Below the pieces are notes generated by a model. The model did no database searches, was not told the origin of the DNA, and saw only the letters and a program-made list of their open reading frames with translations. DNA of 64,000 nt from Mytilus trossulus (Eukaryota), in the NCBI RefSeq assembly GCF_036588685.1, contig NC_086375.1:56916001-56980000 (forward strand). The letters run 5' to 3'. This document shows, piece by piece, positions 1-64,000 of this stretch. Within the stretch, counting starts at the first letter, position 1; each line of letters starts with the position of its first letter. Position numbers and translations under genes: made by a program.

Positions 1-2129
1 GTATGTTGATTCTTGGTGTGAATCTGTTAACTTTAAATAAATATTTGTTTGTGCAAAAACTTTACAGGAGTTAAAATTCAGTTCAGGAGAAACTGTACTT
101 GTGCAAATAATTTTATACGATCTGGAAATTTGACTCATAGTAGAGAGAATTTAACATTTAGTTCAGGAGAGATTTTATTTGCGTAATTAATAGAATATGA
201 TGAGTAACTTAAGGTAGAGAATAGAACATAAACAATATACTGACAAAAATACTTTAAGTTTCAGTTTGGTAATTGGAATAGAAATATCATCATGGGTAGA
301 AAAAGGATTTCAAAAGGATGGTGCTGCCAAAAAGACAGATGTGCCAGGCTATCCAGTGTAATACCAGGAACAGTGGGTTTCCAGTTTACTACAATAGTGG
401 AGAGGAGCTTTGTGTAGATTGGACTGGAGAATCATAGAGTGAGCTGTTTTTTTGACAGTAGACCATCTTGGAGCTGTATCGGTCGACGTCAGTTGCGTCA
501 TCTAGCCGCCACTGCAGCAGTGCACGGATCAACGAGCAAGGATGCAATAGGTGTCCTTCGACAGGTGTTTGCAATAATCGGAGAAAAAGTGCTTTAACTT
601 TTGGACATCTTACCAGAAATTAATAATTTTGAACATTACTTGCTAGAGCTTATTTATAGGATTGAACTTTTGTGAAACAACAAAGCAAAAACAGTTTACA
701 AGAACAGAACTTTGACATTACTAACTCAGATCATTTAGAAATTTGTGAATATCATGATGGTGCTTATTATGTAATACCATAGCAACCTTCCAAGACAGCA
801 GGATTTAGAAAAACAATCAGTTTCTATCTTTATTTTTTTGTGGTTCTAGGAATTAGTAGGAGTGCACGCCTGTTGGTTCTTTTCACTACATCAATTTGAA
901 TTTTGGATTACTAGAATGTTATTTTATTTTTCATCTGTTAAACACATGGAATATAGGTTGCTGGGAGCTAGCAAGTTGAAATACATAGTTGTTGCTATAT
1001 ATTATAAGTATATATTTTGGCGCCAGGTTATATATAGTTTATTGGAGTGCATAAAGACTATTTTTAAGGTGTTAATATGTGAATGTATATATCATGTTTG
1101 GGGACAAACATATTGGAGTAGGGGGGAATATGTCATGGTGTGTTATTTGGCTTAAATTTGTGTTAGTGTTATTTTGGATAAAAAAAATGTTTTATTTTAT
1201 GAAAGAAAATTTAATGTTTGTATTTTGTAAAAGTTTTAATTAATCTGTTTAATTAACTTTACCTATGCTGTGGCATTAGTACTCGAAATGTCACAGTTTG
1301 CTCAAAGCACTTTATTTTAATTGTAATTAGCATATGTCACTAGGATTAGGCTTTGTTAATTAAAGTCTATTTTTACTAATGAGAGTAATATTAACATCTC
1401 GTGTCAAGTAGAGCTATTTCAGGTTTTACTATAAATAGCATTGTGAAATTTAGGAAAAGCAGTCACCTTTCGGAAACCTAACCTTGCACTGCTAAAGTCT
1501 GTTATACTGGGTCTGTAGGACTGTCGATCAGTCTCCCAGTTGACTTTGTAGTGTTTAGACAAAAATGTATTTTTGACTCACCTTTTATTTTTGGGAATTT
1601 TTAAGATAACAATCAGTGTTTCGGAAGCGTAACCTCACACTACTCATGTCATTATACTGGCCCTATAAGACTGTCTACCAGTCTACCAGTTGACTGTGTA
1701 GTGTGAGACTAAATTTATCTCTGACTCATAAATTTTAAAATTAGAAAATACTTTTGAGAAGCTTTTATTTTGAGACTTTGCATTTTTGAATTTGAGATTA
1801 AGTATATTTTATGATTTAGTAATTTTGGCATTTATTTTATATTTTACATTTTAAAGAGAAATAGTTTTACTTGGGATTTGATATTTAGATTTGATACTTT
1901 GTACTTTAATTAGATTATTATTATTCTTTGGAATTGTTTACTAATTGATTTGTTATCATCATTCGTTTAAATTGTTACAGTAATTAAATTATGAAAACCT
2001 TCCTTGCGTTTTAGCTATGCCTATCAGAACATTAAGTCTAGCGATAGACTGACCCCCTGTCCCTTGGTTCCAGCACATACGAGTTAGCTCCCCCTTATCT
2101 TACAGTGCTCTGGAGGAACCTTGGTGACA
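1..2129. mobile_element. Possible LTR (3' part or solo) of an LTR retrotransposon
   Basis: Non-coding block that differs from the flanking intron-like DNA, has an internal diverged duplication (about 1462-1560 vs 1615-1710) and ends in GGTGACA. No primer-binding site follows and the 5' end is not visible. Confidence 0.3.
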
Positions 2130-2639
2130 ATAGTACAATGTACAATAAATATTTCTGTAGCAGTGCAACTTTGAAAAGCTTAAGTATGGGTATTTATGAT
2201 TTACAGTATGTCCTTGAAGACCCTTTTAGAAAGGTTGCTTTCCGTAAAAGTTTCTGTGCCCGGACTGAGGAGTAAAAATCATACTTAGCTCTTATTATTC
2301 TCCATTAAGTCATGCATATATTTATCCACTATGCTTGCATGGCCGTGACTGCTTCCAATAATATTCAAACATAAGTTTTCATATGACCCCAATTTTTTTT
2401 GGCGGTTTGTATAATGCTATGATGTTGTGGTTGGCCTTGTCTGTGTTGTCGTCTTTATTGTCTGAAGACATATTTGGTTTCCATACAATAACTTTAGTTT
2501 AAGTAAATGGATATCTATGAAAGTTTACAAGAATGGTCAATACCACAAAAGGAGGGTTTGGATTGTATTTGGGGGTTATGGCACCAACAGTTAAGGAATA
2601 AGGGGCCAAAAAGGGACTAAAAACAAGCTTTTTTTTGCA

Positions 2640-3016
2640 GACACACGAATCAATGCATGTGTTTGTAGATAGAAGTTTTTGTGTTCTGTTAAATTGTTCC
2701 TTTTAAAATTGTTACACAATGATGACTGCTGTACCCATATTTTGACTATTTTATTTATTATGTCTGTTTAGTTCACGCATCATTGTAAATATAACAGTAT
2801 TTGATGAGACTGTCATCAAAGTGAGAGGGTTAGTGCTATAAAACCAGATTAAATCCACCATTTTTTACATTTGAAAATGTCTGTACCTAGTCAGGAATAT
2901 GACAGTTCTTGTCCATTCGTTTTTGATGTGTTTTGTTATTAGATTTTGCCATGTGATTATGGACTTTCCAATCAGATTTTCCTCCAAGTTCAGTATTTTT
3001 GTGATTTTACTTTTTT
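2640..3016 (+). repeat. Dispersed repeat (GAAAATGCCTGTACCAAGTCAGGAATATGACAG family), nested in a HINE-like element
   Basis: Its 3' 150 nt recurs at 3684-3836 (+), 62363-62535 (-) and, more diverged, 53275-53450 (-). Confidence 0.75.
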
Positions 3017-3683
3017 CTGACATTGTACCACAAGGTTCCATATCACAAAGGGAAGGCTTAGATTGAGTTTGGGGGTATTTAATGGCAACAGTATTTGGGA
3101 ATTGTACATAAACACATTTAATTATCAACAAAGGGGTGATGATTAAAACTTACTGATGCTTTTGACCATTCTCTGAAGGTCGACACAGGGTCAACAAATT
3201 TGTTCTTATTTAGAAATAATATTTTGTCAAATTTTTCTTAACCCGAAAAATTCAGTCTTACTAGTCCGCTGATCTACGATTACTTTATTGCAAGTAGGAA
3301 AGATTGAAAACAGTGAGGGACTGAATTATTCTGGGACTATTAGATTTCTCAACATTGTTACGTAACTAACAGTTCTGGTGATGAAAATATTTTCTCTGAT
3401 GTTACAGAGGTAGTGGAATGACTTAGTCACGATTAGCTACATGTAAAAGTGTTACCTTCTTTGGTTTTCAAAAAAACTTGTGTACTCGAGTACTCGTTGA
3501 TATCCCTAATTACAACTGATCTTACATAAAAACTTATTTTGAAACAATGCAGCTACACAAGATTTAAGAATGCACAGTTCACACTTGATTTAAGGCTGAT
3601 TTTTAACTCGTCTTAACAGAGTCATAAAGGGAGACTCAGGTATGCTGTTTCCTGCATAGTCCATGGTAACACAAATGTAATAT

Positions 3684-3836
3684 TTTCTACATTTGAAAAT
3701 GCCTGTACCAAGTCAGGAATATGACAGTTCTTGTCCATTCGTTTTTGATGCGTTTTGTTATTTGATTTTGCCATGTGATTATGGACTTTCCTAATTGATT
3801 TTCCTCTGAGTTCAGTATTTTTGTGATTTTACTTTT
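3684..3836 (+). repeat. Copy of the same dispersed repeat
   Basis: Near-identical to 2862-3016. Confidence 0.8.
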
Positions 3837-4854
3837 GGTCAGTTAATGGGGAACAGCCAGTAGGTCAATGATATTTGATATGCAGTTGTATTAGCTTTTG
3901 CATATCTCATTTTCATTTTCATTATTTGGCACAGCATCCTCAGTCATGGTCTATTGACTTTGATACTTTTGCTTAGTTTACATGTTTAAGTTTGTGTGAT
4001 AAGGTCAGTTTATGGAGAACCACAAGTGGCATGTCAATGATATTTGGTATTCAGTTGTATTAGCATTTGCACGTCTGATTTCCATAGATATTATTTGACC
4101 CTGCCTCCTCAGTCATTGTCTATTGACTTTGAAACTTTTACTACTGCTTGTAATTAATTAATGACATAAAAAGATACAGGTATAATATAAGATAATTAAT
4201 CAATATTCATTCAAACAAGTAATTTGGTGCAAATAAATTCCAAATTCTTGCTTGATTGAAATCAAATTAGTTGCAAAGTATATAGCTCTAAATATCTATT
4301 GGCTCAAAAGTACTGCAGCCGGGAAAACCATGTTAAATGGAAGATGAATTATTATCTGCCCTTGTTTCTGAATTGTTTGCCCTTATTTATTATCTGGCCG
4401 GTATACTAATATGCAGATATTGGGCAAACATTTATTTAACCCACTTTTGATATTGCTAAATTTAGATTTTGGTTACCTTTATAAATTAATTTTAAATAAA
4501 TTCATCAGATAATGAAATTTAATGTGATTAATATTTGTTGAGTTTGATTTTTAGGTTTAATGAAGAATGAAATATTAAATCAGGTATGATTTATTATTTT
4601 CATGAGAAAGGTATATTTTTACTTTTAAAGAAAATATGCCTCATGGATCACATTTCATTTGTTCGGGTGACAGTGGTTATTATTGTTTATTTTTTTAATG
4701 TGTTTTTTTTTTTTTTTAAATATTACACATGAGTTTGTATCTGTATTAGATGATCAGTTAGAAAATTGAACATTTAGCACTCAAACTTTATTTATTTGAA
4801 ATAAGAATGATATATCAAACGATTTTCAATAATTGATTATTTCTTTTTAGTGAC

Positions 4855-5016
4855 ATGAAGACCATTGTGAATCAGTTGTGTAATGAGTTTATGAATGATA
4901 TTATCAGGATCACTAACAAAGCAGACGATGACGGTGACCCAGCAGCACTCGAATCATATCTTGTTAAAGACAGAGGATGGCAGTTACTGTATGTCATATA
5001 TAAAAATGGTATTCAG
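4855..5016 (+). CDS. LYST: LYST first coding exon ([16 protein letters not shown]...[11 protein letters not shown])
   Basis: Acceptor ttctttttag at 4841-4850, ATG 4855, donor CAG|gtatgt at 5017. Resembles the vertebrate LYST N-terminus. Phase 0 fits exon 7808-7889 ([18 protein letters not shown]). Confidence 0.85.
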
Positions 5017-8000
5017 GTATGTTTCACAACTAACTAAGGAATATCATGGTGCCAATATATATAGAATGATAGGTAGTTTCGTTTTTGATACTGACTATAT
5101 CATGTGGAATATCTAGACGAGCCGTTAGGGCGAGTTAAGATATTCCACATGATATAGTCAGTATCAAAATAAAACTACCTATTATTCTGTTTATTGGTAA
5201 TTATGATGTCACACAATATTTTGCCTAATATTTTCAGTGATACAGCCAGTACGTTGATACCAGAAAATATAAGCAGTAAGATCAAAGGGAAAATATATGA
5301 ACTACCGATAAACTTTGATTAAAGATATGATGTGCAAGTATCACATTTAAATATGACCATAAAAATCAGATTTGCTTATTAATTTGTCCCCTTTTGAGGA
5401 AGAGGAATGGGAACTTTCTGATTGGTTATTTACAAGACTTTTTTCTGTTATACTTGAGTCTTCAATCTATTATTAGTTAATTTCTTGGTATATAGTCGTA
5501 CCATAAGAAGTTACATTTGAAGTTCTATTTTTGCTTTGCTTTAGCTGTCAGATGGATTTTTGTAATGTTTTGAGAAACTTTTATGCTAATGTTTGAGTGT
5601 TTGCAATGTGATATGCAGGCAGGTGTATGAACATTAGCACATCTACTTCCCATTGATTTTATTTTTACCAATCCCCTCAGTTATTGTCCATTGACTGATA
5701 CCTTGAAACTGGAATGGCATGTTAAAAATCATGCTATGTATATTATACTAGTTCAAAGAAGAGTTCCTATTAATATGGCACTAACATGCTGTAGTGTTGA
5801 ATATGCATTTAATTTTGAATTTAAATAGCCATCCATCCATTCATCAAAAAGTTGAATAGACCCTAAATAAATGATCACTAGTCTTGAGTTTTGAGGTTTA
5901 CAGATGAGAGTATGAGAGGTTTTGATTCAAAGTAGATGTAATATTGAGGTGAAATATTGAACAGATATAACATGTTAAGGAGGGGTATTTGCGAAAAACA
6001 CCAGTCGAGAGAATGTTAAATTTCACGAGCCGTAAGTCGAGGGAAATTCATTCTCAAGACTGGTATTTTTTCGCAAATACCCCTCAAGAACATGATATAT
6101 CTGTTTAATTACACCGAATGTTAATGTACTAAAACGCATTGATGATCGTGACGTTACAAGCGTGCAGTCGGATAGAGTATTTTTTGGCAAATACCACGGC
6201 AGAGAGGGTAAAAAAGGCATATCCTTTAAGCAAATACCCCGGCGTCGTTAAAAATGAACGATATTCAGTAAACAGTAAATTGGTGAAAAATACACTGGCT
6301 ATCAACCAATCAAAACCCCAGATTCTTACATAAGGTGCAATTATGTCACATAAAGAATGAACTGTTTAAAGTATTTGTCAAAATATTAATAAACAATGTA
6401 TATTTGGTTGTTGATATTAGTGATAATTTTTATAAAATGAATATGATGTCAGCATCTCATGTTGTCCATAAATAGAAAAAAAGAGGAAATTTTTTAAAAT
6501 ATATATTATTTAGTGAAAATTTTACTAATTCTTCATCAGTTTATTGTAACATTTCCAGTTGATAAGGAAGTTTTCACTCAGACCTTGACTTAAGATCAGA
6601 TGAATAAGGAAGTAATGCATGATGTCAAATTTTATAATTTACTATTATTAAGTTCAAAGGCCCAATCTTAGGATTGAAAAAATGCTTGCAGTTTATCATA
6701 TTCACTTTACTTTACAAAATGTTACCTATGTCTGAATGATAGTGGGCATAATTGAAATTTTCATTTCGGAAGAAATTTTTAATTGCAGTGATTTAAATGT
6801 AATATCATATATCATAGTAAACTCTTTGGAGACTCAATTACTTGAGCAATTTATGGCCATATTTGTAAATAAAATGAAAATGTATCTGTATTGGCTCCCA
6901 TTGATAAAACCTTATCTTCATTCTGTCAAATATCCATAGAATTCTGTTTAAACTCAATTTTTTCTGCGAATTGAATATGCATATTTATTATATGCAAATA
7001 ACAATCTTTCAATCTTAATGTTTATATTGAGAGTTTCGCATATTGAAATTTAAAGAGGAAAATATGTATTGTTAATAAAACATGTAGTTACACACATCAG
7101 GAATTTGAGCAGCTAAGTATGATTTAAGTTGGTCAATATAAGCTCAGAAAAATTGATGATGAATTATTCACTTGCTAGTGAATAATTTGACCTCATTAAA
7201 TCCGTATGCATATGACCTTTAATTTAACCCTTTAGCTAGTGATGGATTATGCATGAATTATGCTTGTTCACTTATTAAAGGGAAAAGTATGTCAACATTG
7301 AAATTGAAACAAAGGTAAATCATTTGATTGACTGATTTGATCCACAGAAACTCATACTTATACGGGTAAAAAACAATGATTGATATATATATATATTTTC
7401 ATCCTTTTATATGAAATTTGACAGACCTAGAAAAATCCAATTGCAGGAGTTCAATATCTTTTTTATATGTATATTTATGTTAATTTTGCTTATATGACCT
7501 TGGTAGTCTTTGGAGGTCAACTTGATAGTTAATTAGTTGGCATCAAGTCTTTTGAATACACATGAAACAAGGATACATATTATCTAGTCCATGCCTTGTA
7601 TATTGTTTATTTTAGTCTTTTAATAATTTGGAAATACATTTTAGTACGTTATAAATCAAATATGAAATTTGAGTCAATTTGGTTCACATGAATTTGACCG
7701 CCATTGTTCCTTTAATGTTGATTGTTGAAAATTCATAATCCACAATTTGTTTATAGGTGTATTTGATAATTTTAGATATATGACACAAGACATTTTCTGT
7801 ATTACAGGGGCTTACAGTTGGAAGAGATTTCAGTAACTTAATTGTATCATTGTTACCATGGTGTTTGAAATTTAAAACTAACTCCAAAGGTAAGTGTAAG
7901 ATATGAAAGAATATACAAACTTTGTTTTGAAATATGTTACTTTTAAAAGAACATGCTAAATTATTTGTAAGTACTTTTCAACATCTCTAGTTTACACTGG

Positions 8001-11000
8001 GAACAGTATATCTAACAATATATGTTCCTGGTTTACAGAAACTATCAAGATCAATACTTTTCTATCAGTTTAGCAAAAACGATTTCTGTAAAAAGCCATC
8101 AGTCGACAGCTGCACCAGTAAACTTTAATGTTCATATTGAAATGTAACTTCCAATATCCACCCATGTTTAAATTATATATATTATGTGAAATGTTCTCAT
8201 TTCATATACTTGAAATTATTATACAACATGTATGATAAATGGAATAACTATATTTTATAGATTTGAAATCTGAATCAGAAGAGGATGTTCTTCCATCTAT
8301 CAGCTCATGCTTCTATAACCTACATAAATCTAACAAATGGATGCAGTCTTGCCAAAGAAGGGATAAAGTTGTTCCTAAAACCAAGCATAGAAAACCAATT
8401 AAGAAGCCAGTAAACTATAGACCCAAGAAACAAAGAATAATATCTGAGAAAGAGCTTGAAACCACAGACTCTGAAGAAGATACATTAAATGTTCCAGCTT
8501 CACCCCCTAAGTATAGAAAATCTAGAAACATGTTCAGGCATAATCCGTATGTTAGCTTTGGTGGAAAAACTATTCAGGATGAAGAGAATGCCTCAGAAGA
8601 AGAAAGCGAGGAAATAGCATTGATTCTATCTAGGATTGATATAGACAAAAAGGAAATGAGCCCGCCAGAAATCTCACAACTTATACTTGATTTATTATTA
8701 GAAATTTGTTTGCAAGATTTAAACCAAATATCTCCTTCTAAAGTTCTTTCACCCTCAGTCTTGCCACATCTTACCCATGTATTAACTAGCTTTTATCCTA
8801 AGTCAAATATTGACAATGAAAAGATCTTAGCCAGTGAATGGACAAAAACTAGTAATATTCACTTTCAGAGGAAACTTTTACGAGTAATTATAACATTATG
8901 TGGGGCCATAGCCGTTCAACAGAATGGAATTAATATTATTGCTGGTCACAGGTGCTTACAAGATTTATTAGATATTGCTCAACAGATTTATAATTTGCAA
9001 AATATCAAGAAGGAATTATCAGCAGGAAATCATACAGAAGCAGAAAATGGGAGTCAGAATAATTTTGATTTAGATCTTTGTTTTCTAACAGAGATTGTTC
9101 TCAGTTCCACTATTTTGCTTGACATAATATTCCAGTGTTTACCACTAAATCTTGTTTTTATCAGCAATGCTGTCAAACTTGTAAGAGATTTTATAGATGG
9201 AAATGGTTTCACCTTGCTCGACTTTGTCCTGTGTCATTTGGACTTTTTGAGAACTCAGTCATATACACATTCTGATTGGTCTCATTCTGAACCAATCAGA
9301 CTTATTGATTCATTTTTGAATACACTGAAATCAGTAAAAGTTAACTATATACATTCAATGAAGTGTCTGAAGAATAAACACCAAAGGTGTGAATTCAGTG
9401 TGTATTTCAATCACCATCACAATATTCTAGGTAGTTCTTACACTGTTTTCCAAGAGATGACATCTGTTGAAAAACAAAATGGTGGAAAATCAGAAGGTGT
9501 GTGCCTAATAGCATCATGGTGCACTTTTCTTTTGGACATTTTGTTTAAATTAGAATGTAAGCTATCAAGAATAGAAATATTAAAGACATTAAGTTTGTCT
9601 GGTATTTGCTGTTGTATGAATTTAGAAGTAGTAGTTAGTGGGGTACTAAAATGTTTGCCAAAATTTTCACCTCCTGTACAAAACTTTGCTTTAGAAACTA
9701 TGAATGCTATAATACTGGATAACTTTTCTGGAAGAAAATTGAACCGCAGTGTCTATGTGGAGTCTAAATCTCCACCTTTTGCATGCAGTGTTTGTTTTGA
9801 TAGAGGAAGCTTTCAGACAAATAATGAATTGGGGAATGCCCATCTTGCTGTTGACAGTGGATTTTCTAGTCATGGAATGAAGATTGAGAAGAAATTCTCT
9901 GATTTTGAATTTTCAAAATGGTCAGTATGCAACATGTACAAGAACATCTTATTTTCCCAAAATCAGCAGTTAGCTGAATTGACTTCAAAACAGTTATTAA
10001 ATCTTGTATTAAATGGAACGGAAGATTTGAAAGAGGAACTTTTCTTTCGAGTCTATACATTTACGTTTAGCTCATTTTTAGGAACATTAAGGTCAAATTC
10101 ACCCTGTTCATCTGAGGAAGAACAAAACAAAAACATTGAGTTTTCAAAAAAAGTCAAAGTTCATTGCTTGTCAGCTTTACCCAACCTGCTTGAAGTTGAA
10201 TCTGTTTTGAATGAATTCTTAGAAAACAAAGGCATAGGAAGAATATGTCAACTCTTGGAAGATGAAAGTTTGAGAAATCCAGTTTTAAAGATTTTTGAAG
10301 CATTGGTGATTTTAGATCAAGGAAAGTTAACTGATAGTGATATTATATATTCTCAAACAAGCACTTTTTCACAAGTCTTGCCAAAAAATGGCCTAGTCAT
10401 GAAAGCATTTATTGGTGGTCTTGCCAGTAAGACGGCCAAGGATGCATGTATGAGTGAAGAAACAGTAGATTTAAATGATTTTATTCAAATGTTTGACTGC
10501 TGTGATGTCACATTTTGCTGTCAGAATTTTGCCCATGTAATGACTACAAATTTGCATCTGCTTGTAGACATGTGGGAAACATGTGCCAGAATTTGCCTTT
10601 ACAGCAAAAGATTTGTTTTTCACTTTCAAAACTCTCCATGTCTAAAGATAGCTGAGAATGCCTTGTTAGTGATTATCAAGCAATTACTGTCTTCTAATAA
10701 ATGTGATTTAACTGAAGGATCTGAGGACTCTGGACTAGACCTGGACATCAGTAAAGTCCCAACAAACTCCAGCCATTGTTATCTTAAACTGATGTTGATG
10801 AAGTCTCTACTGATTATATGCAGTGCTTCATATAAAAGTCTTATTAAAAAGGTATGTCAAAAAGCAATTTAAAGTGACCTATATTTAGATTTTGCTTTGT
10901 TTAAACAGACCAATCACGTTTGAAAAACATGAGATCAGGAGTAAATATCTTTGAAACAATTATCCTTGATAAAACACAGTAAAAAAAATGTCATCTAAAG

Positions 11001-14000
11001 TGGAACATACACAATACTCCTGCCAGACTTGCCCATCTTTAACATGTGTTTATGAGGTTTATCTAGTTTAAGTCAGTTATATTGATAATGGTAATCAGCC
11101 TTCTTTATATTTTTTAATTCTTGACATGCACATTTTATAGTATTAGCATTATTTCTTTTTAAAAAGTTTACCCATCAATTGATAAAATTACAAATACTGT
11201 GAATATTTAAAGTTAAAGAGTATTTAAAGAAATGATTAATAATTAAGATATAGGATGATGTACATGTCATATGACTTTTCTCTCTTACATCACTTTTTTG
11301 GGTCAATGTTTACTTTAAGGATACAGTTCCTTAGGTATGGGGTGTTTATGTTTATCTCCTGCACTTCTATTACAGACTGGTTTTGTACACAAATTTTAGT
11401 ATCATTACATGTCATTGTATCATGCCACTCTGTGTATTGTAATATATAAGTTATCAATGAAAAATCAGTTATCAACGAAAAATCACCTATCAACATTCTG
11501 TATCAGTCACTAAATACATTCAAGATTAAATAGTGCACTTTTGTTAAAATTCAGTCAAGTTCAAATTTTGAAAGTTTGTAAACATGAGTTGGACATAATG
11601 AATGTAGTGACCACTTGAAATGTTGACACAATGCTATCTGGACAAGAGTTATCTGAGGTAATTCAGTTATACAAGTACATTCAGAAGATAACCTGAAAAC
11701 CTTGTTTGCAAGTACAAGTACATTATATGTAGATAATTGGTTAATTCAGCATCTGAAATATTTAAATACAATAAATGTGTTCATAATTTTTGTTTTGAAA
11801 ATTAAAAAAATTACTTGAAACAGAATTTTGAGGACTGTGAGGAAAATACAGTTTGAGACTGAAGACTATAGCAAATTCAACTGTGTAAAAGACATTTTCA
11901 CAAGAATTACCCCTAACGGACATCCACATGTTCTTTTTCATGTGTTGATAAAGTTTAAAATCAGAATACAACAGTCTTTCAACTTTTATTAGAGGTTTAC
12001 ATAAAAATATATTGAAGTGTTTCTTAAAGTATTTAAGTGAATGTTTCTGTCAGTGTTAAATTGTTTGATAAAGATTTTTTTTGGGCATGAATCTCTACAA
12101 AGTAGCAGTCTTTTCATATTGGCTAAAAATAGAAAAGAGATTTGCTGATAACCATTCATATCAACTACTTCAAAAATAAAAAAAATGAAATGTTCTTGGC
12201 CTAAATCTTGGGTATAAAATTGTCAATATAGAGATAATTTATGCATTTATTTACATAAGATGAATATCATTATCTGCAAATAATCAGCATAATACTACTA
12301 AGAAAGAAAAGAAACATTTTTATAAACGGAAAAATCATTTCACATAACTGATATACATTATTTTTTAGGATGGACAAGAGATTAGCATGTGGTCACGGTT
12401 GAAAGAGGCATTCCAAGGATGTTCAAAACTCCCCCCAACCAAAGTAAAGACAGTTTGTGACATCATCTTGTCGTCTGCTATGCCAAAGAAAACCACAGTG
12501 TTTGATCACTCTAAACTGGAAAGCTTAAGTGAATTGGTAAAATTTCAAATAAATATTGTAAATATAACGTACGGCCATGCATGGACATATTTTCAATTCA
12601 ACTGATTAAAGTTGTTTTTAGTCTTAAATAGATACAGATAGATGAAAAAAAATAATCTTTTGTAGGTGGGTCAATGTAAATGTGATTCAAAAATGAGAAA
12701 GAAAAAGATGAAAAAAGTTTACACTGCACAGAAAACTGAACATTATGGAACACAAATTCCCACAAAATGGAGGGTAAACTTGGTTAACTGGGAGGGGTGA
12801 CCAACTTCTTTTCAACTAGAGACATCTGTCAAATTGTTCATCACAATTTCTATTGAAACTTTTTTACGCAAAAAGATAAATACCAAACTAAAAGTATTTG
12901 AAATACTGATAAGCTGAAATCCATACATTCAGAGTTTTTTTCAGTGAACTTTTAAAATGTCCCATTTTAAATATATTTTTACATGTTACTGTCCTCATAT
13001 TTTCATGTAATGTAAAATTGTTCTTTTATATTTCAGTTCATCAAAGATGATGACATTGATGATGATGAGATACGCCAGTATTTACATACAACAAGTGATG
13101 AAGACTATGACTCTTTGATGTTTGGTGAAGGTGGTTACTATGGTGACACTGAATGTGGATCAGATGACAATAACATACAAATAAAATCAATGGAGAATGG
13201 ATATGGAATGGAGATTTACCCGGCTGTTTTCAGGATTCTCGTAGAATTAATGATTAAAATTCAGCATGAAGAGAATATAACAGATGTATTAAGTCAAATT
13301 CTTCATAAGTTGTTACAGACATTGAGAGCAAGCCATAAAGCAACACAGGCAGTTTGTCATGAGGTGAGTTTATGTCAATTACTGTTAAAATAACCTGTGT
13401 AAACTTTTAGACAATGCTTATTACCACAAAACTCAATCAAGTTTGAATGTTGGTTGAGTCACTTTTACTGTTTTTAGAGTTATGTCCCTTTACAAGTGGA
13501 AAAATTACCAAATGGCATGAAACTAATACACAATGCTAATCACCAGAAAATTGCAGATTAAGTTTGAATTTTGGTGGCATCACTTTTATTGATTTAGAGT
13601 TATGCCCCTTTACAAATGGAAAAAATGCAGAATTATTCATTTCAGCTCTCATACTGAAGTTAGCATCAACCATATGGTATGAAACTTATAAACAGCGCTT
13701 ATTATTACTGGGTTACATCTCTTTAACAGTTCTTGAGTTATGTCCCTTTATAACATTATATGTAAGTGAGTGCTTCATCTGTGTCCATGGGTCACATTCG
13801 GATTCCCTATTTATTCCTTTGCAAATCAAAACTAATATGTCTGTTATATTGTCTTCAAACTGAATTTTGATCATTAAATTGGTTAATATATTATATTATA
13901 GGGACTGCTTGAGGACATACTTACAGGATTTTGGACATTATTGATAGAAGACAATGGAGGAACTTCAGGTATAGAATGAAATAAGACTTTAAATTGGAAA

Positions 14001-17000
14001 TTTGAGTAATTTAAGCAAATTAAATACCTTTAAAAACATACTTATAAATGCAAGCAGCAACTCAGACAAAATAAAAATATTTTTATTCTGATTTAGTTTA
14101 AAAGAAAAACAATTCTTTTGCAATAAATTTTCCGAATTTTGCGATACAAATGATATACTGGTCATGTGACTCATGTCTGTTCTTATTATGTTTCAGTAAG
14201 GAATTCTCTTCTGTCTCTTATACAACTATTGGCTCAACACAGAGTTACTTCAACAGAGCTGCAGAAAATACTTCAGTTGTTTAATTATGCTAACAGTCCT
14301 CAGGTAATGATATTGTTTATGTTCATGAAAACCTCTTAAAGGAAAGGAAGTTAACAAAATAAAATCACTTTTTTACTTGTTCACCTGATTGTTATTTTTC
14401 TTCACAGTTTTAATAACAGATAAATATAGGATACATGTATTTGTCAAGTACATAACAACCCAATGACACAAAAATATCATGATGTATTTTGTACTTACTT
14501 GAATATAAGAGACTTTTTTTAAATATTATATGTGAAATAACAGAGGTTGACACTAAAAACATTTGATTGTGATATATTAAAAGAAACGACTTTGTGCACA
14601 CAATCAATTTAATACCTAAAATATGATTTTCCCTTCTATAGGAATTACTGTTATCAACATTTCTATCCATCATTGAGAACTCAAACTCACAGCCACATTG
14701 CAGTGTAACATTTCCTTGTAAACGTACGTTTGAGGTGTCACCTAAGTCTGGTCTAGTTCAATCAACACTAAGGATAAAAGATAGAAAGCTGTCTAGTGGT
14801 GAGTAACAATTACCTTTTGACCCTCCTGCAAGTGCAGTTACATATGTAAAATTTTATGTCAAAAATGCCACCTCTCAGACCTGTGCCATCCATATCAGTT
14901 TTATTTTGTAAAGGAGTATTTTTATCAGTAAAATAAAACCCATAATGTAAATTTTAAGATTAAAGGAACATGATGTTCAAAGTAGCTGTGTTAAATAATT
15001 TATTAAAGAAAATGATTGAACTAGTAAAAAACTTTTAAAAAGATTTTTTTTATTCATAGCCATAATCAGACGCAATTTCAAGCAAAGTTCATGCAAAAGT
15101 TTCAAAGGTTTTAATGCTCATTTCTGCATTAGAGTGAAAGACTCCTTATATCTTACTTATAAAATTTGTATTTAATTGAACATTTGCTAATTGCAGGATC
15201 CTATTCCCCATTCTTTGCCAGTGTATCTTCTGTAATGAGCACCTCTCCAGATGTCAATGAGAATGGCCTAGATTTATTTGATACTACCAGTACACAAGAT
15301 GTCTGGGATATTGCAGCTATGTTTATTCCAATAAAGGGGTTATCATGGCCACCATTAGAGCAAGGGTTGACAGTTGCATCATGGGTAAAACTATCTGAAG
15401 ACCAGGAAAATATAGTGAAGATTTCAAAGACAAAAAGCGGAAACCATGTCTATTTTTCAAGTTCAGAAGGTAAGTTGATATTTGTTTGCATGATTATTTT
15501 TAGAGACCAATTAAATAGAGAATAGAAATAGGGAATGTATCAAAGAGACTAAAACCGAGCAAAGAGTAAAAAAACACAACCAAAGGCCACTAATGGGTCT
15601 TCGAACTACTAAAACAAAGGTTCCTGGTTCGATTCCCATTCCGGGATGAAAATTTCAGGGACTGAATTTCCGTCTCTCCCTTGACACAATTTGCCAGTAT
15701 GGTCTTGAGGAAATGATGAAAGTCTATTGGAAGGGGATGATAAATGGCTGACCCATGTTAAGAGAGAGCCATATTTCTTGCACGTAAAAGACACCTTGCA
15801 GATTTCGAAAAAGAGCAGGCTAATGCCGCTACAAAGCAGCACTCTCACCCAAAAAGTGGAAATGGATTAATATAAGTTTCAAAACTTGTTTCCCAATCCA
15901 CTATCAATAAATATGTTTAAACTAAACTTACCACAGCCAGAAAATCCTGCACCCGGCGGCTGACTACATCAGACCTCTAAACAAAATATGTACTAGTTCA
16001 GAGAAACAATTTTTTTGTAACAAATGTTTGAGAAAAATGAGTAAGACTTGTCATGTACTTCATGAAATTCTGACTTATTAGAAGTCAGTTTTCTTTTATT
16101 TTAACATAGTTGAGTTTTTACATGAACTTTTTAAATAAAATTACTACATGTATCACTGTTAGAAATAAGGGTGTTGGTTTCTGATATGAATTAGAACAGA
16201 AATTTCTTTTATTTTCACAGTATTTGGTTCTAAAGAGCACCTGTTTCATGGCAAATGTAGCTTTGAAATATCAGACTTCCTTCATCTTGTATCCATTGGT
16301 AACACAGAGAAAATGTTAGAAGTATGGGTTCATAGCAATAGTGGTTACATACTTATAAGGTATGTTTTTGTGGAAAAAGTAGCATCTTATATATTTTACT
16401 GTACTGTTAAATTTTAAGATAGTGAAATTGTCTTATGTTGATATGGATTTTTGTTTATTTAGTCAATATAAATATATAATTGTGCCTGTTGATTTTTTTT
16501 TATTTATCTGTATCATAATTTTTTGGGGGTTATGGTTCATATTATTACATTTCTTATCTTCTAACTTATCATATACATGTATTAACCCTATAGATTAACC
16601 ACAGAATATGGCAAAAGTGGTCACATACTTCAAGATGTGATATCAAAAGAATGTCTTACGAAAGGACATTGGCACCATGTACTTGTCAGTTATAATGAGA
16701 AAGTAGATGCCACTAAAACAGACTCAAAGGATGACATTACTTACTTTGGAAAGGTAAGATTTTTAAGGAACTAATATGATATTGTTTATTCTAATGCAAT
16801 TTGGATGTAACAACTTTTTTCATTGGCTAATAGTTGCCGTCAAATCCACAGTTGACCAGGCGTAACTAAGGAGGGACCAGCCATTTTGAATTGATGAATC
16901 AACAAATGTTCGATTATTACTATATAATCGAAAATAAAGCAACACCTACCTCGAATTCGCCATTTAAATGTAATTTTATCCGAATTTGAAGCGTACAGGT

Positions 17001-20000
17001 AACGTAATAACGTCCAGTTTGTAAGTTTTCATTTGTATGACGTCAAGTTTAGCTATGACGTCTTTGTGCCAAAATCATAAATGCAATTTCGCGGAATTTT
17101 TTTATTTGACATATTTAGACATTTTTTACAAGTTTTATCGTACTTTTTTCTTTTTGTAATGCATTAGAATCGGAATAACAGTACTGTAGTTGAAGAGTTG
17201 CCACCGTCAATTTTGATTTGACGGTCGCAAATCTCCGTTTTACTGTCTCCGCTACGCGTCGCCAGTAAAACTGCATTTGCGACCGTCAAATCTACAATTG
17301 ACGGTGGCAACTCTTCAACTACAGTACTGTTATTCCTTAAGTATATTCTGGACGATCAATATTCACATTATTTTCTACACACTTGTGAAATAAATTGCTT
17401 GCAAAAATTAGTTGGTAAACAGTAATTCACTCAGAGTTGAAGAGTATGAACTGAACATTATCTAAGGCAATGAACATGTACGCACTGTAAGTCAAGTATT
17501 TCAGAAGGATATGCAATCAGAGAGCATGTAAGAGAATGTGATTGTTTTTTTAGGTAAAACTTGTAATAGACGGATGGAGGTCACAAGAAATCAAATTAGA
17601 ATATCAACATTCTGTAACTAGAAAACAGATGGACAGGATTCCCTTGCTTTGTATTGGACATTCTTGTACTGATCCTGAACAATCCAGTCAGACACTTACT
17701 CTTAGTTCTCTTATGATACTTGAAGGTGAGTACATTACCAGTTAATGCATGATGGGAAATTATGGAAATTAAAGAATTGGTCAGATTACAAACTTCATTT
17801 TGACAATTTAGAAAAATATTCAAATATCCCAGTTGATGGTGATTGGGTAATGGCTAACTTAAATGATTCAGCGCCCTTTATTGGTCAGTGTCTTTTGTCG
17901 TGATCAATAGTGAGCTGGAATATAAAGACTGGATTTGTCAGGTTAGGTAATGGCATGATTGAACTAGTGCCTTTTTTTCTTCAAATTTTTAGTCGTTTGT
18001 CCTGAACAGAGTTTACAATTTCCTCAGAAAAATTTCTCTTTCAACAATTTTAACTGTAACTTACACCATATCAGTTTTACTCTCTCAAATGTCTTTTACA
18101 TTTTTGTTTCTTTGAATATACTGTGAAAGTACTTTAATTCGTGGGTATCAATTTTCGTGGTTTGAGCAATATTGCCATGTTCGTGGGTTTTTAAATTCGT
18201 GGATTTTAGTTTTCATGAAAAAAAAATTGAAAAATTATATAAATGAAGGTTACATACAAAAAGTCAGGATTGAAGGAAATTGCAAAGTAAACATTGATCG
18301 TGTAAATCGTAGTGATAACACTAATTAACCTATGATAAAGTAATCAACGGATTAAAGACCATCAAAGGTGTTAATTAGGCCATAAACATGTCACCTTAAG
18401 AAAACAGTTACATTAACAAATGCCATAAGCGTACCTTGAATTGTCAAATAATTCTAATCAAAATCAAGCCAAGCATGAAATTATTATTTCCCATATGTAC
18501 CAGAACAATGAGGATATAAAATGAACAATTTATCATACTAGCATATCAATAACGGAAATCTGACTTTTATCGAAATCTGATTTTTACCGATCAAAATATT
18601 TGTTTATGAGAATTAAAAGATCAAAAGTTGTACAGTTTAGGTTATTTAAGATTTATAATAGGGTATACTCTTGCATGCAGTTGTAGTTCTCTGACTGCCA
18701 TGAAAGTATTCTCAGATTTGGCGTTATTCAATATATTCTCTAGATCGTAACAGTATTAAAACCTTCCGATGGGAATCTGTCCGTGATTATTTGGACAATG
18801 GTTGTTTTATTTCGTTGGACACTTAAATTCGTGGATAAAGTCATCCATGAAAACCACGAAAATTGGTACCCCACGAATAAAAGTACTTTCACAGTATTAT
18901 GTTTTATTCATGTTTGATGAAGGTTTATCCAAAACGTGTTGGAAATCAGTATCATTCATTTAACCACATCTTGGCAGGTACCCCTATTAGTTAATACCAA
19001 ATTTTGTATTAGATATAGTATGGATAACCCAATTTATAGCTCCAAAGTCAATGTTAAACATGCTATGAAAGCAGCTGTTTGAAGTGCCTAGTCAACAAAC
19101 ACAACTTGTATAAGTTGAGTAAATTTTCTGTTTTTATTTATAATGGAGTTTGGTATGAAAGATTGTAGAAGATCATGCAATTACAATGTTATTGACTGTT
19201 ATCTTTTTTTAGGGAGCAACCATGGTAGTGATGAAATATTCCATTTGTATGCTTTGGGTCCTAGCTGTGTTACTATAAATAAATGTGATAATGTGAATAT
19301 GGATATCAGCTATGGGCCTTTACTTACAAAACAGATGGAGCTTCACTCTAAGATGCCATCAGACATTTTGGTGGGATCAAAAAGAGTGGATTTAGATTCA
19401 TTAAGGGTAAGTGTTATTAAAGAACTAAAACAGATTTAGGTACTAATAATCGTAAATATATTTTATGATATAGACCTCTTTGTATTATGCAAAGTAACTA
19501 TTTCTCATTTAACTTTTTATTGCCAAAGATCATATTTATTGAAAAAACAAATGGCTTTGTTGTAGTAAAATTATATCCCCTTAGGGAAATCTGATACATT
19601 TGATAAATAATTTTTATTTTAATTTCTGTGGAAAACTTTTAAATGAAATGCAAAGGAGTATGTTCGATAAGGTCCTAAAATGGCCCCCTTTTTTAGCGTA
19701 AATTTCAAATTCAGATTTATCGACCAATATCACGATAAATTATAGCTAATACATTGACTAGCTAGGATATAAACTATTTTGTTGAAAATTTTACGTTTCT
19801 GCGTTTCATTATGACGTCACAAGTTGTACTCATATTGATTTTTCACAAAAACATCAATGAAAATGGGTGAATTTCCATAGATTCTTGGACAGGAAACATA
19901 GAGCGCATACGTCGACAACAAAGATCTTTCAAAATATTTTTTGTGAAGACATTTCACATGTCTTATTTGAATCTTAAGCTTGTCGAGGCCTGCGCTCTAT

Positions 20001-23000
20001 GTTTCCTGGTCCTTCATTTGGTTGAAATCTAGCTGATTTTGTCAAATTTCATCAAAATCCTTTATTTTGACCTTTTTTGGATGTAAAAATCAACATGTTA
20101 GAATCAAACTTTGACAAAAACAGTTCTGTTTAACTTTCTAACATGTCTTTAAGGCAACTTAAAACATTTATTGTCTTGTAACTATGAACTTTATAATTGG
20201 GGCCAAATATGGCACTTACCGAACTTACTCCTTTCTGTTTGATTTATTTTGAAACAAAAGCACGAAATTGCGGACAGATGAAAGGAAATTGTATGTCAAA
20301 CTTAAGAATTGACACTCCTGAATGTTAATTTTTAGTTTTATGTACTGATCGTACTGAGTTACTGTTTATATTTCAGTCATCTCTGATTTTGACATTCAAC
20401 CCACTGATGCCTGATATAGCCTGTTTCTACAGAAATACATCATCACAAGATATGCAAATTCTTGGTCCAAATCTGGGTATACCTCAGCGTCAGGACAGTG
20501 GTAACCTGCTGATCCAACAGCCAATCACAGCTCAGTTTACATGTCAGGCCAAGCTTGTGACCCACAGACATCATAGTCTAGAGAAAGCTTTAGAGGGAGC
20601 TGGAGGGATGGAAGCAATTTTGTTTCTTGTTGCCAAGGTGAATAGATTATAAATAACTAGGTGCATGTGTATCTAAAAGAATAAAGTAAAGTAATTCAAA
20701 GAATCATTATCATCATAAATTTCACTGTTTGTGATTTGAAGAAGACAGAATTTTTGAAAAGATAATAATAGCTCCAATATATGTTTACTTCTATTGATTT
20801 AATCTGAATTTTGCCTTCAAATTTTAACTATGGATATTTAAAAAAAAAAATTTACATAACATTTTCAGGTTTTTGAACTGAATAATTGTGACAACCATCA
20901 GCAAGAATCCGTACATGAGCTGCTGCAGGCCAAGTCTTTACAGATCTTGTTTGCCTTAGTAAATTTTTCTACATATTTATCTAAAGACTTCATGATCATA
21001 AATGGAAATCAACTTCTGAATAGGGTTCTTACAAGCTCAAAGGCTGTTCTAGGATTTCATACACTGAAGGTCAGTAGCTGTACTAAAGATGGAGATCTTG
21101 ACTCATTCAATTTAAGTTGTCTCTATAGTAAAAGCAAACTCACTCAATTGATTTACTTGATTTTGCTGTGGTACAATTGGTTGAATTGACTATGTAACTC
21201 ATATCCTTAGCCATGGACCCCCCCTTGAAATTAAAAAAGCACTGTTAAAGTCAACGTTCTTTTCAAATTGTTACTGTTAAAGTCGAGTTCATGAGTCCAC
21301 ATAACCCCCCCTTGGAAATTCCTGGCTACGGGCCTGTAACTAGCTACAATTAATGGAGTTTTTAACAAGACAGTTTCCATGCTTGTTTTTTTTTCGGTTC
21401 AATTCTTTGTCCAGTGGATAATGGAACATCATACATGTGTATATTAATTTATTTAGGTTTTGCTTGATGCTGCAACATCTGAATCAATGCTGCGTTTTGA
21501 ACCAGATGGTACGTTAGTTATGAGAAGGAAATCAGAAGCCATGATTACAAACATTTCAGTGATTGTTGACCTTCTGCTAAACTGGAGGATTTGGGAGGGA
21601 GCAGACGACACTATACTTGTGATGATATTCCATGTCTTAGCATCATTAGTTAGAGATGATCATCCACATCAATCTTTTAACCTAAAACAATTTCATTCTA
21701 TAAACCTGATCAGTAAGATTTTTAAGATATATCAGGTAAGTCAAATCTATATGCAAAATGGTTTTTTTTTAAATTGCTTGAGGCTACTGTAGCATTTACC
21801 TAATGTTTTCAGGTCTTTAGGTCTATCCAATAGTATGTCCATTATTCAGTTTGTCTATCCTGTTTAAGTTTAAAGATTTTGGTTAAGGTTGTTAATCCGA
21901 AACTTGAAACTTAGAAAGAGTGTTCACAATGATATGAACTTATTAAACTATATGCTAGATTATATTTTTGATCCTGATTTTAAAAAGATGCTAAATCAGG
22001 TTTGTGGATATAGCGATTGAGAGAGTACCCTAGCTACCAAAAGATGTTTCCAAGATTGACATTCTTTTATTATTAGTTCAATTATTAATGTATTTAACCA
22101 AAAATCTAGTTTTTCTCATAGTCTAAACACTGAATCAATGAATATTTGAGGTAACTTATGGCCTGAATTCACACAAAATTACACAATGGGTTAAAGAATA
22201 AAAGATAGATTCGTTTTAATGTATGCAACTAATCAAAAGAAGAAAAAAACATGGTTAGGATCAGCTTTATAATTAAATTTTGTGCCTATATTTTTTAATT
22301 TTGACATCTTTTATCCAATAGGAAAAAATTCAAGACAACATGAAAGCCTACTCTGCTGAGATTGCCCAGTCTGTCATCAGTATATTACAAAGCATGCTGG
22401 GAACACCACCTGACATTCACCTGATCATGTCTATATGTGATTTTCTGTTGTTTGTACATCCTGCAACAAATTCCTATGTCAACCATACAAAAAACAGCTT
22501 TTATTTTGTACCATGGTGGAGTAAGTTTTGTTATAGCTAGTTAACTTGTTAGGTCAACAGAAATGTCCATATTAGGTATTGATTAAGCAGAGAAAAGCAT
22601 AGGATCCTTACATAATTTAAAAAAGAATGAACATTCAAATTAAAACTTTAGAAGATTGACATATAGTTTCATGTTGTCTAACAAAATGAGTATATTTGTA
22701 CTACAAAATGTAATACTGAAAGAAAAGAGAAACAGATGACTTCGTTCTTCCAAGCTGATAAAAGATTGCTATAAAATTTCAACAAGATCAGCATTTTCTT
22801 TGAATTTATTCAACATGTATTGTTAACAATATTTGGAAAACGTCAAAACAGTTTTTGTTCAGAAATCTTTTCATTTTAAAGATAGGAGTATATTTATGTT
22901 ATGATATTATTTCAGATGAAAAGTCTCCAAGCAAGAGAAAAGACAGTATATTTGTGAAGCATTCTATGAATATTACAAGCACCCCTCATAGTAAAAAGAT

Positions 23001-26000
23001 TGAGAGAACGACTTCGAATGAAAATACAGGTAATTTTTGATATGATAGGGCTAAAACTTAAACATCTTAGATATTCATCTACAGTAATGATAATATTATT
23101 TTACTAAAATTTGTATGTCATGAATGCTAGGGATTTTAAAAAAGTGGCAAATAGATTTAAGACCAATTATCAAAGATCTACCGACAACACAGAATTTTCA
23201 AAAGAAAAAAATAATAAGCCCAAACTTATTAAGATAGGACATATAAATATCTCTGATAAAGTTTTCTTTACTGGGGACATGCACATGGCCATTGGTGTGG
23301 TATGTTTTAATAAGCCTTTAATACCTTTGTCTGTCATACATTTAATGTTTTGATATAGCTACTTAGTTGAAATCTAAAAAATCTATCAACAGTCCCAAAT
23401 AATGTAATGAACACAGTCTATTATGTCAGATGAGTTACAGTTTGTATACAAGACTTCATAAGTTTACAATAATTTTTTCATACAGAAATGAAGGCTAAAA
23501 GAACTTTAGATTGGAATGCAGACAACTCAATTACTAATCCTGAAGATTCTAGTAGTCCAGGTTCTGATATAGATAATACTGTACAGACAACACAAAGTGA
23601 TGATTTATCTAACGAAGAGACAGTAATGACTAAACTTAATTCATCAGAAGAAAATGAAGAAATGATAGAAACAGTATCCGATTTGGAAAAATCAGATAGT
23701 GGAGGCAATATGACACCTACTTCTGAAGATAATAATAAACATAAGGAAAGACAACTTTCAATTGGTTCCTCTGGTGAAGGGAGATTTTCTATTGGCTCTT
23801 ATGAAGGGACTTCACCTGACAAGATCACTAAGTTATCTTTGTTAAAAAAGATTGGAGCTTATGCCTCATCTGGTTCCCTGTCAAGAGAAATGTCCACAGA
23901 TGATGAGGAAGGATTGTATGCTCCACGACCAGAGGTGGATTTTGATGAAGATGATGATGAACTAGAAGCAGAAAAGGGACTGGTTGCTCTTTGTGTTGGT
24001 AGGTAGTTCAAATGTCGTCTTGTTTAATTGCAAAAAGTTGTATAGTAGAGTTCCTTGTGTAAATATCTAAAATATTGGTAGATCATAAGATTTTAATACT
24101 CTGCACATTGAAGTGAGCTCAAATGTACATACAAACTTTGGAGAAATAATTGAAAATTCTGAATATCATGCCCAAAAAGTGAATTTTACTTTGAGGTAGC
24201 TATGTTTGTTTGCTCCATTGTTTATCCTATGATATTTTCAGTCCTCAAATAAAACAAGATATTGAACAAACTGAATTATAACTCTTATATGTATCAAATA
24301 TTTATACCCATGCTCCAAGGAAGGGAGTATACTGGTTGCTCTGTTTGTCAATCCCATAAAAAAGTTTGTTGCATTTTTTAAGGAACTACAATTCAAAGAT
24401 TCCTGAAATATGGTACCAATGCTCCTATGAGTATGCATAACTGTGCAATTGGTTTTCACCATGAAACTTACTGTTTTTCCCAATTCTTAAAGCTGGGTAT
24501 CATTAGTGAGCATTATTTCACAGTTCATTGTGTCTATCTGGTACTTATAACTGTAATTTTTTATCTTTATTACAGGTTTACTAGAAACTTTGACAAATGT
24601 GATGCTAACACTGCCGGACAACAAGATCAGTAATGTATTTCAGAAAGTTATCAAACCTGACATAGCTCTAGTCCTGGCCCATCATAGTTCTCCTCAGATT
24701 AGAACTGCTGTCATACAAGTAAGTAGTGGGGCTTTGATGGTTAACATATGCCCTGAATCATAGCCTTCTTGTAATTTTGAAATTGAGTGATAAGGGTGTC
24801 TATACCAGTAAAAATAGATTTACTTTTGTAATAGAAATCTCTTCTTATTGTTTTGACTTGACATTTTTGTTTTTGATACTGACTTTATCAGCAAGAAAAT
24901 CAAGAGAGCTTGCTTAAGATAAGTAATATTAAGACTATAAAACTCTTTCTTTGTAGGTTATTAAAGCCTATTTATTAAGAGCTGGAGAAAAATTAATTGA
25001 AGAGTTTATGCAAAAACAAAGTTTCCATCTACTAGCAGTACAGCTACATAATTACCCAACGCATACAGAACAAATAGAAGAAGTGGTTTCTTTTATTCTT
25101 GGAAAACCTTTCACATTTGAAATGAGGTATATTTAGTCATTGCCAAATGAATAGTTTGAAAGTGAAAAGTTAGAAAAGCTAGATTGAAGAATTGACATAT
25201 TTATTATTTGGAATAAGGCATTGTATGTTTATGTACACAAACTATATTGCATAAGAAAAATTATGGAAAATTATATTTTTGTTATCAAATAATGAATTTT
25301 TCATCTGCCAATATACTAGAATATTCACTTACCTACAATTACCTGTTCTGTAATTTATCAACATGGCCAATTACAAAAAAAAGTTAGAACATCAAAACAA
25401 TGCTTAATAAAATGGAAATATTTCTTTGTTATTGTCACATTATGGAAGAAAGAAAACAATGAAGTTTAATCTTTTTGTATAAACCATTTAATTTAAGATA
25501 CATATGAACTTAATATCTAGAAAGAAAATAATGACTTAATTTATTTTAAGCAGAAAACTAATCATTATAAAGAATAAACATTTGGATTATTATTTATTGC
25601 AGCTCTATTACAATTGAAGAGATAGAGGAGCCCCATGAACTTCAACAAGCTGCTTTTGCTGTTTTCCTGTCCCTTATAGAGAATACATACAGAGATGTAG
25701 CCTTGTGTCATAACACCCTTACTCTTGCTATACAGGTAAGGACGGAGCAAGCTACTGATAGAGAATACATATAAAGATCAGTCTTGTGTTCTAATTTTAT
25801 TACTCTCATATTACAAGTGTGGGCAAGGCTAAGTATTCTGTCCTTCCATCAGTGTGTCTAAAAGAAATAGTTTCTTGATTGCAACATGTGTTTCCTATGC
25901 TTGATTAGAATGAAAATTATACAGATTAAAGACATGTGATGAAGGAAAAACCTTTTGATTTTGGCGCCAAAGTTCATTGTAACTGTTACCCAAAATAGAA

Positions 26001-29000
26001 GATTTTATGAAAAATAGTTACCTGATGATAATTCAATAAAATTGAGAATGGAAATGGGGAATGTGTGAAAGAGACAACAACCGGACCATAGAGCAGACAA
26101 CAGTAGAGTTTTCTTTCCCTGATAGGATGAAAACTTATACAGATGAAAGATGTGTTGAATGGGAAGAGGCCTATCAATTGTGTGTTCAATATGTCTTTGT
26201 TTAAGATCGTTTTTACACAAAAGAAAACAATATTTGTTTTTGTGGATTGTAACTTGAGTTTTCCTTTCTTAGAGATGGAAGATATAGGGTAAGGGAAGGC
26301 ACCTATTGATTGGGGTCAAAAAGGTCAAATTTCAAGGTACTTGTTACTGAAAAATTTGTTTCCAGATAGCAAGTTGAGTTTCAATTGCCTGATTTAATTT
26401 GAACAAATGAAAGATTATATGTGATTCTGGGAACATTTGTTTAAATTTATTTTGTAAAATTTTTCTCTTTTCCATTACAGATGTTTGAGAAAAATGATGT
26501 GATAAGTTCATTGATGTTAGAGAACAGAATAATTGAAGTGATAACAAATCTAGTGGCTAGAATTAACAGTATAACAACAAGGTAAAGTTTTGCTAAGATA
26601 AAATTTCAAAGAAGCACTAAGATATTAGGATGCAGAGCTGTATGTTTTAAAATATTGTTGAAGTCATGGACTTAAAAAGGCTAGACACGATCAAATTTGA
26701 TTTTAATATGCCAAATTTTTAGTATATTTGAAGGATGTGTTTATGAAAAATCAACCAATTGACACTAAACAATAACCTAAAGACATGTAGAGGTCAACTT
26801 AATAATAAACAAGGTTAATACATTATGTAAAGCTTTTTATGCCCCACCTATAATAGTAGAGGGGCATTAGTATTTCTGGTCTGTGCGTCCATGCCGCCGT
26901 TTATCCGTCCGTCCGTTCATTCATTCGTTCATTCTTTTTTTCGTCTGTCCAGTTTCAGGTTAAAGTTTTTGTTCGAGGTAATTTTTGATGAAGCTGAACT
27001 GAAGTCCAATCAACCTGAAACTTATTATATATGTTCCTTATGATATGATCTTCCTAATTTTAATGTCAAATTAGAGTTATGACCCCAATTTCATGGTCCA
27101 CTGAACATAGAAAATATTGTGCAAATGGGGCATCCATGTACTGGGGACACATTCTTGTTTTTTGCTGCTTATGCATTTAACCATATATTTCCAGGTATAC
27201 TATTTCATTGTTTAATAGTATCATTATATAGATCTAAGAAGATTTGGAATGAGTGCCAATGAGACAACTCTCCATCCAAGTCACAATTTGTTAAAGTAAA
27301 CCATTATAGGTCAAAGTCTTCAATACAGAGTCTTTGCTCACACAGAACAGCAAGCTATAAAGGGCCCTCAAATGTGACTACTGTAAAACCATTCAAACAG
27401 GAAAAACAACAGCATAATCTAAAAAAAAAACAGAAAGAGGAACATTTATAAACCACATCAACAAACAACAACAACTGAAAATCAGGTTCCTGACTTAGGT
27501 CAGGTGAAAACAAATGCAGTGGGTTTAAATGTTTTAACCTTCATCCTTACCTGAAACAATACAGAATGTATTTAAAAGGTTAAGTTAAGGATTCTTAATT
27601 ATACAGTGTAAGAAGAAAACAAAATGAGTACATTGCAAAAACATTACAAATTTTGCAATAACTTCTAATTTATTATAGTTTGGAAGTAAATAAAAAAGTT
27701 TAATATTTTGGATAAAAACTAATTAAAATGATTCAGTCGCTAATTTTCAGCACATATACATTTCATAAATATGCAGTAAACTACTGATGGAAATGTTTGA
27801 CATTGTTGAAACTTTTTGTTTGTGTTATTATTCTTATAAATTCTGCACTAACTGAATCTTTATGCTTACAGATTTACAGATATGGAAGGTATTGATGAAT
27901 ACCAACTAATTCTTGAGGATATTCAGATGCTATTGTGTAAAATTGTTATTAGAGAGTTCAGGTATGAATTTTGTTTTTAAGATTACTAGTTATTACAACT
28001 GGATAATCTGTGACCAATTTTCAAGGATTGCAGAACAATTGTATATTCAAGGATATTTGATCTGTTGGTTTTTCTGAGTTCTGTTTATAAACCTTTAGAT
28101 AATTTGAATTTAATTTTACATCTAATTTTGTGGTTTAACTTTGCCCTTGAAATCCCCCAACATTGAGTCTTTATTATTAAAGAATCCAAGATATAATGTA
28201 TATATTTATTTCGATGTTTATTTAAAAAAAAATGTGTATCTTGTTTTCTTTACACAATTTTCTACTATATCATGTGATCTATCTTTTTTGCAGGTGTTCA
28301 GGAATTAACCATATACAGCAATGTGAAGAAATTTTAGACTTATTAAAGTTGTTAGAACATGTTGAAGAAATTGTATATGGTGTGTATAAACATTTAAGAC
28401 AGATTTTGTGCTTCTCCTAAAAAACTGATTAGAATTAAATGAAATTTTCTTAGAATCTTAGCAATATACTGCCATTATTCACTTTTTATTTGTTTTTTAA
28501 TTCAGATTTTTGTTATTGCTTTTCTTAAGAATAATGGACTTTTCCATTGCTTTATATGGTGCTAGTATATTATTTTGTTAGCCTTGCTCACAGTACTTCT
28601 ACTTTAAATTAATGATAAATAATTGAACGTTTTGCTGTACCATACTTTATGTACCTTCCTAAGTTCAGATTGTAATTCAAACAAGCTTTATGAAAAATGT
28701 GTCTAAATACTTTTAACATATTATTTTATTCTTCTTTTTCAGGAAAGAATTCCAAACAGACACAAACTGTGAAGGCTCTTCAGTTTGTTGTTGTTTTGTG
28801 TGTATTGACATTTGTTGAAAGTGAAAGTCAAGAAGGAACTACTACTGTTAAAACTAAACCATACAAAAGAACTACTAGTATCAGTACTTATGGTAAATTA
28901 AATATAAACACTATATTAAACAAATTAGTCATTTAAGTCATCCCTTATAAAAAAAAAAATGTGCATATGTTATTGTTACTACCCATCAAAGAAATGCAAG

Positions 29001-32000
29001 TGATATCATTTCTATTTTTGAAGGAATTTATATACTGTTTTCTGAATACATGATAGTTTTATAGTTCCATGTAAAATTTGAATTCTGTAAGATAAGGGAC
29101 AATTCAGTGAAAATTTTCAGCCATTTTTTACTTAAATAATTCAAATATATGTGAAATATGTTCACTTCTTTTGCTTGTAAAATAAGGACTATTGTTTTTC
29201 ACTCATTGCCCATTATTATATTTTTATAGCAAATTGAGTATTTTCTTCTGGCCACTCTCTTCTGTATTATTTGGAACACTTTTAAATAAAAATATATCAG
29301 CACTATATATCAAACCACCATCCTAATAGAATATATGTGTGCACAAATGGAATATCCTGCATTAATCATCCAATGAAAATAAAACCTTATGTTTTGTCTT
29401 ATCTCACGAGCAACATATTTTTACTTAAATATGCCACACCTGTTACAATATAATTGGTGTATAGACTCGTATTCTATGTCTGTGTTATCCATTTCAGTCA
29501 GCTTAATGTCTGGATTACATAGAACTTAGAATATAATCATGTATCTCTGTAAAGATCACAATAAGTGTTCTGCTTTGTATTACTGCAATTATCATTGCTT
29601 TAAATGGATTTATGAAATTTCAGAGTTAACTCAAATAAAAAAAAATGTTTAAAAAAGTTTCAAATTATGAATTGATAGAAAACAAATTCTCACTGCATTT
29701 TGAATTGAAATTTGTATCCTGTTCACCTTGTATATATTTCCTTTGCAGGCAGCAAGATCACCATGCTTTTCCCTTCCACCTCAATCCGACCCTACCAATC
29801 CTCACCTTCCTTCCAGATTTCAGGTATCAACAAAGTGACTACTTTTGTAGATCAGCCATTTGAAGACAGCGGGGATAAGAAATTTCACATCTCACAGAAA
29901 CCAAATATGGTTAGCAGGGCATTCTCTGTAGACAGCAAACCGACAGGTTTATTAGGGACTATTTTAGGACTAGGAAAGAAGAAGAAAAATGAGTTCATAC
30001 CATTTACTCAGTCTGAGTTTATTGATAGACTGAAGAAATGGGTGGTGATATCCGTTGACCTAATTGTTTTATCAAGTAAGTTGAAGTAATAAAGATTTTG
30101 CTATCACCATTTGGCTCTTTAAACAGTAACATTGTTTAATCATTCCTTTTTATGCCCCACCTACGATAGAGGAGGGGCATTATGTATTCTGGTCTGTGGG
30201 TCCCTTCGTCCGTTCGTCCGTTCGTTCGTTCGTCTGTCCAGTTTCAGGTTAAAGTTTTTGGCCGAGGTAGTTTTTGATGAAGTTGAAGTCCAATCAACCT
30301 GAAACTTGGAACATGTATATATGTTCCTTGTGATGTGATCTTTCTAATTGTAATATCAAATTAGAGTTCTGACCCCAATTTCATGGTCCACTGAACATAG
30401 AAAATGATAGTGTGAGTGGGGCATCTGTGTACTGGGGACACATTATTGTTTTAAATATTGTTGATTATAAATTTTTTCAAGGGTTTGAGTATTAAAATAT
30501 GCACATTTTATTAATCTGTACTGAAAAAAAAAGTGTATTTTATATTGAAACAGATCTTTTTAAAGTAACTGCTAAGTGGTAAAGAGTGATGGAAGATACC
30601 AAAGGGATAGTCAAACTTGTTAGAACAAAACATACTGACAATGCCATGGCTAAAAAAACAAAAGGACAAAACATTCATTTGTATATTCTTTCTTTACATT
30701 AAAAAGATAAAAACAAAAAAAGTACAGCAATAACTTTCAAAAATTGCAGAAAACATTTTCAGTTATGTTGAACATAATGAGTAATGAGTAAATAACATTT
30801 CTACTAATTGATTACAGAACTTGAAGAAATAAAAAAGACACCTGGCAAAAAGAAACTAAATTTACTGGAAAAATCTGAGCCTATCACCATAGAAACAAAA
30901 TATATTCGTCGATTATTTGAGTTTCTATACCGAGCATTGGAAGTAACATTGTCTCAGGTAAGATGGAGTGCATATGTATAAACACTTTGATACTGATTTA
31001 ACTCCTCAGCAATTGATCTGCTAGAGTTTTCAATTGGATAATGTAAATGAGGTTTTTTTTGGCACAGGTGAAAATGTTTTTTTTTATTTTGACAGGTGCA
31101 AATATACTCAAATTTGTTTGTGTGCATCATGGGATAAATGATATTGTATATTTTCCTTGCTCTGCAATTTGTTAAATTCATGATTATGAATTTAACAGAC
31201 CATAGTAAGAATTTCATTTGAAACAAATCTTGGAATAAAATCTCGATATGAAATTTGAATAATTTTCATTTGAAAATGAGGCATGTGCTACTTCATATTT
31301 TATGAATGACATTTTCTTAATGGTTTAAAATTTAAGCTACATTGCAAATCTGAATATGGTGTCATTGATGAGTTTCTTTACTTATATTTTATTCCTAAAT
31401 TTCAGGACAGGATATTACCAAGAAAAGAGAAGAATTTGATCATGTGGGGAGCTAAAGATATTGTACGAGTTCAGGTACATTTGTTTCTATGTTTTTATGG
31501 TTTTATAATAGTACAGTTGTATCAATCTGTGGACACATAGGTATCTTTGTTGTCACATTTGTTGCAGTTGACAAATCTTTGTAGCATTTAAAAGCTGTTT
31601 TTTGGTGTTAAAAATAAGGCTAATATATTAAGTTTTGGTAAGTTTTGTATCAGGTTAAGGTTGTGGGCTATCATTGGCGGATCCAGAGGGGTTCAAGGGG
31701 TTGGAACCCCCCTTTTTTTGCCAAATCAATGCATTTGAATGGGAGCACATAGTTTGAACCCCCCCCCTTTACTCTGGGTTGGGAACCCCCCCTTTTTCAA
31801 ATGGCTGGATCCGCCCCTGACTATGGTATTTATCCATGAATTTTGTAGTCAAATCAACTTAAAACTTAAAACTGATGTGCATTATGTAAAATGCTTTTAA
31901 TTCATGACTTGCAGGGTTCACTGAAAAATGGAAAATATGGTATTGTGGACACAGCGTTGTGTTCTATAAATTTTTGTATTTGAAAAAAAATGATTATCAA

Positions 32001-35000
32001 GTATAATTATTATAAAAACTAAAATGTTTATTGTTTTTATTTTTGATCATTTGAACTCTGATTGATAGTTGTTCATAGGCAATCATAGTAGATGCATGTA
32101 TTTTACATTTTACACTTTTATCATTGCATTCATCCAAACATTAACTTTACAGATTGGTCGATTGATGACGTTTATGTTATCACCAAGATGTCAGTTTGAC
32201 GACAGAACATTCTTGTTATCTTACATCCAAGGAGAACTTAGGGGCAGAGAAATACTCAGAACTGTGTTGTCAACAAACTCAGAAGTGGTGAGTACCAGTG
32301 GGCGATCTGAAGAATCTTATTGCCAATATAAAAGTCTTTACTCAGACATTTTAAAACTTATACAAGAAAATCCTTATCAGTTTTGAAACAGAACTAAAAG
32401 CTTTTATGGATTGAGTACTGGGTAATAGTTTGGACTGTTTACAATAGATTCAGAATTGGTGAAGTATGAGTAGAGAAATATTCAAGACAGTTTTAGAAAT
32501 AAACAATTCAAGAAAGAAGGATCAAAAGTATAATAATGACTCAGAAAGGAAATTCTCTTCTTCCATAATTATGAACAAAAGGAGTTTTGATAACGAAGAC
32601 GGAATAAGTTTTTCCCTATGTTTGTTCATTTTATTTCCATTAATGCATCTAATATGACCTTAGATTAGGATGGTTAAATCTTTATTTAAAAATGAAAAAT
32701 GGATCCTAATTATAAAATAGGGACATTTAAGTGACGTGTTTATTAGGCCACGGTTTTTTAATTTGTTGGTTTACGGATTTTCTCCATGAAAAAGTCGGGT
32801 CGGTCGGTCGGAAAAAAAAAAGAAAAAAAAGATCTTTCAAGACAGAAAACTGATATGCAAAATAAAAATATATTTCACCTTTCTAATATATGTTTGTCAT
32901 ACTATTTTTTCATCGTTCTTGAATTTTAGTTTGATAATTATTATTGCTCAGCTGTAAACATCGCATGACATTGTCTAATAATTTCCCGTAAAAAAAAAGG
33001 GGGGGGGGGGGGGGGGGGGTACACTGACAAAGACGAAATTAAATCGTCAAATCACAAACAAGAAAAACAGATTCACGTCAGTTATTTGACTTAGCTTTTA
33101 ATCAAAACTTGGTGAAAAATAATAAGCACGAAAACTGATAAAGAAAAAAAAAGTAAAAACGTCGTACGAAAATAAGTTTCAACACACGTGTCAAAAACGT
33201 AATAGACTCGTCCATTGGAAAAACGAGAATATCAGGTTAAATAATCTGTTGTCATGCATTCCCGTTTTTTATCCAAATGGACGATATTTTTTTTATTATC
33301 TATGAAACAAGAAAATATCAAATGATTTGTTAAAATTCAGTATTTTAACTTGATGTCTTGAACTTCCACCTGTCCACATTTGGACAAGTCTATTTATATG
33401 AGAACATGCATCTTACGGACTGGTGACAAATAAGGGAAACGAACTTATTGTGTTATTGGTTTTAAACACAGGTTTCGTTCCGCAAAATTATTTGCGCAAA
33501 CAACATTTCAAGGTCATTAATAATTGATTTGTCTATTTTTAGAAACGTAAACTGAAAGTTTCATTTTTCACAACAGAAAGTGTCATCACTTCTGTTAGTG
33601 ATTAATGCATTTTATTTCATAAAAAAGGATATTTTAATTTTTTTTCAGGGATAATGCATTTCTTAGGGTCGGCGAGAATAAAAAAAAGCCTGAAAATTCG
33701 ATTTTATTTTTATTTTGGAAATCGGCAAAATCGGGTCGGCGGATCCGGATCGTAAACCAACAAATTAAAAAATCCTGGCCTTAAATGGCAAATCTTGACA
33801 ATGTAATATATTTTTAAGATTGACTTAGAAACCTAGAAAAATAATAACATAGTTTATCAAAAAAAGACAATTAATATGATTACAAAAAATTATAATATCT
33901 GTAATTTATTTTTAAAGGGAACAGAAATGGGTTTCCATATCTATGACTTGTGCACATCATGGAAAGATTGGTTAATCAGTCAACAAAGGGATTACGCTCT
34001 TCAGTTTCTCAATATACTCAAATCAGAGAAATTTACAGTATTCTCACCGAGTGCTGCACTTACAGAAACCCAGATTGTACAACTTAATGATGTGAGTACA
34101 TTTGTGGTGAATGTAAAACTCATGTAAGATTTGACCTTTGTCACTACCAATTTGAGACTATTTTATATTTTAATGGAAAATATCATTTTCCAACTCAAAT
34201 AGAGATGTACATTTTAGGATTTTTAATCAGAAAAAAAGATACCAGACCTTGGTGTGTTTATTTTTTTCTTTTTATACAGCAATTATCTTTTGAATCTTTT
34301 AAACAGTTGGTAAAATCATTTTATTATTTAAAATGGAAAGAAAAATGAGTCGGTGTTCTTTTTTTCAATGTGTATTTTCATATTCATGATTCAAATATTG
34401 TATCTTATATAGTATAAGAGATATAACAATGATATAAACTATTTTGTAGGAGAGACGTTTAATGGCATCAAAATTGGAACTAGGAAGAGAAAACTTAAGA
34501 AAGAAGAAGAAACCAATATATGATAGGTATTTTTTTATTTTTCAGTTTTGAGAATACTACTAAAATAAAAAGGTTAAATTGTTATTTTCAATAAGGCCAA
34601 CAATTAAATAGTAGAAAGTAGTAAAGCAAGTCTATTAGACTTTCTGAAAGTCATTCAAAAATTTCAATGTGGAAAAACTCCATAACATGCCAGTAAAACA
34701 TGATATTTTTAAGGACAGAAAGCTGATACTTCTGGTCAAAAAATTATGTTTATGTCATTTCCCTACATTCACCATAGTGAATATGTGCCTTATAATGTCA
34801 TGGAACAGAAATTCTGATAATGAAAGTAACAATATTCTCCACAAGAAAAAATATTACAGAATACAGGGTAAAATATATTTGTTCCAAAAAGAACCTATAT
34901 TATCACATTGTTATAATAATTTTCCCAGGGATTTTCTATTAAGCGGAGAAAAATATACATAAAGATTACAACATTAAAATGTGAGAATTTTTTTTTCTAA

Positions 35001-38000
35001 TATTGATGTTTATATGCAGATTAAAAACAAAAAATGAAAAGTTATATCAAGAATTGTCAAAGCAAGCCATGGATGTCACACAGAATGTTACTCAGTTACA
35101 AACTCATGAAAGAAACAAAATGATTGAGCATGTCAAGAAAAAGATGACAGAAAAAATACAGATAAAGAAAATGTGGCAGGAACTTGTACAGAATCTCACA
35201 CATGAAAGGTAGCTAGAATTATGATATATATTAAGAACAAATCTGATAATTAACCATTTCTTGTACAAATGTTACATATACTGATGTAATGTTCAAGTGT
35301 ATGAATCCTCCCTGTATAATCTGAACATTTTAAAACTAATCTGAGAAGCATGAAACACAGGTTGCAGTAAGGAATCATGTTTCAACAAAATGCATATTAA
35401 TTTTTTTTTAAATTTTCACAGAATGTTTTAAGATTTATATCCTCTCAACTATGTTCTACTTTTTGACACATGATATGCATAATATTATTAAAAGTTAATA
35501 TCAAACATAATTTTGTGTGTTTTGTGTTCAAATGTTTAAAGAAAGTCAATTAAGAATGTGAACTTTACTTAAAAATTTGTAAATTATTTTTTACCAGGGC
35601 AGTATGGCATTGCCAAAAGTCTTATCCAAAATCATGGCAGTTAGATCCAACAGAGGGTCCTGGTCGTGTTAGAAAGAGATTGAAGAGATGTCATCTGGGA
35701 CTGAACCCAAGATTTCTACTGACACAACAGAGAGAGAAATTAGGTATTAAAACAACTCATTTTATCTGTAAGATTCTAATTTATTTTATGACTGTAGAGT
35801 AATTTATTTTGTTAGTTGTTGAAGCATTGGGATTGTTCTCCCTTTCAAAGATTTAATCAAATTTGGTCTTTTTCAGAAGATAGTATCAAAACTGGTAATG
35901 TCTATAAAAATTTAAGGCTAATTCTAAGAAGCTTTTGTTAAAACATTTCTTTTGCTAATTTCTTTAAGGCTTTGCCATTAATAGCGATCTTAGATACACG
36001 CTTTATTCATTCTGATTTTTCTTATGTCTGCTCAGTTTGTTAGGAAAGTGTACTAGGGCTACACATTTTGCTCTACTACTGCATAGTGATGGCCAGGTTC
36101 TATTGGTAGAGTACATGTAAGCTGGAGTACCTCACAATTTTGTTAATTATGATGGGGGTTGAGCTTGCCTCACATGAGAGGGTTTGAACTAATAACCTCA
36201 GTGTTGACAGGAAAGTAGTGATAGTGACAATTCATCAGAACAAATGGTTACAGTTTATGATTGAGCCTAAACAAGAATTAGGTTTATTCCTCATATAATC
36301 AATGATGATCTTCATGCTTTTATTCAGACTATTTATGCAGACTTATATTAACTATACTAGCTTGCTTAAACTCATTTGTGTTCCAAATAATTGCTTATGG
36401 TAATTAATCTGATCCTATGTAAAAAAAAATCTCATAAATCAAATTTGATTTAATGAATGATAATTATTAAAAGAAATCACCTTAATTTTAACACTTTTTG
36501 TAGAAGAAAAAAAATGTAATTTATTTCAATAGACTGTGCATAATAAACTTTCAAGGTACAATGTTGAAAACATTAAGGAACATTCTCAATGTAAGTTTAT
36601 TGTCTACAATTTCTACCACTTTCTACAACCTTTAATATTATTGGTTATTGTTTTACAGAAGCTGAGAATATTGACCCACCATTGATTTATTTGTTTGAAG
36701 ATGACCATCAAATGTCAGACTCAGCAGCACTTATATATCAGCTCTATAGGAATGAAAAAATACAGTAAGTGTTTAGCAATACTAAAATGTTCAAAATTCA
36801 GGTAACGTAAGGGTACCCAAATTGCACCGTGTACCCAAATTGCACCTATTTAGAAAAAAATAGCCACGGAAATCTTACAAGATTTCCTAGAGACTTAAAA
36901 ATTTGTATTTTTATGATTTGATACTATGCACGTCTTTCAACATAGGTAAACATATTTAGATATACACAAAACGTTCACAGTATTTATCAACAGGTGGACT
37001 GTTTACTGAAAAAAACAAAATGTACGAAAACGTCAGCATGCGACGTCATCAAAACGTCATCTTTTTAAAATTAGCAAATACAATATATTATAAGTATTTA
37101 TTTCGTAAAATATGAAGAGTAAGCATAGACTAATATCCAATTGTTCAAAATATTTGAAGAAATTAAGCAAAAGCTCGGTTATTAGACTTTTGACGATGTG
37201 AATTAAAGCATGGATGCAATTTGGGTACTCCTCATTACAGAATCATGGACAGTTTGTATGTTGATTCAAACCCATTTTTTTATGACTCAAAATGGGATTA
37301 AAAATTAAATTGGTGTACCTATACAATAAAGAAGGATAGGGCTACAAAATAGACACATTAATGACATTTATTTCTTGATCATACAAAAACGAAGGTGAAA
37401 AAACTGTCAAAATAGGTGCAATTTGGGTACCGTCACGTTAAGTTAAATAGTGAAAAATTTCTTTATTTTTTTCAAATTTATTCACAGAGGATCTGAGAAA
37501 AAATTAAAATGCATACATTGTGCAAGTTTAAAGATATCTTGTAATTTTATTGAAAGTACCAGTATATAAATAAAATTTACATATCTAGCAAAGATATATT
37601 TGTATTTGTATACTTGATGACAAGCAGAGTTTTTGATGTTGATTATTCTGAAGTTTGGGAGCTGAAAACTAATTTTTATGCCCCACCTACGATAGTAGAG
37701 GGTCATTATGTTTTTTCTGGTCTGTGGCTCTGTTCATCCATTCGTTCTTCCGTTTGTCCCACGTGAGGTTTAAGTTTTTGGTCAAGGTAGTTTTTGATGA
37801 ACCTGAAGTCCAATCAACTTGAAACTTAGTACACATGTTTCCTATAGTATAATCTTTCTAATTTCAAGGTCAAATTAGATTTTTACCTGATTTCATGGTC
37901 CATTGAACATGCCAAATGATAGTGCGAGTGGGGCATCCATGTACTTTGGACACATTCTTGTTAATCCTCAAATAAAAGGTCTGATAACTGTCTTTTACTT

Positions 38001-41000
38001 CAAATTATGAGTTGCTGTTGAATTGCTCACCAGATTATTGTGAAATTACTAACCTTGTGAATAAATGTCTATGTTTGTAATAATGGTTCACTCAAGCATA
38101 AAAATGTCATTGTTTGTATTTTGATAAAGAGGTTCTATGTTCCACGTCATTGCAACTAAATATATAGTGTATTAATTATATTCAAAGAAACTTGATTCCA
38201 TTATGGGAACAGCTTTATTTAAAAACAGAGTGGATATTTAAGCTTGATGTAGGCATGTTGACACTTATTGATAAATGTGTTGTGTTGAAATATGCTATCT
38301 AAAATTAATAACTACATTTTCATGGGAATTTTTTTTTTTACACAAAATATGATTACTTATGGTAAATGTAAAGATGATATAGTTGAAAGCAAGAATATAC
38401 TTGTTTAATTTCAGACACACTTGTAAATGTACTGCAGTTGCCCCTAACAGCCAAAGTAAAGGAGAATTACTTGTAGGTAAGGTACCTTACAGTATGTGGT
38501 TGTATCCAAAACAATATATTATGATGTGGCATTAAACAATGTTCATTCAATTGAAATGTCTTTATTTTGAGTTGCATTTTTAAAAGTAACAGTTAATCAA
38601 AGCCACTTGTATTGTAATTCACTGAACATGGATATTTGATAAGTGTTAGTGGGCATGGTGTCCTATTGAAACATATATTATTGTTTTTTTTAAGTTTTTA
38701 TCTAAACTAATTTAAATCCTTGCTTGACATTACTATTTTGTGATCTTATCGTAAATTGATCTCTTTATTAGGTGAGAACTCCGTGTTTTTTGTTGCTGAT
38801 GAAGCCATCACTGATGCAAACTACACACAAGTGTTGCTAGGCAACAAAGACCAGTTATCCATGACCTGGCCTTATGATGAAATCAGAGAGATTCATAAAA
38901 GATGGTACCAGTTGAGGGACAGTGCACTTGAAATATTTCATACCAATGGGAAAACTTGTTTACTTGCATGTGAACACAAACAGGTACATTATAAAATCAG
39001 AAGAGATCTTTTTGACCATGGAAAAAATAGTAGATAAATTTTCTAAATGATACCTTTCGGGAAAATTAGATTCTATGCAGATTTTAAAATCCTGATCTTC
39101 AGAGTTTTAAAAAAACAAGTTAGAATGAATAAAAGGCAGATACATGCAGCATAAGGCTTTCCCCTTTACAAACCACAGATCTTAAATCATTTCTAGGCTC
39201 ATAATATTTCATTACACAAATGTCTTTACACAGTAAAATATCAAACTTAATCAAATAACTTTCTCTGTATCAATTATCTTGTTGTACAAGAAGTGATTGT
39301 TTTATTTTGTGTGGTATTATTGAATAAAATTTGCATATTAAATTGAAATACAAGGGGAAAAAAGAATTTTAATGAATGAAAAAAATTGTGATTTTTTGTT
39401 TTGTTTTAGGAGAGAGATGATCTCTATGAGAGGTTTATGAAGTTTGAGTTATCTAACTATGTACAGACAGAAAACATTGAGGATATAACAAGAATGTGGA
39501 AGGACAGTCTGATGACAAACTATGATTATCTTACACACCTAAACAAATTAGCTGGAAGATCATTTAATGATTTAATGCAGTACCCTGTATTTCCTTTCAT
39601 TCTCAAAGATTATGTTAGCGAAAAACTTAATTTACTTAAAGGCGACTGTTATAGGTAAGGAGATTGAAGTCAAATGGTAAAATTGTGAAGATTTCAGTAA
39701 TTTAGCATGACTTAATTATGCTATCATATGATATATGTGCATTGTATTGTCAAAAAAGCCCATATTTATGTAACAGAAGTATTCTACTTTTTAACAATTA
39801 GCTATAAAGTTACGTTTTAACAATTTTGTAAAACTGCTATATTTTTGGGGCCAAAAAGGGGTCTTACTGGACCTACTCCTTTGAAAATCAGAAATAATCA
39901 AAAACATGAAAACTACATATAATCGGTTTTCAGTAACTTGCTTTATATTACAGAGATTTTTCTAAGCCAATATCTGTACAAGATGAAAGCAAGGAGAGGA
40001 AATATAAAGATAACTATGAGGTATTTTTTTCTTTTTAGATATGTTTAAATGTGTACATGAAATCTTACCTCCCTATCATAGTTACTTACGTTAAAAGTAC
40101 AAAGTATTAAAACATTTACCCTTTTGCAGAGAATATTCAGTTTTCCACTACTAGTATAGGCAAAAGACTTTCAATAACTGTAGGGAAATTATTTGTGTTT
40201 AAGGTGAAACCTGTTTTTCTGAATGTTGTTGTATATTTGAGCTTGCATTCCAGATGTTTTAGGAACTTTTGATGGCATATTCTGAACAAGCTAAGATGTG
40301 AAATTTGTCATCATTATTGTCTGACATGCAAACAAACTATAATTATGAAGTTGATATAAAGGATAACCAAGAATTGAGAGTACTTTTTTATCACCTAAAG
40401 AGATGAGATATGTACTGAGTGAAGAAACTTTTAGTATTTTATTCCTTTTATATTTTGTTTTAAAACAGGCATTAAAGGCAGAGTTTGAGAGATATGATGA
40501 TCAGTCTACTATCGGAGTTGGACCATACCATTATGGCAGCCATTATTCCAACAGTGGGATTGTATTACACTTTCTTGTTAGACTACCTCCATACACCAAA
40601 ATGTTTGTCAGTTATCAAGGTATGTAACAGTACTCGAATGTTAATGTATTTTTATTGCACATTTTTATGCCCCCACTGTAGGGTAGGGGCACATTATGTT
40701 TTACCCTTATAAAAATAAAGAGATGTGGTATGATTGCCAATGAGACAACTATCCACCAAAGTTCAAATAAAAATTGTTGTCTATTCTCTAATAACTTACC
40801 AAATGTTATGAAAGTAATACACAACTTATTGCCACAAAACACAAATCAAGTTTGAGTTTGAGTGGCGTCACTTTTACCTTTCTAGAGTTATGACCTTTAC
40901 AAATGCAAAAATTTCTGAATTGTTCTTTCTCATTCTTTATTTTAAGTTTCTCTCAACCAAATGTTATGAAATTTATACACATTGCTTATTACAAAAACAC

Positions 41001-44000
41001 TCAAGTCATGAAGGAACTTAGTAGCATCACTTTTATGGTTCTTGAATTATGTCCCTTTATAAAGTTATATGCAAGTGGGGGCATCATATGTGTCCCATGA
41101 ACACATTCTCTATTTATTTTTTACAGCTTTTCCAGAAGTCTTCCTAAAGTTTTTACTACAATTATTCTGTTCAAACTATACTATGCTTTTTAATAACAGG
41201 AAGAACCCAATATTCTAGTATGAAAATATTCCCACAGATTGTCAACAAAAATAATATTTTATAAGAAAAAAAAGTTTTCTCACATGAATTTTAAGCTTAA
41301 ACAGTTAATAAGTTCAGAGAGGGTAGTTCTATCTTACAAATGAATCATTGTATTACACAGTTTTAGTATTATTCATTCATTTGTTTCAGTACAAAAGTTA
41401 AAAAAAAGAATTATGCTTCTATCTATGTATCACAGGCTTTTAATTATACTAATTTTATGGTTTTTGTTTTCAAGACAATAACTTTGATATACCAGATAGA
41501 ACATTTCACAACATGGAGACCTGTTGGAGATTAGCTAGCTCTCAGTCAACAACAGACTTTAAAGAAATGATCCCTGAATTCTTCTTTTTCCCAGAGTTTC
41601 TCAGGAATTTTGAAGGCATGTTATTTATTTATTACATACTTGATGAATTCTATTCAGTTATTAAAATATGCTATTGATGGTATTTTCAAGAATGAAGAAA
41701 ATAAATGAATTACCGTAGTGAAAATTTTGAAGTTTTGTTTTGATTGCATCTATTTCATTTTGTAATTTTAAAGATTTAATGGGAACTGAATTTAGTTCAA
41801 AGTTGAAAACATATAGACATTCCTATCTAAACAAAATAGAATTGTTAAAACAGTTTAAATCCAAATTCAATAAGCTGGCAAAGTTAAGAATTTGAGAAAC
41901 TTTAACATAATAGATTTCTTTTTTTAAAGGTTTTGACTTTGGTAAGAGACAGAACAATGAAGAGGTATCAGATGTTACTTTACCGGCCTGGTGTAAAGAT
42001 AATCCACGATTGTTTATAATGATTTTACGTCAGGCCTTGGAATCAGATTACGTCAGACAAAACCTCCATAACTGGATAGATCTAGTGTTTGGTTATAAAC
42101 AGCAAGGAGAGGCAGCAATAAAGGCTGTTAATGTATTTCATCCAGCTGTAAGTAGCCATTGTTATAGTGATTATAAAGTATAAGTTTTGTTTTCTTAAAC
42201 TATGAAAGTTGAGGAACAAAATGCAATTTCTTTTTTTTATGCATGTATGGTTTGTTGAATCAGTTGAAAGCAAATATGACATAAGGTTTATGCATGCTGT
42301 TGCTTTCATGCTAACATAACAGTTGCATTTGAGTTTATTGAAAATCAGAATAAAAATCTACTTCTTGAGCCCTACTACTCTTAGTTGAAACCATATACTG
42401 GAAGGATTCTTTTAAAGTGTTAACTGAGTGCTGCAGTTTAAATTTTATTTTACCAGCCAGGCTGATAAATAGCAAGGGACAATTGTTTTTTTTTTATTTC
42501 TATGAAAACTATACAGAAATAACTTCTTTCAAAAGGATTTCATGACTCAACCCTCCTACCAGATAATTAAGGTTATATCAAGCACATTTACTGTAATTTC
42601 AGACATACTTTGGTATCAATGTGGATGGTGTCCAAGATAGACTGAAGAGACAGGCCCTGAAGACCATGGTCAATACATATGGTCAGACCCCTAAACAACT
42701 GTTCCGACATCCACATCCACCAGGAAGTATTGTTAGAGAGAGTATGTCGAAAGTAATCTCCCAGTTAGTACAGCAGTCGTATAGTGTCAGTGTTGAGAAA
42801 GATTTTGATCATGGCTTTGTCTATGTAGTAAGTAGCAATGCAACAACAATGAACTTTATCATTTATGACTAGTCAGTGAAATATGTATAGCTTATACAAA
42901 CACGATTAGTTGGTATTTTGATAAGATATATAATGTTGCTACCAATAAGACTTGTCTTTACTATCATATCAAAAATAGATTTAAGGGAGAATAAGTGGTT
43001 TCAGTAGAACTTATGGAAATAGTTTATGTTTGATTTAAGCATGATGACAAAAATTTACCTTGCTACTCACTAAATGTTGTAGGTATATACTGCTTATAGT
43101 ACACATATTGTGCATATATGAACAATTACACCGCAATAAACATTTTTGTGATATTTAACATGCTATTCCTTTTAGATTTTTAATGAATTTTTATTATAAA
43201 AGAAAATTCAATACCTCTATATACAATATGTTGTCTTTTTTAAATTCAAAGTGGATATTTAATTCATTGTTATACATTTTATTTAGCCTAGTCCATTAGA
43301 CACAGTAGAAGGTTTGAAGTGGGGTAATTACATTGGCTCTCCAGCAAATCCACCTCCAAAAGTAGTATGGCAGGAAAAGTATTCACAAGTAGTTGCCTCC
43401 CTTTTACCACTTCCTACTGGTGATGTCATCGGTGTAGGTGTTGATACCTGTTGTCTTACAATGCACAGCAAACAGAAAGGTATTTTAAAACATGTATTTG
43501 CCATTACAAACTTACAAGCACTAATTATATTTTGATTGTATTAAATTTAAATGGAATACTAATGGATAGAAATTATTTATTAGTGTTGACGAGCATGCTT
43601 CAAAATGAACTGATGCATAGAGAGAGCATAACTCCAATGACTACTTTGAGCAGGAATTTTTATTTTGTAATTGCTTTGATACCATGAAATGCAGGTTAAC
43701 AGTCAGGAAACCATTACTCCTTTTATTTAAAAAAAAAAATGTTTTAATTGTCAAAGCAATCAGATTACAGTTAGTTATTTCAAATTTTAGGGTCCAGCTT
43801 GTACAACACAACAGATGTAGTATGGGCAGCCATTGTCACATGGAAGTTTCCAGATGGTATTATTAGAATAAACAACAAACCAGAGCAACCATACCTTAAT
43901 CTCATACAACACAGTCCTTATGATCAGGTAGGAGCCATTTATAAATAGTTGAAATGTTAATTTATGATATTTATGTAGATTTATATGTTATATAATCTTT

Positions 44001-47000
44001 CAACCTTATCCGACTGTAGAAAATATTATTAATTTGGTAACAAAATAAACAATGCTGCATAATACACAGATATACTCATCGGGCTAAAATATGTTTGCTA
44101 TCAAGGTAACAGTCTGCTAGAAAACATATCACTTCAACCTAGCATAATATTAACTCTATAATCTAAGCTATACAGCCATTTCTTGTTACTCTGAAATCCA
44201 CCTATTAAGGTAGAAGCAGGAAATTTCATTTTTAGAATTACAATATCTGGCAATTCTAAGAGTTTACATTTACCTTTTGAAGGTTTAAATCTTTTGCTCC
44301 TTGCTTTGGAAGATACTGTAATGAAACATACATTAGATGCCAACTAATTTACAACATGCCATAGGGAAAGTGCTTTTAAATTAAGATTTCTTAGTAGGAT
44401 TAGAACAACACTATTTAATATCAAGGTTAAAAGTTGATGGTCATTTGATAGAATTTTAGAAAGTAATTTGTGGAGCTGAATGATTGAGTCCAATAATACT
44501 TTAATATTCTAATTTTTTTTTCTCTCAGGTTACCTATATAGCTGCCATAGCAGATTGTCCACATCTGTTTGTTGGTTGTGAAAGTGGATCTATTACTGTT
44601 TATCAGACTGTCTTTAACCAAGCCAAGGTATTCAAACATAAAATTAACTCAAGATTGTTTCTACTAATATTGTAGATTGATTGATTTATTATGATTTACT
44701 TTATGTCCATTGACAAGTATTTCTTGCATATTCATGATAAGAAGAGTTTACAGAATGAATCAAACAAGTAGTATCTTCAAAACAATGTAAAATTGAGAAT
44801 GGAAATAGGGAATGTGTCAAAGAGACAACAACCCGACCAAATAAAAAACAACAGCAGAAGGTCACCAACAGGTCTTCAATGTAGCGAGAAATTCACGCAC
44901 CCGGAGGCGTTCTTCAGCTGGCCCCTAAACAAATATATACTAGTTCAGTGATAATGAACGCCATACTAATTTCCAAATTGTACACAAGAAACTAATATTA
45001 AAATAATACAAGACTAACAAAGGCCAGAGGCTCTTGACTTGGGACAGGCGCAAAAATGTGGCGGGGTTAAACATGTTTGTGAGATCTCAACCCTCCCCCT
45101 ATACCTCTTACCAATGTAGAAAAGTAAACGCATAACAATACGCACATTAAAATTCAGTTCAAGAGAAGTCCGAGTCTGATGTCAGAAGATGAAACCAAAG
45201 AAAATAAACAAAATGACAATAATACATAAATAACAACAGACTACTAGCATTTAACTGACATGCCAGCTCTAGACTTCAATTAAACTGACTGAAAGATTAT
45301 GATTTCATCATATGAACATCAGGCACAATCCTTCCTGTTAGGGGTTGAGTATCATACCATCATAACATATATGAGAACATAACCCGTGTCATGCCAACAA
45401 CTGTTTTTAGAATAAATGTGTTTATTTCCGATGCAAAGAATTTATCATCACGTGACTCAATATTAACGCCAAAATGTGCATTGATATGTTAAAATAAAAC
45501 TACCAAAGAAAAAGTTGGTTAGAAATCTTTTAAAACAGTTGTAATGTTGACTTTTGCAATACAATAAAAAAAATGGTATCCATTATAGCAGGGGCCTCTG
45601 TTTAGTGGTCTAAGTAGTTCAACTACTGTATTACTAGCCTGTCAACACAGAGGTTGTCAGTTCGAATCAAAAACACAATAGTACTAGTGGTGTTAGGCAC
45701 AAAACAATCATTTAATCAAGGTAAAACATTAAGATTAACCATTATACTTACAGACAAGTGATATACAGATAAAAGGAGTAAAACATGTGTTATATGGTCA
45801 CACACGAAGGATTACACAGATAGTCATATGTAAGGCATACAGTATATTTGTTAGTGCCAGTGAAGATAGATCTTGTATTATATGGGACTTAAATAGGTAA
45901 GTCTTTATAGAACTAATATACCATACTTATACTAATGGATTTTTATTATTAATTAAAATTGAATATATGGTCTTAAAAATAAAAAAAATAAAGATTTCAT
46001 TCGTCCCGCTTCAGTTTAAAGTTTTTGGTCAAGGTAGTTTTTGATGAAGTTAAAGTCCAATCAATTTGAAACTTAGTACACATGTTCCCCATGATATGAT
46101 CTTTCTAATTCTAATGCCAAATTATAGTTTTGACCCCAATTACATGGTCCACTGAACATAGAAAATGATAGTGCGAAGTTCAGGTTAAAGTTTTTGGTCA
46201 AGGTAGTTTTTGATGAAGTTAAAGTCCAATCAATTTGAAACTTAGTACACATGTTCCCCATGATATGATCTTTCTAATTCTAATGCCAAATTATAGTTTT
46301 GACCCCAATTACATGGTCCACTGAACATAGAAAATGATAGTGCGAAGTTCAGGTTAAAGTTTTTGGTCAAGGTAGTTTTTGATGAAGTTAAAGTTACATC
46401 AACTTGAAACTTAGTACACATGTTCCCTATGACATGATTTTTCTAATTTTGATTCCAAATTAAAGTTCTGACCCCAATTTTCATGGTCCACTGAACACAG
46501 AAAATGATAGTGCGAGTGGGGCATCCGTGTACTATGGACACATTCTTGTTGTACCTGATATAGGACAAATATATTAAGATTGTACACATTTTGTCAATTA
46601 CAGATTAAGCTATGTGAGGTCAATTGAAGGTCATAAACATGGAGTAGATGTTGTAGCAATAAGCCCAACAGCTGGAGATATAGCTTCAGCAAGTAGACAA
46701 GGTAAAACATAGTGCAAGTACATAGTCTCAATAGAAGTTGCCTGGCAGCTTGTAGGAAGCATGATTCTAATGCAATTCGTTTGTAACGATTTTTTTCATT
46801 GGACATTGACATATATTTTGAAGGGGTAAATTCAATGTTCTTACCGTCCATAAGTAAGAAAGCTACCATTTTGAATTCCTATTTATTTTTGTCATGTAAA
46901 TTCTCACAAAAATAAACATGAAAGTCACATTTTGAGCCTCACTAAGTACTTTTTGTCAACATTGAAACCATTATAAAGGGTACAAAAGGTATATATTCCT

Positions 47001-49580
47001 TCTAGAGTTTTATGTTTGACATTGTGAGTATACATATGACATCACATTATTTAGTTGCTGTAGACAATGCAACAGTTTCGCAGACTTTTTCATTTGTGTC
47101 ATTTTACGGCAAAATATTTGTTAAATGGTATCTATTGTCATATGCTGCATGAGAATGCAGATAACTGTATTGTATTTGAAGCTTGGCCTTCGTAAAACTT
47201 GATTTTACTGTCGCAAATATCCATTTACCTAGCAGAGCAATTTGCGACAGTAAAATCTACATTTTAAGAAGGCCAAGCTTAAAATACAATTCAGTTATCT
47301 CCTAATTTTTGTTTTAAAGAATTTTGTTTAATAGTTGTATTATTTATGTTCACATAGGAAAACTGTTTATCTGTCTATTTATTTTTAGGGCTTGGAAGTT
47401 GTTTACTACTACATAGTATAAATGGAGAATACATAGATATTTACACATCTCAGGACCATGTGATCAACTGCCTTGCTTTTTCTACAGCACCAGAAGGACA
47501 GTCTATTAATGTGATAGCAGGAGGTCTAGATAATGGTGTAATTAGGTATTTTTTTATTATAATACATTATACCCCAAACAAAAGTTTTCATGGATCAGAA
47601 TCAATTTTTTTCAGTAGAACTTCAATTTGTCTAGTATAAAGCTGTAATTTATTTCCAGTTATTGTAGGAAGACTTTCAATAGTCAATACATCAACTCATG
47701 ATATTGTCATTTTGAAACAATTTGTAAATCTAGATCTAGATTATAATTTTTTAAAGAAAATTTAAGAAAATAAACATTTTTCAAAGAAAATGTTTTAGAT
47801 TTTCTGAAGTGATGAATATTCATTAGTAAAATATTAAGATTCAATTTTTTTTAAAACATGCTGATAATTTAAATACGCTGTCTGTTGAGCAGTTTTACAA
47901 GTTCTTGCATTGATGATATTTTCATATGAGTTTGCTTTGATTTTAAATTCTTAAATAAACATGCAAAAAGTATGTGTTACCATGCTTTTTTAAAAGAAAC
48001 CTCTAAAAATTATTCCTGATAATGTGTCCAAAATTGCCACCTCATATTTTACATTAAAAATCACTACTCAGATTTCAGAAAGTTTAATGGCTTCTCCTAC
48101 TAGATTCTAAAATACAAAGTGAACTAACTGGCAAACACAGATAATTTGTCTTCTGTTGGTAATTTTGAATATATTTTTGAACTTTTTATAGAAGTCCTTT
48201 TTAACGATTCAATTATCTTGGTGTCATCATAAATAAGGGTAGTAAGATGTTCACCTTTTGTTAATCAATTATCTTTCCTCAAACTATATGGACTTTCTGT
48301 TAAAAACGACTTCTGTGCTTGAAATAAATATTTTGTTGAACATTGTATTGATAGAACATACATTTCTGTTTAATAGGATATGGAGTACAGTTGATTTAAG
48401 ACATCTCCGAGATCTACAGACAGAGAATCTCATGTTAAAACCAGTTATCAGGTAATGTAATGATTTTCTATGTATTCTTTCTTTTGCTTTTAAGGTATAC
48501 TGTGGATTCATTATTATTTGTGGAATACCAACTTTCGTTGATTTTGTGGGCACAAATAAACCACTAAAATAAATGTTCAAAGAATCACAAATTTCATTTA
48601 GGCTTGTATAAAGACTTAGCAAAACCATGAATTTAAATATCCACGAACATGTAAGTTTTCCTTAATCAACGAAAATTGATACTGACGAAAATAAATAAAT
48701 CCACAGTAAATAATTTACACCCATTTATATTTAGACACTTTTCCTTGAGTGTTTTTTTTTTATTTATTAGTTCAAAATCAGTATCCTTTTAGAAGGGCAT
48801 TAGCTGTCAAATTGATGTTCACCGATTTCACTCAAATGCTAATATTTGATACATAACATGCTTAAGCAATCAACAATGCATGGACTTGATATTATGTATT
48901 AATATTTCGTGTGAATTTTTATCTAGACGTCATCTAATTAAATATCTAGATCTGACTCATTGGACTGTAATGATGTCATTATCATGTGATATTGTGCTAT
49001 CTAATGATGAAAATCAGAAGTTTGATTATTTTTATGCCCTCACCCCAGGTACAGAGGAATTAAGTTTTATTCATGACCATCCGTCCTTCTGTCTTTCTTC
49101 TGCCCCATTTTGGTTGCTAAACTTGAGTAGGGGCATGAATGTACATGTTTTGATAACAAATATTTTGCTCAAAGGGTGTGGCAAATGTTTTTTTCAGAAA
49201 GAAGTTAAACCTTAAAAATGATTTTTTACAGGAAAATATTGCTTAATCATGTTAAGTATCATACTCTCTAAACAGTCTACTTGATCTTAAACTAATTAAA
49301 GATGGAAATCATGTCTGGTTTATTTAAATTTGGAATTTTTAGATCTTAAATAGTTGTTTTCAGATGTGATATTATTTAAGATTTCATGGCCCTACTCCTT
49401 TATTGTATTTTCATTTGAAGCATACCTGTTTATTTTTACTTTTTTGTATATTTCAGTGTTGTGTTTACGTATGATTCACATCGTTTGTATTCAACGTTAT
49501 CAGATGGAACTGTTGCATTGTGGGAATCGCCATCCTCAAGCAAACAACTCTTACCACACAAATTTGTAGCATTTCTGTAA
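4855..49580 (+). CDS. LYST: Lysosomal trafficking regulator (LYST/CHS1/Beige), BEACH-domain protein; 51 coding exons, about 3582 aa
   Basis: Manually chained exons with continuous frame and matching intron phases: 4855-5016, 7808-7889, 8261-10851, 12369-12536, 13037-13363, 13902-13968, 14197-14303, 14642-14798, 15197-15469, 16221-16359, 16594-16753, 17554-17725, 19213-19406, 20377-20637, 20869-21069, 21457-21735, 22322-22520, 22916-23029, 23486-23998, 24576-24718, 24957-25126, 25603-25735, 26481-26581, 27872-27961, 28294-28379, 28743-28892, 29749-30075, 30818-30957, 31406-31474, 32153-32287, 33918-34091, 34450-34526, 35020-35208, 35598-35743, 36659-36764, 38415-38476, 38772-38983, 39410-39654, 39954-40020, 40469-40619, 41475-41615, 41930-42147, 42603-42827, 43287-43479, 43791-43927, 44529-44627, 45754-45896, 46604-46701, 47389-47545, 48377-48451, 49457-49580 (TAA). 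Sum 10749 nt. LYST-type motifs recognised from memory: [77 protein letters not shown]. Confidence 0.95.
5052..5313. mobile_element. Palindromic non-autonomous element (about 60-bp arms plus tail bounded by a short inverted repeat)
   Basis: 5052-5114 is the reverse complement of 5138-5197; tail GTTTATTGGTA...TACCGATAAAC. Confidence 0.7.
5960..6343. mobile_element. Palindromic non-autonomous element
   Basis: Hairpin 5960-6105; tail TAATTACACC...GGTGCAATTA. Confidence 0.7.
8261..10851 (+). CDS. LYST: LYST large internal exon (2591 nt); corresponds to the 869-aa ORF
   Basis: Acceptor tattttatag at 8251-8260, donor AAG|gtatgt at 10852. Contains [18 protein letters not shown] and SGICCCM, similar to the LYST N-terminal region. 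Confidence 0.92.
13415..13810 (+). mobile_element. Degenerate Helentron/HINE-like element with tandem core repeats
   Basis: Three diverged units containing GAGTTATGTCCCTTTA; 3' hairpin TGTGTCC..GGTCACA; same family as 40662-41112. Confidence 0.55.
15197..19406 (+). CDS. LYST: LYST exons 9-13, ConA-like/LamG region
   Basis: [17 protein letters not shown]...[29 protein letters not shown]; GT-AG junctions all in phase. Confidence 0.85.
15603..15929 (+). mobile_element. 5'-truncated tRNA-derived SINE nested in another repeat
   Basis: B-box GGTTCGATTCC 15626-15636 and (TAAAC)-type tail. It interrupts a copy of the 44786 repeat (15515-15602 and 15930-16003). Confidence 0.7.
16788..17336. mobile_element. 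Palindromic non-autonomous element
   Basis: Near-perfect hairpin 17172-17336; tail ATTCTAATGCA (16788)...TGCATTAGAAT (17160). Confidence 0.75.
18121..18894. mobile_element. MITE with long TIRs and TA target-site duplication (Tc1/mariner-type site)
   Basis: TA|CTGTGAAAGTACTTT..TTCGTGG ... CCACGAA..AAAGTACTTTCACAG|TA. Confidence 0.85.
19654..20232. mobile_element. MITE with AGGAGTA terminal inverted repeats
   Basis: AGGAGTATGTTCGATAAG..TGGCCCC ... GGGGCCA..CTTACCGAACTTACTCCT. A related right end occurs at about 39845-39881. Confidence 0.75.
26834..27160 (+). mobile_element. Helentron non-autonomous element (HINE/DINE-1/pearl-like)
   Basis: TTTTTATGCCCCA 5' subterminal repeat, GTCC/ATTC microsatellite, one core unit, TGGGGCAT, 3' stem-loop, T-rich insertion site. 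Confidence 0.8.
27236..27560 (-). mobile_element. SINE-like repeat (TTGTCTCATTGGC 3' family)
   Basis: AAGAAGATTTGGAATGAGTGCCAATGAGACAACTCTCCA end; a related end lies at 40714-40760. Confidence 0.55.
30147..30450 (+). mobile_element. Helentron HINE copy
   Basis: Same architecture and sequence as 26834-27160. Confidence 0.8.
31672..31819. mobile_element. Short MITE with GGCGGATCCAG TIRs
   Basis: CATTGGCGGATCCAG ... CTGGATCCGCCCCTG. Confidence 0.7.
32746..33780. mobile_element. PIF/Harbinger-type MITE
   Basis: TTA|GGCCACGGTTTTTTAATTTGTTGGTTTACG ... CGTAAACCAACAAATTAAAAAATCCTGGCC|TTA; 3-bp TTA TSD; internal A run followed by a long G run. Confidence 0.85.
35598..38983 (+). CDS. LYST: LYST exons 34-37, WQLDPTEGP motif and PH domain
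   Basis: RAVW...[17 protein letters not shown]; [34 protein letters not shown], typical of the BEACH-associated PH domain. Confidence 0.92.
36803..37440. mobile_element. MITE with GTACCCAAATTGCACC subterminal repeats
   Basis: TAACGTAAGGGTACCCAAATTGCACC ... GGTGCAATTTGGGTACCGTCACGTTA; the motif is also repeated internally. Confidence 0.8.
37673..37962 (+). mobile_element. Helentron HINE copy
   Basis: Same architecture as 26834-27160. Confidence 0.8.
39410..42827 (+). CDS. LYST: LYST exons 38-43, BEACH domain
   Basis: [80 protein letters not shown]. Confidence 0.96.
40662..41112 (+). mobile_element. HINE-like element with a nested SINE end
   Basis: TTTTTATGCCCCA...GGGGGCAT..TGTGTCCCATGAACACA; SINE end at 40714-40760. 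Confidence 0.6.
43287..49580 (+). CDS. LYST: LYST exons 44-51, WD40 repeats and stop
   Basis: LYGHTRRIT...[31 protein letters not shown]; stop TAA at 49578-49580. Confidence 0.92.
44786..45482. repeat. Dispersed retroposon-like repeat (AAAATTGAGAATGGAAATGGGGAATGTGTCAAAGAGACAAC family)
   Basis: Partial copies at 26035-26102 and 15515-16003. Confidence 0.7.
45997..46550 (+). mobile_element. 5'-truncated HINE with three tandem 169-bp core repeats
   Basis: Units start at 46012, 46181 and 46350; the 3' TGGGGCAT and stem-loop are intact. Confidence 0.85.
47159..47300. mobile_element. Palindromic element related to 17172-17336
   Basis: AGATAACTG..AAGCTTGGCCTTC..TTTTACTGTCGCAAAT / ATTTGCGACAGTAAAA..GAAGGCCAAGCTT..CAGTTATCT. 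Confidence 0.7.
48500..48706. mobile_element. Short TA|CTGTGGATT MITE
   Basis: TA|CTGTGGATTCATT ... AATAAATCCACAG|TA; a decayed relative lies at 52077-52260. Confidence 0.75.
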
Positions 49581-50836
49581 CATTAACAACCATAAGAAGG
49601 CGACAGCAAAAGTGTTTAGTGATATAGGGACGAATTCAAATGACCGATTGTGCAAGGGCTGTATAGCCAGTCAAAGTTGTTAAAAAAAACTTCCATCATC
49701 ATCATTGAATTCAAATTACTTACCAGTTTAAACATTGTAAAAATACAAACAAATATTGATGCATAAAATGTGAACTTTTATGATTTTATTGACGAGATGT
49801 TGGTTTATTTTTTTAAATTCCTTTGTTTTAATGTTGAGATGTTCTTCCATTGTCAAGTGACATGTACTGCACAGTACACTAAATATTTGTGTATTTTGAT
49901 GGATACTTTTATTTTGGCTTATGAAATAAGCTCTTTATCTGTATACAGGTAGATATTTATAAAGTTTATAAGTGTGCATTACTTAATATTTATTTCTGTA
50001 AATTGCTACCAAGTAACAATTTGGAATTTGATGAATACATTGTATGTCAGAGCTAAAAGGAGGCTGGTGGAGAGAGCCTTTAATTATATTTTCTTTTTTC
50101 AAAAGTGTTATTTATTATTAGTTGCATCCAGGGCTTTCATTGCAAATATTGTAAACTATTATGTATACATATGTATATGCATGTTTATATGTTAAGTTGA
50201 TTTAAAAAAAAAAATGAAAAAGAGTTGTGGTGTTTTATTAATTTAGGCAATATAATTAGAAAAAATAAAGATTATATGATTATTGGTAAGGATTTGTGTC
50301 TTTCAATACTCATCTTCTTCTAAAGAGTAAGATTTTCAGTTTCTATGAGAAATTGATTACGTATTTTATATTGTTTTTAAAATGTTTTTTATCATGTTTC
50401 TATTTATTCATATGTTCTACACGGTGCAAACTCGTTATTTCTATATTTATGAAGAAATGTAGCAAAGAAATATTTGTAATACATTGTAACTGTAAATATC
50501 CTATCAAAGTACTTCAAAAGTTAATATTTTTACAAATGTATAAGAAAAAGTATGTATGTATACATGCATGCATATGTAAGGCAGCATTTCTGACATGTAA
50601 ATATATTAAACATGAGATCCCCTATACGCTTTTGACCAACCGTGGAAGTTCTGTATAGCCAGTCAAGGTCGTTAAAAACTTCCATTTGCATATGCTTAAT
50701 TTTATTTATATCTTATTTTGCTATATAACTATATAAAGATTGTTCTGTCTCACTTACTCAATAGTTTTAGTTCTGTTTTTTATCTTTATTTTTTAGATAT
50801 AATTAGTTATCAAAATTACCAGGATTATAATTTTAT

Positions 50837-50880
50837 ACGCCAGACGCGCGTTTCGTCTACATAAGACTCATCAGTGACGC
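50837..50880 (-). ncRNA. Minimal type I hammerhead ribozyme, intact core, within a retrozyme fragment (about 50805-50935)
   Basis: Reverse complement reads GCGUCA CUGAUGA GUCUuauguAGAC GAAA CGCGCG UC UGGCGU. Flanks match the 58724-59149 family. Confidence 0.85.
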
Positions 50881-51447
50881 TCAGATCAAAATAGTTAAAA
50901 AGCCAAATAAATACAAAGTTGAAGAGCATTGAGGATATAAAGTAGATGCTCTTTAAAATTTTCAAATATGATTATTGCTTGCTTCTGTAGTCTTGGTTTT
51001 ACAAAATCTTTGAATTTTAATCATCTTTTATCATTAATTATAATTTTGGGACAATACAAGCTGAGATGTTGACATATATTTTACATAGTATTTTGACAAT
51101 TCAAGATATTAGCCAATGATGATTTGATATGTGTTTTAAAGGATAGTCTTAATCCACAAGGGCAATAAATGATTTTTTTCGATATTTCCCATTTATAGAT
51201 ATGTGTCAAAATTAAACAGTTATTGATTTTTTTAAAGAATAAATATTAAAAAAAAATTGCAATTTTTAGATATTAAGATCTTCATGAACATTTCCAGTTG
51301 TAAGAAACCTTTTTGTTGGGACTATCACATACACATAACTATTCAATATTAATTTCCCACAGGCTTTATCTTGATTTTCAAATACTTCAATTTCTATGAT
51401 ATATATGGCCCATTGTATGCCTTTCAAACATATTTAGGTTGGTTTAT

Positions 51448-51894
51448 ATGGTCCCAGACCACAATTGTCGTCCCTTGATTTTTTCGTTGTTCACGAATAT
51501 AGTCCCTAGTGTTAACAGTGGGTTACTTGCCATTAATTTTTATACCCCTTCCAAATTTATTTCTCCATGTTTAATGCCTCAAATTGTAAGTAGGGGGGTG
51601 AAATTACACTGTAAAAAATTTTGGGTGCAGGAAAGTAGTGATTTGGTCCAGCTGAAAAAGGTTAAAAATCAGCACTTCGGAAGCTGTCTAAAGATTTCAA
51701 GACACCTTAAACACAAAATTGTCCATATTATGAGTTTGAGGTGATGACGTTTTCTATAATTTTGATATAATTTGTCCCAAAAGTAGTACAACACACTGTA
51801 AAAATTTCATTGAGAAAGCACAGGTGGGATTATTTTGATTTTCATTTATGTTCTAAAAGAAATGCACTACAAATTAATTGTGGTCTCGGACCAT
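51448..51894. mobile_element. MITE
   Basis: ATGGTCCCAGACCACAATT ... AATTGTGGTCTCGGACCAT. Confidence 0.75.
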
Positions 51895-52622
51895 GTGTAA
51901 TATGAATTAGCCTTTACTTAACTAGACATGAAAAACAAAAACAGTCCAATATGTACCCCAAATGCCAGCTGTTTCAAAACCAAAAGTGTTTTAAATGATC
52001 ATTTAAAGATTAACACATATTTTTAATAAAGATGAACAACTTTGATAAAATTTTTGTTTCTACATGTATCAAAATACTGTGGATTTAATTATTTTTGTCT
52101 TCTGATTTTTGTAGATTGAGGGAAAATTTTATTCTTGTGGATATTGATTTGATGGGTTTGTCAAAGTCTACATGTATATTTAAAATATTGAGCATGTAAA
52201 TCTGTGTTTACCTATAACCAAAAAGCAAATCAAAATATTGTATCAGTAATGAACCAACAGTATTTTTTTTTATTGCTTTATTTTATAAAGCATACTAGAT
52301 GTTGTAAAATCTTTAAGTTTGATTATTTATGGGAAATCCTTTTATTTCACACATTTAAAATTGAGTGAATAATAAAGTATTCATTATTTAATATAATATA
52401 ATGCAAGATTTATTTTATATATTAATATAGGTGTCTGTTAAGCACAGAAATTAAATTTCTTTTAAAGAAATATTTGTGGGTGTCACCTGCTTAGAGTGTT
52501 TTAGCTCTGTCTTGTATTCTTGATTTTAGATATTGGAAAGCTACATGTAACCCTATATTGTAACAGTTGTACCATTTTGTTAAAAATGTTATTGTATTCT
52601 GTTATATTTGTGAGAAAAATCC

Positions 52623-52628
52623 AATAAA
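52623..52628 (+). promoter_or_regulatory. Candidate LYST polyadenylation signal
   Basis: AATAAA in U-rich context near where the CpG-poor composition ends. Other AATAAA hexamers (e.g. 52371) are equally possible. Confidence 0.25.
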
Positions 52629-53274
52629 AATATGATTGTTTATCTTGATCTACATTTATATATTTCCTGAACTTAAAGCTAGATAATTGTACAAATCATA
52701 TCACTGGCCGTGAACAATATTTCTGTTTCTTTTCAATCACCTAATTCACTTATCAACTTTTCATTCTTTTGATTATTTAAGGATTTTTTAATGAATTTAT
52801 AGTGTAAAGCAGTTATATAGAATCTTCAGACATTTTGAGATCACCACCTACTATTCATCATTATAAAATGTAATGGTAAATTCAAAGATAGTGAGAATGA
52901 TAAGTAAGTTCTCACACTGTAAGGTTGTGAAAATATCCATTTCGTTTAATCAACACCTCCTACAGCTCCTTTGAGTACTGTATGGACACATTTATAGATT
53001 TTGTTTTTTAAGATATTCTTGATATTCAATTGTCATTTATTCTATTCACGGAGGGTGACCCATTTGTGTAACCTTTTCCATTATTATTTTCTCATAGCAA
53101 TGAACCCTTGTACAGACAAAATATTTATAAAAAATGGAGTTTACAGTGATAATAATTACATAAACATATATACACACAAGTCATTTGACCAAGCAACATT
53201 GGTTTTGTCTCTTGTTTTATTTGCAATGGTCTACCAGACCAGTCCTTAAAACAAGCCTCATTAGATTGCTTGAT

Positions 53275-53450
53275 GGTAAAAAAGTAAAATAACAAAAATA
53301 CAAAACTCGAAGGAAAATTTAAAAAAGGAAATCCAAAAGCTCGAAAACACATCAAACGAATGGATAAAAACTGTCATATTCCTGACTTGGTACAGGCATT
53401 TTCTTAACTAGAAAATGGTGGTTTGAACCTGGTTTTATAGCTAGATAAAC
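53275..53450 (-). repeat. Diverged copy of the same dispersed repeat
   Basis: CTGTCATATTCCTGACTTGGTACAGGCATTTTC...GAAAATGGTGG. Confidence 0.65.
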
Positions 53451-54709
53451 CTTTTTAGGAAAAGCAGTTAAAACGACATCAGACTGATCAATTGTTGAAG
53501 TTGTTTATAAAAATCTAAAGGTTTTTTTTTGCAAATCCTAATTGAAAACGATGAAAACTTTGTTGAGAAGGAAATATGTAAAAGTACATGACGAAACACC
53601 AAAAAGAGTACCACTATTCGAGATGCTAATTTTGCAAAGTAAATAGAGCATTTAAATAGGAAAAGAATCATAGGGAAAGCATGTAGTTTATTGTCTGCTC
53701 CTATTTCCTATTGTCTTAATAAAAAAATGTCATGAAGATTATGTTTGGACTATGGAAAACTAAACGAAAAGATCGTACATGATATGTTTCCGGTACTAAG
53801 ATTGACTATAGTTCGGATGCTTAAGTTCAAATGAAACATTGAAAAGGAAAAAGCGGCGTTTTTTACTCCAGTTGGTGTACTTTCTTAGTATACATTTATG
53901 TTAATGGGATATCAATGCTCCATATAATATTAAAGAAGCAGTAAGCATACATAAGTGGCATGTTTCAGTGCTTTTCAAGAAAGATTGAAAATGAGTTAAA
54001 ATCCTTCTAGCTGGACCTGATGAATTTATGGTAATCAAAAGAAAGATGCAAAATACAATTGCCAAGTTGATGCCCGGAGATAATATATGCTGTACTTTTT
54101 CCAGGGCCTGACAACATAATGCCTTTACTATAGTTTTTTATCATATAAACAATTTAGGTTTAATGTTTGTAAATTACATCATATATACTGAATGATAAAG
54201 GGAAAACAAATTACGATTCACTTTGAAACAAAACACATAAAGCAACACCACTTACCGAATAGAAACAAAACCAGAATTATTATTCCTGTTTTTTTTGGGT
54301 ATTTCTCACTTTTCAATTCAAATTATACAAGAAACTGAATCGCCGTTTAAACAATTGGATACACAAATTACGTTAGTGTTTTTTCCAAACAACTTTACAT
54401 AGCTGATTCTGTCAGATGCTCCACAAACATCTGAATCTATTCTATATATCAATGAACAAAACCGGCCTGGCTTTAATGTTCCCATGAAACTACAAAGTCG
54501 GAAGGGGGTCCAGTATGAAGTTGATGGGTTGAATCAAATGATAATACTAAAAAGTTAATTTTCTTTGTTTTTGTTTTATTCACATGAGCCATTAAAGAAA
54601 AATGAAAAGAAGGTGAAATTAGAATTTTACTCCATTTACTACTGTATAGATAATCTTCTTTTACTAAATATTGAAAAGTGATGAATATAATGATCGCATT
54701 ATAATGATC

Positions 54710-55130
54710 GCATGTATCCCTTGGACTTGAATTAAAGGATACTATAAATGGGAATGCTTCATATTTTGACTTAAATATAGAAATTGACTATAACTTTAAA
54801 ATGCAAGTGTAAGTTGAGAACTAACTATTAACTTAACGCCAATAGAGATGATTTCAGTGTTCAATTTCCATACCTGGGTAACTACATTTTCACAGCATTT
54901 GCATAAGGCGTTTATAACTTGTTTCCCGATGAAGGATTTCTGTGTTCAAGAAGGTATTGAACAAAGTGTTTAGAATAATATTGATGGATTCATCTCGTCC
55001 AGCGTTTTATTTATGTCGCCATGATATGTTAAGCAATTTTGGAAAATCTTTGTCGCAGAAGGTGATATCAAAGTATGATAGATTCTCAGAAGTAATCTTG
55101 ATTACATTTTCATGCTTCAATTATTAAAGA
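54710..55130 (+). pseudogene. Heavily decayed reverse-transcriptase fragment, probably Penelope-like
   Basis: Piecewise translation YPLGLELKDT..ASYFDLNIEID...RDDFS..FPYL, resembling RT C-terminal/thumb segments I recall from abundant bivalve retroelements; contains stops and indels. Confidence 0.45.
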
Positions 55131-55254
55131 ACTTCTACTTCTACTTCTACCGGTAAGGGACCATCGTCATCATGTTGATTATTCTATCACTTTGGGGTGT
55201 GTTCAAATATAATTTTACTTGTTGTGTTATATGTTAGGATTTTAAAGATTTTGT

Positions 55255-55552
55255 GCAGCACAGTAGGCATCACTTCGTTTGTTGACATGAATATCAATTA
55301 ATTTATATGGTTGTTTTTTTATAAATTTCCTGTTTATAAAAAGAATGAATTTTTCGAAATACCAATACTACAAGACATATATTTCCTTAGCCATATTTGG
55401 CACAACATTTTGAAATTTTTAGTCCTCAATGCTCTTCAACTTTGTACTTGTTTGGCTTTTACAACTATTTTGATCTGAATGGGTCTGATGAGTCTCATGT
55501 AGACAAACCGCGCGTCTGGCGTATTATAAGCCTGGTACCTTTGATAACTATT
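55255..55552 (+). mobile_element. Degenerate retrozyme copy with a mutated hammerhead
   Basis: Body similar to 58860-59140. CTGATGA at 55485-55491 is retained, but GAAA has become AAAC (55505-55508) and the 5' strand of stem I is lost. Confidence 0.75.
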
Positions 55553-55559
55553 ATGCTCA

Positions 55560-56102
55560 TATTTTTTAAGATCCTTTCCGGTTTTACAAGTTTGTGGCTT
55601 GCTGCAGCGTTGACCTTCTTGTTGTTGATCTTATACAGTATTGATCGTCGTTCGTTTTTCCTTCTATCCCCTTACGGTGTTCACTTTAGTTGTTCAAACA
55701 ATAAGTAACGGATGATCTGTTACTGTACCGGTTTGTTCCGTATCTGGCCGATCTCCTTTTTATTGTACCATTTCTAGCTTGTGTTTATCTTTTAGACGTA
55801 TGGATTACATAGAAAGCTGACATATTCGATTGCTTGTCTAACGAGTTAAATGTACAGTAGGCATTTTCTTTGATATCACTGTAAGAGATATTGAGGTTTC
55901 TTTTGAGAAATCCGATGGTTTTATTTGCCTCGGCACAGATCATACGGTTTTTGATATGGTTTTCCAATTTAAGGTCTGGTGTTTTGCAGTTGTTACGTGC
56001 TTCAAAGTGTGACTATGTAAACGATAATCCTTTATAATAGGTGTTCTGTTCTTTGCTACTGATAGTATCTGACATTTATCTGTATGGAATTTCATCATCC
56101 AT
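55560..56102 (-). pseudogene. Decayed CR1/L2-type LINE ORF2 3' fragment
   Basis: WMMKFHTDKCQILSV..Y.LH.H.L; ICAEANKTIGFLKRNLNI; HKLEMVQ..RRSARY; frameshifted. Confidence 0.75.
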
Positions 56103-57119
56103 TTTTCATGGTGTTATCTGCAATTGCCTCATAGTCGATTTAATATTTTCATGCTTATCGTTTATATAGAAGAGCAAGAAAACAATACATCCTGGAATAT
56201 CAAAGTCTGTTGATTGAAAAAATAAATGATTAAGAGTTATACAATTTCGTATATATGTCAAGAAATGATCATAAAATCAGTTATAACCGTTTTACCCTTT
56301 TCTTATACGTTGTTGATATAGACCTAAAAAATTATCATAGTTTGTTTATAGTAATATTCTTTTTTTGCTTTTACATCCGACATTCACCCAAACATGGATG
56401 TAACGTTATCTATGTTTAGAAACAGATGCGAGATTGTGGCCGTCTTAAACTTGCGGAGATACGTGTGCCTTTGCTTTGCATTGAAAATATCGTTATGTTG
56501 TGACTTCGTGCAGGGTCGGTGAAGAACAACAAAGGCAGCGATGTTCCTATATTTTTTTTTTTAAATGCTTATTTTGGAATTCTTTGCGACCAGTTGATAT
56601 GCCATTGATCCATTATTTACCATTATGAATTTTTGATAAGTATCGTTGTTTCTCAAGAGGTCGATATATCGTAATATTATCTTCCAAGAACATTGAAATC
56701 TGATATCTTTATTCACTGTATTTGGGATTTGAGCTGTTTTGTAACACATCGTGACCAAAAAACCCTAATATGGAGAATAAAGATATTGTTGTTCATTGAC
56801 TATTTAACTTGAGATTTAGCAATTATATTATAGTTCTTGTTCATATAACTTATTGTTTGCATTGTATTGACTTTTCTTATAAATTCTGGAAATTTCACAA
56901 AGAAATTTAACAAAACAGTTGGTATCATTTGTTTTTGGTAACTGAAATTGATTTCAGAAATGATGTTTCGGAATGTCAAATAATACACTAATGCCAGTCG
57001 GCACTAAGTTTCTTATATCTGTAGTACTACTTATCTCCTGATACTATACTTTCACATGCAGACAAGACTGTGAAATAGATAAGTCACACTACACATACAT
57101 TTAAATAGATCGTTATACA

Positions 57120-60100
57120 ATGAATGGAATAGTAAAATTATCATTATTTGTCTTTTTTCAAATTTACTTTTTTTACAGGTAAGAACGTTTACTCAATAGT
57201 ATTTCTTCAGACCAAAGATACTTTTAAACGTTCACTGTAAATACTTCACAATTAAACATACAAGTAAAATATGAGGAAGACCAGATATTTCTATGACACA
57301 TGTGTAGTCTCAGAATAGATGCACATGAAACACTACGCAAATTAACTAAATTAAGAATGTCTTTAGCAGTCCAGATTAATTTTCAATAACTACGTAAAAC
57401 AATAAAAGAAAAACAAAGAATAGTTGAAATTTTGACCAAAATACAAACTCCCGTTCATTTATCATGTTTAATCATTTACCATGCAGGGTTCATTCAATAT
57501 AGACTATTGTTTGTTCACTGAATGTCGTTCACCTTTCCATTTTCTGTAACTTTAATAATTAGAAACTGTTTATTTCGGGCAATTGTGAGCGTAGTACCAT
57601 GTAGCTCATGGGTGTAGCTACTTGAAAATAAATTGTAAGCAGGGTGATTTTGTAAAATTATCTAAAATTAATTAGCGAGTGAAGGAAGAGGTGATGTGCA
57701 TGTAAACAAGTCAGGGAATTTGCATATCTAGGTAACTAGCGTTAAAATTTTTAAAAAAGAGGGTGGATTTGTCCAACTACAGGGTGTGGAGCCACTATTG
57801 GTGGGGTATTCATTTTGGATGGTAGACTTGTCCAAGTATATGGTATGATGTGACTATTAGAGTCCTCATTTGAGGGAAGCATTGTCAAACTAAAGGGTGT
57901 GACGCCACTGTTGGCGTCTATTCTCCACTTTCGACTAAAGAATAGTCCAATAATAAGGTATGGCGTCACTATTGGCGTCCGATGTCATATTTTGAATGTA
58001 GAATGGTTCGAAATAAGGTAAATCGTCACTATTGGTGTCCGGTATCCACTTTCGAGGGTAGAATGGTAAAATAAAAAGGTATGGCGTTCGCGTCCTGTGT
58101 CCAGCTTCATGGGGGTCCCTTCGATCAAATATAACTAATTTCTATTTGGAAATAAACATAGTATTTGAATTACGATTAAGCAATAAAAATCATTATATCC
58201 TGTGGATAGTTTGAAACACGCTTATCCTGTATAACAACTTAACAAGTAGTATTTGGTTGGGAGCAAACAGCTTAGGGCAGTCGGATAGGCGAAACTACTG
58301 ATTATCCGTATTATTTATAATCATTTTTATTTTAAAATTTTACATTCGTTTTATTCTATTAGTATTCTGTAACTGTCCCAGCGGATGGTCAAGATACGAA
58401 CAATCATGTTACCACGTCAGTAGAGATTCAGCATCGTGGGCAGAAGCCATGGTAAGTATGATCACCACGAGCGGTATTGCATACTCAATCATTAGAAAAG
58501 TTAACAAAACAATAGAATAAATAAAGTTATACCTTCCAAGGAAAATATACATATATTATATATACAATGTATAGTGGCCGTTTCAACTAGATGCTTAGCA
58601 CATGCCTACTACAAAATAAGGACAAACGTAATCATTAGTGTGGTGGTATCAATTATTCTGCGATCATATGATTTTAAAATATGCAGAAGTATTTCTGCTG
58701 AAATATATATTGTTTTAGTATTTATGAGTCTTTTGTAGACGAAACGCGCGTCTGGCGTATATACAAAATTTAGTCCTGGTATCTATGATGAGTTTAGTTA
58801 CTACCACTGGGTAAATGCCACTGCTGGTGGAGACTTATTTCCTCGAGGGTATCACCAGCCCAGTAGTCAGACATGAATTATCACTGATTTGGTTATATTT
58901 ATAAATTTACTGTTCACAAAATTTAGAATTTTTTAAATACTAAGGCTTTTCTACCTCAGGCATATATTTACCTTAGCTATATTTGGCAAAACTTTTGGGA
59001 ACTTTGGTCCTCAATGCTCTTTATTTACGTTCTTTATTTGGCCTTTATAACTATTTTGGATTCGAGCGTCACTGATGAGTCTTTTGTAGACGAAACGCGC
59101 GTCTGGCGTATATGCAGAATTTAGTCCTGGTATCTATGATGATTTTATTTGTTATCGTTTAGAAAATGTGTGAAATACACGGGAGTTTCCTTGCAAGCAT
59201 TGAAACTGTTGCTGAAGACCAGTACATGAAAACCCTACTTGGAGCTCAACGTCATAGTAAGTACATAATAAGAACATGGAGATCTGATGAGTTAAGCAAA
59301 TTCCAACTGGTTTGTTCTTATTTTGTCCTGTAACGCAACTGAATGAATGACTCGATTTGTCGATTCTGAAGAAATTTTATTACACTTGTTAACTGAATGA
59401 ATAACTCGAATTGTCAATTTTCATAAATTATTTCAGTCAAGTATTAACTAAAAAGTTTGTCATCGTAGCTGAATTCAGTGGTCCATATCTGGATTGCATT
59501 GTGAAAGTATTATCAACCGATAGATGTAGTTCACCTTGTTTTAAAATACTTTCAGCTTCAAGCTTTTGGTTAGGTGGATCAGATTGGGACAACGAAGGAG
59601 AATGGAAATGGGAACCACATGCAATTCAAATGAATTTCACTAACTGGCACAAAGGACAACCAGACAATAGTGGAGGCAAAGAGCATTGTTTATCTGTACA
59701 CAGATCCTACCGTTACGAGTTTGTCGATAACAACTGTCACGATTCACAACACTATTTGTGTGAAAAAACGTACGTACTTGTGCATATAGCAACTGATTAT
59801 CCAAAATGTAAGGAGCTATCATTTTATTTTAGTTTAAATTCAGATACTAGTATGTAGGACTCTAAAGTGTAACGGGGACGCTAAAGTACGATATTCACGT
59901 CAAAGTGCGATGGTCTGCGTTAATTAAAGTGCGATGCCTCCATACGCGGAAGTCCGATGTTTGCGAAAGTATAGACGTACTTAACGTTGGATTATGACGT
60001 TAACAGTCGTTTATACAAACCAATAAGATTTAATCAAAAGCAAAATACTTTTGTAAAGTTTACAGAAATAACCAATAAATTCATTAAAATTGTATAATGA

Positions 60101-61253
60101 CTTTATAAGGACAATGACACATCAGCTACAAAGAAACAACACTTGATTAGAACCTCAAAAGAAACATTCATACCAAGTTTGGTTTCATTCCATTAAGCGG
60201 TTTTCTAGAAGAAGACTTTTGTATATATTTCCAATAGGGTCCTTTGTTAAACTAAGTCTCTCGTCGGTAGTCATCTTGGTTGATTGATTTGCTTCAAAGT
60301 AACAACACTTGGTTGGCATCTCATAATGAACATTCATGTCATGTTTGGTTTCATTCCATTCAGTGGTTCTTCAAAAGAAGACTTTTGTATGTATATCACA
60401 TATGGTCCTTTGTTAAACTAAGTTTCCCGCTGGCAACCATCTTGGATGATTGATTGGCGACAAAGAAACAACACTTGGTCAGCACCTCATAAGGATAATT
60501 CATGCCATGTTTGGTTTCATTCCATTAAGTGGTTCTCTAGAAGAAGACTTTTGTACCATCGTACTTGGGTTTAGACAATCGTACTTTAGAGTGAACCATT
60601 GCACTTTAGCGTGAGACACCGTGGTACTTTAGCTTAAATCATCGCACTTTAGCGAGATCATCGCACTATAGAGTACCATCGCACTTATATATATATATAT
60701 ATCTACTTTCACATTTATCTCAATGAAAATATTACACAGGATAAAATAAAACGCAGGTGGAAGCTATTTGATAATTAAGTGTAAGCTTAACGCCCAACGG
60801 CATATGTTTCAAGCACATCTAGTACAAGATAAAAAAAAAAAAAACAACGAAAAAAACATTCACACTATTGTTAAATCATCCCAATTGTCTCATCTTATTA
60901 GAATGTGTTCCAAATTTTGAAATAATCTGAATTATTTTGGTTTGCTGACGTCAGTGACCCCCTGCTTAAAATTGAACTCGACTCGATTTAACTCTAAAAA
61001 GATGATTTTCGTGTCCTAGAAATAGTTTTAAAATGAGCTCATCATTTGCCAAGTTTTGCTAACAAAATTATAATGTTTACAAGAGAAAACATTTATTAAG
61101 ATACATTTGTAAGCATCACGTCTAGCAAAGAAGGAGGTCCATTAAAATAACACCCCCAAACCATTTCAAAAACAATATCATATGTATGTTTCATTTTTTT
61201 ATTATTATTTTAGGGACACCAGTAGCACAGAAACAGAGGTTCTTGGAAAATGA
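57120..61253 (+). CDS. Secreted perlucin-like C-type lectin, 5 exons, about 164 aa; exon 1 appears frameshifted by one extra T (null allele or homopolymer error)
   Basis: Exons 57120-57178 (signal-peptide-like MNGIVKLSLFVFFQIYFF), 58363-58451 (CPSGWSRYEQSCYHVS..SWAEAM), 59163-59256 (MCEIHGSFLASIETVAED), 59556-59769 (FWLGGSD..EGEWKW..NWHKGQPDN..EHC..C..YLCEK), 61214-61253 (DTSSTETEVLGK*). AATAAA at 61385-61390. Confidence 0.88.
58724..59149 (+). mobile_element. Non-LTR retrozyme: 351-nt unit bounded by direct repeats carrying type I hammerhead motifs
   Basis: Direct repeat ATGAGTCTTTTGTAGACGAAACGCGCGTCTGGCGTATAT..AATTTAGTCCTGGTATCTATGATGA at 58724 and 59075. Equivalent GUC sites at 58752 and 59103 are 351 nt apart. 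Confidence 0.85.
59066..59109 (+). ncRNA. Minimal type I hammerhead ribozyme, intact core
   Basis: Stem I GCGUCA/UGGCGU; CUGAUGA 59072-59078; stem II GUCU-uuugu-AGAC; GAAA 59092-59095; palindromic stem III ACGCGCGU; GUC cleavage triplet 59101-59103. Confidence 0.88.
59860..60686. mobile_element. Element with multiple inverted AAAGTGCGAT subterminal repeats enclosing about 2.5 tandem units of about 166 bp; lectin intron 4
   Basis: AAAGTGCGATG repeats on the left and CATCGCACTT repeats on the right; AACAACACTTG at about 60136, 60301 and 60468; followed by (TA)n. Confidence 0.7.
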
Positions 61254-61504
61254 TAACATATTATTACTAAATATCTTTTTAATATCTTACTTATTTATTG
61301 ATAAATCAAGTTGGCTGCTTTTAGAGGCAGATTTTATTTGATGTACCTTGAGTAATACCTCTGGTCTGGGACTGGTTGAGATAAAATAAAACTTACTGGT
61401 ATTTGAAAATTACCATAGTTAATCTCTGCAAAATGTTTGTGTGCCAGTATTAAGTCAGACACATTATTAGTTAATACCATTTATATATATATATATATAC
61501 ATAT

Positions 61505-62064
61505 AGACGGCTACAGTGCAGGCGATTTGGTGTTACGATATCTCAGTAGCATGGATTCGAATCCCGGGGAGGGAAGCAAATTAACAGATCTAACATTGTT
61601 GGGTTAATGTTTAGACAAGTTGTATATACATAATGTACACAGACATGTATTACCATCACTGCTGGTGATCCGATGGATAAATCTGTTGTAGAGTTGTCAC
61701 TGGCACAGACGTACTATTTTCTATGACTGTATCTTACATTAATTTGTAGGATCCTTTACTATAGATAATTTAGCTGATCTGTAAAAATAACATCTTCATG
61801 CCTTATATATCATGTACTGTAGTACGACGCTAGATTAATACTTGACGCATTTTTTTTGTTCTTCCCTCGCCGGGATTCGAACCCATGCTACTGAGATATC
61901 GTGACACCAAATCGCCTGCACTTTATCCGGTGCGTTAGACCATACGACCACCTGGGCTTCACAATAATAAAGCTTTCGGTGGCCGGGTGTTACCTTTCCT
62001 CGTCAGTTTAAATCTGGGCTTCACAATAATAAAGCTACGGTGACCGTGTGTTACCTTTCCTCGT
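61505..62064. mobile_element. Inverted composite of a tRNA-headed repeat with a hammerhead-like motif, inserted in (TA)n
   Basis: + copy 61505-61847 (B-box-like GATTCGAATCC) faces a - copy 62017-61846 (A-box TGGTCGTATGG, B-box GGTTCGAATCC). Partial tandem repeat 62013-62064. TA runs on both sides. Confidence 0.7.
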
Positions 62065-62362
62065 ATATAATATGCATTTAAGAGTCCTTTCAGAATTTTT
62101 TAGGGGAAAATATCTCTGGTAGCAACTCTTAATTTTTAGTAGGGTCATGTAATTCCTAGCATTTTATGCAGACACTTCTGGCTAACAGTCAGTCAGATTT
62201 GACTTTTACCCAAAATTTGCATGCATAGCAGAAAAGCAGCAATCATTGTTATTAAACACACAACATTAAGCACTCTTTGTTGATAGGCGCACCACCTTCA
62301 CAATTAACATGTTGCAGCAGATAAAAGATAGGCACAACACCTTCAATATCAAAACATTGCAA

Positions 62363-62535
62363 AAAAAAAAGTAAAATCACAAAAATACTGAACTTAGAGG
62401 AAAATCAATTCGGAAAGTCCATAATCACATGGCAAAATCAAAAATAACAAAACGCATTAAAAACGAATGGACAAGAACTGTCATATTCCTGACTTGGTAC
62501 AGGCTTTTTCAAATGTAGAAAATGGTGGATTAAAC
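62363..62535 (-). repeat. Copy of the same dispersed repeat
   Basis: Reverse complement of 2845-3016. Confidence 0.8.
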
Positions 62536-63218
62536 AGATAAAAGACATGCACAATACCTTCGCTATTAACACATTGCATCAGATAAAAGATTCCTTTTGT
62601 TTTGTTTTTTTAATCCTTATATGAGATCATTTGCCACGAATTTGTACGCCATATTATCCATATATTTCAGTTTGAAATAATAACTGGTATCGACGTTTCT
62701 TAAGTAGCCGCAATATCGTAATATAGTATTTCAAATCAACGACTATATCTTTATCCACCGTATTTAGGATTTTTTGTCACGAGTTGATTTATAATATATC
62801 GTGACAAAAAATCCCAAAATATGGTGCATTAAGATAATGAAGTTCTTGGACTACATACCATGAGATACAGTTAGTTTAATCTTGTTCTTCTATATATTTC
62901 CAAATGTGTGAATACTATTTACTTTTCTTATAAATATCGGAGGTCCAAAAGAGGCCAGATTTGACATAATCATTTGGTTTCTCTTGTTTTTTTATAAACT
63001 GAAATCGTTTAAGAAAATGCCTCTGAATGCCAAGTAATATACTATTGTCAGTCATTGGACTATTTGAACAGCGGTATACTACTATTGCCTTTATTGGCTC
63101 TAGGTTTCTTATATCTGCAGTCCTTATCTCCTGATGCTATATTTACACATGCAGATAAGACTGTTTAATGGAATAAGTCACATTTCATACATGTACACGT
63201 ATAATAGATCGCTGTACA

Positions 63219-63276
63219 ATGAATGGAATAGTTAAATTATCATTATTTGTCTTCTTTCAAATTTACTTTTTTACAG
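63219..63276 (+). CDS. Exon 1 (signal peptide) of a tandem paralogous C-type lectin; rest of gene outside the window
   Basis: ATG...TACTTTTTTACAG|gtaag nearly identical to 57120-57178; 58 nt, phase 1. Upstream region and intron 1 are also homologous to the first copy. Confidence 0.8.
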
Positions 63277-64000
63277 GTAAGAATGTTTGCTCAATAATGT
63301 TTCTTCACACGAAGGATTCTTTTAAACCGCTCACTGTAACACTTAAGCATTTTATGTATAAGTATAATAGGAGGAAGATCGGAGACATCTTTTATACACT
63401 TATTGTCTCAAAAAAGACAAACATGAAACGCTATTGAAACTTAGACTTGAAGATATCTCGGATAATTTATTTTCAATAACTACATAGAGCAATGAACTCA
63501 GTGAAAAGCTAGAAACCCGGTTTACAAATTAACAGAAATTTGACCTTAACCCCCAATCTCAAACATTTATCATGTTTTTGGTTGTTGCTATTCAGGTCTT
63601 ATTCGATCACTATGATATGTGAATAATAGTTACTTGTAAGTTGACTGAATTGCTATGCAGCTTTTTCGTTTTCTGTAACTAATTCAGAGTTATGTTAATC
63701 GTGAATGTAATAAAAAAAAAAACAATCAAAGGTAACGGATGTACAGATCATATTCTGCTTGGACGAATATCATTGTGTCGCTTTCGATTATTTACCCACT
63801 TGTTAAACGAGGTTTCATCTGCCCGATCAGGTTTAGTTTTGCGCAAAATTTCAAAACTAAGAAACTACTTACCTTTTTTATATAGAAGAACCAACTGGTG
63901 TCAGTTGAAGAAGACCCACATTGAAATGAGATAATTTTGCATTATTTTCACTCATTTAAATGACTTTGATTGACAGGCAATATCTAAGAGCTGAGTACTA

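What the first reader, a model, noticed from the sequence alone, without database searches (positions are those of the whole stretch)
58724..59162. Sense-oriented hammerhead retrozyme in lectin intron 2, abutting the 3' splice site
Seen: a 351-nt unit between two hammerhead motifs on the transcribed strand. The downstream motif has a complete core. The upstream one lacks CUG and the 5' stem I strand but keeps ACGCGCGUC-UGGCGU. The repeat ends only about 13 nt before the acceptor AG (59161-59162). Established: minimal type I hammerheads with palindromic stem III mark Penelope-associated elements and retrozymes and often cleave as dimers; retrozyme circRNAs of roughly this size are reported in Mytilus (from memory), so the family itself is probably not new. 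Inference: the two ACGCGCGU palindromes can form an 8-bp stem III, letting the intact core cut at 58752 as well as at 59103. The pre-mRNA could therefore self-cleave, possibly release a 351-nt monomer, and compete with splicing. The branch point may be supplied by the retrozyme.
Basis: partly seen in the sequence, partly recalled or inferred. Interest (0 to 1): 0.8.

Follow-up and report, generated by a model that had tools for sequence, protein, structure and literature searches.

The report
Mussel hammerhead retrozyme copy in lectin intron
A 427-base, front-truncated copy of the already published mussel "retrozyme" (a non-coding jumping element carrying a self-cutting hammerhead RNA) lies in sense inside intron 2 of an expressed C-type lectin gene, 10 bases before the splice acceptor. 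The gene's mRNA is still seen correctly spliced, so this is an ordinary insertion in an unusually tight spot.

Summary
59066-59109 (+) is a complete type I hammerhead (Rfam RF00163, 32.5 bits against a cut-off of 34). 58724-58752 is a remnant lacking CUG and the 5' strand of stem I. The spacing is 351 nt.

The element (58724-59150) belongs to a family with more than 5,000 first-look matches in this 1.3-Gb mussel-type genome. Its ribozyme matches, letter for letter, that of the published Mytilus galloprovincialis clone Mg353 (PMC7229834), which self-cleaves slowly in vitro.

Family insertions share a fixed 3' end about 45 nt after the cleavage site and have variable 5' ends. This is the Penelope-type pattern, so the "upstream half-ribozyme" is simply a 5' truncation.

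RNA contigs from two studies show the lectin gene expressed and spliced at AG 59161-62. A tandem paralog lacks the insertion.

Cleavage, release of a 351-nt monomer and competition with splicing remain untested. No locus-specific retrozyme RNA was seen, and only contigs were available. With 12 host bases left before exon 3, the branch point probably lies in the retrozyme tail (inference).

The kind is already known. The scan holds 18 notes matching hammerhead/retrozyme/ribozyme/intron in this genome, several of them sense-oriented intronic copies. Interest is low.

The parts
58724..59150 (+). Whole retrozyme insertion: 427 nt, 1.18 units, 36.5% G+C, no meaningful ORF
   Evidence: Homology to other family copies begins at 58724 (92 of 137 BLAST alignments) and ends at 59150 (84 of 137). 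Phase 334 to 45 on a 362-nt reference unit. G+C. Stop-free stretches.
58724..58752 (+). 5'-truncated hammerhead remnant: AUGA, stem II, GAAA, helix III and cleavage-site C58752, without CUG or the stem I 5' strand
   Evidence: RF00163 model positions 10-39, 17.2 bits. Sequence.
58753..59103 (+). One 351-nt unit between the two cleavage sites. It is shorter than the usual 362-368 nt because about 14 nt (a hairpin) are missing at about 58870/58871.
   Evidence: Unit lengths and gap columns. The deletion junction is unique in the genome at up to 2 mismatches.
59066..59109 (+). Complete type I hammerhead ribozyme. Predicted cleavage between C59103 and U59104.
   Evidence: RF00163 positions 1-45, 32.5 bits, E=3.7e-6. 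The stretch GAGCGTCA...TGGCGTAT reads the same as in the published self-cleaving clone Mg353, compared by eye.
59104..59150 (+). 47-nt 3' tail of the element, ending in the family's fixed terminus ...GATGA(G/T)TTTATTT. Candidate new branch points A59139, A59142 and A59147, plus the upstream part of the pyrimidine tract.
   Evidence: 3' ends lie at phase 43-55 in about 22 of 26 loci of the first sample and at 43-54 in 17 of 20 of the second. Flanks. Branch-point candidates were read from the sequence (inference).
59151..59162 (+). Remaining host intron sequence, GTTATCGTTTAG, with acceptor AG at 59161-59162
   Evidence: Aligns to the insertion-free paralog. The splice junction is given by RNA contigs.
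58452..59162 (+). Intron 2 of the C-type lectin gene: 711 nt with the insertion, about 284 nt without it
   Evidence: RNA contig pieces 58361-58450 and 59162-59256 in X19 and X20. GT at 58452-53 and AG at 59161-62.
57074..57179 (+). Exon 1 (5' UTR, ATG at 57121, signal-peptide-like MNGIVKLSLFVFFQIYFF...)
   Evidence: X19 contig piece 57074-57173. Sequence and GT donor at 57180.
58361..58451 (+). Exon 2 (…CPSGWSRYEQSCYHVSRDSASWAEAM), start of the lectin domain
59163..59256 (+). Exon 3 (KMCEIHGSFLASIETVAEDQYMKTLLGAQRH)
59556..59769 (+). Exon 4, the main part of the C-type lectin domain (QPD motif). Its 3' end is approximate.
   Evidence: Pfam PF00059, E=3.1e-8, 34.7 bits. RNA contig pieces 59556-59767/8. 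Sequence.

Best explanation
This is one ordinary copy of the known Mytilus non-LTR retrozyme (the 'HHR A', ~350-390-bp family).

Origin. A reverse transcriptase of the Penelope-like type most likely started at the element's fixed 3' terminus, 45-47 nt downstream of the ribozyme cleavage site. It copied once around a circular or multimeric RNA template and stopped 76 nt into the second pass, inside CUG|AUGAG. The result is a full unit preceded by a truncated one. The cDNA went into the pyrimidine tract of intron 2 of a C-type lectin gene after that gene had duplicated.

Present state. The element is transcribed passively, in sense, as part of the lectin pre-mRNA. Its one complete hammerhead has the same sequence as a ribozyme shown to self-cleave slowly in vitro (about 0.1 per min). 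Some pre-mRNA or excised lariat molecules are therefore probably cut after C59103. The acceptor is only 59 nt further on, and introns cut by a slow hammerhead are known to splice anyway. Splicing therefore prevails, and normal mRNA is made.

The branch point and the upstream part of the pyrimidine tract are now probably supplied by the retrozyme's U-rich 3' tail.

Shown: identity, architecture, family behaviour, gene structure, expression and the correct splice junction.
Inferred: the mode of integration, cleavage in vivo, branch-point use and the lack of effect on the gene.
For: Family:
- 5,252 first-look candidates in the window's own genome. The best other copies are 84-90% identical, with units of 362-368 nt and arrays of up to at least 6 units.
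- The published clone 'Rtz Genom mussel Mg353' is plainly the same repeat, and its hammerhead reads identically.
- The literature reports about 5,000 hammerheads in 350-390-bp repeats in M. galloprovincialis, abundant circRNAs and kobs of about 0.1 per min.

Insertion mode:
- The 3' end lies at phase 43-55 in about 22 of 26 loci and at 43-54 in 17 of 20 loci chosen by their last 121 nt only.
- The 5' ends are spread over the whole unit, and most copies are shorter than one unit.
- 5' truncation and partial tandems are the stated hallmarks of Penelope-like insertions. cDNAs longer than one unit are predicted for a circular template.

Empty site: the tandem paralog (L032) aligns on both sides of the insertion and has nothing between them.

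Expression and splicing:
- X20 record 15 has 0 mismatches over 380 nt. X19 record 9 joins 58450/1 to 59162/3 and 59256 to 59556.
- DNA contigs of X1 carry both junctions with 0 mismatches.

A slow hammerhead in an intron does not prevent splicing (Dye 2006 and Fong 2009, as described in PMC2995048).
Against: - No read-level data were available. All runs were contigs, so cleavage ends, circles, lariats and expression levels cannot be seen.
- The spliced mRNA cannot be assigned to an insertion-bearing allele. X20 RNA and X1 DNA are different samples.
- No clean target-site duplication was found. Only an ambiguous TATTT occurs on both sides.
- No autonomous Penelope-like partner sharing the 3' end was identified.
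- The Rfam score is 1.5 bits below the curated cut-off.
Confidence: 0.75

Rival explanations
1. The pre-mRNA is cut efficiently at both 58752 (by the downstream core acting through an 8-bp intermolecular-type helix III) and 59103. This releases a 351-nt monomer that is circularised, and it measurably lowers lectin mRNA by competing with splicing.
For: The pairing scheme is sterically correct for half of a double hammerhead (sequence). Forcing it costs about the same predicted free energy as forcing the single hammerhead (-88.7 against -89.5 kcal/mol; the unconstrained minimum is -98.4). Retrozymes lack promoters and are thought to depend on read-through transcription. Dimeric Mg353 constructs release monomers that RtcB circularises.
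Against: Correctly spliced mRNA is present in two RNA studies. No RNA contig at 92% likeness or more is specific to this copy; those overlapping the element have 4-6 mismatches in about 75 nt and run on into other flanks. The mussel ribozyme is slow, and slow intronic hammerheads do not block splicing. In the published dimer both ribozymes were complete, whereas here one is truncated.
Confidence: 0.1
2. The insertion allele is splicing-defective or null. The spliced mRNA seen comes only from insertion-free alleles of a presence/absence-polymorphic site.
For: The insertion moves the ancestral branch-point region (CTGAAAT at about 58694-58700; CTAAAT in the paralog) more than 440 nt from the acceptor (inference). 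RNA and DNA evidence come from different samples. DNA run X5 held only 0.69 of the sampled words, a share that an empty allele would roughly give.
Against: The X20 mRNA contig is identical over 380 nt to the insertion-bearing haplotype. The tail offers several yUnAy-like sites 16-24 nt before exon 3 and an AG-free stretch at 59125-59160. No empty-site joint appeared among the joints listed, though 666 joints were not shown.
Confidence: 0.1
3. It is not a retrozyme but a fragment (pseudo-LTR) of an autonomous Penelope-like element.
For: Penelope-like elements carry hammerheads in pseudo-LTRs and form partial tandems. 5 of 30 GIY-YIG loci have retrozyme-like pieces within 1.5 kb.
Against: The same 362-nt unit forms long non-coding tandem arrays. 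It matches the published retrozyme clone. No reverse transcriptase or endonuclease ORF adjoins it here. Orientation relative to GIY-YIG is inconsistent in the five loci.
Confidence: 0.03

Closest known systems
Mytilus galloprovincialis non-LTR retrozyme, HHR A family, clone Mg353 (Cervera & de la Pena 2020, PMC7229834)
   Same: Same repeat sequence and an identical hammerhead. Unit about 350-390 bp, low G+C, non-coding, thousands of copies and tandem arrangement.
   Different: This copy is a 1.18-unit, 5'-truncated solo insertion inside a gene. It is 7% diverged from the family majority and has a private ~14-nt deletion. No circRNA from this copy was shown.
Penelope-like element insertions: partial tandems or pseudo-LTRs with hammerheads, frequent 5' truncation (PMC8557442)
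   Same: Fixed 3' end, variable 5' end, and a truncated copy preceding a full one.
   Different: No RT or GIY-YIG ORF, and the unit is only about 360 nt. The ribozyme has a 2-bp helix III with a tetraloop rather than the minimal Penelope-type helix III.
Natural intronic self-cleaving ribozymes of host genes: CPEB3 HDV-like ribozyme (PMC10919898) and amniote intronic hammerheads (de la Pena & Garcia-Robles 2010, cited in PMC7229834)
   Same: A self-cleaving motif in sense inside an intron upstream of an exon, so cleavage and splicing could compete kinetically.
   Different: Those are single-copy and conserved at orthologous positions over long times. This one is a repeat copy absent from the neighbouring paralog, and nothing indicates selection for it.
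Engineered hammerheads in introns (Dye et al. 2006 and Fong et al. 2009, as summarised in PMC2995048)
   Same: A hammerhead inside an RNA polymerase II intron. A slow ribozyme leaves splicing intact, which fits the spliced mRNA seen here.
   Different: Those were mammalian reporter genes with the ribozyme placed mid-intron. Here it lies 59 nt from the acceptor, and the element replaces the branch-point region.
Double (dimeric) hammerheads of newt satellite 2 and axolotl retrozymes (PMC7229834)
   Same: The palindromic helix III sequence allows two copies to form a long shared helix III.
   Different: Amphibian ribozymes need the dimer, whereas invertebrate ones are reported as active alone. 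Here one partner lacks part of its core, so only one of the two composite sites could be active.

Membership tests
Hammerhead ribozyme type I (Rfam RF00163) | Conserved core CUGAUGA ... GAAA ... UH with the cleavage site 3' of H | tested here: met
   59072-59078 CUGAUGA, 59092-59095 GAAA, 59102-59103 UC. The upstream copy lacks CUG, so the feature is not met there.
Hammerhead ribozyme type I (Rfam RF00163) | Three helices, with I open and II and III closed | tested here: met
   Stem I is 6 bp (59066-71 with 59104-09), stem II is 3 bp plus a 7-nt loop, and stem III is 2 bp plus a GCGC loop (cmscan alignment; structure evaluated at -4.4 kcal/mol).
Hammerhead ribozyme type I (Rfam RF00163) | Score at or above Rfam's gathering cut-off (34 bits) | tested here: not met
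   32.5 bits, E=3.7e-6 on 701 nt; blank at gathering threshold. The shortfall is 1.5 bits, and the sequence equals an experimentally active ribozyme.
Hammerhead ribozyme type I (Rfam RF00163) | Self-cleavage | not testable with these tools
   Known only by identity with the ribozyme of clone Mg353, kobs about 0.1 per min.
Metazoan non-LTR retrozyme (Mytilus family) | Sequence homology to the published repeat | tested here: met
   The Mg353 sequence in the paper's supplement was compared by eye with 58871-59150 and 58753-58870. 84-90% identity to other copies in the window's own genome.
Metazoan non-LTR retrozyme (Mytilus family) | Non-coding unit of ~350-390 bp with one type I hammerhead, in tandem, with low G+C | tested here: met
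   351-nt unit, 1.18 units, 36.5% G+C. Arrays elsewhere. No ORF of note.
Metazoan non-LTR retrozyme (Mytilus family) | Expressed as circular RNA | tested here: inconclusive
   RNA contigs of the family are present in X19 and X20, but none is specific to this copy, and contigs cannot show circles.
Metazoan non-LTR retrozyme (Mytilus family) | Target-site duplication | tested here: inconclusive
   Only TATTT is shared by the 5' flank and the element's own 3' end.
Penelope-type (target-primed) insertion | Fixed 3' end, variable 5' truncation, partial tandem | tested here: met
   Definition from PMC8557442.
Penelope-type (target-primed) insertion | An autonomous partner sharing the 3' end | tested here: inconclusive
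   149 GIY-YIG matches in the genome. 5 of the 30 loci read hold retrozyme-like pieces, in inconsistent orientation.
Host-adopted intronic ribozyme (CPEB3 / amniote HH9-HH10 type) | Conserved at the orthologous or paralogous position | tested here: not met
   Absent from the tandem paralog's intron 2. Orthologs in other species could not be examined.

The most novel reading that the evidence does not exclude
The retrozyme tail has been taken over as the working branch point and pyrimidine tract of lectin intron 2. The intact hammerhead, helped by the half-ribozyme upstream, cuts a meaningful share of the pre-mRNA or lariat. If so, this immune-type lectin gene is tuned by a race between ribozyme and splicing, and its promoter feeds the retrozyme circRNA pool.
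Probability: 0.07. Interest if true: 0.55.

Novelty: already known. Interest (0 to 1): 0.2.

Why it matters
It matters little as a discovery. The element family, its ribozyme, its circRNAs and its presumed dependence on read-through transcription are all published, and intronic sense copies seem common in this genome.

The locus is a convenient natural test case for two things:
- how close to an acceptor a self-cleaving element can sit without abolishing splicing;
- whether a truncated hammerhead can be served in trans by its intact neighbour.

The family-level pattern seen here (3' end fixed about 45 nt past the cleavage site, 5' ends anywhere, lengths from 0.4 to several units) supports 3'-anchored reverse transcription of retrozyme RNA.

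Tried and rejected
1. Selection for an AG-free zone. The downstream tail reads GATGATTTT where 43 of 45 tails in the first sample read GATGAGT, which removes an AG 19 nt before the acceptor. However, 4 of 17 tails in the second sample also carry T. It is a family variant, so the idea was dropped.
2. A 5'-end hot spot inside CUGAUGAG. 7 of 26 loci end there. Those loci were chosen for covering a query that starts there, and copy length falls off steeply, so this is a selection artefact.
3. A '351-nt subfamily'. The deletion junction is unique in the genome. Mg353 has a similar but not identical loss of the same hairpin.
4. Dating the insertion from the 4 differences in 76 nt between the two arms. 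This is unreliable, because a multimeric template could have differed from the start.
5. Folding energies. The catalytic fold is never the minimum-energy fold, and the single and double forms cost about the same, so the result does not discriminate.
6. A search for a Penelope-like partner through GIY-YIG loci was inconclusive and not pursued.
7. An empty allele in DNA runs.
8. Raw reads. None were offered and all 24 runs are contigs, so molecule ends at 58753 and 59104 could not be examined.
9. The exons were searched one by one.
Twenty short stretches were fetched instead.
Full report
**What is there**

- At 59066-59109 on the + strand there is a complete type I hammerhead. It has a 6-bp stem I (GCGUCA / UGGCGU), CUGAUGA, a 3-bp stem II with a 7-nt loop, GAAA, a 2-bp helix III closed by GCGC, and the cleavage site after C59103.
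- Rfam's Hammerhead_1 model matches it from end to end at 32.5 bits (E=3.7e-6 on the 701 nt searched). That is 1.5 bits under the curated cut-off, which is why the whole-window scan at gathering threshold returned nothing.
- At 58724-58752 the same sequence recurs from AUGAG onward (model positions 10-39, 17.2 bits). It lacks CUG and the 5' strand of stem I.
- The two copies are 351 nt apart. The repeated arms, 58724-58799 and 59075-59150, differ at 4 of 76 positions.
- The 15-mer core with up to 2 mismatches occurs four times in the window, against none expected by chance.
- The window contains no N.

**What family it belongs to**

- The 420-nt query gave 5,252 first-look candidates in the window's own genome (1.30 Gb, 541 contigs). 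The scored copies are 81-90% identical. Units are mostly 362-368 nt, and arrays reach at least six units.
- Cervera and de la Pena (2020, PMC7229834) describe this for Mytilus galloprovincialis. They report about 5,000 type I hammerheads in 350-390-bp repeats and circRNAs at up to about 1% of total RNA. A cloned genomic repeat self-cleaved at about 0.1 per min, and RtcB circularised the monomer.
- Their supplement prints the clone 'Rtz Genom mussel Mg353'. It is visibly the same repeat as 58753-59150. Its ribozyme, from GAGCGTCA to TGGCGTAT, reads the same as the window's, compared by eye.
- So the family, the ribozyme and its activity in vitro are already known. Their text classes invertebrate retrozyme hammerheads (2-bp helix III with a tetraloop) as active as single motifs. 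This contrasts with amphibian ones and with the minimal Penelope-type ones.

**How the copy got its shape**

I mapped the ends of family copies on a 362-nt reference unit numbered from the cleavage site.
- In the 26 or so independent loci of the first sample, the 3' end falls at phase 43-55 in about 22. The 5' ends lie anywhere.
- The flanks beyond ...GATGAGTTTATTT(A) are unrelated to one another.
- A second sample of 20 loci, chosen only by the last 121 nt, gave the same result. 17 end at phase 43-54. The other 3 reach the end of the fetched stretch still within family sequence.
- In that second sample the 5' ends are scattered and lengths are mostly 138-293 nt, less than one unit.
- A fixed 3' end, 5' truncation and partial tandems are the stated hallmarks of Penelope-like insertions (PMC8557442). 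The published retrozyme model predicts cDNAs longer than one unit from a circular template (PMC7761336).

The window's copy runs from phase 334 to phase 45, one unit and 76 nt later. The 'upstream half-ribozyme' is simply where copying stopped.

The copy differs from the family majority at 25 of 351 aligned positions and lacks about 14 nt of a hairpin near 58870. That junction is unique in the genome.

**The host gene**

The exons were searched one by one.
- Exon 4 matches Pfam Lectin_C (E=3.1e-8, above the cut-off).
- RNA contig X19 record 9 (574 nt) lies in four pieces: 57074-57173, 58361-58450, 59162-59256 and 59556-59767.
- X20 record 15 (380 nt, poly(A) library) lies on the last three of these with no mismatch.
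- With GT at 58452-53 and AG at 59161-62, the exons are about 57074-57179, 58361-58451, 59163-59256 and 59556 to about 59769.
- Exon 1 holds ATG 57121 and a hydrophobic leader.

The element therefore lies in intron 2, in sense.

**The insertion site**

- A tandem paralog begins just past the window's end (L032; exons 89% identical). Its intron 2 aligns with the window up to about 58723 and again from 59149, with nothing between. This gives an empty-site comparison.
- Only GTTATCGTTTAG (59151-59162) remains of the host intron before exon 3.
- The likely ancestral branch region (CTGAAAT in the window, CTAAAT in the paralog) now lies more than 440 nt upstream.
- The retrozyme tail offers A59139, A59142 and A59147 in yUnAy-like contexts. 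No AG occurs between 59125 and 59160.
- That the tail now supplies the branch point is a sound inference, not a demonstration.
- DNA contigs of run X1 reach 25 nt into the element from both sides without a mismatch, so that sample carries the insertion.

**What could not be shown**

- All 24 runs offered were contigs. Molecule ends, circles, lariats and expression levels were therefore out of reach.
- RNA contigs that overlap the element have 4-6 mismatches in about 75 nt and continue into other flanks. They come from other copies.
- No contig shows retention of intron 2.
- The spliced mRNA cannot be tied to an insertion-bearing allele.

**Most likely mechanism**

- The element is a passenger, transcribed with the pre-mRNA.
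- Its intact ribozyme probably cuts some molecules after C59103.
- At about 0.1 per min it is slow compared with the seconds needed to transcribe the 59 nt to exon 3.
- Introns cut by a slow hammerhead are known to splice normally (Dye 2006 and Fong 2009, as summarised in PMC2995048).
The downstream core would pair through ACGCGCGU and GCGUCA with the upstream site. Predicted folding makes it no more costly than the single form. Nothing yet supports it in vivo.

**Verdict**

This is a real feature, correctly described and of a known kind, one of thousands of copies. The scan holds 18 notes matching hammerhead/retrozyme/ribozyme/intron in this genome. Among the eight listed, several describe sense-oriented intronic copies, and one follow-up reached the same classification. 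Its position, 10 nt from a working acceptor, is a curiosity that could serve as a natural experiment, not a new system.

Noticed in passing
window 50790-50935 (- strand): A short 5'-truncated copy of a related repeat with an intact hammerhead whose loop 2 differs (CTGATGAGTCTTATGTAGACGAAACGCGCGTC). It is probably the published 'HHR B' family.
   Followed up: partly
window 55391-55560 (+ strand): A degenerate copy of the second hammerhead repeat, about 1.5 kb upstream of lectin exon 1. Its core is mutated (GACAAACCGCGCGTC instead of GACGAAACGCGCGTC), so it is presumably inactive. Contig depth there is very high in DNA and RNA runs.
   Followed up: partly
window 63177-63434 and L032 1530-2741 (past the window's end): A tandem paralog of the lectin gene with the same signal-peptide exon (MNGIVKLSLFVFFQIYFFTG) and exons 2-3 at about 89% identity. 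Its intron 2 is 1,050 nt and has no retrozyme.
   Followed up: partly
window 60125-60715: A very high-copy repeat downstream of lectin exon 4 (contig depth 1e4-1e5). It contains about three tandem units that each hold a similar stop-free stretch (…WFHSIKRFSRRRLLY…). Its identity is unknown.
   Followed up: no
window 59769-59771 onward: The X19 mRNA contig continues 63 nt past exon 4 without matching the next 1.3 kb. The gene probably has a further exon beyond 61100, or a diverged 3' end.
   Followed up: no
L034-L063 (own genome): 149 GIY-YIG matches with open frames up to 1,056-1,060 aa, which suggests many apparently intact Penelope-like elements. 5 of the 30 loci read hold retrozyme-like fragments within 1.5 kb, more than the roughly 0.5 expected from copy density.
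   Followed up: partly
window 61505-62064: Another first-stage note on this window proposes a second ribozyme retroelement fused to a tRNA-derived head. It was not examined here.
   Followed up: no

Follow-up and report, generated by a model that had tools for sequence, protein, structure and literature searches.

A rearranged copy, more than one unit in length, of an abundant repeat of about 440 nt lies at the mussel locus studied here, and this repeat joins into a ring in DNA as well as in RNA. As its best explanation, to which we give a probability of roughly 55%, we regard it as a non-autonomous, retrozyme-like element which was mobilised by Penelope-type (PLE) machinery into (TA)n and whose hammerhead motif is a relic or weakly active. 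More than a proven new ribozyme, the element is likely a cousin of the known jumping RNA circles. In the following, the window means the whole 64-kb stretch of DNA that was analysed, and sources marked "in part" are cited for the part of them that was available.

Layout of the locus

The features of the locus are collected in Table 1. On the right side, the flank is just a short AT-rich run. The two tRNA-like heads form an inverted pair of 69 nt (61508-61576 and 61861-61929, 93% identity), and the one on the plus strand is without 19 nt which are present near 61573 in other copies, where they show up as a gap against L001 and as an insertion in the reads. Other copies also carry 13 extra letters behind 61714 of the body. 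The preliminary description of the locus had quoted the minus strand of 62010-61960, had noticed a truncated repeat of the motif downstream of it, and had taken the end of the plus-strand copy for the lead-in to the core. These observations hold: the minus strand reads exactly as quoted, the downstream repeat is a partial one of 52 nt (61952-62003 and 62014-62064, 92%), and body, core, head and tail are collinear in L001. The plus block stops at core position 8 and the minus block sets in at position 6, so that the right block carries on the left one in flipped orientation. No further copy of the element was found elsewhere in the window.

Table 1. Features of the locus and a neighbouring exon (window coordinates; L001 is an independent copy from a metagenome contig)
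Feature	Position	Strand	Remark
C-type lectin domain exon	59405-59857		
(TA)12 microsatellite	61482..61505		left flank, likely insertion target
5'-truncated tRNA-like head	61506..61576	+	B box with one change
Tail segment	61577..61622	+	follows head in family; collinear in L001
Internal TA-rich island	61623..61633	+	tail-to-body junction; L001 ends near here in genomic (TA)n
AT-rich body	61634..61840	+	ends in lead-in to core; T4 run at 61717-61720
5' half of second core	61841..61847	+	positions 3-8 and one extra T, severed at inversion joint
Inversion joint	61846..61849		2-nt microhomology; L001 match extends to 61846
Whole tRNA-like head and initial letters of tail	61850..61957	-	A-box-like 61950-61940, B box 61883-61873
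Two-stem hairpin	61945..61985	-	8 bp, GAAA/CCA internal loop, 7 bp, U-rich loop
Minimal type I hammerhead-like motif	61970..62006	-	predicted cut between 61970 and 61969
Partial direct duplicate	62014..62064	-	period 62, core position 6 to head start; GAAA broken

The unit joins into a ring

A scan of metagenome contigs gave one independent locus, L001, and scans of genome contigs gave none; two matches in viral contigs (L002 and L003), of 18-19 letters only, were dropped as chance. L001 is 90% identical to 61846-62015 and holds body, core, hairpin, head and tail collinearly, flanked by (TA)n(GA)n on one side and (TA)n on the other, with about 160 nt of body and core preceding the head. This copy starts in the (TA)n(GA)n, and at its positions 1290-1352 about 38 nt of body are missing relative to the window.

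The stretch or part of it is contained in 20 of the 24 listed runs from 16 studies, mollusc metagenomes included. Four runs were placed on 61500-62070, namely two of raw RNA (X22 and X23), one set of DNA contigs (X2) and one set of long-read RNA contigs, and two runs with a share below 0.2 (X20 and X21) were left out. As 10,931 DNA contigs fit, the family is large.

All four junctions between head, tail, body and core are read in DNA and in RNA, which supports the ring or tandem that the preliminary description had proposed. Head-to-tail joints occur in 1043 and 1320 reads of the two RNA runs and in 44 DNA contigs, the single joint 61574/61852 being found in 991 and 1276 reads and 10 contigs. 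The passage from tail to body is read directly, with a depth in X22 of 1416, 1207 and 971 across the bins of 61600-61659. From body to core, loose ends lead from 61842 into the rest of the core in 951 and 1023 RNA reads and 69 DNA contigs, besides collinear joints in 64 and 110 reads and 39 contigs, and the step from core to head is covered by 851 and 1097 reads. The pieces present in the window make a ring of 420 nt and other copies are longer by about 10 and 13 letters, so the unit is about 440 nt, which agrees with the 0.4-0.45 kb expected for a circularly permuted or tandem unit; its GC content is 39%, against 31% for the whole window. The order of a ribozyme motif 5' of the head was likewise seen as described, with the qualification that on a ring this place equals the 3' end of the unit. 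True arrays are inferred behind these joints and not seen directly, since no single record placed on the stretch spans a full dimer. A short, low-GC unit in head-to-tail or permuted copies is what retrozymes have, and about 440 nt is slightly more than the 170-400 nt given for them (PMC7229834, in part).

Abundant RNA largely confined to the unit

RNA of the element amounts to 4730 of 8,710,588 and 6066 of 8,252,136 records, that is, 543 and 735 per million. In the body (61720-61759), 98% and 96% of the depth is on one strand, and this dominant strand is the one of head and core if the library is of the usual type. All six of the largest listed loose ends lie inside the unit, and together they are about as many as the partly placed reads (3381 against 3269 in X22, 4146 against 4241 in X23), which means that most of the RNA reads stay within the unit and off the flanks. 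The RNA is circular or multimeric, and short reads fit either form.

Among the reads placed, no ends pile up at the predicted cut or at the head start, and there is a single weak pile-up at 61550. The two places are crossed by 92-100% of the number of reads expected if there were no RNA end, a figure that assumes non-overlapping classes. This lack of ends at the cut site is not decisive on cleavage. Opposite-strand RNA near both inversion joints fades within about one read length and probably comes from split reads which are labelled by their other piece. At 61692, 61714 and 61979 the RNA reads split into two or more haplotypes of similar weight, so that at least two templates are expressed. 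The RNA runs carry another species label than the best DNA holder, and differences between RNA and DNA may therefore be differences between species.

The hammerhead-like motif and its core

The hammerhead-like motif exceeds chance. The window copy has the full core of a type I minimal hammerhead of the PLE type (C3 U4 G5 A6 N7 G8 A9 / G12 A13 A14 A15.1 / U16.1 H17), with C3-A9 at 62006-62000, G12-A15.1 at 61977-61974, U16.1 at 61971 and H17 at 61970. The search patterns were modelled on the consensus in PMC4209133 and were written post hoc, when the motif had already been seen. With the loose core pattern, 3 matches were found in the window against 0.24 expected, two of the three being canonical retrozyme hammerheads. 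The strict minimal-hammerhead pattern turned up in 0 of 300 shuffles of the window and, when the element itself was shuffled, in 0 of 5000, and a pattern that allowed any letter at position 9 in 3 of 5000 and 1 of 200. In Rfam searches of the whole window and of three small stretches, neither a hammerhead nor a tRNA was called here, the matches being sub-threshold and unrelated.

The core is not the same across the family, the difference lying at position 9. It is A in the window copy and in the consensus of the DNA contigs (69 contigs, agreement 0.71), and U in L001 and in the consensus of the RNA loose ends (951 and 1023 reads, agreement 0.95 and 0.92), while the remaining 10 of the 11 fixed letters match in the window, L001 and the RNA consensus. 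Among the variants listed, the seven within 61960-62010 all miss the fixed core. The core is complete in one subfamily, and a complete hammerhead in each unit, as in non-LTR retrozymes, was not found. That 10 of 11 fixed letters are kept in three variants, in a motif far beyond chance, suggests selection more than decay, and this counts against reading the motif as a relic. On the other side, any core change disqualifies a hammerhead under Perreault's criteria (PMC3088659).

Helices and a hairpin over the cut site

The pair G10.1-C11.1 is present in 3 of 3 aligned copies, and the palindromic 4-nt stem III (15.1-16.1) in the window copy and L001. Helix II consists of 2 bp, a 3x1 loop and 3 bp, and it arises only under a folding constraint. 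Thus, from what had been quoted earlier, the core, the GAAA and the palindromic AGCU stand, whereas the stem II that was called foldable forms only if forced. In the consensus of PLE minimal hammerheads there is an extra nucleotide after position 9 and a helix II of 4-8 bp (PMC4209133, in part); the motif has neither an extra nucleotide to separate position 9 from 10.1 nor a continuous helix II of at least 4 bp, though a stem II of 2 bp does occur in natural hammerheads (PMC3088659). Helix I falls short of 3 bp beside the core. It reads A-U then A.A in the window and begins with A.C in L001, thus breaking at pair 1 or 2 in both genomic copies, just as the caveat of a weak stem I had warned, and in the aligned copies it is paired in 44% of cells. 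The expressed variant, according to consensus letters read by eye, would form four A-U pairs there.

In the folding comparisons, the canonical retrozyme hammerhead of the window served as control. In its context, the hammerhead-compatible ensemble of the element is 22 kcal/mol above the free ensemble, against 6.7 for the control; once the downstream hairpin strand is cut away, this penalty equals that of the control (6.57 vs 6.65 kcal/mol). The hammerhead-compatible fold itself has +0.8 kcal/mol, against -7.5 for the control.

The competing structure is the two-stem hairpin (-22 kcal/mol, z -5.68, 0 of 200 shuffles; in the L001 version -14.8 kcal/mol and z -3.62, both stretches having been picked after the fold was seen). 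It buries the predicted cut site, and it engages the 3' strand of stem II in pairing to the region of the A box. Three sequence variants retain it. The expressed variant has four linked changes (61961, 61968, 61970 and a deletion at 61959), each in 45-62% of the covering RNA reads, which, read by eye, keep six pairs of the inner stem while turning one U-A into C-G, and its hairpin loop is made of 7 U including the closing pair. Pair counts on the three genomic copies, which are too few for power, show no two-sided change in the hammerhead or in the hairpin. The hairpin may be an off-switch, or it may be the stem that closes the two ends of a unit transcript made by Pol III, or a truly selected structure. 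Blocked ribozymes in circles are known from plant retrozymes (PMC7229834, in part). The reconstructed ring folds only modestly better than its shuffles (z -1.9, 3 of 100), which speaks against the preferred reading, although the canonical retrozyme unit of the window is no better (z +1.1).

Is the ribozyme active?

Among the alternatives, the one that survives best is the model of the preliminary description, namely an active retrozyme with a Pol III promoter of its own. For this model, read-through RNA would be cut after H17, before the hairpin has formed, by a dimeric or protein-assisted minimal hammerhead, the monomers would be ligated to circles, and the hairpin would afterwards switch the ribozyme off. 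The window copy offers what this needs in its whole core, its G10.1-C11.1 pair and its palindromic stem III, and a turtle minimal hammerhead shares the 4-nt palindrome and U17 (supplement of PMC4209133, in part). Precedents exist for the 2-bp stem II and for ribozymes blocked in circles, as cited above, and the folding penalty is no larger than in the control once the downstream strand is removed. In the expressed variant, position 17 is C in 70 of 137 and 136 of 220 reads, together with the four A-U pairs of helix I. As to the smooth RNA coverage, circles would give closed junctions and no ends, and a PLE hammerhead site is likewise without read ends in RNA-seq (PMC11167929, in part). However, the expressed consensus and L001 have U9, the hammerhead fold is much poorer than that of the control, helix I is paired in less than half of the cells, Rfam has no match, and in none of the variants seen are A9, C17 and an unbroken helix I combined. 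We therefore consider this alternative unlikely.

The working ribozyme of the preliminary description is unsupported as it was stated, with U9 in L001 and in the expressed consensus, a broken helix I, a fold that is out-competed and no RNA ends at the cut. In the expressed copies the motif is likely a crippled look-alike of a hammerhead. Self-cleavage of the expressed U9 form seems improbable, and that of the A9 subfamily is doubtful.

The tRNA-like head and its putative promoter

A tRNA-like head with A and B boxes had been described, and the boxes were upheld while the tRNA identity was not. The B box is exact (2 matches in the window against 0.26 expected; 11 of 5000 local shuffles), and the A box, with one mismatch, is not significant when taken alone (169 window matches against 179 expected). 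ARAGORN calls no tRNA at the element, and the head is without a stable cloverleaf (z 0.82). As neither ARAGORN nor Rfam calls a tRNA, the term "tRNA-derived" depends here on the two boxes, which make a putative internal promoter. The Pol III drive of the preliminary description is, like its working ribozyme, unsupported in the form in which it was put. That the head might resemble class II or selenocysteine tRNA was considered, and dropped as no analysis confirmed it.

With such a promoter, a circle might also be made by Pol III without any ribozyme. Transcription would start after the U-rich loop of the hairpin and stop at the same U run one unit on, the ends would pair, and a host ligase would close them. 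Pol III start and stop would fall at such a U run shortly before the A box. In the expressed variant, the 7-U run in the hairpin loop precedes the A box by roughly a dozen letters, loose ends at 61958 number 294 and 281 reads, and the four linked changes leave the inner stem paired. Furthermore, the reads run undiminished through the U7 run, and also across the T4, and their passing of the U run is left unexplained by Pol III read-through. Against this, no 5' or 3' ends accumulate at the loop or 5' ends at the head, apart from the weak pile-up already noted, a T4 run stands inside the body, the window and L001 copies are without the U run, and we know of no route which ligates a triphosphate end. 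This way of making the circle is very unlikely.

The boxes could also belong to an ordinary tRNA SINE or satellite which multiplied in tandem and had its order scrambled at the DNA level, the motif being a coincidence and the RNA coming from host transcripts or from read-through of arrays. Bivalves do have tandem and palindromic SINE arrays, as well as unclassified Mytilus SINEs of 413-418 nt, known here by size only (both PMC11481361, in part), and A9 could be a subfamily mutation from U. However, a SINE should have its tRNA-related region at the 5' end (PMC11481361), and the head is internal in L001 and in the reads. No target-site duplication (TSD) of 6-18 bp, which is usual though optional for SINEs, is discernible inside the TA-rich flanks, and among the Mytilida SINE rows a TA tail is present in 0 of 37 and a TSD in 36 of 37 (PMC11481361, in part). 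What is more, the motif stays beyond chance even if any letter is allowed at position 9, and dispersed passengers would not give an RNA that is 96-98% on one strand and internal to the unit. We regard a SINE or satellite origin as poorly compatible with the data and give it little credence. A rolling-circle DNA element (Helitron/Helentron-like) with a captured tRNA-like piece, whose DNA replication made tandems and hairpin, is regarded as most improbable, for although there are a CTAG at 61830-61833 behind a weak palindrome, a strong hairpin and another repeat family in the window which we take to look like such elements, 0 of 4 outer ends (two of the window, two of L001) are at CTAG, the hairpin is internal, and an abundant one-strand RNA across every junction is left unexplained.

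Insertion and mobilisation

We now return to the preferred reading, that of a PLE-mobilised element. Both loci that are known with their flanks (the window and L001) are inserted in (TA)n. The earlier suggestion that inverted partial copies in (TA)n fit Penelope-type mobilisation is in line with what was found, a microsatellite target together with a tandem and inverted truncated insertion, if in a small sample. It is reported that PLEs produce partial tandems with inverted truncated copies, that head-to-tail non-autonomous PLE derivatives exist, and that Naiads prefer (TA)n, dominate bivalve genomes and are without canonical hammerheads though some retain the core (PMC8557442, in part). A hammerhead that cleaves may be unnecessary for this way of life: PLE insertion in vitro proceeds without hammerhead cleavage (PMC11167929, in part), and among predicted Xenopus retrozyme dimers 8 of 9 stay uncleaved (bioRxiv 10.64898/2026.07.22.740005, in part). 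As for an autonomous partner, 12 of 13 exact short words of the element were absent from the PLE consensus file of PMC8557442 (in part), and the 13th, a 9-mer, matched two unrelated places in it.

In the mechanism that we propose, transcription would pass through head-to-tail copies, or the RNA would be closed into a circle, and either would explain the even coverage of the junctions. A PLE enzyme supplied in trans would nick (TA)n and reverse-transcribe the circular or multimeric RNA from internal points, and such copying would give rise to permuted, truncated and partly inverted inserts, of which the flipped right block would be an instance. The motif would descend from a minimal hammerhead of the PLE type and would now be dispensable, as this copying needs no cut unit ends. 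A fuller picture can be drawn, of a circular mussel RNA with a tRNA-type promoter that is cut by a natural U9 hammerhead (or circularised without a ribozyme), locked by a hairpin which couples cut site and A box, and spread by Penelope-like enzymes; it is unlikely to be right in full.

Judged from its sequence, the inversion seems to have arisen while the copy was being inserted. Read in the sense of head and core, it is with their 3' ends that the two blocks join, and by our reasoning twin-priming would fit only with the opposite strand as template, which is at odds with the abundant RNA, probably of the head and core strand given a library of the usual kind. The outer ends 61506 and 62064, the L001 end at about 1288 and the inversion joint 61844-61847 all lie at GACG. 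This word occurs about five times per unit, and for three ends (both of the window and the left one of L001) to fall at it has a chance of about 4 in 100,000, a sum made post hoc. With three ends and such a sum, GACG might mark where reverse transcription starts or where breakage is frequent.

Relation to known elements

The closest systems appear to be metazoan non-LTR retrozymes, including Mytilus galloprovincialis families of about 350-390 nt (PMC7229834; bioRxiv 10.64898/2026.07.22.740005; both in part), which share with the element a short non-coding low-GC unit, a tandem or permuted layout, one type I hammerhead motif per unit, abundant RNA and PLE as the likely mobiliser. The element differs from the canonical retrozyme copies of the window in that it has no sequence match to them, its core is minimal and degenerate, and its helices are weak. 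It carries A and B boxes, whereas retrozymes are said to seem promoterless (PMC7761336, in part), and in the element, unlike in retrozymes, circularity and cleavage are putative.

A tRNA-type promoter and a hammerhead in a tandem-dependent unit are shared with schistosome SM-alpha and Sj-alpha (PMC6765202, PMC2770079; both in part), where according to a review the hammerhead is at the 3' end of the unit (PMC6765202). These have a canonical, cleaving hammerhead and apparent Pol III transcription, whereas cleavage and promoter of the element are putative, its donor tRNA is unrecognisable, and its hairpin couples the cut site to the A box. With PLE pseudo-LTRs bearing minimal hammerheads, Naiad and the non-autonomous Chlamys (MRC1) (PMC4209133, PMC8557442; both in part), the element has in common the palindromic stem III, the G10.1-C11.1 pair, (TA)n targets and a partial tandem with an inverted truncated block. 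It differs in having no ORF, no detected homology to a listed PLE and no extra nucleotide after position 9, in its helix II of 2+3 bp instead of 4-8, and in the tRNA-like boxes within the unit. Bivalve tRNA SINEs (Meta, V, Deu, MD, Core and unclassified; PMC11481361, in part) and Helenus TRIMs (PMC10886601, in part) also show A and B boxes in a repeat of 200-700 nt, whereas in the element the head is internal, the ends are variable, the flanks are (TA)n, and neither a TSD nor an LTR/PBS/PPT layout was seen. In particular, a Helenus or TRIM has two LTRs, PBS, PPT and fixed ends (PMC10886601, in part), and the two loci inspected have four different ends and no recognised PBS.

In the literature searched, with the Dfam/Repbase consensi outside the comparison, no description of the family was found, and five exact words of it matched only one unrelated paper. 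Six exact words gave no match in the supplement of PMC11481361 (in part), which carries little sequence, and five gave none in that of PMC4824008 (in part), both being weak tests. PMC10886601 (in part) likewise yielded no match.

If the RNA is circular, mussels would have a second, unrelated family of abundant retroelement circles, with an internal promoter of the kind that retrozymes are said to lack. The coexisting A9 and U9 subfamilies, with U9 expressed, would be a natural experiment on whether a hammerhead helps PLE-type elements or rides along. If the U9 form cleaves, it would be a new natural core variant, and if neither form does, a retrozyme-like RNA would thrive without its ribozyme.

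Other repeats and features of the window

In Rfam, two type I hammerheads slightly below gathering score were found in the window, at 50837-50880 (-) and 59066-59109 (+), the latter in a 351-nt repeat. Members of this canonical family are also seen at 58724-58760 (+) and 55468-55524 (+), and the spacing of the copies at 58724 and 59075 is 351 nt, which fits the size of the described mussel retrozyme (PMC7229834, in part).

About 0.9 kb to the left of the locus, at 60125-60622, there is a 166-nt tandem repeat of 2.6-3 copies. A dispersed family at 26833-27161, 30146-30462, 37673-37974 and 45960-46562 combines a tandem core of 169 nt with an inverted repeat in subterminal position and a short microsatellite, and it presumably is a Helentron-associated non-autonomous element, judged by its look. 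Short, near-perfect inverted repeats with arms of 39-43 nt, which are MITE-like or hairpin-like, lie at 17172-17336, 5083-5169, 5956-6109, 47159-47300 and 62746-62836. An open frame of 874 aa at 8248-10872, with no Pfam match, is probably one large exon.
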